From Chloroflexota bacterium (lineage in GTDB: Bacteria > Chloroflexota > Dehalococcoidia > UBA2979), in contig JAQCIU010000008.1 in the NCBI GenBank assembly GCA_027593235.1, forward strand, positions 47,871 through 111,870: a stretch of 64,000 nucleotides of DNA, written 5' to 3'. The translations under genes were made by a program, and so were the position numbers. The first letter of the stretch is position 1. Each line of letters begins with the position of its first letter. Below the pieces are notes generated by a model that ran no database searches, was not told where the DNA came from, and saw nothing but the letters and a program-made list of their open reading frames with translations. This document shows positions 1 to 64,000 of the stretch, piece after piece.

Positions 1-587
1 ACCAGCTCGTCGACCGGATCGTCCGCGCGGCGGGGACTGCGCCGCACCGCGATCACCTGGAGGTGGAGCGCCTGCGCCAACCGTGCGATCTCTGATCCGA
101 TCGCGCCGAGACCCACGATCACGGCCGTCTGACCACGCAGATCGGCCGGCTCGGCACCGTGCGGATGGCGCGACCACTCCCGCTCCCGCTGCGCCTCTGC
201 CCAGCGCGGGAAGCCGCGCGCTAGCTGGAGAAGTCCGCCGATCGCGGACCAGGCGATCGGCTCCGCCATCGCCCCGGAGACATTGGTGAGCCGGACCCCG
301 CCGGCAAGCAACCGTCCGAAGACATCGTCATCAATGCCGACGTGGGGCAGATGCACCCACCGCAGGTTCGGCGCCCGCGTCGCGCTGCCGTAGAACCGCC
401 GTGAGCCGCTCGGGTCCTCCTCGGGAATCGGCGGCGTCGCGATCTCGACGCGCTCGAGATCCGCGGCCGGGACCCGCTCCCCCGGTGCGGGGACGAAGAC
501 CGGCTCCACGCGCTCGCCGCCGTCCATCGCGGCGATCGCCCCGGCGTAGCGTTCGTATAGTTCAGGCGTGATCAGCAGCACCGACAT
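1..587 (-). CDS. D-2-hydroxyacid dehydrogenase family protein (3' end runs off the window)
   Basis: Manual translation from ATG 587: MSVLLITPELY...NLRWVHLPHVGID...RLTNVSG...LRGQTAVIVGLGAIGSEIARLAQAL (GxGxxG NAD-binding motif). Not in the ORF track. Confidence 0.85.
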   Translation of the reverse strand, partial: MSVLLITPELYERYAGAIAAMDGGERVEPVFVPAPGERVPAADLERVEIATPPIPEEDPSGSRRFYGSATRAPNLRWVHLPHVGIDDDVFGRLLAGGVRLTNVSGAMAEPIAWSAIGGLLQLARGFPRWAEAQREREWSRHPHGAEPADLRGQTAVIVGLGAIGSEIARLAQALHLQVIAVRRSPRRADDPVDEL

Positions 588-685
588 CGCAACTCCGTGG
601 TTCGCAGCCTGGGACTGACTCAGTCTACGGAGCGCGCAAACGCCCGCGTTGCTGCGCTACGCTGCACACCTGAACAGGGGGCGGG

Positions 686-1531
686 ATGACCACCGAGACC
701 GTGATCGACGCGACCGATGCCACCTTCCAGGCGGAAGTCCTGGATCGCTCTCACCAGGTTCCGGTGGTGGTCGATTTCTGGGCCGAATGGTGCGGACCCT
801 GCCGGGTGCTAGGTCCGGTGCTCGAACAGGTGGCGGCTGAGCTCGGTGACGCCGTTCAACTGGTAAAGCTCGACACCGACGCGAACCAGCGCGTCGCCGC
901 GCAGTACGGCATCCGCAGCATTCCCGCGGTCAAGGCGTTCCGAGATGGTGTGATGGTCGACGAGTTCGTTGGCGCGCTACCCGAACCCGAGGTGCGCGCC
1001 TTCTTCGATCGCATCCGCCCGACGGAGGCCGACGCGCTCACCGCCGCCGGCGAAGCGGCGCTCGGCGCCGGCGATCTGGCTGCGGCGCAAGCCCAGTTCG
1101 AGGCGGCACTCGCGATCAATCACGCTCACGCCGATGCCACAATCGGACTCGCAATCGCCTCCGTCGAACAGGGGAACGTCGATCGCGCCGAGGAACTGGC
1201 GTTGCGCGTTCCCGCGCAGCCGCGCGCTGCACGCGTGCTGGCGCGCGTCAATCTGCTGCGCGCGGCCGTCGGCATCGACCGTGCAGCACTCGAGGATCGA
1301 CTCGCGGCGAACGAGGCGGACCTCGATGCGCACTACCAGCTCGGGGCGCACATGCTCGCGGTCGGCGAGTGGGAGCCCGGCTTCGAGCACCTGCTGGAGG
1401 TGCTGATCCGCGACCGCAAGTTCGCGGACGATGGCGCCCGACGGCGCTTCATCGAGGGTCTCGATCTCCTCGGCGCGGCGCATCCGGTCGCCGTGGAGTA
1501 CCTGCGAAGGCTGACGAACGTGCTCTTCTAG
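686..1531 (+). CDS. cnoX: Thioredoxin-TPR chaperedoxin (CnoX/YbbN family)
   Basis: VVVDFWAEWCGPC thioredoxin domain followed by TPR-like helices; C-terminus ...YLRRLTNVLF typical of YbbN. Confidence 0.9.
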   Translation: MTTETVIDATDATFQAEVLDRSHQVPVVVDFWAEWCGPCRVLGPVLEQVAAELGDAVQLVKLDTDANQRVAAQYGIRSIPAVKAFRDGVMVDEFVGALPEPEVRAFFDRIRPTEADALTAAGEAALGAGDLAAAQAQFEAALAINHAHADATIGLAIASVEQGNVDRAEELALRVPAQPRAARVLARVNLLRAAVGIDRAALEDRLAANEADLDAHYQLGAHMLAVGEWEPGFEHLLEVLIRDRKFADDGARRRFIEGLDLLGAAHPVAVEYLRRLTNVLF

Positions 1532-2490
1532 CGACCCAGTACCGCGTCGATTGCCGAGGCGATCTCCTCGGCTTCCATGATGCCCTCGAACTTCGCGGCG
1601 ACCGTGCCGTCCGGGTTCAGCACGAAGACGAACGGCTCGGCGAGTAGCCCCCACTCCTCGACAGTCGGCAGCGGGACGAGGCTTCCCTCCCGCGCCTGCT
1701 GGAGGTCGAACGGCTCCACGTGGATGAACTCAACGACATCCGCATACTCCGCCTGCACGGGGAGGATTACTTCGTCCATCACCGGACCGCAGAAGCGTGT
1801 CTGGCAGAACGCCGGCGTGACAAAGGCGACGACCACGGGCTTCCCGGTGTCCAACGCCTCCGCGATCGTCAGCTCGTGCAATTCCGGGTGTGGCAGGGTG
1901 CTGGAATCGATCTCGCTCACATCGGCAACGTCGCGCAGCGTCAGTTGCTCGCTGCGCGGGACCGCCGCGCCAATCGCCGGTTCGCTGCTGGCCTCGACCC
2001 AGAACTCGGAGCGCATGCCCTCGTGCCGCTCACCATCGATCTCGGCGTCGACCTCCATGCCCCACCAGCCGACGGTGTCGAACTCCACATTCGCCACATA
2101 GACAGTCGATTCAACGCCGCTGTGGACGTGGACTGATCCGTCCGTGTGCACGTGATCGCCCTCGGCGCCGATCGTCCGCGGCGTGGCCACCTGCTCCGTG
2201 GTCAACTCCGCGACGCTCGGTTCGTCCTCGGGGCGTTCGGCCAGGCGATAGAACCGCACGGTCACTGTGGCGCCGGAGAGCAATGCGCCCTCGCTGGTCA
2301 GTGCAATCGAGACGCGGTTCGGTCCAAGACCAAACGGCGAATTCGCGAGGATCGGGTAGTACGGGGCGCCCTCGTTGCTGCGGGCGACGCCCCGGGCGTC
2401 CCAGCCGCCCGCCTCGCTGCCACCGCAACTCACGAGGACTGCGAGCAGCCCGGCGAGCAGGAACGGCAGGGTGCGGCGTCGAATCAGCAT
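1528..2490 (-). CDS. Lipoprotein with His-rich segment and C-terminal thioredoxin-like fold (C-X4-C)
   Basis: Lipobox LVSC; DHVHTDGSVHVH; FVTPAFCQTRFCGP; EPFVF...DG.V..KFEG. Confidence 0.75.
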   Translation of the reverse strand: MLIRRRTLPFLLAGLLAVLVSCGGSEAGGWDARGVARSNEGAPYYPILANSPFGLGPNRVSIALTSEGALLSGATVTVRFYRLAERPEDEPSVAELTTEQVATPRTIGAEGDHVHTDGSVHVHSGVESTVYVANVEFDTVGWWGMEVDAEIDGERHEGMRSEFWVEASSEPAIGAAVPRSEQLTLRDVADVSEIDSSTLPHPELHELTIAEALDTGKPVVVAFVTPAFCQTRFCGPVMDEVILPVQAEYADVVEFIHVEPFDLQQAREGSLVPLPTVEEWGLLAEPFVFVLNPDGTVAAKFEGIMEAEEIASAIDAVLGR

Positions 2491-2600
2491 GGCGCGCTCC
2501 TCGAGGGCCAGGCGACCGCCGGCACAGGGGGTGGGGTACGCAGAGGATTGACCCGATCGCAGGCAGGAACAAGTGACGGCGATCCCAGTTCCGGTGAGCG

Positions 2601-3134
2601 TTAGACCTCTTGGCGCAGGTACGCCGTGGCAAGCGCGTCGGCGTACTCGTTCCAGAGCGACCCGTCGTGCGCGCGGATCCAGCGGATCCGTGCACTCGGA
2701 CGCTCCTGTGAGAGCTGGTAGGCACGCTGCACGAGATCAAGGTTCTTCACCGGCCCGGTGGTCCGGCGCCAACCGCGCTTCTCCCAACCGGACGCCCACT
2801 TCGTGAGCGTGTCGACGACCAGCTTGCTGTCGGTATAGAGATCCGCGGAGTCATCGGGACCGAGCATCTCCAGACCGACGATCATTGCCTGGAACTCCAT
2901 GCGGTTGTTGGTCGTCGCCGGATCGAATCCGTGCTGCTCCTCGACCACCGCGCCATCGTCGACGCGGACGGTGCCCCAGCCACCCGGCCCGGGGTTCCCG
3001 GAGCAGGAGCCGTCGGTGAAGATCCCGGTCTGCGGGCCATCGCGAAAGCGCTCCAGCACCTCATCGGTGGTGAGCGATTGCGCACGGGTGACGGATTGGC
3101 CGCGCCGCGCCGGCTGGCCTCGGAAGTTACTCAC
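2601..3134 (-). CDS. rnhA: Ribonuclease HI
   Basis: FTDGSCSGNPGPGGWG, TTNNRME, YTDS, WIRAH, NEYADALA; exact start uncertain. Confidence 0.93.
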   Translation of the reverse strand: MSNFRGQPARRGQSVTRAQSLTTDEVLERFRDGPQTGIFTDGSCSGNPGPGGWGTVRVDDGAVVEEQHGFDPATTNNRMEFQAMIVGLEMLGPDDSADLYTDSKLVVDTLTKWASGWEKRGWRRTTGPVKNLDLVQRAYQLSQERPSARIRWIRAHDGSLWNEYADALATAYLRQEV

Positions 3135-3139
3135 GCTGG

Positions 3140-4699
3140 CTACTCAAGACTGACTCCGTTGTAGAGCATCACCGGATCGCCGCCGAAGACGTCACTTTCG
3201 AGGTTGGCGACCACGACGACGGGGCGGTCCGCGACCACCACGGCGCTGCCCACCCAGCCATCCGGCAAGGCACCGTTCTCCCATTGCACGAACGTGCGTT
3301 GTCCATCCACCCGCGCCGCGCCGGGCGGGAAGAGCCCATCCGGGAACTGCTTGGAGTAGTAGATCACCGTGACGTGGGCGACCGATCCGTCGAACGAGAG
3401 CACGCGGAACCAGGAGTTCCACCCTCGGGAGGCGCCCCACGGTCCGTAGTTCTTGTTCAGCACCGGCAGCACCACCTGGCGGGACGCTTCCTCGGCGGTG
3501 AATCCTCGGTAGTCGGCGAACGCGCCATTGGGCGAGATGCGCTGCGCAACCACGGCGATCGGATCGACCGCCTCCATGCGCACGGTGCCGAAGAACGTCG
3601 ATGGCAGCGGTTGCCCCGGTGGGAGACAGCCGATCGCCCCGTCTGAACGCTGGTCGCAGGTCAACGACCCCGCGACCGTCACGGTGTGCTCGATCTCAAT
3701 GCGTTCGCCCGCGGCGTTCTTGCCATCGAAGAGCAACGTCACTTCGTTCGGCACGCTGGGCGTGCCGCTGAGAATGCGGAAGCGGGTCGACCAGGTCGTC
3801 TGTCCCTGACTCGCGTTGCGATCGACCAGCGGCAACAGCACGACGTGACTCAGCTCGTCCGTCCCGATGCTGCGCGATGTCGCGAGCCCGGCGCTGGTGC
3901 GGCTCCGCGTGTCGACGGTGACCGCCAGCGTCTGCGATCCCGCCTCGATGCCACTGTCAGTGCGGAACGTCTCGACGACCGCCGATCCGTCGAATCCCAG
4001 CGGCACCGCCATCGATCGCTCGTCGCGCACCAGCGTCGCCCGAGGCGCAACCAGCACCCCGCCGGACGCGCAACCGGCGCCCGGCGTCGCCGGATCCAGC
4101 GCGACCGAACTCGTCGATCCCGGCTTGTAGTAGCGGACCCCGACGCACGCCGCGTTCGTGTCGCTGCTGTTTTCGATCGTGATGCGCGAGACGTGACTCG
4201 CCGTGTTCTGGACAATCGGCAGGTACTGCGACCCGCCGGATGACCCAAGCCGGAGCGCGTCGCCACCGATCTGGAAGCTGCCATTGGACAGGAACGCGTC
4301 CCGCGCCAGCATCGCAACGAACGGCTGATCGACCGTCACGAACGCGGAACCCTGGTATCCGGGCTTCAATTCATCCAACGACTGCTGGAAGAACGACCAT
4401 CCGAACCCGGGGCGGAGAGCCGCGCACCCGTCCACCTCAGGACACCCGTCGGAGCCAACCAGATTGCCGCTGCGATCGTAAAAGTCGAGTTGGATCGTTG
4501 CCGCGCTCGTCCCGACATTCTGGATCCGAATCCAGGAGTTCTCGACCGGCAGGGTGAGGGATTGCGCACCCAGTGACTGGGCACTCACGGCGCCGGCGAG
4601 TAGCGCAAACGCGAGCAGCCCCAGCAGGACCCACTTGCGCGCGGGCAGGGATCGACCATGAAACGGTCGCAGGTGCACCTGTTGGCGCTCTCTCCACAC
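3140..4699 (-). CDS. Secreted hypothetical protein with about four internal beta-rich repeats
   Basis: Signal peptide; recurring LP.(V/L)..N ... (I/V)QN ... G(F/W/Y).GSA.V....P.V.. units. Confidence 0.7.
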   Translation of the reverse strand: MWRERQQVHLRPFHGRSLPARKWVLLGLLAFALLAGAVSAQSLGAQSLTLPVENSWIRIQNVGTSAATIQLDFYDRSGNLVGSDGCPEVDGCAALRPGFGWSFFQQSLDELKPGYQGSAFVTVDQPFVAMLARDAFLSNGSFQIGGDALRLGSSGGSQYLPIVQNTASHVSRITIENSSDTNAACVGVRYYKPGSTSSVALDPATPGAGCASGGVLVAPRATLVRDERSMAVPLGFDGSAVVETFRTDSGIEAGSQTLAVTVDTRSRTSAGLATSRSIGTDELSHVVLLPLVDRNASQGQTTWSTRFRILSGTPSVPNEVTLLFDGKNAAGERIEIEHTVTVAGSLTCDQRSDGAIGCLPPGQPLPSTFFGTVRMEAVDPIAVVAQRISPNGAFADYRGFTAEEASRQVVLPVLNKNYGPWGASRGWNSWFRVLSFDGSVAHVTVIYYSKQFPDGLFPPGAARVDGQRTFVQWENGALPDGWVGSAVVVADRPVVVVANLESDVFGGDPVMLYNGVSLE

Positions 4700-4846
4700 C
4701 CCACCACAAGGCCGAGGAAGCAGTCGCCCCCCGATGATACGTCAGAGGGCCACCGCGAGCGCCAGTGCTGGGGCAGTCCGGTGTGCTGGTCGGCGGTGAA
4801 TGCCGATGCTACGCTGCCTCGCTGAACGCCGCACGCGTTCTCTTCG

Positions 4847-4923
4847 CGGGGTGTAGCTCAGCTTGGCAGAGCGCTTCGTTCGGGACGAAGAGGCCCCCAG
4901 TTCAAATCTGGGCACCCCGACCA
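4847..4923 (+). tRNA. tRNA-Pro (anticodon CGG)
   Basis: CGGGGTG acceptor stem, anticodon loop TT-CGG-GA, TTCAAAT T-loop, encoded CCA. Confidence 0.97.
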
Positions 4924-5164
4924 TCATTCCCACGTCCGATTCGCGTACCACCGTTGCGGCTGGTTCCGGATTCGGACGATCGGTTGACCCTCGGCAACCC
5001 GCATCATGCATGGCATCTCAGGGTGCGTATGTTTCGGGTTTCGTCCGATATATGGTCAAACGTGAATTGACGACGAGATTGATGGAAACCTTTCGCCCTC
5101 ATCGTGCGTTCTGAGGGCGAGCGGGTGCGCCCCTGCAAACTCCCCTCAACATCAGGACGGCCAG

Positions 5165-6082
5165 ATGGTTCAACGAGCCGAGACCGCGAGCCCACGTCGG
5201 CGTAAGCAACTCACCGACGAATCGATCCGTATGGCGGTCGCAGGCGACTGGAAAGGCGCTGCCGCCGCCAACTCCGCGATCCTCGACGATTTTCCCGACG
5301 ATATCGAGGCGGCGAACCGCCTCGGCAAGGCACTGACGGAACTCGGTCAGCCCAAGAAGGCGATCGACGCGTACCAGCGAGCGCTCGCGATCGACTCCTT
5401 CAACAGCATCGCGCGCAAGAACCTCGAACGACTCGAGGCGGCGGACGCGGCGGCCAAGGGTGTGCAAGCGGCGAAGCCGGCGAAGGCCAAGAGCGCGGCC
5501 GCCGAGCGCGGCACCGGCGTACTCGTCTCCTCCGCGACGGCCGCCGAGTTCCGCCTCCAGCAAGCGAACCCCGCCGAGATCGCGAAGCTCGATCCGGGCG
5601 ACCCAGCCACATTGCAGGCCAACGCGCGCGGTGTCGCGGTCCTCTCCGCCGAGGGCGTGATCCTCGGATACATCGAGCCAAAGGCCGGGCTACGCCTACG
5701 CCGGATGATCGAGGGCGGCAACACCTACGATGTGAAGATCCGGGCGGTCGACGCCGACGGGCACGCGATCGTCTTCATCCGCGAGGTGCGCCGCGATCCG
5801 TCACTGGTCGGCCAGGCCTCCTTCCTCGCATCGGCGGAAACCCGTCGCAAGGCGCCGCGCGCCTACACCCGACGCTCCGCGCTGGTCGACGAGGATGAGC
5901 CAGACTTCGGCGACGATGACGACGAAGACGACGACCCGCGGGCGGAACTGCGCGAGGTCGCGGATGTCGAGGACATCGACGACGACGTCGACATCACCGA
6001 CGAGATCGACGCGGACGATGACGACGGCGACGATCCCGCCGACACGGACGACGACTTCGAGGGCGACGCCCAGGACAGCTAG
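5165..6082 (+). CDS. TPR protein with HIRAN-like middle domain and very acidic C-terminal tail
   Basis: EAANRLGKALTELGQ..AIDAYQRAL TPR; VAVLSAEGVILGYIEPKAGLRL; D/E-rich tail of about 60 aa. Confidence 0.75.
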   Translation: MVQRAETASPRRRKQLTDESIRMAVAGDWKGAAAANSAILDDFPDDIEAANRLGKALTELGQPKKAIDAYQRALAIDSFNSIARKNLERLEAADAAAKGVQAAKPAKAKSAAAERGTGVLVSSATAAEFRLQQANPAEIAKLDPGDPATLQANARGVAVLSAEGVILGYIEPKAGLRLRRMIEGGNTYDVKIRAVDADGHAIVFIREVRRDPSLVGQASFLASAETRRKAPRAYTRRSALVDEDEPDFGDDDDEDDDPRAELREVADVEDIDDDVDITDEIDADDDDGDDPADTDDDFEGDAQDS

Positions 6083-6115
6083 GGAGAGCGAGGCGCTGAA
6101 CAGCCTCAGCCCCGG

Positions 6116-6727
6116 CTAGAGCAGTCCGTGCGCGGACAGCTCCGTACGCAATACATCCGCGCCCTGGAACAGATTCGCCTGGAGCCCGGCAAGTCGGGCG
6201 TTCTCCAGGTACTCCGGCGTGTCGTCGATGAACAGCGTCGTGCTCGGCTCGCCGCTGACCTCTGCAAGTACAAGCCCGAACACGGTCGGTCCGGTCTTGC
6301 CGGTGCCAAACTGGCAGGAGAAGAACGCGCGCTCCCCGAAGAGCGCCGCCACGTCTGGCGCCATCCTTGCGAGGTGATCGCGAAGCACCGGCCCGTTGTT
6401 CGTGAGCATCGCGATCGTCGCGCGCTCGCCGACCGCCCGCGCCAGTTCGATCACTTCGAGGTTCTGCGACATTCCGGCCTGCCGCGCGGCGACCCAGAGT
6501 TCCGTCGAAACCGGGGCATCGAGCAACCTCGAAAACTCCGCCAGGTAGCCGGCGCTGTCGTACGCGCCATCATCGGCGCGGGCATCGAAGCCGGAGCTGA
6601 AGGCCCGCCGCTCGATCTCCGCCGCGTCCACGCCGGTCTCGGCGGCGAGCACCGCGAGGCGCCGCTCGAAGTCGTAGTGCGACAGCACCCCATCGAGGTC
6701 GAACAGCACCGTCTCGATCACCGTCAT
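6116..6727 (-). CDS. HAD-family phosphatase
   Basis: Start ATG 6727; LFDLDGVL motif I, LTNN, GK, FIDD. Confidence 0.9.
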   Translation of the reverse strand: MTVIETVLFDLDGVLSHYDFERRLAVLAAETGVDAAEIERRAFSSGFDARADDGAYDSAGYLAEFSRLLDAPVSTELWVAARQAGMSQNLEVIELARAVGERATIAMLTNNGPVLRDHLARMAPDVAALFGERAFFSCQFGTGKTGPTVFGLVLAEVSGEPSTTLFIDDTPEYLENARLAGLQANLFQGADVLRTELSAHGLL

Positions 6728-6796
6728 GCGCCCTCCGCGGGCCAGCGTACGACCACGCGCGACGCCCTGGCGCTGCGACGGAGCTACCATGCGGCC

Positions 6797-7576
6797 GTGA
6801 GCAACGCCGACCGACCGCGCATCCTGATTACCCGCGCCGAGGACGTCCTCGGCGAGCGCTGGGACGATTACGCCGCGTGCATCGCACGCGCTGGCGGCGA
6901 TCCGATCGCCGCCGATCTCCCCGCCGCCACTGCCGAGGGCGGTCGTGGCATCGAGGCGTTCGGAGCGTTCGACGGCCTCGTCGTCACCGCCGGCGTGGAT
7001 ATCGATCCGACGCGCTACGGCCAGCCGCGTTCGGACCGCGTCCGCGAGATCGAACCGCGACGCGACGCGTTCGAGGAAGCATTGCTCGAGGCCGCGCGCG
7101 CCGCCGATCTCCCGATCCTCGCAATCTGTCGGGGCATCCAGGTGCTTAACACCTCGCGCGGCGGGACGCTCTTGCAGCACCTCGAAGAACGCGATCCGCA
7201 TCGCGCGCGGCGCGGCCCGGACGGCGAGTCGATCGATTCCGGCTGGCACGACGTTGCAGTCCAGGCCGGTTCGCTGCTCGCGCGCGTCACCGGCGCCGAC
7301 AGCCTCCACGTGAACTCCCGACACCACCAGGCGGTGCTCACCTCCACGGTCGCGCCCGACCTCGTCGCGACGGGGACCGCCGAGCAGGAGGTGGTCGAAG
7401 CGCTCGAGGACCCGGCGCTCACCTGGGCGCTCGGTATCCAGTGGCACCCGGAACGACCGGAGATGGCGGACAATCCAGCGATGCACAACGCCTCGATCGC
7501 GATCTTCGAAGCCTTCGTCGCGGCCTGCCACGCGCGTCGCCAGCATGCAGCGGTCGACGCGAGCTCCGCTCGATGA
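6797..7576 (+). CDS. Gamma-glutamyl-gamma-aminobutyrate hydrolase family (peptidase C26, PuuD-like)
   Basis: DGLVVTAGVDIDP..YG, AICRGIQ, VNSRHHQ, GIQWHPE (Cys-His-Glu triad); GTG start 6797. Confidence 0.92.
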   Translation: MSNADRPRILITRAEDVLGERWDDYAACIARAGGDPIAADLPAATAEGGRGIEAFGAFDGLVVTAGVDIDPTRYGQPRSDRVREIEPRRDAFEEALLEAARAADLPILAICRGIQVLNTSRGGTLLQHLEERDPHRARRGPDGESIDSGWHDVAVQAGSLLARVTGADSLHVNSRHHQAVLTSTVAPDLVATGTAEQEVVEALEDPALTWALGIQWHPERPEMADNPAMHNASIAIFEAFVAACHARRQHAAVDASSAR

Positions 7577-8064
7577 CAGCCCCGTTCCTCTACTTCGGTT
7601 ACGGCTCGAACCTCGACGAGGCGCGACTGCACCTCCACTGCCCATCCGCGCGGCTGGTCACCACCGCCCGACTCGGCGGCTACCGCCTGGCGTTCAGCAT
7701 CGAGAGCAAGAACACCTGGCACGGTGGCGTCGGCGACATCCGTCAGCAGCCGGGGAGCGAGGTATGGGGCGCGCTCTGGGTGATTGACGACGAACACGCC
7801 GAGCCACTCGATCGCCAGGAAGGTGTGTTCCGCGATCCGCCCGCCTATCGCCGGATCACGATCGACCTCGAAACCGCCGCCGGCGACCGCGTCACCTGCC
7901 GCACCTACCAGGTCGTCGCACCGGAGCCGGAGGGGTTCCTCCCCTCACCCGCCTACCGCGACACGATCCTCCGCGGCGCCCGCGCTATCGGCCTGCCGGC
8001 GGAGTACCTCCGCACCCTCGAGGCGATCCGCGACAACGGGCACGTCGGCGGCGGACCGCACTAA
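7573..8064 (+). CDS. Gamma-glutamylcyclotransferase family protein
   Basis: YFGYGSNL, VWGALW, LDRQEG, PSPAY; ATGA overlap with the upstream gene. Confidence 0.9.
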   Translation: MTAPFLYFGYGSNLDEARLHLHCPSARLVTTARLGGYRLAFSIESKNTWHGGVGDIRQQPGSEVWGALWVIDDEHAEPLDRQEGVFRDPPAYRRITIDLETAAGDRVTCRTYQVVAPEPEGFLPSPAYRDTILRGARAIGLPAEYLRTLEAIRDNGHVGGGPH

Positions 8065-8129
8065 CACCGTCCGCTGTTCGGCACGGTCGGGCCTGGCGAC
8101 CTCGAAGTGATCACCCGGGTTCGCACCTC

Positions 8130-9026
8130 GTGCTCTCCTGCGTCGTACCTCACCATGGATCGATGGAAGTGCGCTGGATCGTCGACAATGCCCTGAACTT
8201 CGCGCCGCACGTCGCGGTGCTGGCGCTCGCCGTGGTCGCGTACTCGGTCTTCGGCCGCCACTGGTCGCTCGCGATTGTGTCGATGGTCGTCGTGGTCTTC
8301 GCCGGCGCCTACATTGCGCGCTCCGACGCACTCCTCGCACGCGCGCACGACTGTCCCGCCACCCCACGCCTGCGCATCGCCACCTTCAACGTGCAGGCCG
8401 GCGCCGCCGATTTCGACGCGTTCGCGCAGCTCGTCGAAGAACAAGACGTGCAAATCGTGGTGCTCGAGGAGATGACCTTCAACGCCTCCTTCTACGCGAG
8501 CGCGCTCTACGAGCGGTACCCCTACCGCGTCGCGTCTTCGCCCCGCTGGATCGAGGTCCTTTCGACCGTGCCGCTGGACTCCGTTGGGTCGTTCAACGTC
8601 TTCGGGCAGTCTGAAGCGCGGCGCATCTGGCGCGCCACGCTCACCGAGCCGTTCCAGACTGACCTCTACTTTTTCCACGCGATGACCTCGCGCTCCGCCT
8701 TTCTGCACAACATCCGCTCCGATCAGTACGCGGTGCTCGAAGAGGTGCTCGACCAGTCACCCGGTCCGGCGATCGTCGTCGGCGACATGAATGCGACGGT
8801 GCTCGATCCCAGCTTCGGCGCGCTGCTCCGCAGTACCGGCCTGCGCACCGGCGTCGACGGCCGCCGCGACGCGGCGTCGTGGCCAAGCGGGCTCGGTTGG
8901 CTCGGCCTGCGCATCGATCACGTCCTCCAGCGCGGCTTCGAGGTCTGCGACGCCAGCCGAGGATCATCGTTCGGATCGGATCACCGGCCCGTGATCGTTG
9001 AGCTTGCAGAGACCCCACCGGCCTGA
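8130..9026 (+). CDS. Membrane-anchored endonuclease/exonuclease/phosphatase family protein
   Basis: TFNV, LEE, GDMN, IDHVL, GSDHRPV; N-terminal TM segments; start uncertain. Confidence 0.88.
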   Translation: MLSCVVPHHGSMEVRWIVDNALNFAPHVAVLALAVVAYSVFGRHWSLAIVSMVVVVFAGAYIARSDALLARAHDCPATPRLRIATFNVQAGAADFDAFAQLVEEQDVQIVVLEEMTFNASFYASALYERYPYRVASSPRWIEVLSTVPLDSVGSFNVFGQSEARRIWRATLTEPFQTDLYFFHAMTSRSAFLHNIRSDQYAVLEEVLDQSPGPAIVVGDMNATVLDPSFGALLRSTGLRTGVDGRRDAASWPSGLGWLGLRIDHVLQRGFEVCDASRGSSFGSDHRPVIVELAETPPA

Positions 9027-9041
9027 GCTCCCTCCCTCACG

Positions 9042-9067
9042 GGAACCAAACAATCGCCAGCGGTGTA
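9042..9067 (+). promoter_or_regulatory. Putative ECF-sigma promoter (GGAACC-N16-TGTA)
   Basis: Matches the GGAAC -35 / (C/T)GT -10 ECF consensus upstream of the beta-propeller gene. Confidence 0.4.
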
Positions 9068-9095
9068 CCCCTCTCAGGAAGCCTGGGAGGACACG

Positions 9096-10049
9096 ATGAC
9101 ACCATCACAACAACACTGGATCCCCGCGTTCGGACTGCTCGCCGCCGCTGCGCTCGGCACCGTCGCGCTCACCCTTGATCGCGGTGATCCCGCGAACCTC
9201 GCGGCCGACGCCTCCGCGCAACCGCCGGCGAGTGCCCCAATCGCGGCTGTCCATCCGATCGAGGTGCTCACCCGTCCCGCCGCGATCCGCGAAGCGGCCG
9301 CGATCGAGGCGGCGGCTCCGCGTCCCGTCGGTGTGCTCACCTACCTGGACGGGGAGGGAAGCTACGTCGCGGTGAACGCCAGCGACCTCGCGAGTCACCT
9401 CGAAGTCACCGAGCCCGCCTCGGCGATCGCTGGACCGACCAGCACCGGGGACCGCTATCCCTCGCCAGACGGCCGCTACGAAGCGATCGTCCGGCGGGTC
9501 GAACTCGGCACCTGGATCGATGTCTTCGACCGTGGCACCCCTGTCTTCTCTGATGGCATCGCCGGACCGGACGATCAGACCCTGGTCGCCGGGACGAAGG
9601 CGCTGGCCGCGGCCGTAGATGGGATCCCACTGACGATCGCCTGGTCCCCGGACTCCCGCTACCTCGCGTACGGCAGCATCACCGGCGCCCCGTACGCACT
9701 GGCCCTCGTGCGTACCGATAACTGGTCGAGCAGCTACAACCGCGTGGCGGGCGGCTACGTCGGTGAACTGGCGTGGGCTCCCGACTCCAGCCGGCTCGCG
9801 ATCTCCACGTACGAACCAGACCGCAGCAACCACACCGTGCTGATCTACAACCCGCAGCAGCCCGTTCCGCGGCGCCTCATCGATGGCTGTCGCATCGTCT
9901 GGGCGCCTGATGCGCGGTTCATCGCGGTTCATCGCGAACCCGGCGACGAGACTGGCGTCTGGATCTCCTCCCCGGACGGGAAGACGCGGATCGAAGCGAC
10001 GGCGGACCCGAACGCCTTCCCCATCTCGTGGACGGTCACAGCTTCGTAA
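9096..10049 (+). CDS. Exported TolB/PD40-like beta-propeller protein
   Basis: RBS GGGAGG before ATG 9096; repeated SPDG / WSPDS / WAPDS / WAPDA motifs. Confidence 0.75.
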   Translation: MTPSQQHWIPAFGLLAAAALGTVALTLDRGDPANLAADASAQPPASAPIAAVHPIEVLTRPAAIREAAAIEAAAPRPVGVLTYLDGEGSYVAVNASDLASHLEVTEPASAIAGPTSTGDRYPSPDGRYEAIVRRVELGTWIDVFDRGTPVFSDGIAGPDDQTLVAGTKALAAAVDGIPLTIAWSPDSRYLAYGSITGAPYALALVRTDNWSSSYNRVAGGYVGELAWAPDSSRLAISTYEPDRSNHTVLIYNPQQPVPRRLIDGCRIVWAPDARFIAVHREPGDETGVWISSPDGKTRIEATADPNAFPISWTVTAS

Positions 10050-10093
10050 CCAGGCTCCGTACCCGGTCGATCACCCAGCGCCGATCGGCCAGT

Positions 10094-10113
10094 TAGGCCC
10101 GCAATAGCGGGCT
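10094..10113 (+). terminator. Stem-loop between the propeller gene and gyrA
   Basis: aggcccgc-aata-gcgggctt. Confidence 0.45.
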
Positions 10114-10199
10114 TAACTGGTAAACTTTGGGTACTCCCCTTGAAGTGATCCGAGTCTGGGTGCGGCCGCCGATCGCAGCCGCCAACCGACGGAGTGCGC

Positions 10200-12734
10200 A
10201 TGGTTCAGGACCCGCCCGACACAACGGACACGACCGAGGTCAGCGAAGTCGTCCGCATCGAAGACGAGATGCGTGTCTCGTACCTCGATTACGCGATGTC
10301 CGTCATCGTTTCGCGCGCCCTCCCGGACGTCCGCGACGGCCTCAAGCCGGTGCAACGTCGAATCCTCTTCGGGATGCTCGAATTGGGCCTCGGACCCAAC
10401 TCCGCCTTCAAGAAGACCGCCCGTGTCACCGGCGAGGTGATGGGCAAGTTCCACCCGCACGGCGACTCCGCCATCTACGACGCCCTGGTCCGCCTGGCCC
10501 AGGACTTCACCATGCGTTACCCGCTGATCACCGGTCAGGGGAACTTCGGCTCCGTCGACGGCGACCCGCCCGCGCAGATGCGCTACACCGAGGCGAAACT
10601 CGCCCCGATCGCCACCGAGCTGCTCGTCGACATCGATCGCAACACGGTCGACTTCCAACCCAACTTCGACGACTCGCTCAGTGAGCCGATCGTCCTCCCA
10701 GCGCGCCTGCCCAACCTGCTCCTCAACGGCGGCAGCGGCATCGCCGTGGGCATGGCGACCAACATCCCGCCCCACAACCTCAACGAGATCTGCAGCGCCA
10801 TCCAGCTGATCATCCAGAAGCCGGAAGTGACGCTCGACGAACTCATGGAGATCGTGAAGGGGCCGGACTTCCCGACCGCCGGCGCGATCTTCAACCAGGC
10901 CGAGATCCGGCAGGCATACGCCACCGGACGCGGGCGCGTCACCATGCGCGCCGTGATGGCGATGGAGGAGTCGGCACAGGGCCGCACCCAGGTCATCGTC
11001 ACCGAACTGCCCTACCAGGTGAACAAGGCGAACCTGCTGGAACGCATCGCCGACCTCGTGCGCGCGAAGCGCATCGAAGGCATCTCCGATCTGCGCGATG
11101 AGTCCGACCGCCACGGCATGCGGATGGTGATCGAGCTGTCGCGCGGCGCGTCCTTCAACACCGTCCGCAACCTCCTCTACAAGCACACCGCCCTCCAGTC
11201 GACGTTCTCCGTGAACATGCTCGCGCTCGACAACGGCCAGCCGAAGACGCTGACGCTGAAAGAAGCGCTGAAGGCATTCATCGATCACCGACGTGAGGTG
11301 ATCCGTCGCCGCGCCGAGTTCGACCTCGAAAAGGCGCGCGAACGCGCTCACATCCTCGAAGGCCTGCTCAAGGCGCTCGACCTCCTCGATGAGGTGATCG
11401 CCGCGATCCGCGGGGCCGCATCCGCCGACGCCGCGAAGACCGCGCTACAGGCGACACCGTTCGAACTGAGCGAACGACAGGCGCAGGCCGTCCTCGACAT
11501 GCAGCTTCGCCGGCTCGCACAGCTCGAAAGCCAGAAGATCCAGGAAGAGTTCGACGAGCTGATGACCCTGATCGGCGAGCTCGAGGCTCTGCTCGCGAAC
11601 CCAGGGATGATCGACGACGTGATCCTCGCGGACTGCACCGAGCTCAAGGAAAAGTACGGCGACGCCCGCCGCACTCAGGTCTTCGCTGCCGCCGTCGAGG
11701 ACTTCTCTGAGGAAGACCTCGTTCCGCATCAGCAGATCGCCGTCACCATCTCCGACCGCGGCTACATGAAGCGCGTCCCGCTGGAGACCTACCGTGTGCA
11801 GCGTCGCGGCGGGCGTGGCGTGACCGGCATGACCACCCGCGAGGAAGACGTTGTTGCGCACCTGATCGTGTGTGACACACACGATTCGCTACTGATGTTC
11901 ACCCGCAACGGCAAGGTGTTCTCGCTCAAGGGCTTCGAGGTCCCGGAGGGCTCGCGCCAGGCGCGCGGCCTCCCCGTCGTGAACCTGATCGAGATGGACG
12001 CCGAGGATGCCGTCACTGCGGTGGTGGTCGTCCAGGACTTCAAGCGTGACTCACTCGTCCTCGCGACCGAGCAGGGCGAGGTGAAGCGCACCCCGCTCGT
12101 TCAGTTCGCCGCGGTGCGCCGTGCCGGCCTGATCGCGATGAACCTCAAACCGGACGACTCGCTGCTCACCGCGCGCGCGGCCAGCGAAGCCGATGACGTC
12201 ATCCTGGTGTCCTCCGACGGGCAGGCGATGCGCTTCAACGTCGGCACACTGCGGGTCGCCTCACGCGCATCGGGTGGTGTCCGTGGCATGCGGCTACGCA
12301 CCGGCGCGATGCTGATCGCCCTCGTCGTCGATGTGGACGGCGACGATCTGCTCGTGGTCACCGAGCGAGGCATGGGCAAGCGCACGCCGATCGAGGAGTA
12401 CCCAAGCAAGGGCCGTGGCGGTCAGGGTGTGCTCACGTTCCGTGTCAGCGACCGCACCGGACCGATCGCGGTCGCCGCGGTGGTTGCCGCGGACGAGGAG
12501 CTGATGCTGGTCTCCAGCGACGGCATCGTCATGCGCACGCGTGCCGACACCATCAGCCAGCAGGGCCGCTCCACGCGCGGCGTTCAGGTGATGAACATCG
12601 CCGGCGACGATAGCGTCGCCTCACTCGCCCGCATCGACCTCGGTGCTGGAACCAGCGGCAGCGGCAGCGGAGGCGGTTCGACCGCAGGCGACATCGATGA
12701 TGACGATGATGCAGCGGAGGACGAGCGCGAGTAA
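10200..12734 (+). CDS. gyrA: DNA gyrase subunit A
   Basis: [44 protein letters not shown] catalytic Tyr, GyrA-box QRRGGRG, acidic tail. Confidence 0.98.
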
Positions 12735-12781
12735 TCGCCCTCGCCTCCAGCGGCCCCTTCCGAGATCCCTAGAATCGATCG

Positions 12782-13834
12782 ATGACCGAAGCTCCACACG
12801 ACCGCGCGTCCAGCACGCCGCCCGAACAGGCCGCCGAAACGCCCGGTGAGTTCGCGCTGATCGCGAGGATCCTCGATCGCCTCGGCGACGCCGCCGCGAC
12901 CGACATCCTCGTCCCGCCCGGCGACGACGCCGCCGTCTGGCTTGCCGCCAACGGAGCGGTCGTCGCGACGATCGACGCCCTGACCGAGGGCAACCACTGG
13001 CGTGCCGACACCATGTCGTTCGAGGACGTCGGGTGGCGCACCGTCGCCGCTAACGTCTCGGACCTCGCGGCGATGGGCGCGCAGCCCGGCTACCTCCTCG
13101 TCGCCGCGTGCCTCGGCCCGACGATCACGCCCGCCGACCTCGATGCCTTCATCGACGGCATGGCCGCCGCGTGCCGCGCGCACGGTGTGCGTGTCGCCGG
13201 CGGCGACATCGTCCGAGGCCAGGCGACCATGTTCACGGTCGCCGCCTACGGGAGCGTCGCCCTCGAGGATGGCAAAGCTCGCACGCTGCGCCGGGGCGCC
13301 GCTCGCCTCGGCGACCTCGTCGCGGTCTCGGGCCATCCCGGCGCCTCCGCCGCCGGCCTCGCCGTGATCGAACGTGGCGACGCGAATCGACCCGAGGCGC
13401 AACCACTCGTCGAGGCACATCGACGGCCGCACGCCCGCACCGCGATCGGGCTCGACGCACTGGCGGCTCGGATCTCCTGCGCCATCGACGTCTCGGACGG
13501 ACTCCTCCAGGACCTCGATCACATCGCCGAGCAATCGGCACTCGGCATCGAGATCGACTGCGCGGCGATCCCGCTGCACCCCGCGGCGGTGGCGTTGCTC
13601 GGGGAACACGAGGCGCTCGATCTCGCGCTCGGCGGCGGCGAGGACTTCGAGCTGATCGTGGTCGGCCCGGACTCGGCGCTCGACGCCCTCGGCGATCGCG
13701 TGACGGTGATCGGGCGCGTCGTGCCCGCGCACCCGGGTGAGACCGTCGCCCTCGATAAACACGGGACACCGCTGGTGCCCCGCCGGCGCGGCTGGGACCA
13801 GCTCGCCGTCCACGACGGCGGGAGCACATCGTGA
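12782..13834 (+). CDS. thiL: Thiamine-monophosphate kinase
   Basis: EFALI, GDDAA, NVSDLAAMG, GGD, IDVSDGL, GGEDFEL. Confidence 0.95.
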   Translation: MTEAPHDRASSTPPEQAAETPGEFALIARILDRLGDAAATDILVPPGDDAAVWLAANGAVVATIDALTEGNHWRADTMSFEDVGWRTVAANVSDLAAMGAQPGYLLVAACLGPTITPADLDAFIDGMAAACRAHGVRVAGGDIVRGQATMFTVAAYGSVALEDGKARTLRRGAARLGDLVAVSGHPGASAAGLAVIERGDANRPEAQPLVEAHRRPHARTAIGLDALAARISCAIDVSDGLLQDLDHIAEQSALGIEIDCAAIPLHPAAVALLGEHEALDLALGGGEDFELIVVGPDSALDALGDRVTVIGRVVPAHPGETVALDKHGTPLVPRRRGWDQLAVHDGGSTS

Positions 13835-14319
13835 GCACCGCCAACCGCGTGATCTTCGAGAGCACCAGCGCCGCGCGGACGCGCAGCTTCGGCAAGAAGC
13901 TCGCCCGCCTGCTCCGTTCGGGCGACGTGGTGCTGCTCCAGGGACCGCTTGGTGCTGGGAAGACCGCACTCACCCAGGGCATCGGCGCCGGGCTCGGCCT
14001 CGAGTCGGCGGTCACCAGCCCCACCTTCATCCTGATGGCCGCGCACCCCACCGCGGGGGATCGCCCTTCGCTCTACCACGCGGATCTCTACCGCCTCACC
14101 GATCCCGCTGAGGTCGCCGACCTCCGCCTGGACGAGCAGGCCACGGATGGCGTGCTCGTCGTCGAGTGGCCGCAGCGTGCGTTCGACGAGCTGCCGCCAG
14201 AGCACCTGTTGATCGTGATCGAGACCGACCCGGCGCACTCGAATACCCGGAAGCTCACCTGCGTCGCCTCGGGCGCTCGCTACCAGCAGCTCCTGGACGG
14301 ACTGCAGGCGCGTCGATGA
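13831..14319 (+). CDS. tsaE: t6A biosynthesis ATPase TsaE
   Basis: GPLGAGKT, SPTF, HADLYRL, VEW. Confidence 0.96.
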   Translation: MSTANRVIFESTSAARTRSFGKKLARLLRSGDVVLLQGPLGAGKTALTQGIGAGLGLESAVTSPTFILMAAHPTAGDRPSLYHADLYRLTDPAEVADLRLDEQATDGVLVVEWPQRAFDELPPEHLLIVIETDPAHSNTRKLTCVASGARYQQLLDGLQARR

Positions 14320-15041
14320 GCACCACCCCGCGGACCACCCCGCGGCTCGTGCTGGCGATCGACACCGCCTCCGCCGCCGCCTCCGTGGCACTGGGCGACG
14401 GCGACACGCTCCGCGCAGAACGCCGCTGGACGATCGAGACGACGATCTCCCAGGAACTACTCGCGGCGGTGGCCGCACTGCTCAGCGAGGCCGGCGTGCA
14501 CCGCGCCGCCATCGAGGCGCTTGCCGTCTGCGTCGGCCCCGGCGGCTACGGCGGCCTGCGCGCCGGCGTGGCTACCGCGCAGGGCATGGCGCTCGCCCTC
14601 GGTGTACCGCTCGCGGCGGTGTCACGCCTCGAGGCCGACGCGGCGCCGTACCTGGCCGCGGCGCCACCCGGTCGGGCAGTCGTCGCGGTGCACGATGCCG
14701 GCCGCTCCGGACTCGCCTGGGCGGCCTACGCCCGCCCGGCCCCCGGAGCACCGGAGGTCGCGCTGATGGGGCCGACGATGACCAGCGCGGTCGAGTGCGC
14801 ACAGACAGCACCAGCCGGCGCCATCTGGTGCGGCGAACTCAGCGACACGCTCGCCGAGGCACGTAGCGCAGCCCAACGGGAGGGCGATTCGATCGCAGCA
14901 CCCAGCTCCGCATCACGAGCGGCCGCCGTCCTCGAACTCGCGCGCAAGCGCGCTAGCTACGATGATCCGGGTCTGGCGGACGTCATCTACCTCCGCCCGC
15001 CCTCAATCACGCGACCGAACACGCCGCCGGCGCAGCGCTAG
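14316..15041 (+). CDS. tsaB: t6A biosynthesis protein TsaB
   Basis: VLAIDTA, GPGGYGGLRAG, YLR; ATGA overlap with tsaE. Confidence 0.92.
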   Translation: MSTTPRTTPRLVLAIDTASAAASVALGDGDTLRAERRWTIETTISQELLAAVAALLSEAGVHRAAIEALAVCVGPGGYGGLRAGVATAQGMALALGVPLAAVSRLEADAAPYLAAAPPGRAVVAVHDAGRSGLAWAAYARPAPGAPEVALMGPTMTSAVECAQTAPAGAIWCGELSDTLAEARSAAQREGDSIAAPSSASRAAAVLELARKRASYDDPGLADVIYLRPPSITRPNTPPAQR

Positions 15042-15070
15042 AGCGCCGTCACCGCACAAAAGGATTCCCC

Positions 15071-15520
15071 GTGGAACGCACTCTCATCCTCGTCAAGCCG
15101 GACGCCATGCAGCGCGGCCTCGCGTTCGAAGTCCTCGGCCGCCTCGAGCGCCGTGGCCTCAAGCTCGCCGGCCTCCGCCTGCTCCAGGTCGACGAGGCGA
15201 TGGCGAAGCGCCACTACGGCGAGCACGAGGGGAAGCCCTTCTTCAACGGCCTCGTCGCCTACATCACTGCCTGCCCGATCGTCGCCGCGGTTTTCGAGGG
15301 CACCAACGCCGTCGCCGCCGCGCGACAGACGATGGGCTCGACCAAGCCCACCGAGGCCGCCCCCGGCACCGTCCGCGGCGACCTCGGCATCGAGATCGGT
15401 CGCAACCTCGTCCACGGCTCCGACAGCCCGGAAAGCGCCGAGCGCGAGATCGGCATCTTCTTCGAGGGCCAGACCGTCACCACCTGGGACCGCGCGACCG
15501 ATCCCTGGGTGTTCGAGTAG
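15071..15520 (+). CDS. ndk: Nucleoside diphosphate kinase
   Basis: ERTLILVKPDA, PGTVRGD, NLVHGSDS. Confidence 0.97.
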   Translation: MERTLILVKPDAMQRGLAFEVLGRLERRGLKLAGLRLLQVDEAMAKRHYGEHEGKPFFNGLVAYITACPIVAAVFEGTNAVAAARQTMGSTKPTEAAPGTVRGDLGIEIGRNLVHGSDSPESAEREIGIFFEGQTVTTWDRATDPWVFE

Positions 15521-15635
15521 CCCAGGCTCGCCCGCCCGCCGGTCCAGTTGCCGTGTCGCCTGCATCGCGGATCCGACAACCAGGCAACCCGGCGCGGTCT
15601 CAGCTCGCCCCCGCCGCACCGACCAAACGACCGCA

Positions 15636-16289
15636 GTGACCGCCCTCCAAGATGTCCAACGATTCTGGTCGGCACGGGCGGCCCAGTTCGACGACGAACC
15701 GGATCACGGCCTGGCCGCTCCGTATGTCCGAGACGCGTGGCGCGACCTCCTGCGTCAAGCGCTCCCCGGTGCGCAGCGGCGAGTCTTGGACCTCGGTTGC
15801 GGCACCGGCTCGCTCAGCCTCCTGATCGCCGAAGCCGGACATCGGGTCACGGGAATCGACCTCTCGCGACAGATGGTGCAGCTCGCCGATCAGAAGCTCG
15901 TCGCGAGCGGGCAGCGGGCGAACTTCATCGTCGGCGATGCAGCGGACCCGCCGTTCGCGCCAGGCACGTTCGACGTGGTCTTGTGCCGCCATCTGCTCTG
16001 GACGCTGCCGGACCCGCAGGCCGCGCTAGCGAGGTGGCAGCGGGTCCTCCGCCCCTCGGGGACGCTCGTCGCCATCGAGGGCCGTTGGGCCGCGCCGGAC
16101 GCCCCGCGGCACGCGGAGCTGCCCTGGGACGGAGGAGTGTCCGCGAACGTCCTGTTGGTAGTCCTCGAGCCGCTCTTCCATCACGTCCAGCAGCTCCCGC
16201 TCTCAGCGCGGGATGACCTGTGGGGCAAACGAGTGACGGATGAGCGGTACGCGGTGATCGCGACGCGACCACGCTCGATCGGCTACTGA
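15636..16289 (+). CDS. Class I SAM-dependent methyltransferase
   Basis: VLDLGCGTG, FDVVLCRHLLW, LRPSG; GTG start inferred. Confidence 0.9.
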   Translation: MTALQDVQRFWSARAAQFDDEPDHGLAAPYVRDAWRDLLRQALPGAQRRVLDLGCGTGSLSLLIAEAGHRVTGIDLSRQMVQLADQKLVASGQRANFIVGDAADPPFAPGTFDVVLCRHLLWTLPDPQAALARWQRVLRPSGTLVAIEGRWAAPDAPRHAELPWDGGVSANVLLVVLEPLFHHVQQLPLSARDDLWGKRVTDERYAVIATRPRSIGY

Positions 16290-16672
16290 ACCCGAACCAC
16301 TTCCTGCGCCTTGTTCCACAACCCTTCCAGGTCGTAGCGCAGTCGCGCTTCCGGTGAGAACAAGTGCACCAGGATCCCGGTACCGGTATCTAGCAGCACC
16401 CAGCCACTCTCCGGGCTGCCTTCCGGGCGAACACGCGCGTCGACGCGATCACGTATCCCGGCCTCGACTCCCTCGATCGCGGCGCGTGCCTGTCGGATGT
16501 TGTCGATCGTCCCGATCACGAAGAAATCCGCGAACGCGGCGAGCGGTGTGAGGTCGAGCAGCACGATGTCGGCGACCTGGCGATCGGCAAGCCAATCGAC
16601 CACCTCGTGAGCGAGGTCCACGTCGGGGCGCAGCGGGTCGACCACGGTCGAAGATTCGGACTCTACGGGCAT
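16283..16672 (-). CDS. rsfS: Ribosome silencing factor RsfS (Iojap)
   Basis: DIVLLDL, FADFFVIGT, WVLLD, VHLF, RYDLEGLW. Confidence 0.92.
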   Translation of the reverse strand: MPVESESSTVVDPLRPDVDLAHEVVDWLADRQVADIVLLDLTPLAAFADFFVIGTIDNIRQARAAIEGVEAGIRDRVDARVRPEGSPESGWVLLDTGTGILVHLFSPEARLRYDLEGLWNKAQEVVRVQ

Positions 16673-16735
16673 CTGCGCGCGACCTCAGTCGGATTCAGCT
16701 GCGGCCGGCTGGTGCCAGCCGCAGCTCTCAGACTA

Positions 16736-17368
16736 CTAGCTACAGGTCGATTCGATCGCGGAAGTGGCAGTGCTGCCGTCCCCGAAGTCGATTTGCACCG
16801 TCGAGGTCAGCGAAGTGCCATCGAACGCAAAGTCCTCAAGCGTGGCCTTCGAGGCGGCGTTGTTGAACGCCGGAGGTGCCTCGAACACCGCATCCTTGGC
16901 CGCGCCGCTTGAATCAAAGGTCAGCTTCGCATTGCCCAGGAAGTCGGCAGCGGCGTCGACAACAACGTTGTCTCCGTCGAGTGCCAGCGGCAGTTCAACC
17001 GTTCCACCCGCCACGCCAAAGACATTCCCGCCGAGGGTGATCGTCACGGTGCCGGAGTCGCCCGCGTCATTTGCCGCGAATGCAGCATCGAAAGAGCCCG
17101 TGGACCCGAACGTCAGGTTCGTCCAGCCGCCGGTGCAGCTCACGCCGTTCACAGCGGCGAGCACGCCCTGCTCTTCCATCGGCTCCTCGGTCGCGGTCGC
17201 ACTCGCGTCGTCCATCGGCTCTTCAGTCGCCGTTGCGCTCGCGTCGCCGGATGCCGCGGCCGTGGCCGTCGGCTCATCGCCACCATCGCTATCGTCGTCA
17301 CCGCCGCAGGCGGCGCCAAGCAGCAATACCGCCGGCACCAGGCCAACGAGTAGGAGTCGTTTCATCAT
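16736..17368 (-). CDS. Lipoprotein with acidic/Thr-rich tandem linker
   Basis: Lipobox AAC-GGDDD; [11 protein letters not shown] twice; Cys pair bracketing a beta domain. Confidence 0.75.
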
Positions 17369-17480
17369 CTCGAGTTCCCTCTCACTCCAAAACCTCACCA
17401 AATCACCCAGGGGGCTACCAGCTTCACGCGGTCAAGAACAGGGTGAGGAGCCTGATGGGGAGCGCCCGTACACTGGATCG

Positions 17481-18557
17481 ATGAGTGAACGCGTGCTGGT
17501 TGCCATGTCCGGTGGCGTCGATTCCGCCGTTGCCGCCGCCCTCCTGGTGGAACAGGGGTACGACGTCATTGGCGTCACGATGCGCCTGTACACCGAACCG
17601 GACGAAACGGTCCTGCGATCACAGCGCACCTGCTGTGGCATCGAGGACGTCGCCGACGCTCGCACAGCGGCCCAGGTACTGGGTATCCCGCACTACGTGC
17701 TCAACATGGAGCGCGAGTTCCAGCACTCGGTCGTCGAACCCTTCGTCAACGCCTACGCGAACGGTCGAACGCCGAATCCCTGCCTCAACTGCAACCAGTA
17801 CGTGAAGTTCGCCACCCTCCTCGACCGGGCGATCGCGATGGGCGTTGACCGGCTCGCCACGGGCCACTACGCCCGCATCGAGGAGCGCGATGGGAGCTGG
17901 CGGCTCCATCAGGCGCTCGACCCCGCCAAGGACCAGTCGTACGTGCTCTACACGCTCGACCAGGCGGCGCTCTCGCGCACGCTCTTCCCGCTGGCCGACC
18001 TCGAAAAGGCCGATACCCGCCAGGTGGCCCGCGATCACGGCCTCCCGCTCGCCGAGAAGCCCGACAGCGTCGATATCTGCTTCGTCCCGGGCGGCGACTA
18101 CCGCGCCGTCCTGCGCGAGCATGGCCTGATCACCCCCGCCGGCGATATCCAGGACGCGAGCGGCTCGGTCGTCGGTCGCCACGATGGCATCTCGAACTAC
18201 ACCGTCGGCCAGCGCCGCGGTCTGGGCGTCACAGCCGAGCAGCCGCGCTACGTCACCAACATCGATACCGCCCGCAACATCGTCGTGATCGGCAGCGACG
18301 CCGACCTCGAGACGACCGAGGTCACGGCGAGCGCCCCGCACTGGGTCGGCGCACCGCCGGCACTCGGCGAGGCGCTCGCCGCACGGATCCGCTATCACGG
18401 CGCCGATGCGCCGGGGCGGGTCACCGCGCTGTCCTCGGACGGGTTCACGTTCACCGCGGACACGCCGGTCCGCGCGGCCGCGCCAGGACAGGCCGCCGTC
18501 CTCTATCGTGGCTCGGAGGTGGTCGGAGGCGGCACCATCGAGCGGACTCCCTCGTAA
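17481..18557 (+). CDS. mnmA: tRNA 2-thiouridylase MnmA
   Basis: [44 protein letters not shown]. Confidence 0.97.
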
Positions 18558-18676
18558 GCAAACGACCAGCCTCGGGTGCCCGCATGGGTGTTCGAGGATT
18601 GTCACTGATCCAGCGCCGCGCGTAACATGACCTGTCGGCGTTGAGCGCGCGACGGTGAGGGGCATTGGGCCAAGTC

Positions 18677-19027
18677 ATGCAAAACGCGCTAATCCTCGGC
18701 CTTTCCTGGCCCAGCCTCGAAACCTTTCGCGACTGGGTGATCGTGGTCTACGGACTGATGGGCATCATCGCCTTCTTCCTGGTGATCGTGATCCTGCTGC
18801 TGATGATCTGGATGCTCCGCGGCGTGCGTGGGTCGGTCCGCTCGCTGATCGAGGATCCGATCCGCCCGACGCTTGACGAGGTCCGCAAGACAGCTCAGAA
18901 CATCCGCGGCACCAGCGAGTTCGTCGCTGACAGCGCCATTCACCCGGTGATCCGAACGGTTTCCGCCGTCCGCGGCATCCGTCGCGGCATTGCCTCGATC
19001 GCTGGCATTCGCCCGCGTCGGCGTTAG
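18677..19027 (+). CDS. Membrane protein, DUF948/YtxG-like
   Basis: Long TM helix followed by amphipathic coiled coil. Confidence 0.6.
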   Translation: MQNALILGLSWPSLETFRDWVIVVYGLMGIIAFFLVIVILLLMIWMLRGVRGSVRSLIEDPIRPTLDEVRKTAQNIRGTSEFVADSAIHPVIRTVSAVRGIRRGIASIAGIRPRRR

Positions 19028-19039
19028 GCGGCGCGGACG

Positions 19040-19375
19040 ATGCTTCGCCGCCTGGTCTCCGCACCAATCACCGTGGTCCTGCTCCCCGTTCGCCTTGGGC
19101 GCGGACTGTCGTCAATGCGATTCAGTACCGTCCTCGCGATCGGCACCGGCGCGGCTGCGGCGTTCACCGCCGCTCGCCGGCTGATGGACCGCGACGACGC
19201 TGCGGAAGAATTGCCTGCAGCGCTTCAGCAGCCGGCCGTGAAGGCCCAGACCTCACTGCGACAGTGGCGCGGCCGCCTCAGCGACGCGATGGACGAGGCC
19301 AGCGAAGAGACCGCCACCGCAGCCGAGGAGCTCCGCCAGGAGTACCTCCGCAAGACCGGTCGCCTCCAGGACTAG
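19040..19375 (+). CDS. Small membrane/coiled-coil protein (YtxH-like)
   Basis: Hydrophobic stretch plus helical C-terminus; co-oriented with the previous gene. Confidence 0.5.
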   Translation: MLRRLVSAPITVVLLPVRLGRGLSSMRFSTVLAIGTGAAAAFTAARRLMDRDDAAEELPAALQQPAVKAQTSLRQWRGRLSDAMDEASEETATAAEELRQEYLRKTGRLQD

Positions 19376-19432
19376 CACCGCTTGGCGCCGCCCCCGATTG
19401 AGCCTCCGCGTACCGCACCTATACTGGCTCGT

Positions 19433-19518
19433 GGAGAGGTGGCCGAGCGGTTGAAGGCGCCTGTCTCGAAAACAGGTAGACGAGAGTCTCGCGGGTTCGA
19501 ATCCCGCCCTCTCCGCCA
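19433..19518 (+). tRNA. tRNA-Ser (anticodon CGA)
   Basis: GGAGAGG acceptor, CT-CGA-AA loop, long variable arm, GTTCGAATC, GCCA end. Confidence 0.97.
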
Positions 19519-19565
19519 CATGACCTACTCCAATCAGTGACCCAGCGGAAAAACAACCCCCTCGC

Positions 19566-19657
19566 GGAGAGGTGCTGGAGTGGCTGAACAGGCTCGCCTG
19601 GAAAGCGGGTAGAGGGGGCAACTCCTCTCGTGGGTTCGAATCCCACCCTCTCCGCCA
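19566..19657 (+). tRNA. tRNA-Ser (anticodon GGA)
   Basis: GGAGAGG acceptor, CT-GGA-AA loop, long variable arm, GCCA end. Confidence 0.97.
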
Positions 19658-19856
19658 TACCAACGCCCTGCGGCGCCCGTACGCGGGAGCCAGTGTGGGC
19701 TCCGGCCGACCGCAGGCAGCGATGCGCTCATGGTCTGAGCGACCGCTTACGTCCGGCTGCGAGAGTGAATCGGTGTCAGGGACTCACCGCCGGTTCCAGG
19801 CAATCCCCCGCTCGCCTCCGGATACGCTGGAACGGGCGAGACGGAGGGAGCGGCGC

Positions 19857-20693
19857 ATGCAGGTTGATTTCGCAATCGTGGGAGCCCAGAAGTGCGGCAC
19901 CACGACCCTGTATGACATCCTCAACACCCATCCCGACCTGGTCGGCAGCCGCGTGAAGGAGCCACACTTCTTCCTCGCTCCCGACTGGCGCGCGCGCCTC
20001 AATGACTACAACGCACTCTTCGCTCAGCGACCGGGCGCGAAGTACTTCGAGGCCTCCACCAGCTACACCTTCTTCCCGCTGCGCCGGCTCGGGATCTGGC
20101 ACGACATGTTCGAGTACAACCCGGCGAAGAAGTTCATCTACCTCGTCCGAAACCCGATTGACCGGATCGTCTCCAACTTCGTCCACGTCTACGAACGCAG
20201 CACGATCACCGCGAGCATCGACGAAGAGCTGAGAACGAATCGCTTCTACCTGGACGTGACGCGGTACCACACGCAGATCATGCCGTTCATCCGTAAGTTC
20301 GTCCGCGATCGCGTGATGCTGATCGACTTCGACGATCTGATCGAGGACCGCGAGACGGTGATGCGTGACCTCTCCGAGTTCCTTGAGGTCGATCCCGAAC
20401 ACTTCGGCGACTACGCCGACGTCCATTCGAATGCCTCGGGGGATCCGCGCATCCTGCAGGCGCGGCACTACTCACCGCCGCCTCATCTCCGAGTGATCCG
20501 CAAGTTCGCACCGCGGCTCTGGCGCCGAATCACCGATAACTCAAAGCGGATACTGACGGAGCGGCCAACCCCGAACGCCGAGAGCCGCGAACTCGTCCAG
20601 ACGATGCTGGACCTGGAGGTACGCGGGCTTGAAGAGCTGCTGGAGAAGGACCTCAGCGCCTGGCTGCCCGCTACGGACAGCACGCCCACGTAG
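19857..20693 (+). CDS. PAPS-dependent sulfotransferase
   Basis: 5'-PSB GAQKCGTT, KEPHFF, EASTSY, 3'-PB RNPIDRIVS. Confidence 0.92.
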   Translation: MQVDFAIVGAQKCGTTTLYDILNTHPDLVGSRVKEPHFFLAPDWRARLNDYNALFAQRPGAKYFEASTSYTFFPLRRLGIWHDMFEYNPAKKFIYLVRNPIDRIVSNFVHVYERSTITASIDEELRTNRFYLDVTRYHTQIMPFIRKFVRDRVMLIDFDDLIEDRETVMRDLSEFLEVDPEHFGDYADVHSNASGDPRILQARHYSPPPHLRVIRKFAPRLWRRITDNSKRILTERPTPNAESRELVQTMLDLEVRGLEELLEKDLSAWLPATDSTPT

Positions 20694-20756
20694 CTCCGCA
20701 ACGGCGCCGATCGCCCTCGAAGCAGGTGCGGGCGGCGAGGCCTCGTTCGCCGGGCG

Positions 20757-21581
20757 CTACGCACGCTCCGCGCGCACGACGACCCGGTCGACGTAGCTGG
20801 CTTCGCGGCTGTCGAAATCGCCCCCACACGTGTAGATGGTGATCGAATCAACCGTGACGTCGTTGCTCCAGATCTCACCCCAGCGCTCAGCGTCGCCCGC
20901 GTGGATCTGCTCCTTCCACTGCACGACGTACTCCAGCGTCTGGCCGTTGTAGTCCACAAAGATCTTGTCGCCCGCCAATAAGGTGCCAAGGTCCTGGAAC
21001 ACGGCTGGCCCAAGGTAGCGGGTGTCTGCGTACGGAACGTAGTCGTTGAGGTCGAAGTGGCCGGAGAAGATCGCGTTCCCACCGCCGCCAGGAACTCCAC
21101 CGAGGCCCGGCCACGCGCTGAGGTCGTACCAGAAGACTGTCGCCGGTCCCTCCGGCGTTCCCATCTGGGTACTGCTCACCGTGCTCGCGCCCACCGGCGC
21201 ATTGACGCCGATGCTGGGGATCCGCAGCGTCGCAAAGTTGTAGCCATCCGGGTGCCCATACTGTGAGACCAATTGGGTCAGGCTGGTAACCACCGGCTCT
21301 GGTGTGGGCGTTGGTGTCGGCGTTCGCGTCGCACGAGGGGTGGCTGTCGGTCGCGGTGTCGGGGTCGCTGTTGGGGTAGTGGTCGCAGATGGCGTCGGTG
21401 TCGGTGAGGCCGTCGCTGTTTCGATGATCGGTGACGCGCTGGATCCGCCCGCGATCACCACCGTGGCGACAAGCACACCAAACAGGAGCCCGATCGCGCC
21501 CAGCATCGCACCGCGAAGAAACAGCTGCTGACCGTTCCACCAGGCAACGATCGAGCGTGCTGCCCTCTGTAGCCGCTGCAT
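20757..21581 (-). CDS. Class F sortase with N-terminal TM and Pro/Thr linker
   Basis: LRIPSIGVNA, GNAIFSGH, LAGD.I.V, ITIYTCGG, DRVVVRA (His-Cys-Arg). Confidence 0.9.
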   Translation of the reverse strand: MQRLQRAARSIVAWWNGQQLFLRGAMLGAIGLLFGVLVATVVIAGGSSASPIIETATASPTPTPSATTTPTATPTPRPTATPRATRTPTPTPTPEPVVTSLTQLVSQYGHPDGYNFATLRIPSIGVNAPVGASTVSSTQMGTPEGPATVFWYDLSAWPGLGGVPGGGGNAIFSGHFDLNDYVPYADTRYLGPAVFQDLGTLLAGDKIFVDYNGQTLEYVVQWKEQIHAGDAERWGEIWSNDVTVDSITIYTCGGDFDSREASYVDRVVVRAERA

Positions 21582-21788
21582 CAGCAGCTCCTCAGTTACC
21601 CCGCGTCAGTGTCACCCAAATCCCCCACGGCGACCCGGCAACGATAGCGCTCCTCCACAGAGGCGCAACGTTCTCCTGGTTATCAGACGTGGCCCGCGCC
21701 GCAGCGGTTCCATCGTATCGGGAACCGGACCACCCGACCGCCGCCTCGTACACTGGCGATACCACCCAGACGAAAGACCTCGACCAGC

Positions 21789-22874
21789 ATGCCTCTTCGC
21801 ATCCCGTCGCGCCTCCCCTCCCGGCAACGTGGGAATCGGCAGGCTCCGCGCCATTCGCCGGTGACGAACAACACCGGACGCCGTGCCTCGACAAGCGGTG
21901 AGGCAACCGGAAAGGCCGCGGCCGCACCACCACGCCTCGTTAGGCCGATCGTCGCTGCCGTTGCGATCGCTGTCGCGTTGACCGCGGCAATCGGCTGTTC
22001 CGAGGGCGCCTCGGACAGGACGCCCTCCACCGGTGGCGATCCGGTCCAGTCCGTCCTCGGCGACAGTTACCCCCGCTTCCGGGACGCGGAGGCCGGCTAC
22101 ACCGTGATCCTGGGGACCCCTGACCTCGCCGTCGGGACGCAACGGGTGGCGTTCGTCCTGAGCGACAGCAGCGGCATCGTCCGCCTCCCGGTCCTTCGCC
22201 TCGCAAGTCTCGCTCCCGGCACGGACTCGGTCGTGTCGCAGGCCGCCACGGCGCGCTTCTACGAGTTCCCGCTGGGCACCCGCGGCATCCATGTCACCGA
22301 TCTGACGTTCGATCGGCCCGGCGATTGGACGCTGGAACTCCGCATCCCGGCGCCCACCGGCGCTGTCGCCACCACCCGCTTCACCATCCGCGTCGCCGAG
22401 CGCGCTCTCTCACCCGCGGTCGGCGCGCCCGCGCCCCGCAGTGTGAGCCGCACTCTCGAGGACGTCGCAGCCCTCGAGGACCTCAGCACCGGCGCGGAGA
22501 TCGATGCCGACCTCTACGCGCTCTCAATCGACGAGGCACTATCGAACGGCCTGCCCTCGATGATCGTCTTCGCCAGCCCTGGCTTCTGCACGACCCCGCT
22601 GTGTGGTCCCCAGGTCGAGGTGATGAGCGACCTGCAAGCGCGGTATCCGGATGCTGCAAACTACATCCACGTTGATCTGTTCGAGAATCCCTCGGACCTC
22701 CGCGCCGGCGATCTGTCGCGGGCCGTCCGATCGCCGCTCCTCGCCGAGTGGGGGCTGCGCACCGACGAATGGACCTTCCTCGTGACCCCGGACGGGCGCG
22801 TGGCGTACCGCTACGAGGCCTTCGTACCCATCGAGGAGCTCGAGCCCGCGTTCACCTCGCTGCTCGCGAACTAG
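21789..22874 (+). CDS. Lipoprotein with thioredoxin-like C-X4-C domain (paralog of 1528..2490)
   Basis: AIGC lipobox; FASPGFCTTPLCGP; EWGL..E.WTFLV..DG.V. Confidence 0.75.
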   Translation: MPLRIPSRLPSRQRGNRQAPRHSPVTNNTGRRASTSGEATGKAAAAPPRLVRPIVAAVAIAVALTAAIGCSEGASDRTPSTGGDPVQSVLGDSYPRFRDAEAGYTVILGTPDLAVGTQRVAFVLSDSSGIVRLPVLRLASLAPGTDSVVSQAATARFYEFPLGTRGIHVTDLTFDRPGDWTLELRIPAPTGAVATTRFTIRVAERALSPAVGAPAPRSVSRTLEDVAALEDLSTGAEIDADLYALSIDEALSNGLPSMIVFASPGFCTTPLCGPQVEVMSDLQARYPDAANYIHVDLFENPSDLRAGDLSRAVRSPLLAEWGLRTDEWTFLVTPDGRVAYRYEAFVPIEELEPAFTSLLAN

Positions 22875-22947
22875 CCTCGGAAGTCCCGGGCGGACTCGGG
22901 TGTCTCGGGGGCACGCATGCAGACCTCGGACGTTTCCTTCGGGCAGC

Positions 22948-22991
22948 AAAACGGCCGGCCTCCGTGCGGTTTCCCGCACGAAGACCGGCCG
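22948..22991 (-). terminator. Intrinsic terminator of the surface-protein operon
   Basis: Long hairpin cggccggtcttcgtgcgg-gaaa-ccgcacggaggccggccg followed by TTTT on the minus strand. Confidence 0.75.
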
Positions 22992-23017
22992 AGAGAGTCG
23001 ACCGAAGTCGAACAGCT

Positions 23018-23539
23018 CTAGCGGGAGCGCGTCACTGCGCGGCCGCCGACGATCGCCACTGCTGCCATAGCAGCAAGGAGAAGCGCCGCGATCGAGCTCG
23101 TGCTCGTGCTCGCGAAACCGGCGTTACCGGTGTCGCCCGGGACCGGGACCGGGGCCGGGGTCTCGCCGCCACCAGTGGCGGTCAGAACCGTACCCGTCGC
23201 CGCGTCTGCCGGTCGGCCACCGAGACTATAGGTCTCGGTCTGATCGGCAACGGCGCCGTTCAGCGAGAAAGAGATGGTGTCGCCGTTAGCGAACGTGCAG
23301 TCGCCGAGCGAGTCGGCGATCTGAATCGGGCCCCAGTTGCCGCTGGCGTCGGCCGTAACCGCGTCGCCGCACTGAGTCGTCCCTGCCCAAACACCGATCG
23401 AATCGCCTTCCGTAGCACCGGTACCATACGCGGTGAACGGTACCGACTGAGCACTAGCCGACGTCGCGAACGCTCCGAAGAGCGAAACAGCGACGGCAAA
23501 GGCAGCGCTCAGGGCCAATGTCTTACGCAACAACGTCAT
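23018..23539 (-). CDS. Small secreted protein, probable sortase substrate
   Basis: Signal peptide; C-terminal PVPGDTGNAG + hydrophobic TM + basic tail (GRAVTRSR). Confidence 0.8.
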   Translation of the reverse strand: MTLLRKTLALSAAFAVAVSLFGAFATSASAQSVPFTAYGTGATEGDSIGVWAGTTQCGDAVTADASGNWGPIQIADSLGDCTFANGDTISFSLNGAVADQTETYSLGGRPADAATGTVLTATGGGETPAPVPVPGDTGNAGFASTSTSSIAALLLAAMAAVAIVGGRAVTRSR

Positions 23540-23638
23540 CCTGACTCCTTGTCCTCTCGATCAATCCCTCCCGGACTGCTGAGCGAGTTGCCCAGCAATC
23601 CGAGAAGGCGATCTGGAGGCTGTCCTAGCCTGCCCGAA

Positions 23639-25126
23639 CTACACGACGATGACAACGCCCTCACCAGCGGGGATACCGCCCGTGAATGCGTCGATGACCG
23701 CCTGGTTCACGAACGCCGGCGCACCGACGACGTAGACGACGTATTTGCCACCAACGGTGAACGCAACCGAGAGTGCGCCCGAAGCCGCAGCGTCAATACC
23801 AAGCTGGTCAACCGTGCCACCGTTGTAGGTGGTGATGTTGAAGCCAGCTACCGGGTCCTTAGCGAAACCCTGGACCACCGCCACCGGAGCGGTGACGCCC
23901 GGGAGGACGATGCTCACCGCGGCAGCTACCGAGGTCTCGGTACCATTCGTCAGGACGTAGTCGAAGGTGTCGTTCCCCGTCGCCCCGAGCAGCGGCGTGT
24001 AGAGCACCCGCGACGTGCAGTTCGTCATCACTTCGCCGACCTTGGCGAGTGCCACGTTGGTGCAGCTCGCAGTCGTCGGCGTTCCGAGGATCCCCTTAGT
24101 CGGGAGCTTCGTAAACGTGAACGCCGCAGTGGCTGCCACCTCGGTCGAGTCCGCGCCCACCAGCGAGACCAGGACCGGGATCGGCGTCGGAGACGTCGAA
24201 GAAACGGTGGCCGCAGCGGCCTCAACGACCGGCTTGTCGGTGATGATGGTCAGGCTCATCGTACCGGCGGTGCTGGCCTGGCCGTTAGCGGTCAACGTGA
24301 ACTTGAACGAACCCGCGGCCGTGGTGGCCGCGGTACGCGTGAAGAGCGAAGTCGCGCTGTCGGTGTTCACACCGCTGATCATTGCGACGTACTCACCCAC
24401 GACGTGAACGCCCGTGATGGAAGCCACCGTAAGAGTGTTCCCACTCTTCGCGGATACTGCCAGCACTTCCTGAGGACCACCAGACGGGTCGATGATCAGC
24501 TCAGCGCCAGCCGTTCCGCCAAAAACGAAGCCACTGGCGTCTGCAATGTTGATGAGCGTGGCGCCCTGCGCCACCGCGCCGATCGTGATCTGGCTGTAAA
24601 CAGCCGGCCAGATGTCCGCACCGACTGCTGGCACAAGTGCCGTCGTACCCGCGCGGGCGCGCGTCACGCCGGTGAAGGACGTCGCCGTCTTCCCGGTGTA
24701 GTCGACGATCTCCAGCGCACCGGTGCTGGTGTCGCCGTTGCCGTCGTTGTCGATCAAGAGCGAGCCAGCGTCCGGGAACCCTTTCGTGGCGACGACCGTC
24801 AAGGTCTTGTCGGCCGCGATGCCCAGCGTCGCGATCGTCGTGGTCAGTGTCGCACAGGCCGCGTCGACCGGAGTCGCAGCGGTGCCGCCGAGAGCCGACG
24901 TAACCGCGAACGTACCGTTGTCACACGCTTCCTTGCCGGAAACGTGCGTCCCTTTGATGGTGACTGCGTTACCGGCAGTGGCGTTGTCGATCGTGGCCGC
25001 CGCGTCAGCTGTCGTGCCCTTGTCCGCGGACACGCCCAAAGGCGCACTCGCGAAGAGCAGAACGACTGCTGCAGCGAACGCCACGGCGACGGCTAGACCG
25101 TACGCAGTGAATTTGTTCGTAATCAA
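23639..25126 (-). CDS. Ala/Thr/Gly-rich surface (S-layer-like) protein with Ig-like domain and conserved C-terminal domain
   Basis: Signal peptide; P.KG.L...YTP...G.DTFDY (Big_9/cadherin-like); C-terminal YVVYVVGAPAFVN; long upstream intergenic region. Confidence 0.75.
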   Translation of the reverse strand: MITNKFTAYGLAVAVAFAAAVVLLFASAPLGVSADKGTTADAAATIDNATAGNAVTIKGTHVSGKEACDNGTFAVTSALGGTAATPVDAACATLTTTIATLGIAADKTLTVVATKGFPDAGSLLIDNDGNGDTSTGALEIVDYTGKTATSFTGVTRARAGTTALVPAVGADIWPAVYSQITIGAVAQGATLINIADASGFVFGGTAGAELIIDPSGGPQEVLAVSAKSGNTLTVASITGVHVVGEYVAMISGVNTDSATSLFTRTAATTAAGSFKFTLTANGQASTAGTMSLTIITDKPVVEAAAATVSSTSPTPIPVLVSLVGADSTEVAATAAFTFTKLPTKGILGTPTTASCTNVALAKVGEVMTNCTSRVLYTPLLGATGNDTFDYVLTNGTETSVAAAVSIVLPGVTAPVAVVQGFAKDPVAGFNITTYNGGTVDQLGIDAAASGALSVAFTVGGKYVVYVVGAPAFVNQAVIDAFTGGIPAGEGVVIVV

Positions 25127-25589
25127 GCTTTCAATCCTCCGATTGAAATCGGTAGTTTCTGTGCCAATCCAATTAGCGGCTCTCCCTGCAGGCCTCCAGT
25201 CGCCGTGTTCGAGGCAAGCCGTACATCGCGACGAGCTGTTGTGCCGCCGCTCGAGCTGAACGCCACAAGGGCTGCCCGATGCTCAACTTGTTCGAACTCA
25301 TCCCGTTATCGCCGGATTCAGACAGCTACGCACAGCGCAGCCCAAGACAGAGCCCGGCACATGAATAGGAACGCGCCGGGGTCCGGGATGGTTAACACCA
25401 TGTATGAGGAAAGTGATGGGGTCTACCCGGGGACACCCCCGAGATTCGGTGACCCGTTAACCGATCGGCCTGTGGTGACGTTATGACTATTGCGAGAGTG
25501 ACGTCATCACCCGGGGTGCCGAGGCCTATACTAGCCGCATCAGTTGAGACGCCTTCGGGCGCCAAGGCTGGGCGGGTATCGTCAAGCCG

Positions 25590-26246
25590 ATGCGCAGGGA
25601 CTCCGCCGTGGGTGATTCGCCCCTCCCGTTAACAGTTGCTGAAGAGCGCGAGCATGTGCGCCGTTCCGCGTCGGGCGACCAGGTTTCGACCGGTCTCCTC
25701 TACGACGCATACGTCGCCCGGTTGTACCGGTACTGCCTCGCTCGTGTCGGCAACGAAACCGATGCCGAGGACCTTGCTGAAGAGATCTTCATCAAGGCCC
25801 TGGGTGCAATCGGCGGGTTTGAGTGGCGGGATCTGGGTTCCAGCGACCGAAGTCCCTTCGGCGCGTGGCTCTTCCGCATCGCTCACAACCACGTCGCATC
25901 GCACCACCGGCGCGCAGCAGTACGCGGCCCTTCGTTCGAGGTTCCCGAGTGGATCCCGGACGACAGCCGCGGACCACAGGAGCTGGCTGAGATCCAGCTC
26001 ACGATCGAGGAGGTCTTTGCGCTGGTGGAACAACTACCGGACGCGCAGCGAGAGGTCATCCGCCTCCGCTTCGGTGCCGGGCTCAATGTCGCCGAGACCG
26101 CGGAAGCGCTCGACAAGCGGCAGAGCAATGTGAAGGTCCTCCAGCACAAGGCAGTGAAGCGTCTACGTGAGTTTCTGCTCGCACAGGCGGCTCAGACCAG
26201 CGGACCGGCAGCGGCCGGCAGGAATCGGAATCAGGGCGAGCGATGA
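25590..26246 (+). CDS. ECF RNA polymerase sigma factor
   Basis: DAEDL..E.F, WLFRIAHN, LPDAQREVIRLRF, ETAEAL, VKVLQHKA. Confidence 0.95.
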   Translation: MRRDSAVGDSPLPLTVAEEREHVRRSASGDQVSTGLLYDAYVARLYRYCLARVGNETDAEDLAEEIFIKALGAIGGFEWRDLGSSDRSPFGAWLFRIAHNHVASHHRRAAVRGPSFEVPEWIPDDSRGPQELAEIQLTIEEVFALVEQLPDAQREVIRLRFGAGLNVAETAEALDKRQSNVKVLQHKAVKRLREFLLAQAAQTSGPAAAGRNRNQGER

Positions 26247-27205
26247 GCCAGGACCCGCGCAACAGTCGTTCCGAGGACAGGCGCTCCACGCGCCTCGATC
26301 TGATCGGCCTTGAGCCGGACGAGATCGAGGCCGCGCGACTCACTGAAATCCTCGCATCGGTTGAACAGGGAATCGAGCCCGATCTCGACCCCGCAGAAGA
26401 TCCTGCCCTCGCTGCGTTGGCGCAGACCGCCCTTGTCCTCCGGCGCTCGTTGGAGGCGGCAAGCGCTCAGCAGTCGTTTGAGCGATTCCATCACCGTTCG
26501 CTCGCTCGCGTCATCGCAGCGACGCCGCAGCCCGCTCGGGTTCGGTCGGTAGAACACCGACGCGATTCACTGCTTCAGCGGTGGAACGGCTTGTTCACCT
26601 CACTGAGCGCAGCAGCCGCTGCATCGATCGCAACGTTTGTGGTGACCGTGCTCGCGGTGGGCGGTAGTGCGCCGGCACCCGGTCCGCTGTCCGTCCAGTC
26701 GGTAGCGCCGGATGGCACGGCGCTCGCGGCGAACGTGACCCCGATCGAGGTCCCGAGGGTCAACCTCACCGCTCTCTCGGTCTCGCAGCAAGTCTCGCTG
26801 TACGTAACACTCATCGAGCAGTTGAACGCTCTGAATGACGACGGGCTCCCCGCTGATGAGTCGCTCCTCAGGGACCTCGCGGACACGAGTGCGACGGTGA
26901 AACGCACGATCGAGCGCGATCACACGGTCAGCGGTGCCGATGCCTTCAGAGCGATGCATCGGACCTTCGAGGGCCAGCAGGCACTCGAGAAGGCAACCGT
27001 GGCATCCGAGGCTGACCAGCAGGTTCTGTTTACAGCCCAGGAGACAGCGGCGGGTGCCTACGTTACGGCTGCGCAGTTCCTCGGCGTTCCGGATCGGTTG
27101 CCTTCAGCGGGGGAGGCAGCCCAGGCACTTGCTCTTGAAGAGACGTCCGCTGAAGTCGCCGACTCAGAAGTCACCGAAGACCCGAGTCTCCTGCCTGAAG
27201 AGTAG
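26243..27205 (+). CDS. Probable transmembrane anti-sigma factor
   Basis: ATGA-coupled to the sigma gene; cytoplasmic N-terminus, single TM, helical extracytoplasmic domain. Confidence 0.7.
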   Translation: MSQDPRNSRSEDRRSTRLDLIGLEPDEIEAARLTEILASVEQGIEPDLDPAEDPALAALAQTALVLRRSLEAASAQQSFERFHHRSLARVIAATPQPARVRSVEHRRDSLLQRWNGLFTSLSAAAAASIATFVVTVLAVGGSAPAPGPLSVQSVAPDGTALAANVTPIEVPRVNLTALSVSQQVSLYVTLIEQLNALNDDGLPADESLLRDLADTSATVKRTIERDHTVSGADAFRAMHRTFEGQQALEKATVASEADQQVLFTAQETAAGAYVTAAQFLGVPDRLPSAGEAAQALALEETSAEVADSEVTEDPSLLPEE

Positions 27206-27216
27206 CCGCCGGCCAC

Positions 27217-28821
27217 CTAGCTCGAGCGGCCGAACAGCGCGACGACCAGATCGCCATCGTCGAATCGATCGAAGTCCTGGACGAACGCCGGCGCGCCGCG
27301 GATGTACACCTCCCACCGCTGCGTTGAAGCATCGAGGCGGTAGAACGCCTCTGCGTCCACCAACCCCGTTAGCAGGTGCGCGAAACGCAGCGGGTAACCG
27401 TCTGGGCCTCCGTAGCGGAGCACCGCGAGCCCACCACGCGGCGGCAGCTCGCCCGCGAGCTGTGCCTCATCCGCTCCGACCGGAAGCAGTTCACCGAGGC
27501 GAACGAGGGTTCCGAGGGTGGCGCTACCCCGTGAGCTCCCGGCGACGCTCTGCGTCCGCTTCCGAAGCTCCGTAATCAATCCCTTGCTGTCCAACGAGGG
27601 GAACGCTTCTCCGAGGAGCGCGAGCATCCCGGCGACGTGCGGTGCCGAGGCCGACGTGCCCGTGAACGTCTCGCCCGCCCCGTTCACGCGACCGGTCGGC
27701 GCCAGCACCTCCGGCTTGAACCGCCCGTCGCTCGTCGGCCCGCGCGAGGAGAACGGCGCCTCCAATCCGGTACCCCCGAGGATCGCGCCGACCGAGAGCA
27801 CCCCCGGGTGATCCGCCGGCTGCGAGAGCGATCCCGCGGCCACCGCGATCGCGAGCGTGTCGCCGCGATCGGGGCTGCCGAGGACAAGCAGACTGATGCG
27901 GCGCGACGTAGTGGCGTCCGCCTCGACAACGCGCGCCGAATACATGCCGGTCTTCGTCGCCAGCACCTGGAGGCTCTCGACGGGGTCGCCGCTACAGTTC
28001 TGGATATCGCGAGACGCGGCGACCAGCGCCCCATCAGGTCCGAAGAGCTCCAGGTCGTAGTCGTCACACGCGGCGCCCCACACCCCCTGCCAGCGGAGGG
28101 ACGCGATCACCAGATCACCGGCGAGGAAGCGCCGCCCATCCAACTCCTGCGCCGGTGCGAATTCATGGATGGAATCGCCATCCACATCGGTGAACTGACC
28201 ACCCCAGTGCTGTTGGGCCCAGTTCCCGCTCGCGACCGACCAGATCACCCCCGCGTCCACCGCGCGACCGACGATCCCATCGACGAGGCCCGTACCGTCG
28301 CCCGGGCCGGCGTGGATGAAGCCGAGCGAAAACGAGACAACGTCGACCTGCTCCGCGATCAGGAAATCGACCGCCTGCGACAGTTCGGCCTCGGTCTCGA
28401 AGTTCACGAGGTAGAGCTGCGCGCTCGGCGCCACCGCGTGCACGATCTCCGCGGCGCTCACCCCGTGATCGGTACCGGCACCCGGATCGCGATCCCGGCG
28501 GAACGACCGCGCCACCACCGTCTCCGGCAAACTCACGCCGAGGGCGTCGCGGTACCCCTCGAACCCGGCGTCGATGATCGCAACCTTCTGCCCGTACCCG
28601 GTAAAGCCCGCCGACTGCCAGACATCCGCTCGGATCGGCTCAAGCGACGCTTCGACCTGCAACGGTACGAACAGCGGCGCCCGCTCAAGCGTGACCGCCG
28701 AATGCGTCGGGGAAGTTGTAGCGAGCGTCGGGGAGCCACTCCCGCGATCGCCAGACCCGGAACTCGCGATCGCGATCGACCACGCAACGACGCAAACCCC
28801 GATCACGAGGATTCGACGCAT
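27217..28821 (-). CDS. Secreted subtilisin-like (S8) serine protease with C-terminal GAPAFV domain
   Basis: IIDAGF (Asp), DHG (His), SGN, GTSASAP (Ser), FSSRGP. Confidence 0.92.
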   Translation of the reverse strand: MRRILVIGVCVVAWSIAIASSGSGDRGSGSPTLATTSPTHSAVTLERAPLFVPLQVEASLEPIRADVWQSAGFTGYGQKVAIIDAGFEGYRDALGVSLPETVVARSFRRDRDPGAGTDHGVSAAEIVHAVAPSAQLYLVNFETEAELSQAVDFLIAEQVDVVSFSLGFIHAGPGDGTGLVDGIVGRAVDAGVIWSVASGNWAQQHWGGQFTDVDGDSIHEFAPAQELDGRRFLAGDLVIASLRWQGVWGAACDDYDLELFGPDGALVAASRDIQNCSGDPVESLQVLATKTGMYSARVVEADATTSRRISLLVLGSPDRGDTLAIAVAAGSLSQPADHPGVLSVGAILGGTGLEAPFSSRGPTSDGRFKPEVLAPTGRVNGAGETFTGTSASAPHVAGMLALLGEAFPSLDSKGLITELRKRTQSVAGSSRGSATLGTLVRLGELLPVGADEAQLAGELPPRGGLAVLRYGGPDGYPLRFAHLLTGLVDAEAFYRLDASTQRWEVYIRGAPAFVQDFDRFDDGDLVVALFGRSS

Positions 28822-28865
28822 CCATGCTCCCGCTGGCGAGGCGCCGGTGGTGGGCAGTTCGACCG

Positions 28866-30419
28866 TTAGGTCGCGCGGCGCGCTCGTTCCACCCGGGAGT
28901 GTAACCGCGCCAGGCGATACTCGATGGCTGTCACCAGGCGCGCGCTGCGCCGCTGATCATGCCGCTGGAGTTGCGCCGCCACGTGCCGGGCCGCTGCCTC
29001 AGTGTGTGCGATCGCGCGTTCATAATCGCGCTGATCGTGCTCGTAGTACATCGCCAGTTCGATCAGCGGACCCAGTGGCGCACGCGCCGGGATCGCCAGC
29101 GCCTCGTGCCACAGTTGCGCCGCGAGGGCGCGTGCGCCCCGTCGCTTGTGCAGCGCCGCCAGCCGCAGCAGCGCCTCCTCGCGGACCATCGCCTCCTGCG
29201 AACCTCCGAGGGCCGGGCGACCCGCCGGCGCGTACGCGGTCCGCCCCGCGTAGGCTCGCGACACCACACTCGACCGCCCCGTCGACGGCGACTCGCCCGC
29301 CTCGGCGGCGGCGATCAACTGCGGATCCTCCGCTGCTGCGTCCGCCCGCCTCGCACGCTCCAGGTACGTGACCGCCCGGTCATCGAGGCCACGCGCGGCC
29401 AGCAGACGACCGAGCCCCAGCGCATCGCGCTGCCCCGGCGCGCGACCCGCATCGAGGTGTGCCGCATGCCACGCGAGCAGACCGACCATCCCCACCACGT
29501 CCAGTTCGTTGTGCTCGATGATCGGCGTCAGCATCCGCTGATCGCCGGTGCGCAGGAACCGGAAGTACCAGTGAGGCACCTCCGCCCCGGGAATGTCCTC
29601 GGACGGGCGCGTCATCCCCAGGATCTCGTGCTCCATCGTCGCGAGCTTGCAGTTGGGTAACAGCGACCGGTACCCCGTCCGCGCCGGTCGCAAGAGGTCG
29701 AGTTGCCGCAGACCGTAGAACCCGGCGCGCCGCCGATGCATCGTGGCCCGCTCGTCGAGCAATGGCGCGTCGAAGGTCCGCCCGTTGTAGGTGACCAGTA
29801 CCGGATCGTCCGCGAAGCGAGCGTCCGCGATCAGCGCCTCCAGCAATCCCGCTTCCTCCGGCGGCGATTCAGCGAGGTACTGCGCGAGCACGAGTTCGGT
29901 CGGCGCGCCCGCCGCGTCGACCTCAAAGCGCGCGGTCGCGACGAGGAACGCGATCGCGCCCGCACCGCCGAGGCCCGTGGTCTCGATATCGAGGAAGTAG
30001 AGGTCGCCGAGCGCTGCGTCCGCGAGCCCCTCCTCGGGCGCCAGTAGTTCCAGCGTTTCCGCCGAGAGCGCGGTGATCTCCGCGAGCGGCTGATGTCCCG
30101 CCTCGTGGCTCAGCGGGTAGCGCACCTCGCGGTACGTGAACGGGCCGCGCTCCGTCTCGCGTCGCGTCGCGCTCGCAAGCAGGTTCCGAGGTGCGCCCTC
30201 CTCGTACGGCACGGGCGCCGGATGCGGCTCCGGCACCCGGAGCCGCGGCGCGCGATTCTCGATGTCGGCAATCAGCGCGCGCAACCGGACGCGCGTCGCG
30301 GCCGCCTCGGCCACCGTCCGTGGACGCCGCGCATCGAGGCTCGCCGGCGCGCCCGAGTTGGAGCGATCGTCGGATCGCTTTTCCTCCGGAATGGCTGTCG
30401 CCTGCAGCGTTGTGATCAC
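28866..30419 (-). CDS. mrfB: MrfB/YprB-type RNase H-like exonuclease with TPR C-terminus
   Basis: FLDIETTGLGG, VTYNGRTFD, DLL, HNELDV, ELAMYYEH; GTGA overlap with the dinB-family stop. Confidence 0.85.
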   Translation of the reverse strand: MITTLQATAIPEEKRSDDRSNSGAPASLDARRPRTVAEAAATRVRLRALIADIENRAPRLRVPEPHPAPVPYEEGAPRNLLASATRRETERGPFTYREVRYPLSHEAGHQPLAEITALSAETLELLAPEEGLADAALGDLYFLDIETTGLGGAGAIAFLVATARFEVDAAGAPTELVLAQYLAESPPEEAGLLEALIADARFADDPVLVTYNGRTFDAPLLDERATMHRRRAGFYGLRQLDLLRPARTGYRSLLPNCKLATMEHEILGMTRPSEDIPGAEVPHWYFRFLRTGDQRMLTPIIEHNELDVVGMVGLLAWHAAHLDAGRAPGQRDALGLGRLLAARGLDDRAVTYLERARRADAAAEDPQLIAAAEAGESPSTGRSSVVSRAYAGRTAYAPAGRPALGGSQEAMVREEALLRLAALHKRRGARALAAQLWHEALAIPARAPLGPLIELAMYYEHDQRDYERAIAHTEAAARHVAAQLQRHDQRRSARLVTAIEYRLARLHSRVERARRAT

Positions 30420-30907
30420 AGCAGGTCGAGATCGCCCGGCGAATGCCCGAGCGCCGTCAACATCAGCGCCGCCTCGCTGCGGTGCTGGGTGCCATGGTTC
30501 ACGACGTGCAGCAGCGACTCCCACAACCAGCTGGTAACCGTGAAACCGTCGCGGCGCACCCGGCTTGGCTCCCGCGCGAAATCCGCATCGACGCCCAATG
30601 TCTCGAGGAAGGTGCTCGTGTCCGCCGCGACCTCACGCCAGAAGGCGCGCACGGCCTCGAGGTCCGCATAGTCCGCGCCGAGGAAGCGCCGCTCCCACGA
30701 GTCCTCGCCCGACATCGAGCCGTTCCACCAATCGAGGTGGACGCGCTGCGACGAGGCGAGGTGGACCAGCGTGTCGCGGAGCGAGGGCTGGCCCACGACG
30801 ATCTCGCGGGTGAAGTCCTCGCGCGGGAGCGCCTCGCAGCAAGCGAGCACCCGCTCGGTCATCTCCTCGTGGTAGGCATACAGCCGCAATACCGCGTCCC
30901 GGATCAC
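30416..30907 (-). CDS. DinB/YfiT-family protein (His-triad; not DNA Pol IV)
   Basis: SLRDTLVHL ... LLHVVNHGTQHRSE ... GHSPGDLD; GTG start 4 nt after the mrfA stop. Confidence 0.9.
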   Translation of the reverse strand: MIRDAVLRLYAYHEEMTERVLACCEALPREDFTREIVVGQPSLRDTLVHLASSQRVHLDWWNGSMSGEDSWERRFLGADYADLEAVRAFWREVAADTSTFLETLGVDADFAREPSRVRRDGFTVTSWLWESLLHVVNHGTQHRSEAALMLTALGHSPGDLDLL

Positions 30908-30911
30908 GGGT

Positions 30912-33260
30912 CTACCCCGCCACCGCGGTCGCCAGCTCCGGGGCGGGCGCCAGCCCGCTGCTCGCGGTGAGGCGATCGAGCGCAGCCGTGACCAACGCCT
31001 TCGCGCTGAGGCCCGGAGCCGCCGGCGGACCGACACAGCCCGGGCAGCCATCGTTACAGGCGCAGTCCGCCAGCATCGTCCGCGCCACCGCCAGCAGCTC
31101 CAACGTGTGCTCGAACAGGTGCTCGGAGAACCCAACCCCGCCGGGCACGGACTCCCAGAGAAAGACCGTTGGCCGCCCGGTGTGCGGAGCCTTGATCTGG
31201 CTCTCCAGGTGGAGATCACGCGGGTCGCTCATCAGCATCAGCGGCGCGACGTTGTGCAGGAGCTGGCCCAGACCGTGCAGCGCGCCCTCCACCATCGAGT
31301 TCCGCGCGCCCGCGACCAGGTCATCCGGCAGACTCAGCCAGAACGCGCTGGTGTGCATGTCGTCCTGCGGCAGACGAATCTTGCCCCACCCAATGTTCTC
31401 GTGCGTGCGCAAGCGGATCTTCTTGAAGATCGTCGCCAGGTAAGTGATCCCGACCTCGCCGTGACCGTAGTTCGCCGGGGCATCTCGCGCGTCGAACTCG
31501 TTCAGCACCTTCAGGTCCACCGACAGGTGGGCATCCGTGTAGTAGTCGACATCCACCGCGTGGACGTAGGCCTTCAGCTCCTCCCAGTCGAGGCGATCGA
31601 CGTGGTACTGGCGGCCGTCGTGCACGTAAATCGCCTGATCGTGGACGAGCAATCGTGCGGCCGCCGGATCGATCTGCCCTATGACCGTTGCGTCGCGACT
31701 GCGTTCAATCTCGTGCCGCACCGGCGGCGCGCCATGATCGAGGATCACCACATTCTGATCCGGCCCGGACCGGAGCGACACCTCGTCAGCCGGGTACGCC
31801 TCGTTCATCCAGTACGCGCGCTCGCCCGCGAGGTGGATCAGCCCGCCCTCCTCCAGCGCATCCAGCAGTACCGCCGTGTGTTCGCCGAGGGCGCTGTGCT
31901 CGTCCGCCTCCACCGGCAGCTCGAAGACGGCGCACTTCAGGTGCTCGGCGGCGATCAGCGGGTTGTCCGGATCAATCAAGCCCGCCTCGACAGGCGCGCC
32001 GAACACGTAGTCCGGGTGGTTGACGACGTACTGGTCCAGCGGCCCCGACCCCGCGATGAAGACCGCCAGCGAGCAGTCGGCCCGCCGCCCCGCGCGACCC
32101 GCCTGCTGCCAGAGGCTCGCGAGGGTGCCCGGGTATCCGGCGACCACCGTCGCATCGAGTCCACCGATGTCGATGCCGAGTTCGAGCGCGTTCGTTCCGA
32201 CGACCGTCCGGATCTCGCCGCTGCGCAGCCCCGCCTCGATCGCTCGCCGTTCCTTCGGCAGGTACCCGGCGCGGTAGCCGCGCACCGGGTTGGGCGCGCC
32301 GGCATGGCGAGGTCGCCCGCCCGGCAACTCCCTCAGATAGGTCGTGAGCAGCTCGACGTTCGTGCGCGAGCCGGCGAACACCAGCGTCTGCGGACCGTGA
32401 TCCTGGATCAGCGCTGCAATGTCGGTTGCGGACCGAATCACCCCGCGCCGGATCCCCAGTTCGGCGTTCACGACCGGCGGGTTGTAGAGCACCACGTGGC
32501 GCTCGCCCCGCGGCGCGCCGCTGTCGGCAACCAGCGTGACCTCGTGACCGGTCAGCTCGCCGGCCAGCTCGGCCGGATTGCGGATCGTCGCGGAGCAACA
32601 GATGAAGGTGGGATCGGCGCCGTAGAACCGGCAGATGCGCTGCAGCCGCCGCAGCACGTTGCCCACGTGCGAGCCGAACACCCCGCGATAGGTGTGCAGT
32701 TCGTCGATCACGATGTAGCGGAGGTTCTCGAACAGCCGCACCCACTTCGTGTGGTGCGGAAGGATCGAGGTGTGGAGCATGTCCGGGTTCGTCAGCACCA
32801 CGTGGCCCGCTGTGCGCACACGGCGGCGCTCGGCGGGCGCGGTGTCCCCGTCGTACGTGAACGTCTTGACGTCGATCTCCGCCTCGGTAATCAGCTCGTG
32901 CAGCTCGTTGAGCTGATCCTGGGCGAGCGCCTTGGTCGGAAAGAGGTACAACGCGCGCGCATCCGGGTCGCGCAGGATCGATTCCAGGACCGGCACGTTG
33001 TAGCAAAGCGTCTTGCCGGAAGCGGTCGGGGTGACGACCACTGTGTCCCGCCCCTCCAGCGCCAACTCGATCGCGCGTGCCTGGTGCGTATACGGACGCT
33101 GAATCCCTCGCCGCGCCAGGGCCTCGATAACGCGCGTATCCAGGTTCGCCGGCCACTGCTCGTAGCGCGGTGGCTCAGCCGCCAGCACGCGCCACTCAAC
33201 CACGTTGGGGGCGAGGCTGGGATCAGTGCGGAGTTCCTGGATCGCGTCGGCGAGGGACAT
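30912..33260 (-). CDS. mrfA: MrfA/Hrq1-like DEAD/H helicase with DUF1998 Zn domain
   Basis: PTASGKT, PTKALAQDQ, DELH, SAT, ALELGIDIG, QQAGRAGR, CACNDGCPGC. Confidence 0.93.
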   Translation of the reverse strand: MSLADAIQELRTDPSLAPNVVEWRVLAAEPPRYEQWPANLDTRVIEALARRGIQRPYTHQARAIELALEGRDTVVVTPTASGKTLCYNVPVLESILRDPDARALYLFPTKALAQDQLNELHELITEAEIDVKTFTYDGDTAPAERRRVRTAGHVVLTNPDMLHTSILPHHTKWVRLFENLRYIVIDELHTYRGVFGSHVGNVLRRLQRICRFYGADPTFICCSATIRNPAELAGELTGHEVTLVADSGAPRGERHVVLYNPPVVNAELGIRRGVIRSATDIAALIQDHGPQTLVFAGSRTNVELLTTYLRELPGGRPRHAGAPNPVRGYRAGYLPKERRAIEAGLRSGEIRTVVGTNALELGIDIGGLDATVVAGYPGTLASLWQQAGRAGRRADCSLAVFIAGSGPLDQYVVNHPDYVFGAPVEAGLIDPDNPLIAAEHLKCAVFELPVEADEHSALGEHTAVLLDALEEGGLIHLAGERAYWMNEAYPADEVSLRSGPDQNVVILDHGAPPVRHEIERSRDATVIGQIDPAAARLLVHDQAIYVHDGRQYHVDRLDWEELKAYVHAVDVDYYTDAHLSVDLKVLNEFDARDAPANYGHGEVGITYLATIFKKIRLRTHENIGWGKIRLPQDDMHTSAFWLSLPDDLVAGARNSMVEGALHGLGQLLHNVAPLMLMSDPRDLHLESQIKAPHTGRPTVFLWESVPGGVGFSEHLFEHTLELLAVARTMLADCACNDGCPGCVGPPAAPGLSAKALVTAALDRLTASSGLAPAPELATAVAG

Positions 33261-33341
33261 GGCTGCGCACACTCCTCGGTGGGCGCACCGTACTCGACAA
33301 GCCGCGCCTACCTCGAGTGCTGCGCGGCCCCGCTCCGCGTC

Positions 33342-33396
33342 AGCACGGATGTTCTGTAGCGCACGATGGTAGTGGTAGCACAGGTGTTCTTGTCAA
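33342..33396 (-). promoter_or_regulatory. mrfA promoter (TTGACA) with two LexA-like boxes
   Basis: Minus strand: TTGACA directly followed by AGAAC-ACCT-GTGCT (33390-33377), second copy AGAAC-ATCC-GTGCT (33355-33342). Confidence 0.75.
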
Positions 33397-33489
33397 GGCG
33401 GCAGATCACCCTCGGTGCTGCGATCGGGGAACCGGCACCGGGAGATGCGATCACGGGTGAACCGGCACGGGAACTCGCGACTGCAAGGC

Positions 33490-34305
33490 TCAGGCGAAGA
33501 GGCTAAGGCCGTGAAGGTCGAGGAGCGGGGTCGAGAGCAGCGCTGCTTGAAGCGCGACGAGGAGAAACGCAACGCACACACCGGCGAGAAACAACATCCG
33601 CGAGATCGGTGTGTGCGGGTCGCTGACCTGCGGCGGGAACGGCAGCAACAGCACCAGCTCCGCGACGCCGAGGAGAAGCAGCGTGAGCACGGCCGTCACC
33701 GCGGCCCAGCCGAGCGAGGCGCCGTACCCAAACAGCAACGTCGAGGGGACGAGCAGCGCGAGCCCGAAGAGCGCGCCGGTCGCCGCGGGATGGCGAAGAT
33801 CGCGACCCAGCGCGGTCGCCGTCGAGCGGGCCTTCTTCTCGCCGGACACCGCGTGCATCAGGCGAACCTCGGCGGACCTGCCAGCGTGATCGCGGCCCAG
33901 TGCCGCCTGCTCCTCGCGGTCGACGGCGACCCTCGGACGCCAGCCGATCCAGCGCATCGAAAACAATGTCAGCGCTCCCATCACCAGCACCGAGCCGAAG
34001 AAGGCCGGGCCGCGCGTCCACCGGTAGAGGTTGGCTTCCAGCACGACGTGGAGCGGTCGCACGCAGCCCGAGGGGACGGCGCTGCCGATCTCCGCTCGGT
34101 CGTAGCAGCCCTGGCTGACGTTCGCCTCAAAGACCGGGTAGAGGTTGGAGTCCCAGACGACGACCGGCTGTGGCTCACCGGACGGGTTCGCCTCGACATG
34201 CCGGCCCTCGACGGATCGTTCCACGGTCGCGCAGCCGGACGCGAATACGGCCACGACGAACGCGAGCGCGCAGGTCCAACGGCGGCAGGAGAGGCGCGTC
34301 AGCAT
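33490..34305 (-). CDS. Lipoprotein-signal polytopic membrane protein, unknown function (paralog A)
   Basis: ASGC lipobox; VVWDSNLYP, C..AEIG..VP..C; about four TM segments; ISRMLFL. Confidence 0.7.
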   Translation of the reverse strand: MLTRLSCRRWTCALAFVVAVFASGCATVERSVEGRHVEANPSGEPQPVVVWDSNLYPVFEANVSQGCYDRAEIGSAVPSGCVRPLHVVLEANLYRWTRGPAFFGSVLVMGALTLFSMRWIGWRPRVAVDREEQAALGRDHAGRSAEVRLMHAVSGEKKARSTATALGRDLRHPAATGALFGLALLVPSTLLFGYGASLGWAAVTAVLTLLLLGVAELVLLLPFPPQVSDPHTPISRMLFLAGVCVAFLLVALQAALLSTPLLDLHGLSLFA

Positions 34306-34388
34306 CGAGCGAGGATAGCCGACACCGTGGTGGCCAAAGCGCGACGTATCGGCACATCCACCACCCGCGAGGCTGACGAGGGCACCGG

Positions 34389-35198
34389 TCACCCCAGCGG
34401 CGCGATCCCGTTGAGTTCCACCAGCGGTGCGTGGATCAGCACCGCCGCGAGAAACGCCCCCGCCGTGAGCACCGCGGTCGCACCACCGAGGAACAGCAGC
34501 CGCGAAATGTATGCGTCCGGATCAGCGGGACGTGGAGGCAGGCGGAGCAGCAGCAGCACCACGGCGATCGCGAGGCCCATGAACATCGCCGTGCCTGTGT
34601 GGATCGCCCACGCCATCGTCGCGCCGTACCCGATCAGCAACGTCGCCGGCACGAGCGAACCCGCCGCGATCGCGGCGCCCACGAGCGCCGGCCACCGCAC
34701 GTCGCGACGGCCTCCAGTCGCGACACGCTGCGCCGCCTTCTCCTGCGTGATGCCCCGCATCAGCGCGATCGCGTCGGTACCGCCACCCGCGGGTGCGCCG
34801 CTCCCGCCGCTCTGTCGAGCCACCGAGGCCTGCCATGCCACCCGTCGCGCGGCGAACCAGAGCAGCGCGAGGATGGCAAGCGCGGTCGCCGCGTAGGCAA
34901 TCACGGGCGCCTGTGCGTGGGGATCGGACTCATCGAGGATCGCTCGCGCGGTGAGGCATGGCGCCGGAACGACCCCGCCGATGACGGCCGCCTCCCAGCA
35001 GGTATCCCCGGCGTGTGTCTGATGGTCGGGATACCGATTCGATTCCCAGACGATCGCGCGCTCGATTGACCCGTGCTCATCCTGCAGGAAGTCGCGCTGA
35101 GTGACCGTGCGATCGACCTCCGCGCACCCGGCGAGTACCAGGCCGCCGGCGAGAGCGAGCGCGAGAACGAGCATTCGAGAACGGGCGGCTGTGCGCAT
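34389..35198 (-). CDS. Lipoprotein-signal polytopic membrane protein, unknown function (paralog B)
   Basis: LAGC lipobox; IVWESNRYP, C..AVIG..VP..C; ISRLLFL. Confidence 0.7.
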   Translation of the reverse strand: MRTAARSRMLVLALALAGGLVLAGCAEVDRTVTQRDFLQDEHGSIERAIVWESNRYPDHQTHAGDTCWEAAVIGGVVPAPCLTARAILDESDPHAQAPVIAYAATALAILALLWFAARRVAWQASVARQSGGSGAPAGGGTDAIALMRGITQEKAAQRVATGGRRDVRWPALVGAAIAAGSLVPATLLIGYGATMAWAIHTGTAMFMGLAIAVVLLLLRLPPRPADPDAYISRLLFLGGATAVLTAGAFLAAVLIHAPLVELNGIAPLG

Positions 35199-35283
35199 CA
35201 CGGCAGCATAACGAACCGGATGTCGACCGCACCGCGACGGTGCGAGGATGGGGTCGCGACGCTCAGCACGCTCGGGGGACGCA

Positions 35284-36189
35284 ATGAACGAACGAAACGA
35301 CCAGCCGGACAGCCGCCCCTGGCGGGTCTCGATGCACGGCGGGCACAGCAGCGAGGGATCCTCGCATGGCCGCAGCACCCTCACCGAGATCCTCGAGACC
35401 GCGGTCGCGCGCGGCATGGTCACCTACGGCGTGTCCAATCACGCCCCGCCGAGCGCGGAGCGCTTCCTCTACGACGATGAACGTGCGGCCGGGCTCGACC
35501 TCGCAGGGCGGCGCGCCCAGTTCGAGGTCTACGCAGCCGCATCGGCAGCCGCGGTGGACACCTTCGCCGGTCGGCTCGAGGTCCTCCGTGGCTTCGAAAT
35601 GGAGGTCGTGCCAACGGCGTCCTACGTCACCGAGATGCAGGAGCTGCGTCAGCGCCACGGCTTCGACTACGCCGTCGGTTCGGTGCATCACGTAGAAGAG
35701 CTGCCGATCGACGTCTCACCGGCGCTGTTCGATGAGGCAGCGGCCCGCTGCGGCGGTCTCGAGGGGTTGCTGGTGCGCTATTACCAGCGCGTGACGGAGA
35801 TGGTGATCGCGCTCCGTCCGGAGGTGGTCGCCCACTTCGACCTCCCGCGGCTGTTCGCCGAGGGCGATCCGGCGCACGCGGCCGCTGGTCCACGCACCGC
35901 CGCCAGCGAGGCACTTCGCGTGATCGCCGATCAGGGCGCGCTGCTCGAGGTGAATACCGCGGGCTTCCGCAAGGGTCTGCGTGGCGCCTACCCGGCGCCG
36001 TGGGTCGTCGAGGAGGCGCGTGACCTCGGCATCGCGCTGACCTTCAGCGATGACAGCCACCACGTGGACCACGTTGCCGCCGACCTCGAGAAAGCGCGTG
36101 CTTACCTGCTGGCGTACCGCGTGCGCACCATTGGCAGCCTGGGTCGCGCGACAGATGGGTTGATCGAACGTCGAGAGATACCGCTCTAG
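35284..36189 (+). CDS. PHP-family histidinol-phosphatase (HisJ/HisK type)
   Basis: SMHGGHS, SNHAP, GSVHH, VAHFDL, LEVNTAG, SDDSH. Confidence 0.88.
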   Translation: MNERNDQPDSRPWRVSMHGGHSSEGSSHGRSTLTEILETAVARGMVTYGVSNHAPPSAERFLYDDERAAGLDLAGRRAQFEVYAAASAAAVDTFAGRLEVLRGFEMEVVPTASYVTEMQELRQRHGFDYAVGSVHHVEELPIDVSPALFDEAAARCGGLEGLLVRYYQRVTEMVIALRPEVVAHFDLPRLFAEGDPAHAAAGPRTAASEALRVIADQGALLEVNTAGFRKGLRGAYPAPWVVEEARDLGIALTFSDDSHHVDHVAADLEKARAYLLAYRVRTIGSLGRATDGLIERREIPL

Positions 36190-36217
36190 TGGCCGCGCCC
36201 GATCTGGGAGATGTGGC

Positions 36218-37144
36218 TCAGCGGTCGGTGAAGATGGACGTGATGATTACGGTGCCGTCTTCGCCAACGTACGAGCCAACGCCGACTCGGGTGTAGGCGC
36301 CCTTGAGGATGTTCGCGCGATGGGTCGGGCTGTTCATCAGCGCTTCGAAGCCGATCTCGACCGAAAGCTGAACGTCGCCGAACGACTGGACCAGGTTCTC
36401 GCCAGCGGCAGAGAACGTAACGCCCGCGTTCGCCAGCAGCTCGTATGCCGAATGACCGCCCGGGAAGAAGTGCGCGAAGTACCCCAGCCGGATCATCTCT
36501 TCCGAGCGGGCACGGGCGACCGACGTCAGATCAGCACGCGCCGTCACGGGCGACAGGCCCGCGTCGAGGCGCGCCCGGTTCATCGCAGCCAGCAGCAGCG
36601 ACTCGCGCGCTGAGAGCGCAACCCCGCCCGAGGTGTCGACGACCGGCGGGCCGGCAGCGACTGGCGGTGTTGCCGCAGGCTGCGGCGTAGGCGTCGGTGC
36701 CGGTGTCTGCGTGGCAACAGGAACCTGGGTTGGGGCGACTGTTGGTGCCGCCGTGGCCGTCGGGCGGGCCTCCGGCGCAGGCTCAGGGCCAGCCGCCTGC
36801 TGCCGCAGCCGGGCCGCATCTTCGCGTGCCCGCACCAGGAGATCCTGTGTCTGAGCGAGTTCGTCGGCCGATTCGGGGCGGCGCGCGATTCCCTCGAAGT
36901 CGAGGACCGGCGCAGTGTCGGGCGGAAACACGCCGCTCAGCATGTCCACCTGCCGGGCCAGCGTCGGCTGACCCTCGGCGGTTGCTCCGGTGGCGGCGGG
37001 TAGCGTCGGCCAGCTCAGTAGCACGACCGCAGCGGCAAGCGGTAAGGCGGGGAGCAGCCAAGCGATCGGAATCCGCAGGAGGCGGGGCCCGGAAGGGGCG
37101 GTTGGGCCGCCTCGGGAGGGGTCGTCGTCGCGCCGTTCCTGCAT
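36218..37144 (-). CDS. CAP/SCP-domain exported protein
   Basis: MNRAR, ARARSEEM..GYFAH, GENL, MNSPTHRANIL, VGVG; TM plus Pro/Thr linker. Confidence 0.88.
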   Translation of the reverse strand: MQERRDDDPSRGGPTAPSGPRLLRIPIAWLLPALPLAAAVVLLSWPTLPAATGATAEGQPTLARQVDMLSGVFPPDTAPVLDFEGIARRPESADELAQTQDLLVRAREDAARLRQQAAGPEPAPEARPTATAAPTVAPTQVPVATQTPAPTPTPQPAATPPVAAGPPVVDTSGGVALSARESLLLAAMNRARLDAGLSPVTARADLTSVARARSEEMIRLGYFAHFFPGGHSAYELLANAGVTFSAAGENLVQSFGDVQLSVEIGFEALMNSPTHRANILKGAYTRVGVGSYVGEDGTVIITSIFTDR

Positions 37145-37352
37145 GCAACTGATCGTCTGTCGCCACACGATCGAAGCTGATCGGGAGATGCCCTCGAACG
37201 CGCGAAACCGGCCCTGACCAGGACCGGTTCGCTCCACGAGCCTCGCGCGGGGCCTGCCTTAGGCGAAGACCTGTTGGGGCGCGACCTCTGGTTTACGGCA
37301 GCTTTGACGGGCGGCCGCCTCGACCGCCCGTGCCCCAACGCCGCTGCGGGGA

Positions 37353-37760
37353 CTACGCCGAAAGGCGACGAATCGAACGTGGCGCGGCAACGGCGGCAGC
37401 ACGGCCAGCTCGTACCAACCGGGCGGCACGCGCGGCAAGCACATCCGCCGAGGACGGCCAGGCAATCACCGCGTCGAAGCCGTCGTGCATCAGCGCGTCG
37501 ATCTGTGGATAGGACAGTGGGGCCGACGTCGCGAGAATCCGCGGACCGTCGAAGTCCCTGAGCTCACTCGAGCGGCCGTGCGCCAGGTTGTCTGTCGTGT
37601 CGACGACGACAAGCGCGTCGGCCCAGCCCAGCGAGGCGTTGTCGGTAAAGGCGCGTTCCGGTTCGTCCGTCCACGTTTGCACGGCGTAGGCGCCAAATGC
37701 CTCAGCCAGGGCGGCGGTCTGCGCGGGAGCGCCAAGAATCAGGATTGCGGGACCGTACAT
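37353..37760 (-). CDS. Stand-alone degenerate receiver-like domain protein
   Basis: GGAGG RBS; AILILG...DALVVVD...PRILATS...GFDAVIAWP follows the CheY-like pattern. Confidence 0.55.
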   Translation of the reverse strand: MYGPAILILGAPAQTAALAEAFGAYAVQTWTDEPERAFTDNASLGWADALVVVDTTDNLAHGRSSELRDFDGPRILATSAPLSYPQIDALMHDGFDAVIAWPSSADVLAARAARLVRAGRAAAVAAPRSIRRLSA

Positions 37761-38056
37761 AGGACACCTCCGAGACTGTCAATTTCACCACCCGAACTTG
37801 CGAGCGGCTGACCCGTCTACCTTCCGATCTTCGTCGGCCCCGCTGACGCTCTCTAGCCATCGAGGGCGGCCAACCCCCTGATCCGGTCGCCGCGCGGCTG
37901 ATTCCTACACCCTCGTAACCTTCGGTCGGTAATTCCGCCGAGGGTTCAGAGGATCTCCGATCGATCCGAAAACCATTCATAGGGACTTCATAAGAATCGG
38001 CCGCTCGGCTCGTTGGCAGTGCCACGGGGCGGACGGACCGGGACCGATGACCACTG

Positions 38057-38788
38057 GTGTTACGGATCGCCGTCGTTTCCTCAGACGAATCCATCCTCCG
38101 GTCTCTGCGCGAATTCAACGCGGAGCTGGTGGCTGAACCGTCACGCACCGGACACGACCCCTCGGAGGGAGCCGACCTCGTGCTCCTCGATATTCGCGAA
38201 CCGCGACGGTTGGCCCTGATCCGCGAATACGTGCGACGTGGGCGCCCGGTGCTTGCCATCGGAGGGCGCGAACACCAGCAGGTCCTCCGCTGCCTGGAGG
38301 CAGGTGCGGACGACTGCGTTAGCCCCTCCATCCCGGCCGTGGAACTCGGGGCGCGCATCCGCTCGATCGCGCGCCGCGCCGCGATGCCTTCGAACGGCAC
38401 GCCACCGCCCAGCGTCTTCGACGAGAATCCGCTCCCGGAAACGCCGCGCGCGGACGACCCACTCTCCCTGGACGACTATCGCTTCCACGAGCTGACAATC
38501 CTCACCGGACGGCATGAGGTGTGGCTGGGACAGGACCCGGTGGAGCTGACGCCCACCGAGTTCTCCCTGCTGATCGCCCTCGCCCGGCATCCCAATGAGG
38601 TGGTGTCACACCACCGATTGACCGCCGCGATCTGGGGCGCCGAGGGCATGAGTTCCCGCCGTCATCTGCGGGTCCACGTCCGACACCTGCGCGAGAAGCT
38701 GGAACACCAGCCCGGCTCGCCGGAACTGATCCTCACCGAGAAGGGGCGTGGCTATCGCCTCTGCGTCCGTGAGCTGGAGGCCGCATGA
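38057..38788 (+). CDS. OmpR-family regulator with atypical receiver
   Basis: LTPTEF.LL, IWG, LRVHVRHLREKLE, ILTEKGRGY winged helix. Confidence 0.9.
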   Translation: MLRIAVVSSDESILRSLREFNAELVAEPSRTGHDPSEGADLVLLDIREPRRLALIREYVRRGRPVLAIGGREHQQVLRCLEAGADDCVSPSIPAVELGARIRSIARRAAMPSNGTPPPSVFDENPLPETPRADDPLSLDDYRFHELTILTGRHEVWLGQDPVELTPTEFSLLIALARHPNEVVSHHRLTAAIWGAEGMSSRRHLRVHVRHLREKLEHQPGSPELILTEKGRGYRLCVRELEAA

Positions 38789-39549
38789 GCCGCAACGTTC
38801 TTCTGGTTGAAGCGGATGGTCCCGCTCGCGTCGCCGCTGCCCGGGAACTGGAGTCCAACGACTTCGCGGTCTCCCAGGCCAGCAACGCCCTCGAGGGGTT
38901 GCGAGAGGTCTACGAGCAGCGCCCGGACGCGGTCATCGTCAACCTCGCCATGCCGGAGATGGACGGGGAAGAGTTCACGCGAATCGTCCGCGCACTCGCC
39001 GACGTGCCGATCATCGCGATCGGTCCGGGCGGTGATCCCGGCCTGATCGTGCGCGTCCTCGATGGTGGTGCCGACGACTACCTGGAACAGCCGGTCAGCG
39101 AGATCGAGCTGGTCGGCCGGCTGCGCGCCGCCCTGCGTCGTGTCGCCCGGCAGACGGCCGCCGAACGCGCACCCGTGGTCCGCACCGGCGATTTGGAGAT
39201 CGACCTCGGCGAACGCACCCTCCGCAAGCGCGGCGCCGTGATTCCGTTGACCCCGACCGAATGGGGACTGCTCGCCGCATTGGCTCACCGCGTGGGCCAC
39301 GTCGCGCCGCACCGGTTCCTGCTCAGCACGGTCTGGGGCGACGAGTACGTCGACGACACCCACTACCTGCGGATCTACATCGGCTACCTGCGCAAGAAGA
39401 TCGAAGACAGTGTTGCGGAGCCGCAGTACCTGCTCAGTCAGTGGGGTACCGGCTACCGATTGGCGGACCTGGCGCCCTCGGGTGCCCCGCCGATGCTCGT
39501 CCCGGTCCGCCGCAGTGACGAAGACCCGGGCGAGTTCGCAATCGGCTAG
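38785..39549 (+). CDS. KdpE/OmpR-like regulator with phospho-Asp replaced by Asn
   Basis: PDAVIVNLAMP; LTPTEW.LL; YLRIYIGYLRKKIED; WGTGYR; ATGA-coupled. Confidence 0.92.
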   Translation: MSRNVLLVEADGPARVAAARELESNDFAVSQASNALEGLREVYEQRPDAVIVNLAMPEMDGEEFTRIVRALADVPIIAIGPGGDPGLIVRVLDGGADDYLEQPVSEIELVGRLRAALRRVARQTAAERAPVVRTGDLEIDLGERTLRKRGAVIPLTPTEWGLLAALAHRVGHVAPHRFLLSTVWGDEYVDDTHYLRIYIGYLRKKIEDSVAEPQYLLSQWGTGYRLADLAPSGAPPMLVPVRRSDEDPGEFAIG

Positions 39550-39601
39550 CCGCCGGTTTCGTGCCCGCTACGGGTGACTGGGTCGCCTCGGTCGAACGGA
39601 C

Positions 39602-40333
39602 CTAGGCGCGGACGGCGTCAACCACGACGCGATGGTCGTATTCGCCGGCGGCGGCGTTGAACGTGCCACCGCACGTGAACAGCGTGAGCGTCGATGGTCC
39701 GGAACGTTCTCCGAGGATTTGCGCGAACGGCGTGTCGGCCGCGACGGATCGCAACCCGACGACTCGGTAGGCGATTTCACCCTCGGGCGTGTCGACGTAC
39801 ACGAGGTCGCCCGCGGACAGCTCGTCGAGCCGATCAAAGACGCCACGACTGCCGCTCCAGTTGAGGTGGCCGCCAAGAACAGCGTTCCCAGCAGAACCCG
39901 GCCACGCCGAGAACTCGTACCACCCAACCGCGCTTGCGGTGGTCGGAACAGCGAACCCGCCATTGCCATCGAAGCCCAGCGAGGTGACCCGCGCATCCAC
40001 GGCCAATGCCGGGATCCGCAGTCGGAACTGCTCCGCCGTGGACTGAGTCGGGGCGACTGGTACCGCCCCGGAACCTGCGCCGGCGGGACCGATGCCTTCA
40101 CCCGAGGTACCAGCGACCTCGATGATGCTGGCGCCGGCGCTGCTCGAACCGATCGAGTTGCTTGAGGTACTCGTGCCGGCAGCGATGCTGCCGGTGGCGC
40201 TCTCGCGCAGTCCGAAGGTTGAAGCGAAACTCCCGCGCCCCGGCACACCCGGGACCACGAGGAGGCTGATGATCAGCGCGGCGATCGCCGCGGTGGCAAT
40301 CGAACCGATGGTGTACCAGCGAGGGAGGAACAT
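39602..40333 (-). CDS. Class F sortase
   Basis: LRIPALAVDA, VGWY, GNAVLGGH, LTLFTCGG, HRVVV. Confidence 0.92.
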   Translation of the reverse strand: MFLPRWYTIGSIATAAIAALIISLLVVPGVPGRGSFASTFGLRESATGSIAAGTSTSSNSIGSSSAGASIIEVAGTSGEGIGPAGAGSGAVPVAPTQSTAEQFRLRIPALAVDARVTSLGFDGNGGFAVPTTASAVGWYEFSAWPGSAGNAVLGGHLNWSGSRGVFDRLDELSAGDLVYVDTPEGEIAYRVVGLRSVAADTPFAQILGERSGPSTLTLFTCGGTFNAAAGEYDHRVVVDAVRA

Positions 40334-40411
40334 CGAACTCTCCTCGACAGACTCAGTGAAGCGCCGGATGACCGGCGTGGGGCGGGTGCCCCACGCCGGT
40401 CTTGCGCGGTC

Positions 40412-41122
40412 CTAGGAGCGCGCGCCGGTGCGCAGTCGCGCTGCCCCGGCAACCGTCACGAGGACAGTCGCACCGAGCAGAACGAGCAGCTGGATGGAGG
40501 CAGCGCTACCACTGGTGACGCTTCCGTCGCCGGTGTCGGGCATGCCGCCAGCAATCGCAATGATGTCAACGTCGGCCAACGCTGGGCCAGCCGCAATCGC
40601 CGTCTCGGCGCCAGCGCCGTCCGGGTCAGAGCTGAGCGAGGCCGCCGTCGTCTAGGCATCCGCCGTCTTCAGCGCTTCGAACGTCAGTTCGAAGGAGAAG
40701 TCGATGGAAACCATCCCGAAGGCACAGTCGATGACGCCAGCACCAGTCAGCGAGCACTGGCTCAGGCTGATGCCATTCCACGAAGCACCCAGGTACTTCA
40801 GCTCACTGTCGTCGAACGTGTACTCGACGTCAGCGGTGTTTGCCGCCGGCACGTCAAGGGCCACGTCGACGCGGAAGCTGACCGTCTCACCAACGCGGGC
40901 CGGGTTCGGCGACGCGAGAGTGTTGTCAATCCCAACCGTCGAAGGCAGAACCTCAACCGTCGGGGCCGGGGTCGGCTCGACCGTCGGGGCCGGCGTCGGG
41001 TCAATCGGAGCCGCGAGGAACAGGGCGTAGCACGTCTTGTTCGCGTCCATCAGCACCGCGACGGTGTTACTGAATCCACCGCAGTCGCCACTCCAACCAC
41101 CGAAGGTTGAACCAGTCGAGGG
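40412..41122 (-). pseudogene. 5'-truncated sortase-substrate surface protein with internal amber stop
   Basis: Partial InlB-B/Flg_new-like repeat (STFGGWSGDC..V.MDANKTC.A.F), PT linker, DUF11-like domain, TAG at 40654-40652, then in frame MPDTGDG + TM + RLRTGARS*. Confidence 0.8.
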
Positions 41123-42713
41123 CTATACCGCCGCCGGACCAAGCAGCGATCCCGCGCCTGTCCTCGACGCCTACCTCCGAGGCGGGTTGCCAGCCCTCGC
41201 GGCGCTTGACGGCACCGCGGCCGTCGCGCTCTGGGACGCACGCCGCCAGGATCTGTTGCTGTTCCGCGATCGAGACGGCCTCGAGCCGCTCTTCCTCGTT
41301 GCCGCGCCGGACGCGCTCTTCTGGGCGACCGATCTGCCCTCCCTCATTCCCTTCCTCGACGACCGCGAGATCGACCGCACCGCGCTCGACTTCCTGCTCG
41401 CCGAGGGCTACATCCCCTCACCGATGACAATCGTGCACGGCATTTCGCGACTCGCGGCGGGAGAGCTGTTGGTCGCCACAACACCCGCCCGACATCGCCT
41501 CCAGACCTACGCCAGGCTGAGCGGGCGCCCCAAGGTGCAACTGGACAAGGCGGCGCGGACGAACCGCTTCGCCGAACTGCTCGAAGGGTCATTGCGCCGC
41601 CGCACCAGTTCCGACCAGTCGCCGGGCGTGCTGGTATCTGGCGGCGTCGATTCAACGCTGATCCTCGCGATGCTCGCGCGCGTCGTCGGTGTGTCGCCGC
41701 GCGCGTACACATTCCGGTACGAGGACTACTCCGGCTGGAAGAACGAGGGCCGCGAAGCCCGCCGCGCCGCCAGCTCTCTGGGCGTCCCGCACGAGGAGGT
41801 CTCGATCTCCCCGGCGGACATCCGCGAGCGCGCTCCTGAGCTGGTGCGCCAGTACGGCGAGCCGTTCACCTATGGGCTGCATAGCTACCAGCTCGGGCCG
41901 ATCGCCGCCTCAGGCGTGGAGGTCCTGTTCTCCGGCCAGGGGCGTGACTACCTGATGTCGAGCACCCAGCGCGTGCAAGCCGGCTATGGGGCGTTGCCGG
42001 CCGCGGTCCGGCAGGCGCTCGACATCCTGCCCGCCCTCGCCGCACCGGTCCCGGCTGTCGCGCGTCGGCTGAGCGCGATGTTCGACGCGGCGCCCAGCTG
42101 GGGCGCCCGCATATACGCCGAAGGCCGCACACCAGCCGCGATCCGGGCATCGCTGTACGCGGGGGATCACCTGGAGGGGTATCGCCGTAGCTCGATCGAC
42201 CTCCTCGACGAGGTCTCCGCATTGTTCGAGGGCGAAGCCCCCCTGGAGCGGTTGCTCCTACCGATCCAGCGGTTGATGGACAGCGATTTCTACGTCCAGT
42301 GGAACTACCGGTGGGGCGATGCGCACGACCTGGCGGTGCGCCAACCGTTCCGCGATCGTCGGATGCTCAACTTCCTCTTCACACTGAAAGGAATCGAACT
42401 CGACAAGCAAGAACAGCGCCGCTATGCGGCGACCCTGCTGCCACACGATCTGGCGTTCGCGCCGAAAACGCACCAGGCACTACCGCTCCAGGAGTGGCTA
42501 CGCGACGGCGGGGCGCTGCTCCCGTACGCGCGCGAGCAGCTCAGCGACGAGCGTGTACGCGCCAGCGGGCTGTTCACCCCCGACGGCGTGCGCCGATTGT
42601 TGGACAATCACGCCGCCGGGCGGATCAACCAGGAGTGGACGATCTGGGGCCTGATCACCACGTTGCTCTGGCAAGAGCACGTCCTTGCTGCCGCCCCGAC
42701 CATCGAGGCGTAG
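41123..42713 (+). pseudogene. 5'-truncated asparagine synthase-like amidotransferase
   Basis: Starts mid-GATase domain (..LDG.AAVALWD..LLLFRDRDGLEPL); SGGVDS retained; no MCG N-terminus. Confidence 0.7.
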
Positions 42714-42748
42714 CGCCCCGTCGTCGCCGGCTCGACTGACTCCGAGGG

Positions 42749-44716
42749 TCAGGCGGCGCTATGCGCCTCGCGCCAGCCGCCGTCCAGGAACAGCTGCGCC
42801 CACTGCTCGAACGCGATCACCACCCACAGCGGGTCACCGTTCGACACCTCGCCGCGCATCGCCGACTGCCACCAGCGATCGACCGTCTCCGAGCGAACGA
42901 CCCCACGCTTGCGGATGCCCGGAAGCAATCGCTCCTCGATCAGCGTCCGCAGCGGACGGTGCGCGTAGTACTCGATCAGCGGCAGATCGAAACCCTGCTT
43001 CGGCCGGTACGCGAACTCGTCGCCGAAGTGATGCGCCGCCAGCTCCTTCAGGACCAGCTTGGTGCTGCGCATCATCAGTTCGCTGCGTCTCCTGACCAGG
43101 CGCGGGTCGAGCGCCGAACGCAATAGATGATCGGTGGGAAGCGTCGCCACCCGCTCCAGCAATTGGTGATCCAGGAACGGGACGCGATTCTCCACCGCAT
43201 GCGCCATCGTCATCCGGTCTTGCCGCATCAACAGATCGACCAGGTAGGTGCGCAGCTCGTAGTTCAGCCAGTCCCGGCGGTGATCGCCGGAACCCTCCCC
43301 GTACATCAGGCGACGGTGGCCGGTCACCGATTCCAACGTGGCGTCAGGACGAAGGTCGCGCACCCCGTCCAAAGGCAGGAACGCGGAGCTCGTCACCACG
43401 CGCCCAATGTCGTCGCCCGCCCCGAAGCTCGTGCCCCGGAGATTCCCAAAGCGGTGGCGCAGACCCGGCAGGCGCGCGCTGACGGGAAGGAGCCAGCGCA
43501 ACTGCTCGCGCATCAATGCATAAAAGAAGCGGTTGTACCCGCCGAACGCCTCGTCGGCGCCCTCGCCGCTCAGCAGCACCGTGACATCCGGTTTCGCGCG
43601 TTCCGCGATCCGCAGGATGCCCAGTGAGTTCGGAAGATTCAGCGGCTGGTCCATATGCCACGCCGCACGAGGGAAGGCGCCCGCGAAGTAGTCCGCGTCC
43701 ATCGTCGCCTTGTGCACCTCGACGCCGGCCTTCGTCGTTGCCTCGTCGATCCAGCGTTCCTCGGAGAATCGTGGGTCGTCGAACACGATCGAGTACGCAT
43801 CCAGGCGGCTGCCCGCCGACTCCGAGGCGTAGAGATTCACCAACGAGGAGTCGACCCCGCCGGAGAGCTGGCAGCCAACCGTCACATCGCTCAGCAGACG
43901 CGCCTGGACCGCCCAACGCAGCTCCAGTTCCACCGTCTCCAGACTCTCGTCCAGCGAGCCGCCGCTGTCGTCGCTGCCCGTGGGGAGCGACCAGTAACGG
44001 CTGATGCGGGTGCCCGCAGGCGTCACCCGCATCCAATGCCCGGGCTCCAGGTCGTGCACGTCCTGAAAGAGCGATCGCCCACCGGCCACGTACCGGAACG
44101 CGAAAAACTCATCGAGGACCGCCTCGTTCAGCCGCGGATCGAAGTCCGGGTGCGCGAGGAACGACTTGATTTCGGACCCAAAGAGAAAGGTGTCGCCGTT
44201 TCGGTACCAGTAGAAGGGCTTGATCCCGACCCGGTCCCGCCCGAGGTAGATCGCCTGTTCGCGCAGATCGACGATGCAGATCGCGAACATCCCGTTCGTT
44301 CGCGCGAGCATCCCTTCGAAGCCGTAGTGCTGATAGAGGTAAAGCAACACCTCGGTGTCGCTCCGGCTGTGGAACTGAAAGCCCGCGGCCTCCAGTTCGC
44401 TGGTGTAGTCGAAGGCGTTGTACACCTCGCCGTTGAACGCGATGAACACCTGGCCATCCGCCGAGGACATTGGCTGATGCCCCTCCAGCGACAGGTCCAT
44501 GATGCTGAGCCGGTTGAACGCGACGCCGCCCTCAAACAGGCCGTCCGCCGGTGGCGCACCATCGCGCGACTCCACGCTCCGCTGATCGCGCAGGCTGAAG
44601 AGGCGCATACCGTGATCGTCCGGACCACGGTGCGCCTGTAGTTCACGCATCGCCCGCAGCACATCGCGCTCAACCGGTGCGCCGTCGAAGTGGTAGATAC
44701 CAGTCAGTCCACACAT
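42749..44716 (-). CDS. asnB: Asparagine synthase (glutamine-hydrolysing) family amidotransferase
   Basis: MCGLTG, HRGPD, RLSIMDL..GHQPM, NGEVYN, LSGGVDS, SGEGADE.FGGY, RVPFLD. Confidence 0.93.
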   Translation of the reverse strand: MCGLTGIYHFDGAPVERDVLRAMRELQAHRGPDDHGMRLFSLRDQRSVESRDGAPPADGLFEGGVAFNRLSIMDLSLEGHQPMSSADGQVFIAFNGEVYNAFDYTSELEAAGFQFHSRSDTEVLLYLYQHYGFEGMLARTNGMFAICIVDLREQAIYLGRDRVGIKPFYWYRNGDTFLFGSEIKSFLAHPDFDPRLNEAVLDEFFAFRYVAGGRSLFQDVHDLEPGHWMRVTPAGTRISRYWSLPTGSDDSGGSLDESLETVELELRWAVQARLLSDVTVGCQLSGGVDSSLVNLYASESAGSRLDAYSIVFDDPRFSEERWIDEATTKAGVEVHKATMDADYFAGAFPRAAWHMDQPLNLPNSLGILRIAERAKPDVTVLLSGEGADEAFGGYNRFFYALMREQLRWLLPVSARLPGLRHRFGNLRGTSFGAGDDIGRVVTSSAFLPLDGVRDLRPDATLESVTGHRRLMYGEGSGDHRRDWLNYELRTYLVDLLMRQDRMTMAHAVENRVPFLDHQLLERVATLPTDHLLRSALDPRLVRRRSELMMRSTKLVLKELAAHHFGDEFAYRPKQGFDLPLIEYYAHRPLRTLIEERLLPGIRKRGVVRSETVDRWWQSAMRGEVSNGDPLWVVIAFEQWAQLFLDGGWREAHSAA

Positions 44717-44907
44717 GACGGCGACGATCCTCGAGGTGACTCGAACACGGGTGGGCGCGCGGCAGACGGCGGCGGCGGTGAGCCTACCGAGATCATCGGA
44801 TCCCGCCCCATTCTCGCAAGTCACGACCCCGCATGGAGAAATGTGGCGCTTCAGGTCGCACGAGAGCGCCGCGTCCGCCACACTCTGGACGGCGAAGGGA
44901 GCACCGC

Positions 44908-46323
44908 GTGCCCACGTTGCAGGATGTCCGTCAGCTCATCGAGGCACGAGGGCTGCGTCGCGTCGACCTCAAGGTCAGCGATCTCTTCGGCGCCTGGCAT
45001 AGCTTCGCGATCCCGCCTGATCACCTGAACGACGCCTTCGTCGAAAACGGCCTGGGCGTCGATGGCTCGAGCCTGCGTGGCTTCCAGCCGATCCACGAGT
45101 CCGACATGCTGTTGATGCCGGATCTGGACAGCGCCGCCGTCGATCCGGTCCCCGGCACCCCGACCCTCAGCCTGCTCTGCGACGTCGTCGATCCCGTCAC
45201 GCGCGAACGCTTCTCGCGCGATCCGCGATTCGTCGCCTCCAAGGCGGAGGAGTACCTCCGTGCCTCCGGCGTCGCTGACGAGGCCCACTTCGGCCCCGAG
45301 CTGGAGTTCTTCATCTTCGATGACGTCCGCTACCAGCAGGACGGCAACACCGCCTTCTACTTCGTCGACTCCGCCGAGGGCCACTGGAACGCCGGCCGCG
45401 ATGAGGCCCCGAACCAGGGCTACAAGCTCCGCCAACAGGGCGGCTACGCCGCCGCGCCGCCCGCCGATCAGACCTCCGACATCCGCTGGTTCATCGCGGA
45501 ACAGCTCCGCTCCGTCGGCATCGAGGTCGAATTCGATCACCACGAGGTCGCCTCGGGCGGCCAGGGCGAAATCGGCATTCGCCACGCCCCGCTGCTCGCG
45601 ATGGCCGATCGCGTCCAGTGGTACAAGTACCTCGTCCGCAACGCCGCCCGCGCGCACGGTCGCGTCGCCACCTTCATGCCGAAGCCAATGCACGGCGACA
45701 ACGGCAGCGGCATGCACACCCACCAATCGCTCTGGCGCCGCGAGAACGCCCTCTTCTACGACTCCAACGGCTACGGCGGGCTCTCTCAGCTCGCCCGCAG
45801 CTACATGGGCGGGCTGCTCCACCACGCGCCAGCCCTGCTCGCGCTCACCAGCCCCACCACCAACTCCTACCGCCGCCTGGTCCCGGGCTTCGAGGCGCCG
45901 GTCCACCTCGTCTACTCCATGCGCAACCGCTCGGCCGCGATCCGCGTGCCCGTCTACTCCGTGTCGCCCGCTACCAAACGCATCGAGTTCCGCCCGCCGG
46001 ACGGCACCGCGAACCCGTACCTGGCATTCGCGGCCATGCTGATGGCCGGCCTCGATGGCATCCAACGCCAGCTCGACCCCGGCGATCCGCTCGACCGCAA
46101 TCTCTTCGAGCTTGATGCCCAGGAGAGCGCCCAGCTCCGCACCGTCCCGTCGACCCTCGAGGACGCGCTCGACGCGCTCGAGGCCGATCACGAGTTCCTG
46201 CTGCAGGGCGACGTCTTCACCCTGGACGTCCTGGAGCACTGGATCGCCGCGAAACGCACCGAGGTCGCGGAGGCCCGCACCCGGCCCACGCCCTACGAGT
46301 ACCTCCAGTACTTCAACGCGTAG
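44908..46323 (+). CDS. glnA: Glutamine synthetase type I (beta-like)
   Basis: DGSSLRGFQ.IHESDM, GPELEFF, HHEVA, FMPKP..GDNGSGMHTH, NRSAAIRVP, RIEFRPPD. Confidence 0.96.
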   Translation: MPTLQDVRQLIEARGLRRVDLKVSDLFGAWHSFAIPPDHLNDAFVENGLGVDGSSLRGFQPIHESDMLLMPDLDSAAVDPVPGTPTLSLLCDVVDPVTRERFSRDPRFVASKAEEYLRASGVADEAHFGPELEFFIFDDVRYQQDGNTAFYFVDSAEGHWNAGRDEAPNQGYKLRQQGGYAAAPPADQTSDIRWFIAEQLRSVGIEVEFDHHEVASGGQGEIGIRHAPLLAMADRVQWYKYLVRNAARAHGRVATFMPKPMHGDNGSGMHTHQSLWRRENALFYDSNGYGGLSQLARSYMGGLLHHAPALLALTSPTTNSYRRLVPGFEAPVHLVYSMRNRSAAIRVPVYSVSPATKRIEFRPPDGTANPYLAFAAMLMAGLDGIQRQLDPGDPLDRNLFELDAQESAQLRTVPSTLEDALDALEADHEFLLQGDVFTLDVLEHWIAAKRTEVAEARTRPTPYEYLQYFNA

Positions 46324-46460
46324 CGTCAGGCCCGCTGGCGCGCCCGCACACCCGGACGCCGATAACGTTCGCACCCCAACGAGCCTGATCCTGCCGAAGT
46401 CGCCGTGTTTTGCCCGTTCCGGAAACCTCCGTGAAACATGACGCTGACTACCATGGGGAC

Positions 46461-47792
46461 ATGGTGAACGACGGCACGAAGCAACACGTGATCCAGTCCT
46501 GCCGCGATCACGACGTGAAGTTCATCCGCCTCTGGTTCACGGACATCCTCGGGATGCTCAAGTCGGTGGCGATCACCATCGAGGAACTCGAGCACGCGCT
46601 CAGCGACGGCGTCTCCTTCGATGGTTCCGCCATCGAGGGCTTCGCACGCCACGACGAGACGGACATGGTGGCGGTACCGGACACCTCCACCTTCCAAATC
46701 CTCCCCTGGCGTCCGCGCGAGCAGGCAGTCGCCCGCATGTTCTGCGACCTCCAGGTGCCCGGCGGCGATCCGTTCGTCGGCGATCCGCGCCACGTCCTCA
46801 AGCGCGTGCTCGCACGTGCCGCGGCCGCTGGCTACACCTTCTACATCTCCCCGGAGATCGAGTTCTTCTACTTCAAGGATTCGAAGAGCACGGAACCGCT
46901 CGACAGCGGCGGCTACTTCGATCTCACGCCGCTCGACGGCGGTTCGGATCTCCGACGCGAAACCGTGCTCGCCCTCGAACAGATGGGCATCGGCGTCGCG
47001 CTCAGCCATCACGAGGCGGCGCCCAGCCAGCACGAGATGGATCTCCGCTACACCGACGCGCTCACCATGGCCGACGCCGTGATGACGTACCGCCTCCTCG
47101 TCAAAGAGGTCGCCATGCGTCACGGCGTCTACGCCACCTTCATGCCAAAGCCGCTCGCCAACGAGAACGGCTCGGGCATGCACCTCCAGCTCTCCCTCTT
47201 CCGAGGCGAAGCCAACGCGTTCTACGACGAAACAGATCCACTGAAGATCTCCCCGATCGCTCGCCACTACATCGCCGGGCTGCTCTCACATGCCCCGGAG
47301 CTGATGCTCCTCACCAACCAGTGGGTCAACTCCTACAAACGACTGGTGCCCGGCACCGAGGCCCCGCTGTACGCGACCTGGTCGCCGAAGAGCCACTCGG
47401 ACCTCGTGCGTGTGCCCGAGTACAAGCCGGGCCTCGAGGTCTCCACGCGTATCGAGTACCGCGTGCCGGACGCCGCCTGTAACCCGTACCTCGCGTTCGC
47501 GGGCGTGCTTGCCGCCGGCCTGCGCGGCATCGAGGAAGGGCTACCGCTGCCCGCCCCCGTCACGGCCGCCACCGACGAACTCACCCGTGCGGAGATCGCC
47601 GCGCGTGGCCTCCAGGCGCTGCCCGGATCCCTCGGCGAAGCGATCGAACGCTTCGAGGGCTCCTCGTTCCTCCGCGAGAACCTCGGCGACCACGTCTTCG
47701 AGACCATCGTCGCGAACAAGAAGATCGAGTGGTCCGAGTACCGTTCGCAGGTCACACCCTTCGAACTCGACCGCTACCTCCCCCGCCTCTAG
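46461..47792 (+). CDS. Glutamine synthetase family protein (type I-alpha-like, divergent active site)
   Basis: FDGSAIEGF, SHHEAAPSQHE, FMPKP..NGSGMH, SYKRLVPG.EAP, RIEYRVPD. Confidence 0.9.
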   Translation: MVNDGTKQHVIQSCRDHDVKFIRLWFTDILGMLKSVAITIEELEHALSDGVSFDGSAIEGFARHDETDMVAVPDTSTFQILPWRPREQAVARMFCDLQVPGGDPFVGDPRHVLKRVLARAAAAGYTFYISPEIEFFYFKDSKSTEPLDSGGYFDLTPLDGGSDLRRETVLALEQMGIGVALSHHEAAPSQHEMDLRYTDALTMADAVMTYRLLVKEVAMRHGVYATFMPKPLANENGSGMHLQLSLFRGEANAFYDETDPLKISPIARHYIAGLLSHAPELMLLTNQWVNSYKRLVPGTEAPLYATWSPKSHSDLVRVPEYKPGLEVSTRIEYRVPDAACNPYLAFAGVLAAGLRGIEEGLPLPAPVTAATDELTRAEIAARGLQALPGSLGEAIERFEGSSFLRENLGDHVFETIVANKKIEWSEYRSQVTPFELDRYLPRL

Positions 47793-47911
47793 CCCCTTCG
47801 CCACCGCTCCGCGTTGAGCCGCCACCGTGCCGCGCCCTTCGGGTATATTTCGGACGGCGCCGCAGCATCTATCGCGCGGCAGCCGAACGATTCATGCGGC
47901 GAGGGGGCATT

Positions 47912-48391
47912 GTGGCCGAAGAGCTTGAAGACTTGACTGATGAGATGAAGGCCGCCGTCGGCCAGGAAACCGGCCGTTCGACCTACGAGGTCACCACGCA
48001 GGGGATTCGCACCTTCGCGCGGTCCGTCGGTTACAAGGACCCGAAGTACTTCGATGAGTCAGCCGCTCGCGCCCTCGGCTACAGCGGACTGCCGTCTCCT
48101 CCCGGGTTCCTCGGCATGCCCATCTTCAACCCCAACGCGGGTGATGAGGGCGCGCGACGCGAGCTATTCAAGAACCCGTTCGAGCGCCGACTCAACGGCG
48201 GCACCGAGGTCGAGCCGATCGAGCAGGTCTACGGCGGCGACGTCCTCGACGCCGTCTCGCGTATCACCACCTTGGAGCTGACGCAGAGCCGCCTCGGCAA
48301 GATGCTGATCCAGAACTCAGAGACGGTCTACACGCGGAAGAGCGACAACAAGGTCGTCGCCAAGACGCGCGGCACCGGCCTCTCGTACTAG
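47912..48391 (+). CDS. MaoC-like dehydratase, N-terminal-type subunit (HadA-like)
   Basis: IRTFARSVG..DP.YFDE..A...G....PP.F; LNGG. Confidence 0.85.
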   Translation: MAEELEDLTDEMKAAVGQETGRSTYEVTTQGIRTFARSVGYKDPKYFDESAARALGYSGLPSPPGFLGMPIFNPNAGDEGARRELFKNPFERRLNGGTEVEPIEQVYGGDVLDAVSRITTLELTQSRLGKMLIQNSETVYTRKSDNKVVAKTRGTGLSY

Positions 48392-48424
48392 CAGTCGACC
48401 CGGACGGATATCGGAGGCAACGAC

Positions 48425-48850
48425 ATGGCAGATCAGATCTACTGGGACGACGTCAGCGAAGGCCAGGAGTTCTCGCTCAACGAGCCCATGAGCTCGCAGC
48501 GACTCATCGTCTGGGCAGCGGCATCTGGTGACTTCTACCAGATCCACTACGACGACAACTTCGCCAAGAACAACAACCTGCCGGACATCATCGTCCATGG
48601 CGCGCTGAAGGGGATGCTTGTCGGGCGCCTCCTCGACGAGTGGAAGGGCGAGCAGGGCAAGATCAAGAACTGGGGCGTCTCCTACCGCGGGATGGACCCG
48701 GCCCGCCAGGACCTCACGGTCTGGGGCAAGGTAACCAAGAAGTACGAGGAGGGCGGCGAAACGCTCGTCGACCTCGACGTCGGAGTCGCTCAGCCGGACG
48801 GCACCCAAACGACTCCGGGTACCGCCACGGTGGCGCTGCCGAAGCGCTAG
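48425..48850 (+). CDS. MaoC-like (R)-hydratase catalytic subunit (HadB-like)
   Basis: ASGDFYQIHYD, IIVHG. Confidence 0.9.
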   Translation: MADQIYWDDVSEGQEFSLNEPMSSQRLIVWAAASGDFYQIHYDDNFAKNNNLPDIIVHGALKGMLVGRLLDEWKGEQGKIKNWGVSYRGMDPARQDLTVWGKVTKKYEEGGETLVDLDVGVAQPDGTQTTPGTATVALPKR

Positions 48851-48873
48851 TCTCGCCGATCGAGTCACTCAAG

Positions 48874-48905
48874 CAAGAAGCCGGGTCTCGCGACCCGGCT
48901 TCTTT
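48874..48905. terminator. Bidirectional intrinsic terminator between maoC and nuoN
   Basis: aagaagccgggtc-tcgc-gacccggcttcttt. Confidence 0.8.
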
Positions 48906-48966
48906 GTGATCTGCTTCAGCGCGGCTCGGGCGGGCATCACCGCCAGCACCAGCCCGGCCCCAAACG

Positions 48967-50436
48967 CTAGGCGAAGAGCGGCGCGATCGCCCGGTCGGCC
49001 ACCGTGTAAAACGGCGCGGCGTACAGGCCCACGAACAGCACGCCACCGAGGAGTACACCGGTCGTCAGGTACCCGGTCGGCGTCAGCCGCCAGCGGCTCG
49101 GATCCCCGTCTGGTTCGTACAGGTACATGTGCCGAATGACCTGCAAGTAGTAGTAGAGCGAGACGGTGCTCGCAACCAGCGCGATCACGACCAGCCAGGT
49201 GTACCCGGCGCTCACCACGGACTGGAACAGGATGAACTTCGTGAGGAAGCCGGCCAGCAGCGGCATGCCGGCGAGCGAGAACAAGCCCGCCGTCATCACC
49301 AGCGCCAGGTACGGGTTCGTCTGCGCCAGCCCTCGGAAGGAGGAGATCTCCTCGGTGCCGGTACGGTTGTAGAACGCAACGACGGCCATGAACACCGCGA
49401 GGTTCGTAATCAGGTAGCCCGTCAGGTGCAGCAGCAGCGCCGACCCGGTGTTGTCGGAAACCGCCGTGATCGCCATCAGCATGAAGCCGACCTGGCCGAT
49501 CGAGGAGTAGGCGAGCAGCCGCTTGATGTTGTGCTGCTGCAGCGCCACCAGGTTCCCGAACACCATCGTCAGCACCGCGATCGCGGCGACCATCCACTGC
49601 CACTCGTCGATCGCCGGCAGCAGCGGTCCGGCGAACCAGCGCAGCAACAGCGCGAACGTCGCTGCCTTCGAGGTCGCCGACAGGTAGGCGGTAATCGGAA
49701 TCGGCGCGCCCTCGTAGGCGTCCGGAGTCCACATGTGGAACGGCACCGCCGAGGCCTTGAAGCCCAGCCCGGCGATGATCAGCGCGAGACCTAGCACCAA
49801 CGGCAACTGCACATCGCTCGTGTCTCGGCTCAGCGCGGCGGCGATCTCGCTGTACTGCGTCGATCCGCCCACGCCGTAGAGGAAGCTCAGGCCGTAGAGC
49901 AGCATTGCCGAGGCAACGCCACCCAGCAGCACGTACTTCAGTGATGCCTCGCCAGAGCGCGCGTCGTTCTTCGCCATCCCGACCAGGATGTAGAGCGAGA
50001 ACGACATCACCTCGATCGCCAGGTACGCGGTCAACAGGTCGCGCGCACTGGCCATCAGCATCGCGCCGACGGTCGAGAAGAGCAGCAGCGAATAGAACTC
50101 GCCGGGGTGGCTGACGTGCTTCTGGATGTACTCGTGCGACCCAACGATCACGACCAGCGTGACGATCAGGAACACGAACCGGAAGAACGTGGTGAAGTTG
50201 TCGACCGTGACCAGCCGCGCGAAGTCCTTGTTCTCGTCGATCCACAAGCTGCTGAGGACGACCGCAACCACCAGCCCGACCACGGACAGCGCCGGCAGCG
50301 CGAAGCGCCCCAGGTTCAGCTCGCGCCGGAACGCGTCAGCGAACAGGACAAGCGCCGCGGTCACCGCGACCGCGATCTCCGGGCCAAGTAACTCGTACTG
50401 AAGGTTGAGGGCGTTACCCAGCAGATCGGTCGTCAC
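48967..50436 (-). CDS. nuoN: Complex I subunit N
   Basis: EASLKY, FKASAVPFHMWTPDAYEGAP, KRLLAYSSI. Confidence 0.96.
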   Translation of the reverse strand: MTTDLLGNALNLQYELLGPEIAVAVTAALVLFADAFRRELNLGRFALPALSVVGLVVAVVLSSLWIDENKDFARLVTVDNFTTFFRFVFLIVTLVVIVGSHEYIQKHVSHPGEFYSLLLFSTVGAMLMASARDLLTAYLAIEVMSFSLYILVGMAKNDARSGEASLKYVLLGGVASAMLLYGLSFLYGVGGSTQYSEIAAALSRDTSDVQLPLVLGLALIIAGLGFKASAVPFHMWTPDAYEGAPIPITAYLSATSKAATFALLLRWFAGPLLPAIDEWQWMVAAIAVLTMVFGNLVALQQHNIKRLLAYSSIGQVGFMLMAITAVSDNTGSALLLHLTGYLITNLAVFMAVVAFYNRTGTEEISSFRGLAQTNPYLALVMTAGLFSLAGMPLLAGFLTKFILFQSVVSAGYTWLVVIALVASTVSLYYYLQVIRHMYLYEPDGDPSRWRLTPTGYLTTGVLLGGVLFVGLYAAPFYTVADRAIAPLFA

Positions 50437-50503
50437 GAGAGTCTCCTCGGGCGCGACGGCGCGGTCCTCGAGCGTTCGGTGCGAAGCGTCAGCGTGCGCG
50501 CCA

Positions 50504-51994
50504 TTAGAGCGTTACACCCGGAATGGTCTGCGCGATCGTCGTGGAGATGCGATCGACCCACGGCGACGGCCAGAGACCCAGGAAGAGGATCGTGCCGGCC
50601 AACACGGTTGCGCCCGCCCGCTCCGCGATCGTGATCTCCTTCAGCTCGCTCCACCTCGGGTTGAATTCCCCGAAGAACGCCTGAGAGAACATCCGCAGCA
50701 GGTAGGTCGCCGTGATCGCCGCCGTCAGTACGGCCAGCCCGCCGATCACCGGATAGACGCGGAACGTGCCAATAAAGATGTGCACCTCGGCCACGAACCC
50801 GGACATCCCCGGCAAACCCAGCGAGGCGAGTCCCGCGATCACGAAGAACACGGTCCAGATCGGCATCTGCTTCGCCATCCCGGAGAAGTTCGGGATGTCG
50901 CGGTTGTGGCTCTGGTCGTACATCGCGCCGATCAGCAGGAAGAAGAGGGCCGTCATCACACCGTGCGCGAACATCTGCAGGACCGCACCGGTCCAGCCGA
51001 TGACGTTCATCGTGCCCAGGCCGAGCATCACGTAGCCCATGTGCGAGACCGAGGAGAACCCGGTCATCAGCTTCATGTCGGTCTGACGCAGCGCGGAGAT
51101 CGCGCCGTAGAGCGCGGCGGTGATACCGACAAGCATCAGCGCCGGCGCCCAGAACGCGCCGCCCTCCGGCATCATCTGGAACCCAAGCCGGATGATCCCG
51201 AACGCCCCAAGCTTCATCAGCACGCCGGCGTGGAGCATCGAAACCGCGGTCGGCGCGGAGGCGTGGCCGTCCGGTGACCAGGAGTGGAACGGGAACATCG
51301 CCGCCAGGATGCCGCAGCCCACCGCCACCATCGGGAAGTAGAGCTTCTGGAAGTCCTCGTCGAACCCGACGTCGTAGAGGTCGACCATGTCGAACGTCCC
51401 GAGGCCGGCCTCGGCGTAGATGGCGAAGATCGCGGTGAAGATCAGGATCGAGCCCGCGAGTAGCATCATCATCAGCTTCATCGCGCCGTATTCCTTGCGC
51501 GTGGAGCCCCAGACGGCGATCAGCAGGTACATCGGCAGCAGTGCGGTTTCGTAGAGCAAGAACCACATGAACATATCGAGCATCACGAACGTGCCGAACA
51601 CGCCCGCGGTGAGGATGTAGAGGAGGATGAAGAAGTCCTTCATCCGGTTCTGAATCTTCCAGGACACCCATGTGCCGGGCACGATCACGATGCCGGTGAG
51701 CAGCACCATCGCCGCCGCGATGCCGTCGACGCCGACCTTGAGCTGGATGCCCTCGTCGCCGAGTAGACCCACGTTGCTCATGTAGTCCCAGGCCTTCACG
51801 CCCTGGAACTGGTCGCCACCGAAGTCGTACGTCAGGAACACGTAGAGCGAGATTGCGAACATCGCGAGGCTGGACGCCGCGGTGAGCGCGATGATCAGCG
51901 AGCGCTCCTTCGAGGGCACCAGCATCAACAGCACAGCCGTACCGAGCGGGATCAGGAAGACCGCTAGGAGGGCGAAGGCGTCGTTCTCGACCAT
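50504..51994 (-). CDS. nuoM: Complex I subunit M
   Basis: GVDG, PMYLLI..WG, PFHSWSPDGH..AP, MKLG, QMFAHG, LGLPG.SGFVAE. Confidence 0.96.
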   Translation of the reverse strand: MVENDAFALLAVFLIPLGTAVLLMLVPSKERSLIIALTAASSLAMFAISLYVFLTYDFGGDQFQGVKAWDYMSNVGLLGDEGIQLKVGVDGIAAAMVLLTGIVIVPGTWVSWKIQNRMKDFFILLYILTAGVFGTFVMLDMFMWFLLYETALLPMYLLIAVWGSTRKEYGAMKLMMMLLAGSILIFTAIFAIYAEAGLGTFDMVDLYDVGFDEDFQKLYFPMVAVGCGILAAMFPFHSWSPDGHASAPTAVSMLHAGVLMKLGAFGIIRLGFQMMPEGGAFWAPALMLVGITAALYGAISALRQTDMKLMTGFSSVSHMGYVMLGLGTMNVIGWTGAVLQMFAHGVMTALFFLLIGAMYDQSHNRDIPNFSGMAKQMPIWTVFFVIAGLASLGLPGMSGFVAEVHIFIGTFRVYPVIGGLAVLTAAITATYLLRMFSQAFFGEFNPRWSELKEITIAERAGATVLAGTILFLGLWPSPWVDRISTTIAQTIPGVTL

Positions 51995-52005
51995 CCCCGG
52001 GCCTC

Positions 52006-53919
52006 CTACGTCGTGCCGATGGCGACGATCGCCAACGCTGCGACGCCAAGCGCCATGCCAAGTGCGTAGTTCGGGATGCGTCCCGTTTGCAGGAACTTGA
52101 GCCGGTGTCCGAGGAACCCGATGAGTTGGGTCCCGCCGTCGACCCCGGTCTCGTTCACCACCCGCTTGTCGAACCAGGCCACCACGCGGGCCGCGCCCAG
52201 CACGACATTGTTGATGAACGCCTGGTACAGCTCGTCCATGTAGTAGCGGCGTGCGAAGAGCTGATGCAGCTCTGGCGCCCAGTTACGCGCCGCAATCGAC
52301 CGGCGGGCGTCGCCGCCCCAGTACATGAAGCCGATCACGATCCCGGCTACCGCCGTCGCCGTCGCCGATCCGGCGAAGACCCAATCGATCTCGAAGATGT
52401 GCGGCTCGCCGTGTGCCACGACGAACTCGCCGATGCCGCCGACAAACCCGAGCGTCTCGCCAACACCCTTGAAGGCGATCAAGCCGCTGACCGTCGCCAG
52501 CGTCGCGAGGATCGCCAGCGGCGCGGTCATGATCGGCGGCGACTCGTGCGCGTGGTCGTAGGCGTGCTGATCCTTCGGCTCGCCGAAGAAGGTCAACAGC
52601 ACGAGGCGCGTGGTGTAGATCGCGGTAAGACCGGCGGTGGCTGCAAGGACGCCGTACGCCCAGAGGGGACCGTCCTTCTGGAGGTCGTGAAGGATCTCAT
52701 CCTTCGACCAGAAGCCGGCGAAGATCGGAATGCCGGCGAGCGCGAGACTGCCGATCGTGAAGGTGATCGCCGTGATCGGCATCTTCTTACGCAAGCCACC
52801 GAGGTGGCCAACCTCCTGCTGCTCGGTCGCGTGAATGACCGACCCGGAGCCGAGGAAGAGCAGCGACTTGAAGAAGGCGTGCGTGAGCAGGTGGAACATC
52901 GCCGCGGTCAGCGCGCCGACACCGAGGGCCACGAACATGAAGCCTAGCTGCGAGATCGTCGAGAACGCGAGCACCCGTTTGATGTCGGTCGCGACGAGAC
53001 CCATGGTCGCCGCCATGAAGGCGGTCAGCAGACCAGTATAGAGGACGATGTCACGGGCGATCAGCACCTCGTTGTAGACCGGGAGCATGCGCGCGACGAG
53101 GTAGACGCCGGCGACAACCATCGTGGCCGCGTGGATCAGCGCGGAGACGGGGGTCGGGCCCTCCATCGCATCCGGCAGCCAGACGTGGAGCGGGAACTGC
53201 GCGGACTTTCCGGCCGCCCCGGCGAAGAGGAAGATCATCGCCACGGTGAGGTAGGTCTCGCCGATCCCGCCCGATTCCGCGGCGTGGATGATGTCCTGGA
53301 TGTCGAAGGTTCCGGTGGCCCGCCAGAGCAGGATGATGCCGATCAGCAGACCGACGTCACCGATGCGGGTGGTGATGAACGCCTTCTTCGCCGCCTCGGC
53401 CGCCGACTGGCGTTCCCAGTAGAAGCCGATCAGCAGGTACGAGGCGAGACCGACGCCTTCCCAGGCGAGGTAGAGCTGGAGCAGGTTGCCGGAGACGACC
53501 AGCAGCAACATCGCAGCGACGAAGAGCGACAGCGCGGAGAAGTACCAGCCGTAGCGCTGCTCACCGCGCATGTAGCCAATCGAGTAGACGAGGACCATCA
53601 GCGCGACGAAGGAGACAACCGGGAGCATCACCATCGTCACGGCGTCGACGTAGGTGCTGAACTCGATGATGAAGAAGCCGTCGCCGATGTTGATCCAGTC
53701 GAAGGCGTACGTGTTCGCGCCCGCTGCCGGGTGGAACAGGTCGTCGACGAACGAGCCCTGGAAGTCCGCGAGCACGAAGCCGACGAGCACGACAACGGCG
53801 GCCATACCGAGCACCGCCAGACCATCGCCGTTGCGCGGCAGGAACCGGCCAAGCAGGCCGAGCACCAGGAACACCACGAACGGGATCGCCGGGAGGATCC
53901 AGACCTCTTCCATGCCCAC
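52006..53919 (-). CDS. nuoL: Complex I subunit L
   Basis: WEGVGL.SY.LIGF, GKSAQFPLHVWLPDAMEGPTPVSALIHAATMV; start GTG 53919 or ATG 53913. Confidence 0.97.
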   Translation of the reverse strand: MGMEEVWILPAIPFVVFLVLGLLGRFLPRNGDGLAVLGMAAVVVLVGFVLADFQGSFVDDLFHPAAGANTYAFDWINIGDGFFIIEFSTYVDAVTMVMLPVVSFVALMVLVYSIGYMRGEQRYGWYFSALSLFVAAMLLLVVSGNLLQLYLAWEGVGLASYLLIGFYWERQSAAEAAKKAFITTRIGDVGLLIGIILLWRATGTFDIQDIIHAAESGGIGETYLTVAMIFLFAGAAGKSAQFPLHVWLPDAMEGPTPVSALIHAATMVVAGVYLVARMLPVYNEVLIARDIVLYTGLLTAFMAATMGLVATDIKRVLAFSTISQLGFMFVALGVGALTAAMFHLLTHAFFKSLLFLGSGSVIHATEQQEVGHLGGLRKKMPITAITFTIGSLALAGIPIFAGFWSKDEILHDLQKDGPLWAYGVLAATAGLTAIYTTRLVLLTFFGEPKDQHAYDHAHESPPIMTAPLAILATLATVSGLIAFKGVGETLGFVGGIGEFVVAHGEPHIFEIDWVFAGSATATAVAGIVIGFMYWGGDARRSIAARNWAPELHQLFARRYYMDELYQAFINNVVLGAARVVAWFDKRVVNETGVDGGTQLIGFLGHRLKFLQTGRIPNYALGMALGVAALAIVAIGTT

Positions 53920-53959
53920 TAGCGGGCCTGCCCTTCCGGTCGTCCGCGCGTCATGCCGC

Positions 53960-54268
53960 TTACCATTTCAGCGTGTCCGCCGCGTCGACGTACGAGGTGC
54001 GCCGCTCTCGGAAGAGCCGCAGCACGATACCCAGGGCCAGACCAACCTCGGCCGCGGCCACGGTGATGACGAAGAGCGCGAAGATGAGGCCACTGAACGC
54101 CTCACCATCGAGGTACGCGGCGAACGCGATGAAGTTGATCGAGACCGCGGCGAGCATCAGCTCCACCGACATCAGGATCAAGATCGCGCTGCGCCGAGCG
54201 AGCACGCCGTAGAGACCGGTGGCGAAGAGGATGCCGGCGAGGATCAGGAAGTTCTCGAGCGGGATCAC
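53960..54268 (-). CDS. nuoK: Complex I subunit K
   Basis: MSVELML, VAAAEVGLAL. Confidence 0.96.
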   Translation of the reverse strand: MIPLENFLILAGILFATGLYGVLARRSAILILMSVELMLAAVSINFIAFAAYLDGEAFSGLIFALFVITVAAAEVGLALGIVLRLFRERRTSYVDAADTLKW

Positions 54269-54909
54269 GAGGCGGCCTCACCCTCGGGCGTCGCGTCATC
54301 CTCGCGTGGCGGTCGCGCGTTGACCAGGGCGCCCGACAGCGCGATGTCCAGCAGCACGCCGACGATGATGACCGGGACGATGAAGTCCTTGAACAACCGC
54401 GCGCCGAAGTCGCGGAACGGAATGACCGCAGCCGTCTCCGCGCCCCATTCGGCGTCGATTGCCGCGGCGATGAAGATGCTCGCGAGGAGCAACCCGACGA
54501 TGGCTGCAAACGGCTTCTGCGACCCGTCGGTCACGACCGGGTCGGCCTGCGCGTTGGTCAGCATCAGACCAAAGATGATCAGAATGACCACGCCGCCGCC
54601 GTAGACGAGGATCTGGACGAGCGCGATGAACTCGGTCGCCAGCAGCAGGTAGATCGCCGCGACCCCGAGCAGCGTCGCGACCAGCGCGAGCGCGGCGTGG
54701 ACGATGTTGCTCAGCAGCACGGTGCCGAGGGCGCCCGCGACGATGACGGTGAAGGCGAGCCAGAACACCAGCTCCGCCGCCGAGATTTGATCGCCGACGA
54801 GCAGCGCCAGCAGCACGACCAGAATTGGCGTGAGCACGAGGGCCACGACGGCGCCGCCGGCCATGATGATCCGGTCGAACTGCGCCGGGAGCGGTAAGCG
54901 GTCAATCAC
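54265..54909 (-). CDS. nuoJ: Complex I subunit J
   Basis: NIVHAAL, EFIALVQILVYGG. Confidence 0.93.
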   Translation of the reverse strand: MIDRLPLPAQFDRIIMAGGAVVALVLTPILVVLLALLVGDQISAAELVFWLAFTVIVAGALGTVLLSNIVHAALALVATLLGVAAIYLLLATEFIALVQILVYGGGVVILIIFGLMLTNAQADPVVTDGSQKPFAAIVGLLLASIFIAAAIDAEWGAETAAVIPFRDFGARLFKDFIVPVIIVGVLLDIALSGALVNARPPREDDATPEGEAAS

Positions 54910-54947
54910 GCGTGCATCCTCGGACGCTGAGGCAGACGGCGGTCCGT

Positions 54948-55418
54948 CTACTCAGCGACCCACTCCTGTAGCTGCTTCGCTTTGCTCTGTGCCAACAACT
55001 GCGGCAAGTCCATGACGAGATCCGCTCGGTCGTAGACCGACGTCTCGTGTCCCTGCCACGTGTTGTTCATCGCGATGGCCTCGAAGTTGCAGACTTCGAC
55101 GCAGATGTTGCAGCGCATGCAGCGCGCGTAGTCGATGTAGAACTTGTCGATGATCTTGCGGCGCTTGGAATCCCCGCCCTGCGACGAGTGGTTCGGGTTG
55201 TCCTTCATGATGACGGTCATGCACTCGACGGGGCAGGCGCGCTCGCACGCGTGACAGCCGGTGCAGAACGGCTCGTCGATGTCCTGATCCCACAGCAGGA
55301 GCGGAAACGCGCGATCTCGTTCCGGCAACTCGCGGTGCCGTTCCGGGTACTCGCGGGTCACCGGCTTCCGCATGAATGTGGATGCGGTGACCATCATGCT
55401 CTTCAAAATGCCCTTCAT
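54948..55418 (-). CDS. nuoI: Complex I subunit I (2x[4Fe-4S])
   Basis: CTGCHACERACP and CMRCNICVEVC. Confidence 0.95.
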   Translation of the reverse strand: MKGILKSMMVTASTFMRKPVTREYPERHRELPERDRAFPLLLWDQDIDEPFCTGCHACERACPVECMTVIMKDNPNHSSQGGDSKRRKIIDKFYIDYARCMRCNICVEVCNFEAIAMNNTWQGHETSVYDRADLVMDLPQLLAQSKAKQLQEWVAE

Positions 55419-56590
55419 CAGACGGCCTCGCTCTGAAGTGGGGCGACCGGGGCGGGCCGCGGGCGCGGGTGTCGGACTGCGCGGTCGACGATGACGAAGA
55501 GGGCGACGACCCCAACGAGACCGACGGCGGTGAGGATGATCTCAGGCCAGTCGTAGACGAGCACCAACCCGTTCACGAGGACCTGGGCGAGCATCAGCGG
55601 GAGTAGCACCTTCCAACTGAAACTCATCAATTGGTCGATGCGCAGGCGTGGCACGCTGGCGCGAATCCAGATGATGAGGAAGAAGAAGGCGCCGGACTTG
55701 ATCGCGACGGCGATCGCCTGCAGCCAGCGGCCGGGCGCTTCGTCCATCCAGATGCCGAACGGCCAGGCCCAGCCACCGAGGAACACGGCGGCGAAGATCA
55801 GGCTCATGATCAACAGCGCGGCGTACTCCGCGAGGAAGAACATCGACCAGCGGATGCCGGAGTACTCGACGAACGGACCGCCGACGACCTCGGACTCACC
55901 GACCGGGATGTCGAAAGGGGTGCGGTTGAGCTCGGCGAGCGCGGCGATGATGAAGACGATCATCACCAGCGGCTGCCAGACGAGGTTCGGAACCTCGTGC
56001 TGCGCCGCGATGATTTCGTTGAGGTTGAGTGAGCCGCGGAGCAATTCGCCGTCGCCGACGGGGACTTCGACGATCATCGCCACGGCGACGAGCGAAAGCA
56101 CCAGCGGCAGTTCGTAGGAGATGCCCTGAGCCGCGGCGCGCATGCCGCCGATCATCGCGTAGCGGTTGTCGGAACCCCAGCCGGCCATGATCCAGCCGAC
56201 GATGTTCACGCCGCTGACCGCGACGAAGTAGAGCAGGCCGAGTTCGAGGACGCGGATCTGCCAGTCGAGAACGAACGGCACGATCACGAACCCGAGGAAG
56301 ACCGGAATGAAGACGAGGAACGGCGCCAGCTCGAACGTCCACGGGTCCGCGTTGCGGGGCCGGAGGTCTTCCTTGCCGATGAGCTTCAGCGCGTCGGCGA
56401 TGGACTGGAGCGTCCCGACGGGACCGGTGCGGGTCGGACCGAGGCGCTGCTGGAAGCGCGCCAGGATCTTTCGCTCGGCGTAGATGAGGGCCATGACCAC
56501 CACGGTCATGAAGCCCACGATGATCAAAACGCGGATCAGCGCGTCAAGCCAGACGTTGACGTTTTCGATCCCGAAAATCTCGGTGTTCAA
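55418..56590 (-). CDS. nuoH: Complex I subunit H
   Basis: ERK..A..Q.R.GP, DALKL..KE, ISYE, NRTPFD, RIDQLM..WK. Confidence 0.96.
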   Translation of the reverse strand: MNTEIFGIENVNVWLDALIRVLIIVGFMTVVVMALIYAERKILARFQQRLGPTRTGPVGTLQSIADALKLIGKEDLRPRNADPWTFELAPFLVFIPVFLGFVIVPFVLDWQIRVLELGLLYFVAVSGVNIVGWIMAGWGSDNRYAMIGGMRAAAQGISYELPLVLSLVAVAMIVEVPVGDGELLRGSLNLNEIIAAQHEVPNLVWQPLVMIVFIIAALAELNRTPFDIPVGESEVVGGPFVEYSGIRWSMFFLAEYAALLIMSLIFAAVFLGGWAWPFGIWMDEAPGRWLQAIAVAIKSGAFFFLIIWIRASVPRLRIDQLMSFSWKVLLPLMLAQVLVNGLVLVYDWPEIILTAVGLVGVVALFVIVDRAVRHPRPRPAPVAPLQSEAV

Positions 56591-57711
56591 CGATCGACCT
56601 CAGACAACACGATGTCGATGGACCCGAGGATGATGATCGCATCGGCGACGTACTGTCCAACCGACATCTGCTTCAGGGCCTGGAGGTTCGACAAACAGGC
56701 GCTGCGGACCTTGAGGCGATAGGGCTTGTTGCCGCCCTTGCTGACCATGTAGATGCCGTACTCGCCGCGCGGCGCTTCGGTACGGATGTAGACCTCGCCC
56801 TCCGGCAGGCGGAGCATGCGCGGCATCTTCTCCGGCATGATCGGGCCGTCTTCGAGCCGCTCGAGACACTGCTCGACGATGCTGATGGACTGCAGGATTT
56901 CCTGCATGCGGACCCAGTAACGATCGAAGACGTCGCCACCCTCGGCGGTGATCACCTCGAAGTCGATCTGGTCGTAGTAGAGGTACGGCTCGGTCTTGCG
57001 GAGGTCGAGCGGGACGCCCGAGGCGCGGAGCGACGGACCGCTCATGCCGATCTCGATCGCGTCCTCGGCGGAGATGATGCCGACGTTCTTGGTGCGAGCG
57101 AGGAAAATCTCGTTTTCGGTCAGCAGGCCGTCGAAGTCCTTGACGCCCTGGCGTGCGGACTTGAGCACCTCACCGACGCGCTCCCGGAAGTTCGCCGGGA
57201 CTTCCCAGGCGAGGCCGCCGGCGCGGAAGTAGGCGTACATCATGCGGTCGCCGCTGATCTCCTCGAAGAGATCGATGATCGTTTCGCGCTCGCGCCAGGC
57301 GTAGATGAACGGCGTGCCGAAGACGCCAACGTCGACGCCGAAGGCGCCGAGGAACATGAAGTGGCTGCTGATGCGGTTAAGTTCGCAGAGGATCATCCGG
57401 ATCCACTGCGCTCGCTCGGGGACCTCGATGTCGGCGAGCTTCTCGACGGCCATGACGTAGGAGAGTTCGGCGTTGTGTGCCGCGAGGTACTCCGTGCGAT
57501 CCATATACCCGATGCCCTGGCGGAAGTCGTTGTTCTCGCAGAGCTTCTCGGCGCCGCGGTGGAGGTAGCCGATGTACGGGACGAGGTCGCGCACGACCTC
57601 GCCGTCGATCTCCAACACCATGCGGAACACGCCGTGGGTGGACGGGTGCTGCGGACCAACGTTGATCAGCAGATCCTGGGTTTCGAACTCGACGGCGGGT
57701 TCAACAACCAT
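56587..57711 (-). CDS. nuoD: Complex I subunit D
   Basis: GPQHPSTHGV, GYLHRG.EK, ELNRI.SH, EAPRGE, SEVDR. Confidence 0.97.
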   Translation of the reverse strand: MVVEPAVEFETQDLLINVGPQHPSTHGVFRMVLEIDGEVVRDLVPYIGYLHRGAEKLCENNDFRQGIGYMDRTEYLAAHNAELSYVMAVEKLADIEVPERAQWIRMILCELNRISSHFMFLGAFGVDVGVFGTPFIYAWRERETIIDLFEEISGDRMMYAYFRAGGLAWEVPANFRERVGEVLKSARQGVKDFDGLLTENEIFLARTKNVGIISAEDAIEIGMSGPSLRASGVPLDLRKTEPYLYYDQIDFEVITAEGGDVFDRYWVRMQEILQSISIVEQCLERLEDGPIMPEKMPRMLRLPEGEVYIRTEAPRGEYGIYMVSKGGNKPYRLKVRSACLSNLQALKQMSVGQYVADAIIILGSIDIVLSEVDR

Positions 57712-57713
57712 CG

Positions 57714-58280
57714 TTAGTCCTCCACTTCCGCGTCGCGGTTGTGGCCAAGCAGCTCACCCTGGAGCAGTTCGATCTCCGCAAACGGATGCGACTTCAGCAG
57801 CGGGTGAGTGTCCGACATGTCGACATCCTCTGGCATGAGGAGCGGGCGCGGATCCGGATGGTTCGTGAAGGTGACACCGAACATCTCGGCTGTTTCGCGT
57901 TCGAGCCAGTCGGCGGCGCGCCAGACGGTGGTGGCGGTATCGAGGACCTTCTGGTCGTTCGGGAGCGTGGTCTTGACGGTGAGGTTGAGGTTCTTCGGCA
58001 CGGAGTAGAGGTGGTAGACCACGTCCACACCGTCGGCCTCGTTGTCGACCGCGGTAAGCGACCGGAGGTAGTTGAACTGCAGCGCCTCGTCATGCTTGAG
58101 CATGTTGAGGCCGCGGATGATGTCCGCCGGGGGGATGTGAACGATCAAATCGAGGACACCGCGTTCGGGCTGGACATCGACGGCGGTCAACGTGCGGTTC
58201 ACGTCCGGCCAGATGGTGTCCGCGAAGGTGTCGGGCGCGGCGGTCTCGGCGGCCTCTGTGGCGCCATCCTCGGTCGTCAT
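57714..58280 (-). CDS. nuoC: Complex I subunit C
   Basis: ATG 58280; LTAVD, VVYHL, WLERE..EMFG..F..HPD, HPLLK. Confidence 0.93.
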
Positions 58281-58924
58281 GCGCCGCGGCCCAGGGAAGA
58301 ACGCTCTTCCATAATCATGTCCTGGAGCGCGAGGAATGAGTCGATCAACGCCTCCGGGCGCGGGGGGCATCCGGGGACGTAGACGTCGACCGGGATGATC
58401 TTGTCGACACCCTGGAGGACGCGGTCGTAACGGGTGTAGGGACCGCCGTTGGTGGCGCAGGCACCCATGGAGATGACCCACTTGGGGTTCGGCATCTGTT
58501 CGTAGAGCAGCTTGACCGCGGGGGCCATCTTTTTGGTGACCGTGCCGGCGACGATCATCACGTCCGACTGGCGGGGGGACGGCCACGGCACGATGCCGAA
58601 GCGGTCCAGGTCGTAGTGGGACATGTAGGTCCCGATCATCTCGATGGCGCAGCAGGCGAGGCCGAAGGTCATCGGCCAGAGCGATGACTTCCTCGATGCG
58701 GCGAGTACGAGATCGAGCGGCACCTGCATGACGCCGGGCAGTGCCTGGCGATAGAGCGCCTTACCGGGCTGCGGGACGATCGGCGCCAAGACGGGCGCCT
58801 CGTTCGGGTGCTCGCCAGGAGGCGTTGGCATTGCCGGCGGCGCCTCGGGGGTGGCGGGGGCCACCGCCGGAGCGGCGGTTTCGGTGGTCGCGGTGGAGGT
58901 TTCGAGGTCGGAGCTTATCGCCAC
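58277..58924 (-). CDS. nuoB: Complex I subunit B
   Basis: [31 protein letters not shown]; GTG 58924 overlaps the nuoA end. Confidence 0.96.
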
Positions 58925-59289
58925 TGGAGCGCTCCCTTCTTCCACGCGTAGGCGAGGCCGAGCGACAGGATCCCTATGAAGACGACCATGGTCCAGTACG
59001 CCAACGGACCGACGCCGACGAACGACAGGGCCCACGGGAAGATGAAGACGGCTTCAACGTCAAAGATGATGAAAAGAATTGCATAGAGGTAGAAGCGGTT
59101 ACCGACATTGGTGGAGGCACGTCGCAGCGGCAGCATGCCGCACTCGTAGGTGGTGCCCTTTTCCCGCTCCTCGGAGAAGGGGGCGAGCAGCCGTGACCCA
59201 ATGAGGGCACTGAAGACAAGGAAAAAGCCAGCGATGCTGGCGATCAGAACAGGAATGTAGTTCGAGAAGAGCTGGTCGATCGGCAGCAC
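58915..59289 (-). CDS. nuoA: Complex I subunit A
   Basis: [19 protein letters not shown]. Confidence 0.96.
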
Positions 59290-59348
59290 TTATCGTCCGA
59301 TCCTGGCCACTACGGCCCGCGTAGGGCCCACCCCTCCGCGCCGCCGGG

Positions 59349-59377
59349 ACGGTATCAACGGCCCGAAACAGTGTCAA
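59349..59377 (-). promoter_or_regulatory. Sigma70-type promoter of the nuo operon
   Basis: TTGACA-17 nt-TACCGT on the minus strand, about 60 nt before nuoA. Confidence 0.6.
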
Positions 59378-59549
59378 CGAAATCGTCTCTACGAACGACC
59401 CTCCCCCTGCTCACACGTCAATCATTCGCGGCGCGGCATGGCCGTCGGCACCCAGCGCGCTACCGCTCGCGGCCCGCCGGGGAACGCGGCGAGACGGGAC
59501 TCGAATGCGCCGGCGGCACTCAAGGCACGACAGAGCTCGGCCGGTGGTA

Positions 59550-59578
59550 TTGACATGACCTGTTGATGATGTCATTAT
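59550..59578 (+). promoter_or_regulatory. Promoter with overlapping inverted repeat (TGACAT-N12-ATGTCA)
   Basis: TTGACA-17-CATTAT; palindrome 59551-59574. Confidence 0.6.
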
Positions 59579-59618
59579 GCCACCATATCGACCGCAAGGA
59601 TGAAGTCTAGAGGTTGCC

Positions 59619-59777
59619 ATGTTCCAGAAGTACTACAGTGCGATCATTGGGGACGGGCGGATCAGCCGCCCCACATACGACGAATCGCGACGCGATCTAC
59701 AACGGATGTTCGCCGGACGGACGCCGGGAAGTGACTGGGATGCGGGTATCGATCGCCGCCATTTTCGACGCATTTGA
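59619..59777 (+). CDS. Putative 52-aa small protein
   Basis: GAGG RBS; MFQKYYSAIIGDGRISRPTYDESRRDLQRMFAG...; below the ORF-track cut-off. Confidence 0.4.
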   Translation: MFQKYYSAIIGDGRISRPTYDESRRDLQRMFAGRTPGSDWDAGIDRRHFRRI

Positions 59778-60249
59778 TGGGCCGCTCTCGCTGATTGACG
59801 ACGAGCAGGAGCGGAAGCGGATCGCGCGCGTCCTTGAAGCGGGGCGACCGGCCGTGGAAAACGCGGTTTATCGGATGTTCGCGGAGGCCGTTCGCGGCGT
59901 AAACGAGAGCCTCGATGGATCCCGCCTCGATGTTCGGCTGGTCGACGACGGCGTCGATATCGAGGTGATCGAAGAGGCGGAGCCGAGCACGCTCGAGAGC
60001 GACTTCTCGATTTCGCCCGGGGACGTGGAGAAGCTGACGCTGCGGATCATCGAGCCGCTGAAGAAGGCGGCAGCCGAGGCGGCGGCAGAAGAGGGGCGCT
60101 CGCTGAACAACTGGATCAGTTCAGCGCTGGCGCGTCACCTGGAGCGACGGCAGCGGCAGGGCCGGCACGAGATGCGCCGCGCAGCCCGTGAGATGCGCCG
60201 CGCCGCCCGCGGTATGGCCGGGCACGACGACGACGACATCGTCGACTAG
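59740..60249 (+). CDS. HicB-like ribbon-helix-helix DNA-binding protein
   Basis: KLTLRIIEPLK..A...A..EGRSLNNWI..AL; EMRRAAR tandem duplication near the C-terminus. Confidence 0.75.
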   Translation: MRVSIAAIFDAFDGPLSLIDDEQERKRIARVLEAGRPAVENAVYRMFAEAVRGVNESLDGSRLDVRLVDDGVDIEVIEEAEPSTLESDFSISPGDVEKLTLRIIEPLKKAAAEAAAEEGRSLNNWISSALARHLERRQRQGRHEMRRAAREMRRAARGMAGHDDDDIVD

Positions 60250-60319
60250 GGGTCTTCGACCCTCCTTGACCCTTCGGGCCTTCGGCTCGCGAAACTGCGC
60301 TCGAGCCGGGCGCCCTCGG

Positions 60320-63028
60320 TTAGCCCAGTTCGGTCAGGCTCTGGCGCAGTCCCGCTAGTCGGGACTGCGCTGTTTCGAGGCGATCCCGCTCGCGCTGGGC
60401 GACGTCCGCAGGGGCGCGGGCGGTGAACTGCTCGTTGCCGAGCTTGCCCTCGATGCCACCGACCTCGCGCTCTGCTTCGGCGATCTGCTTGCCGATGCGC
60501 TCGCGCTCGACTGCGGGATCGAACAGCCCTGCCATCGGCAGGGCGACCTGGCCGACGGCAAGTACCGAGGTGACCACACCCTCCGAGGGCGCTTCGGCTG
60601 TTGTCGCGACGACGTGCAGCGGGCGCACGCGAGCGAGCTGCTCGATGGCGTCGCTGAGCGCGGTGGCGCTCTCGACGGCGTCGCCACCGACGACGTAGGC
60701 CTCGATCCAGCGGCCGGCGTCGACGCGCTTCTCGGCGCGGATGTTGCGGATGGCGCGCACGAACTCCTGGACCGCCTCGAAACTGGCTTCCGCCGCTTCG
60801 TCGATCAGCGCCGTGTTGGCCTCGGGATAGCGGGCGACGATCAGCGCTTCTGCGCCGTCGGGGTCGGGTGCGATCGCGGCGAGGCGCTGCCAGATCTCCT
60901 CGGTGACGAACGGCATGAACGGGTGCAGCATCCGCAGCGTGCGGTCGACGACGTGAACCAGCACGGGCAGCGGCGTGCGGTCGTCGGCACGGACGCGCAC
61001 CTTGGCGACCTCGATGTACCAGTCGGCGAACTCGTCCCAGAAGAAGTCACGGGTCTGGCGCAGCGCCTCGGCGAGCTCGAAGCGACCGGTGAGTCGCTCC
61101 ACGTTCTGGTTCACCTGGTTCAACCGCGACAACACCCAGCGGTCCTCGACCGGCATCGTCGCCGGGTCCGGCAGCGACAGGTCGTCGCCCTCCTCCACCA
61201 TGCCGAGGGCAAAGCGGGAGGCGTTCCACAGCTTGTTGGCGAAGTTGCGACCGGCCTCGAGACGTTCGTCGCTGAGGCGCTGGTCGTTGCCGGGCGAGGT
61301 GCCGGAGAGCAGCGCGAAGCGCAGCGCGTCGGAGCCGTACTGGTCCACGGCGCCCAGCGGGTCGACTGCCGTGCCCTTGGACTTCGACATCTTCGAGCCG
61401 TCGGCTGCGCGGACGAGGCCGTGCAGGTAGACGTGCTCGAAGGGGACGACGCCGTCCATGTTGTAGAGAGACAGCATTATCATCCGCGCCACCCAGAAGA
61501 AGATGATGTCGTAGCCGGTCTCCATCACCTGGGTGGGGTAGAAGCGCTTCAGGTCCTCGGCGTCCTCGTCGGGCCAGCCGAGCGTCGAGTGCGGCCAGAG
61601 GCCCGAGGAGAACCAGGTGTCGAGGGTGTCCTCGTCCTGGGTGATGTTGGAGCCCTCGCAGGACTCGCAGAACGTCGGGTCGGTGATGCCGACGGTGAGC
61701 GCCTCGCAGTCCTCGCAGTACCAGACCGGGATGCGGTGGCCCCACCAGATCTGACGGCTGATGCACCAGTCGCGGATGTTCTCCATCCAGTGCAGGTAGG
61801 TGCGCTCGAAGCGTTCCGGCACGAACTTGATGCGGCCGTCCTTGACCGCCTCGATCGCCGGGTCGGCGAGCGGCTGGATCTTGACCCACCACTGGAGCGA
61901 CACCAACGGCTCGATGATGGCGCCGGAGCGTTCGCTGTGGCCGACGGCGTGCGTGTAGGGCTCGGTCTTCTCGAGGAGCCCGGCCGACTCGATGTCGGCG
62001 ACGATCCGCCGGCGACCCTCGTCGCGGTCGAGTCCGGCGTACTGGCCGGCGTTCTCGTTCAGCGTCCCGTCGAGGTTGAGGATGTTGATGATCTCGAGGC
62101 CGTGGCGCTCGCCGATCTCGAAGTCGACGGGGTCGTGCCCGGGGGTGACCTTGAGCGCTCCCGAACCACCCTCGATGTCGACGGCTTCGTCGGCGATCAC
62201 GGTGACGGCGCGGCCAGTCATGGGAACGATCACCTTGCGGCCCACGAGGTCGCGGAACCGATCGTCCTCGGGGTTCACAGCGACGGCGGTGTCGGCCGGG
62301 ATCGTCTCGGGGCGGGTGGTGGCGATCACGACGTAGCGGTCAGTCGGATTGCCCTCGTCGTCCGCGATCGGGTAGCGGACGTGCCAGAAGGCGGACTCCA
62401 CGTCCTCGTACTCGACCTCGATGTCGGAGACGGCAGTCTGGCTGACCGGGTCCCAGTTGATCAGGCGCTCGGCACGGTAGATCAGGCCGTCGTCGTAGAG
62501 CTTCTTGAAGGTGAGACGGACGGCACGCTCGCGCGCCTCGTCCATCGTGAAGGCCTCGCGCTCCCAATCGGCGGAGGCGCCAAGGCGCCGGTGCTGCTCG
62601 GCGATCCTCGAGCGGGACGTGTTCACGAACTCCCAGACGCGCTTGAGGAACTCCTCACGGCCGATGTCGTGCCTCGAAATGCCCTGCTCGCGGAGCTGGC
62701 GCTCGATGATGGCGTTCACGGCGATCGCGGCGTGGTCGACGCCTGGCAGCCAGAGCGTGTCGTCGCCCTTCATGCGGTGCCAGCGGACCAGGGCGTCTTC
62801 GACAGCGGTGGTCAGTGCGTGGCCGACGTGCAACTCACCGGTGAGGTTGGGTGGCGGCTGAATGATCGTGAACGGAGTCGCGCCCGGACGACTCGGGCGG
62901 AAGGCACCGCTCTGTTCCCAGCCGGCATAGACCCGCTGTTCGACCGAGCGCGGATGGTAGGCGGTACTCATCTCGATGCCTTCGGCAGGCGCCATCTCGT
63001 TCGCGTCAGTCGTCGGCTCTGTGGTCAT
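60320..63028 (-). CDS. valS: Valyl-tRNA synthetase
   Basis: PPPNLTG.LHVGH, WCISRQIWWGH, LDTWFSS, KMSKS, C-terminal coiled coil. Confidence 0.98.
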   Translation of the reverse strand: MTTEPTTDANEMAPAEGIEMSTAYHPRSVEQRVYAGWEQSGAFRPSRPGATPFTIIQPPPNLTGELHVGHALTTAVEDALVRWHRMKGDDTLWLPGVDHAAIAVNAIIERQLREQGISRHDIGREEFLKRVWEFVNTSRSRIAEQHRRLGASADWEREAFTMDEARERAVRLTFKKLYDDGLIYRAERLINWDPVSQTAVSDIEVEYEDVESAFWHVRYPIADDEGNPTDRYVVIATTRPETIPADTAVAVNPEDDRFRDLVGRKVIVPMTGRAVTVIADEAVDIEGGSGALKVTPGHDPVDFEIGERHGLEIINILNLDGTLNENAGQYAGLDRDEGRRRIVADIESAGLLEKTEPYTHAVGHSERSGAIIEPLVSLQWWVKIQPLADPAIEAVKDGRIKFVPERFERTYLHWMENIRDWCISRQIWWGHRIPVWYCEDCEALTVGITDPTFCESCEGSNITQDEDTLDTWFSSGLWPHSTLGWPDEDAEDLKRFYPTQVMETGYDIIFFWVARMIMLSLYNMDGVVPFEHVYLHGLVRAADGSKMSKSKGTAVDPLGAVDQYGSDALRFALLSGTSPGNDQRLSDERLEAGRNFANKLWNASRFALGMVEEGDDLSLPDPATMPVEDRWVLSRLNQVNQNVERLTGRFELAEALRQTRDFFWDEFADWYIEVAKVRVRADDRTPLPVLVHVVDRTLRMLHPFMPFVTEEIWQRLAAIAPDPDGAEALIVARYPEANTALIDEAAEASFEAVQEFVRAIRNIRAEKRVDAGRWIEAYVVGGDAVESATALSDAIEQLARVRPLHVVATTAEAPSEGVVTSVLAVGQVALPMAGLFDPAVERERIGKQIAEAEREVGGIEGKLGNEQFTARAPADVAQRERDRLETAQSRLAGLRQSLTELG

Positions 63029-63064
63029 CGGGCGCTCCGGTCGTGCCTCGCGGCGTTCGAGGGC

Positions 63065-63092
63065 AATAAGAAAGCCCCGCTTGGCGGGGCTT
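63065..63092 (-). terminator. Attenuator terminator in the valS leader
   Basis: AAGCCCCGC-CAA-GCGGGGCTT-TCTTATT oriented toward valS, 36 nt before its ATG. Confidence 0.85.
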
Positions 63093-63126
63093 CACGACAG
63101 GGTGGCGGCGGCCTCGCCGCCGTCGG

Positions 63127-63165
63127 CTACCTGTCGTGGGTGGATACTACTACGGGGCTGTACAT
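63127..63165 (-). CDS. valS leader peptide MYSPVVVSTHDR
   Basis: ATG TAC AGC CCC GTA GTA GTA TCC ACC CAC GAC AGG TAG. Confidence 0.8.
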   Translation of the reverse strand: MYSPVVVSTHDR

Positions 63166-63174
63166 CAGACCCTG

Positions 63175-63204
63175 ATGGTAGGAGGCCGCGCGGAGCGGGG
63201 TCAA
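63175..63204 (-). promoter_or_regulatory. valS promoter
   Basis: TTGACC-18 nt-TACCAT, 9 nt before the leader ATG. Confidence 0.65.
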
Positions 63205-63278
63205 TGCGGGGAGCCTCGATCGGCCTCGGGGCCGGGGCGGGGCGCGATCGGATCGACTGCGGGGGCGGGCGACGCGGA

Positions 63279-63581
63279 TCAGTCGCCGGCACCATGCGAC
63301 GAGATTGGCGCTCGACCGAGGTGCTCGCGCGTCTCGGCGACTGGTGCCGGGCTGTTTGGCTGACTGAGCCGTTCAAGCTGTGCGGGTTCGACCCAGGCGC
63401 GCCCGATCGGCGGCCGCCGATCGTCCGGCCCGTCCGGCCCGACGGCGTAGGTATCGAACTCAATCGCACCGCACCAACATCCCCAACTGTCCGCGCGATG
63501 TACCTGCGCGATGGGGAGCGAAACCACTGCATGCCGCACATGCTGGTGCGTCAGGGCGAGTCGAGCATCGCGATTCGGCAT
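63279..63581 (-). CDS. Putative 100-aa hypothetical protein with H..CWC motif
   Basis: GGGAGA before ATG 63581; HRADSWGCWCG; no recognisable family. Confidence 0.3.
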   Translation of the reverse strand: MPNRDARLALTHQHVRHAVVSLPIAQVHRADSWGCWCGAIEFDTYAVGPDGPDDRRPPIGRAWVEPAQLERLSQPNSPAPVAETREHLGRAPISSHGAGD

Positions 63582-63770
63582 CGGTCTCCCTGTAGTTCTC
63601 CTCCCCGCACTTTCCATTGGACCGGCGCTGGTCAGCCAAAGCTAGGCATTTCTATTAACGTTCCGTGATTACCAGCAAACGATTGCCTGTCGACGATCAG
63701 GCTCTGCGGGAGAGTCGATCGGGTTCGCGCTCGCTGAAGCGTCAATACACGGCGAAAGCCGAATCGATGG

Positions 63771-64000
63771 GAGGCGGGCCGGCGACTCGAGCTGGAACGA
63801 GCCGCCGACCCAGATCCTCTGGAGCGGGCCGACGACTCGAGCTGGAACGAGCCGCCGACCCGGATGCTCTGGAGCGGGTCGACGACTCGAGCTGGAACGA
63901 GCCGCCGACCCAGATGCTCTGGAGCGGGTCGACGACTCGAGCTGGAACGAGCCGCCGACCCAAATGCTCTGGAGCGGGCCCACGACTCGAGCTGGAACGA
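63771..64000. repeat. 50-bp tandem repeat array (at least 4.4 copies, runs off the window)
   Basis: Unit gacgactcgagctggaacgagccgccgacccagatgctctggagcgggtc starting at 63781, 63831, 63881, 63931 and 63981. Confidence 0.97.

Follow-up and report, generated by a model that had tools for sequence, protein, structure and literature searches.

In Bacillota, T-boxes govern the genes for aminoacyl-tRNA synthetases, and the T-box (RF00230) is the usual form of control for valS; outside Bacillota these genes are regulated in varied ways. Leader-peptide attenuation is classically represented by the trp, his, leu and ilv operons and pheST of Proteobacteria and by ilvB of Actinobacteria. Rare synonymous codons can serve as sensors, as is reported for CUA in the leu leader of E. 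coli. Synthetase regulation in uncultured, slow-growing Chloroflexota has, to our knowledge, hardly been described. GUA is named as a regulatory codon in the ilvB1 leader of Mycobacterium tuberculosis (PMC13236596). In Deinococcus deserti, leaderless leader peptides were predicted in 2014 before tRNA synthetase genes, and the cysS leader peptide carries two Cys in 10 amino acids (PMC4007540); valS has no occurrence in the main text of that paper, the 14 peptides being listed in its supplementary table S9. For hisS paralogues of bacilli, leader peptides with His were predicted by Naville and Gautheret (PMC2965389). The T-boxes of Dehalococcoides listed in the available sections of Wels et al. 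are those of ileS and trp only (PMC2494555). Moreover, Bushhouse, Fu and Lucks report in a preprint that stable structures upstream of a terminator suppress termination without overlapping it, an effect that disappears with longer spacers (10.64898/2026.06.17.733018).

In this study, we analyse the region upstream of valS in a stretch of 64,000 nucleotides from a Dehalococcoidia-like Chloroflexota bacterium; this whole stretch is called the window. The putative regulated gene valS encodes a valine--tRNA ligase of 902 aa (60320..63028, start ATG at 63028; NCBIfam NF004349, 1125.8 bits against a cut-off of 704) and lies on the minus strand, as do all features of the leader. The whole leader element is short, about 140 nt. 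It is very probably a cis-acting regulator of valS with Val-tRNA sensing via the ribosome and, in our judgement, probably a ribosome-mediated attenuator that fits valS transcription to the supply of charged tRNA-Val. In kind, the valS leader would be a leader-peptide attenuator and thereby of a known type, and its unusual hairpin arrangement could be a ribosome-gated steric antiterminator.

Like the classical attenuators, the locus combines a short leader ORF containing cognate codons with an intrinsic terminator before the structural gene, and the 5' strand of a hairpin lies just past the position of a stalled ribosome, where a ribosome at the stop codon would cover it. Unlike them, the valS uORF is near-leaderless and has no Shine-Dalgarno sequence, the candidate antiterminator has no nucleotides in common with the terminator, and the target, valS, belongs to a Dehalococcoidia-like Chloroflexota host. 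T-box leaders sense tRNA-Val charging at the same place before valS, also with a terminator as output; the valS leader studied here, however, has neither fold nor sequence of a T-box, and sensing would proceed via the ribosome and not by direct tRNA binding. With the D. deserti leaders (PMC4007540), the element shares an AUG at the very 5' end of a leadered synthetase mRNA, which here is predicted, a peptide of roughly 10 aa rich in the cognate residue, a Shine-Dalgarno sequence belonging to the downstream gene, and the proposal of transcription attenuation. It differs from them in phylum and in the kind of data, one genome with TSS data there and three genomes compared by sequence here. A claim of novelty in the preliminary description of this locus was overstated in view of that prediction of leaderless leader peptides before synthetase genes. 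Our literature searches found nothing relevant on a valS leader peptide or uORF and no paper on leader-peptide attenuation in Chloroflexi. The mycobacterial polycysteine sORFs are likewise leaderless short ORFs with a run of cognate codons as ribosome-stall sensor, but they act on translation via a duplex that hides the RBS (10.1101/834739); the valS leader has no conserved Shine-Dalgarno duplex and shows a conserved terminator-like hairpin instead. Finally, as in the tug-of-war riboswitches, a stable RNA structure lies 0-4 nt before an intrinsic terminator without sequence overlap. There a ligand stabilises the aptamer, while here a translating ribosome would remove the structure, and a leader-peptide or uORF version does not occur in the preprint (10.64898/2026.06.17.733018).

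A ValS scan of a genome collection returned 80 loci; the genome of the window itself was not among them, and 81 sources including the window were compared. The nearest ValS loci belong to Dehalococcoidia MAGs and are 69% (L001), 66% (L002), 64% (L003) and 59% (L004) identical. The leader layout of the window recurs upstream of valS in two of the 80 loci, the nearest relatives L001 and L002. Both share the -10 hexamer TACCAT, a uORF of 12 codons, GTA codons, a hairpin that we call P1 and a GCCCCGC/GCGGGGC stem.

Minus-strand reading and a promoter scan place a sigma-70-type promoter at the head of the leader, with the -35 hexamer TTGACC (63199..63204) and the -10 hexamer TACCAT (63175..63180) separated by a spacer of 18 nt. 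The scan of 62500-64000 returned a single site, precisely this one, where 0.1 were expected. TACCAT is unchanged in L001 and L002; the -35 hexamer is TTGACC at 18 nt from the -10 in L002 and TTGCCC at 17 nt in L001. From the end of the -10 to the ATG of the uORF there are 9 nt in the window, 9 nt in L001 and 6 nt in L002, by which the 5' end of the transcript should lie at the uORF ATG or a few nucleotides away. A strict pattern TTGnnn-16..19-TAnnnT-5..10-RTG matched in the window only the valS leader and the start of a tRNA-Ser gene and no protein-coding gene, so nothing points to leaderless genes being frequent in this genome. The valS gene has its own Shine-Dalgarno sequence, GGAG at 63035..63038 (minus-strand reading), 6 nt 5' of the ATG; GAAGGA in L001 and GAGGAG in L002 are found at the matching place. 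The tail of the terminator ends 36 nt before the valS ATG, and no promoter-like hexamers were seen by eye between terminator and valS in the window, L001 or L002.

The leader uORF MYSPVVVSTHDR (63127..63165; ATG at 63165, TAG at 63129-63127) consists of 12 codons and the stop codon, is near-leaderless and lacks a Shine-Dalgarno sequence. Its codons 5-7 are three consecutive rare GTA Val codons (63145..63153), which are the proposed sensors. In each of the three genomes the uORF starts with ATG and is 12 codons long, and its Val codons are without exception GTA. Four GTA codons stand in succession in the L001 uORF MHTPVVVVPGGG; the L002 uORF MHERDVAVAAGG has two, numbers 6 and 8, its Val run being interrupted (V-A-V). 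Except for M1 and V6 the peptide is unconserved. GTA is used for 41 of the 1,435 Val codons of the window (2.9%; 2.4 per 1,000 codons), as counted in 49 window ORFs picked by length and GC3, a filter that may slightly understate GTA. Within valS itself it makes up 1 of 74 Val codons in the window, 0 of 75 in L001 and 0 of 69 in L002. Because GTA is rare here and the layout is repeated in the two nearest relatives, the GTA-run uORF before valS is not a product of chance. The 9-mer GTAGTAGTA is found in two copies in the window against 0.00 expected from 100 shuffles; the second copy falls within a nuo gene, on the opposite strand. Among other intergenic short ORFs of the window, those with three identical residues contain only Arg, Ala, Pro, Thr or Ser runs, as expected of GC-rich DNA, and none besides the valS leader joins repeated rare codons to a -10 hexamer. 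No second synthetase gene was found in the window.

Downstream of the Val codons, folding with ViennaRNA yields two modules. P1 is formed by a 5' arm made of uORF codons 10-12 (63130..63138) and a 3' arm (63093..63101) that abuts the terminator stem, and it encloses an inner hairpin GGCGGCG-AGG-CCGCCGC(C) (63105..63124) in which the block CGAGGCCGC (63108-63116) is identical in the three genomes. With 7 occurrences in the window against 4.4 expected, this 9-mer is not rare. The second module, found by folding and by a hairpin scan, is an intrinsic-terminator-like hairpin of 9 bp with loop CAA and -16.2 kcal/mol (63065..63092), composed of the stem 63092-63072 and the T-rich tail TCTTATT at 63071-63065. 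P1 together with the terminator is both the MFE and the centroid structure of the window leader (-46.9 kcal/mol, z = -4.5, none of 200 shuffles as good), and folding of a longer stretch gave z = -2.6. The same two modules form in all three genomes, with z-scores of -1.85 in L001 and -4.0 in L002. In the window, L001 and L002, respectively, the P1 module amounts to -27.7, -24.1 and -40.3 kcal/mol against -16.2, -16.4 and -20.8 kcal/mol for the terminator, and the spacer between the two is 0, 4 and 1 nt long; solely in the extended fold of L002 do they overlap, by 3 nt.

The P1 stem is also supported by substitutions. Nucleotides 31-36 of the uORF are paired in all three genomes, and three of the six pairs are changed on both sides: A-U, A-U and G-C in the window correspond to G-C, G-C and C-G in L001 and L002. 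The residues encoded at these codons are D-R in the window and G-G in L001 and L002, which indicates that the RNA is conserved rather than the peptide. On the model-fitted alignment, the covariation score of the whole structure is 0.281 against 0.122 +/- 0.052 in shuffles and was attained by 2 of 500, a result that is supportive but not strong, since the three sequences compared are related and part of L002 is misplaced in the alignment. A GC stem of 7-9 bp with a T-rich tail stands between uORF and valS in the window and in L001, where the terminator reads GCCCCGC-TCCG-GCGGGGC. L002 has the same stem, but its tail is merely TTG and weak; with this tail and the V-A-V interruption, the L002 element may be impaired or function in another way. 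A single copy of the stem core GCCCCGC-N(3-8)-GCGGGGC is present in each of the window, L001 and L002, and the 78 other loci have none. The terminator scan of the promoter-scan tool, run over 62500-64000, returned no site at the leader hairpin, possibly owing to a G-T pair that extends the stem into the T run, whereas a separate permissive scan for hairpins followed by T-rich tracts lists the leader terminator as one of 8 sites in 64 kb. The leader terminator resembles a bidirectional terminator between convergent genes at 48876-48903.

Much of the preliminary description has held. Minus-strand reading confirmed its promoter, uORF, three GTA codons, P1 arms, inner stem and terminator at the positions claimed; GTA is as uncommon in this DNA as it had stated; the Val run, the conservation of which it made decisive, recurs as GTA codons in the uORFs of the two nearest relatives, and the stem covariation it looked for appears as the double-sided changes in P1. 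Its statement that there is no T-box here was borne out by Infernal, which found none at the locus, though T-boxes are present before valS in 4 of 17 other loci. These four, two of Bacillaceae (L068, L071) and two of Chloroflexota (L030, L060), serve as positive control for a scan of relatives that covered the 19 nearest and 17 others of the 80 loci; before valS in the 19 nearest there was no T-box. No Rfam family, T-box included, reached threshold in the window, nor was a T-box detected in 62900-63400 at E values up to 10. The best sub-threshold Rfam matches are terminator-like sRNA models that cover the GC hairpins only. A T-box or other Rfam family was accordingly rejected as identity of the leader. 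TRAP-like (G/U)AG repeats and a tRNA-mimic loop for ValRS were also considered, and by eye spacing and loops do not fit.

From these features we infer where transcription starts, that the uORF is translated, that the hairpin can terminate transcription, and which way the switch turns; all functional statements are drawn from sequence. RNA synthesis would start from the sigma-70-type promoter at or near the AUG of the 12-codon leader ORF. The run of rare GUA codons would make the transit time of the ribosome depend on Val-tRNA, probably on the minor UAC isoacceptor, and valS, equipped with its own Shine-Dalgarno sequence, would be reached only via read-through. As to the hairpins, we tentatively propose, at a confidence that is low, that P1 is a non-overlapping ("tug-of-war") antiterminator of steric and ribosome-gated nature. 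Folded P1 would hinder the abutting terminator hairpin from seating in the exit channel of RNA polymerase. When Val-tRNA is ample, the ribosome would run to the stop codon and unwind P1 while the terminator is being made, and transcription would end. When it is scarce, the ribosome would wait at the first GUA, about 15 nt before P1, so that P1 would stay folded and valS would be read. A polymerase pause would be needed to synchronise transcription with slow leaderless initiation, and we assume that P1 itself could supply it.

This steric role of P1 is favoured for its conserved geometry and for the tug-of-war precedent. The first GTA begins at nucleotide 13, 13 and 16 of the uORF and P1 at nucleotide 28, 28 and 31 in the window, L001 and L002, a constant offset of 15 nt, from which it follows that a ribosome at the first hungry codon would leave P1 intact. 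The stop codon lies within or beside the P1 5' arm in the three genomes, hence a ribosome that finishes the uORF would have to unzip P1. Offset and stop placement are defining traits of a classical antiterminator; overlap with the terminator alone is missing. Neither constrained folds nor candidate pairings revealed a conserved antiterminator overlapping the terminator in the three genomes. With the first 25-49 nt blocked as the footprint of a ribosome with each Val codon in turn, or the stop codon, in its A site, MFE folding of full and truncated RNAs, as well as alifold with blocked columns, never lost the terminator. Constrained folding, which the preliminary description had named as a check, thus gave the terminator in all ribosome states, with single sequences and with the alignment, and demonstrates no thermodynamic switch. 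That description had moreover pointed to AGCCCCG in the uORF as a copy of the terminator 5' arm that could pair with the 3' arm in a mutually exclusive fold. The pairing is real in the window (8 bp, -16.8 kcal/mol); L001 and L002 are noncomplementary at this site. As a switch it fails, for other uORF segments pair best in these two genomes and the site would be hidden under a stalled ribosome. In this GC-rich DNA, abutment by itself does not set P1 apart: when the 60 nt preceding each of the 7 other hairpin-and-T sites of the window were folded, the MFE structures ended 0-12 nt from the terminator, at 2 nt or less in 4 of the 7. The leader terminator stems are fairly stable (-16 to -21 kcal/mol), with imperfect T tracts, and in the tug-of-war preprint simple hairpins had little or no effect on the more stable terminators (10.64898/2026.06.17.733018). 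Two further roles considered for the block CGAGGCCGC were dismissed. As an antiterminator it is complementary to the terminator 3' arm and T tract, yet it is sequestered in the inner hairpin; as an internal Shine-Dalgarno sequence it has no start codon after it, and the 9-mer is not rare.

The leader might instead work with classical polarity, a stall on the later GUA codons covering the P1 5' arm so that P1 comes apart and releases a strand able to compete with the terminator. The strand in question would be the invariant CGAGGCC(G)CCGC block, which is similar to the terminator 5' arm and whose pairing with the terminator 3' arm and T tract (-16.3, -16.2 and -20.0 kcal/mol) equals the terminator helix; moreover, the last Val codon is 6-9 nt before the P1 core, and a stall there would melt at least 4 P1 pairs. 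We nevertheless regard this as unlikely. A stall at the first hungry codon spares P1 in the window and L001, and the block is locked in the inner hairpin unless the ribosome is at the stop, the wrong state for such a model. Constrained MFE folds and alifold keep the terminator in all states, its 5' arm separates the block from the 3' arm and should win kinetically, and the complementarity of the block may be a by-product of GC-rich strands of low complexity. Control could also reside in translation or mRNA stability, as with the mycobacterial Cys sORFs: a stall would free the valS RBS or protect the mRNA, and the terminator would be leaky. A leaderless sORF with cognate codons is indeed the sensor format of Canestrari et al. 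(10.1101/834739). In the window, pairing is possible between GCCCCG of the uORF and CGGAGC at the valS Shine-Dalgarno sequence, beside which CACGACCGG agrees with the P1 3' arm at 8 of 9 positions. L001 and L002 differ in their Shine-Dalgarno regions and have neither pairing, and what is conserved is P1 with the terminator and not a helix that sequesters the Shine-Dalgarno sequence; we consider translational or stability control very improbable.

Promoter, short ORF and terminator form a complete unit, and the leader might thus be a stand-alone short transcript, either a small RNA or the gene of a 12-aa peptide, with valS served by constitutive leak-through and with Val codons that sense nothing. 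Attenuator RNAs can act in trans, as is reported for rnTrpL of Sinorhizobium (PMC6614838). Against such a unit, which we judge quite improbable, stand the conservation of rare Val codons and RNA pairing but not of the peptide, the position of the element, always immediately before valS whatever gene lies upstream, and the lack of a copy elsewhere in 689 kb. That the leader has no function at all, being a short ORF that arose by chance in GC-rich intergenic DNA, together with the upstream gene's terminator, would agree with the ready folding of GC-rich DNA and with the L001 fold z-score of just -1.85. It would leave the GTA runs at the same uORF position in three genomes almost without GTA elsewhere and the compensatory changes in P1 to coincidence, and it conflicts with upstream genes that differ among the three genomes and with a promoter placed between upstream gene and hairpins, for which reasons we hold it extremely improbable.

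Set against these alternatives, a ribosome-mediated attenuator would give a Dehalococcoidia clade a putative ribosome-based sensor where other Chloroflexota (L030, L060) use a T-box, and would add a further case of interchangeable RNA devices that serve one regulatory need. If the steric, ribosome-gated role of P1 is true, it would constitute a third route of amino-acid attenuation beside the overlapping-hairpin and the RBS-masking types, the element would be the first ribosome-mediated attenuator described in Chloroflexota, and steric antitermination of riboswitches would gain a natural, ribosome-operated counterpart. Should the non-overlapping pair of P1 and terminator be the switch, searches for mutually exclusive hairpins could not find all attenuators.

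The element is confined to a narrow group among the sources compared. A codon filter over the 81 upstream regions, some of them shortened by contig ends, together with a covariance model found it in 3 of 81 sources. The covariance model R1, built from the three sequences, scored these at 105, 99 and 71 bits with a next best score of 15.8 bits, and detected no further copy besides the three training sequences in the 689 kb of the 81 sources. ORFs in 15 other loci were flagged by a permissive Val-uORF filter and dismissed on inspection of the printed ORFs. They included long ORFs with scattered Val codons, 'GTGGTACC' motifs of T-boxes (L057, L068, L071, L073), a promoter read as ORF (L029) and, apparently, the terminal part of a short Cys-rich gene (L064). 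Upstream of valS in L003 and L004 there is a plain promoter without a uORF. In a quick ValS tree of 29 chosen rows, the window, L001 and L002 form one clade (SH-aLRT 99) to which L003 is sister (100); three carriers in one clade next to a sister without the element point to a single origin, or to a loss in L003. The gene upstream is an alpha/beta hydrolase in L002 and an unrelated ORF of unknown function in L001 and in the window, and this difference among the three genomes indicates that the element belongs to valS. It has been retained across ValS path lengths of 0.57-0.66 changes per site.

What precedes the valine--tRNA ligase gene differs among Chloroflexota. Upstream of valS, T-boxes of the Rfam family RF00230 are present at two other Chloroflexota loci, L030 (2699-2932, 94.4 bits) and L060 (2579-2807, 118.2 bits), and therefore three states of the valS front occur in one phylum: a T-box, the predicted Val leader peptide, or neither. 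The valS 5' UTR of L004, one of the nearest Dehalococcoidia relatives, has neither a uORF nor a T tract; at about 2900-2973 it carries a plain promoter, TTGACG-17-TAGAAT, with a GC hairpin (GGCCCCGA/TCGGGGCC) 3' of it.

Within the inner hairpin of the predicted valS leader lies the block CGAGGCCGC (63108-63116, minus strand), which is unchanged in all three valS leaders compared, those of the window and of the two relatives that share its layout (L001 and L002), while the loop of the hairpin around it measures 3, 7 and about 10 nt in the three leaders. The block contains a Shine-Dalgarno-like GAGG, yet no start codon follows downstream. The form of the leader promoter was scanned over the 64 kb as TTGnnn-16..19-TAnnnT-5..10-RTG, and besides the valS leader there was one further full match, at 19431 on the plus strand. 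This match, TTGAGC-16-TATACT, is located at the start of the tRNA-Ser gene (19433-19518) and suggests that the organism uses sigma-70-type promoters of the TTGnnn/TAnnnT form.

Regarding the encoded protein (60320-63028), the ValS family models begin aligning only at residue 20-22, and the first 19-21 residues therefore constitute an extension. Its MTT/MTS start is common to the nearest relatives, which supports the ATG at 63028 as the start of valS. Located 1.3 kb downstream of valS and on the same (minus) strand is a run of nuo genes encoding NADH-quinone oxidoreductase subunits B, D, H, I, J, K, L, M and N (48967-59035), and two glnA-type and two asparagine-synthase-like genes are found at 41037-47792.

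ARAGORN additionally called a tRNA-Arg(gcg) at 2345-2418. The Rfam scan of the window at gathering thresholds returned three other tRNAs only, without this one, and the call sits within an ORF of the opposite strand (1528-2490); it is probably false.

The end of the window is occupied by a tandem repeat (63774-64000, with a degenerate copy from about 63724), which comprises at least 4.5 copies with 95% matches and continues past the window end. Its period of 50 nt is no multiple of three, and every repeat unit contains internal inverted repeats.
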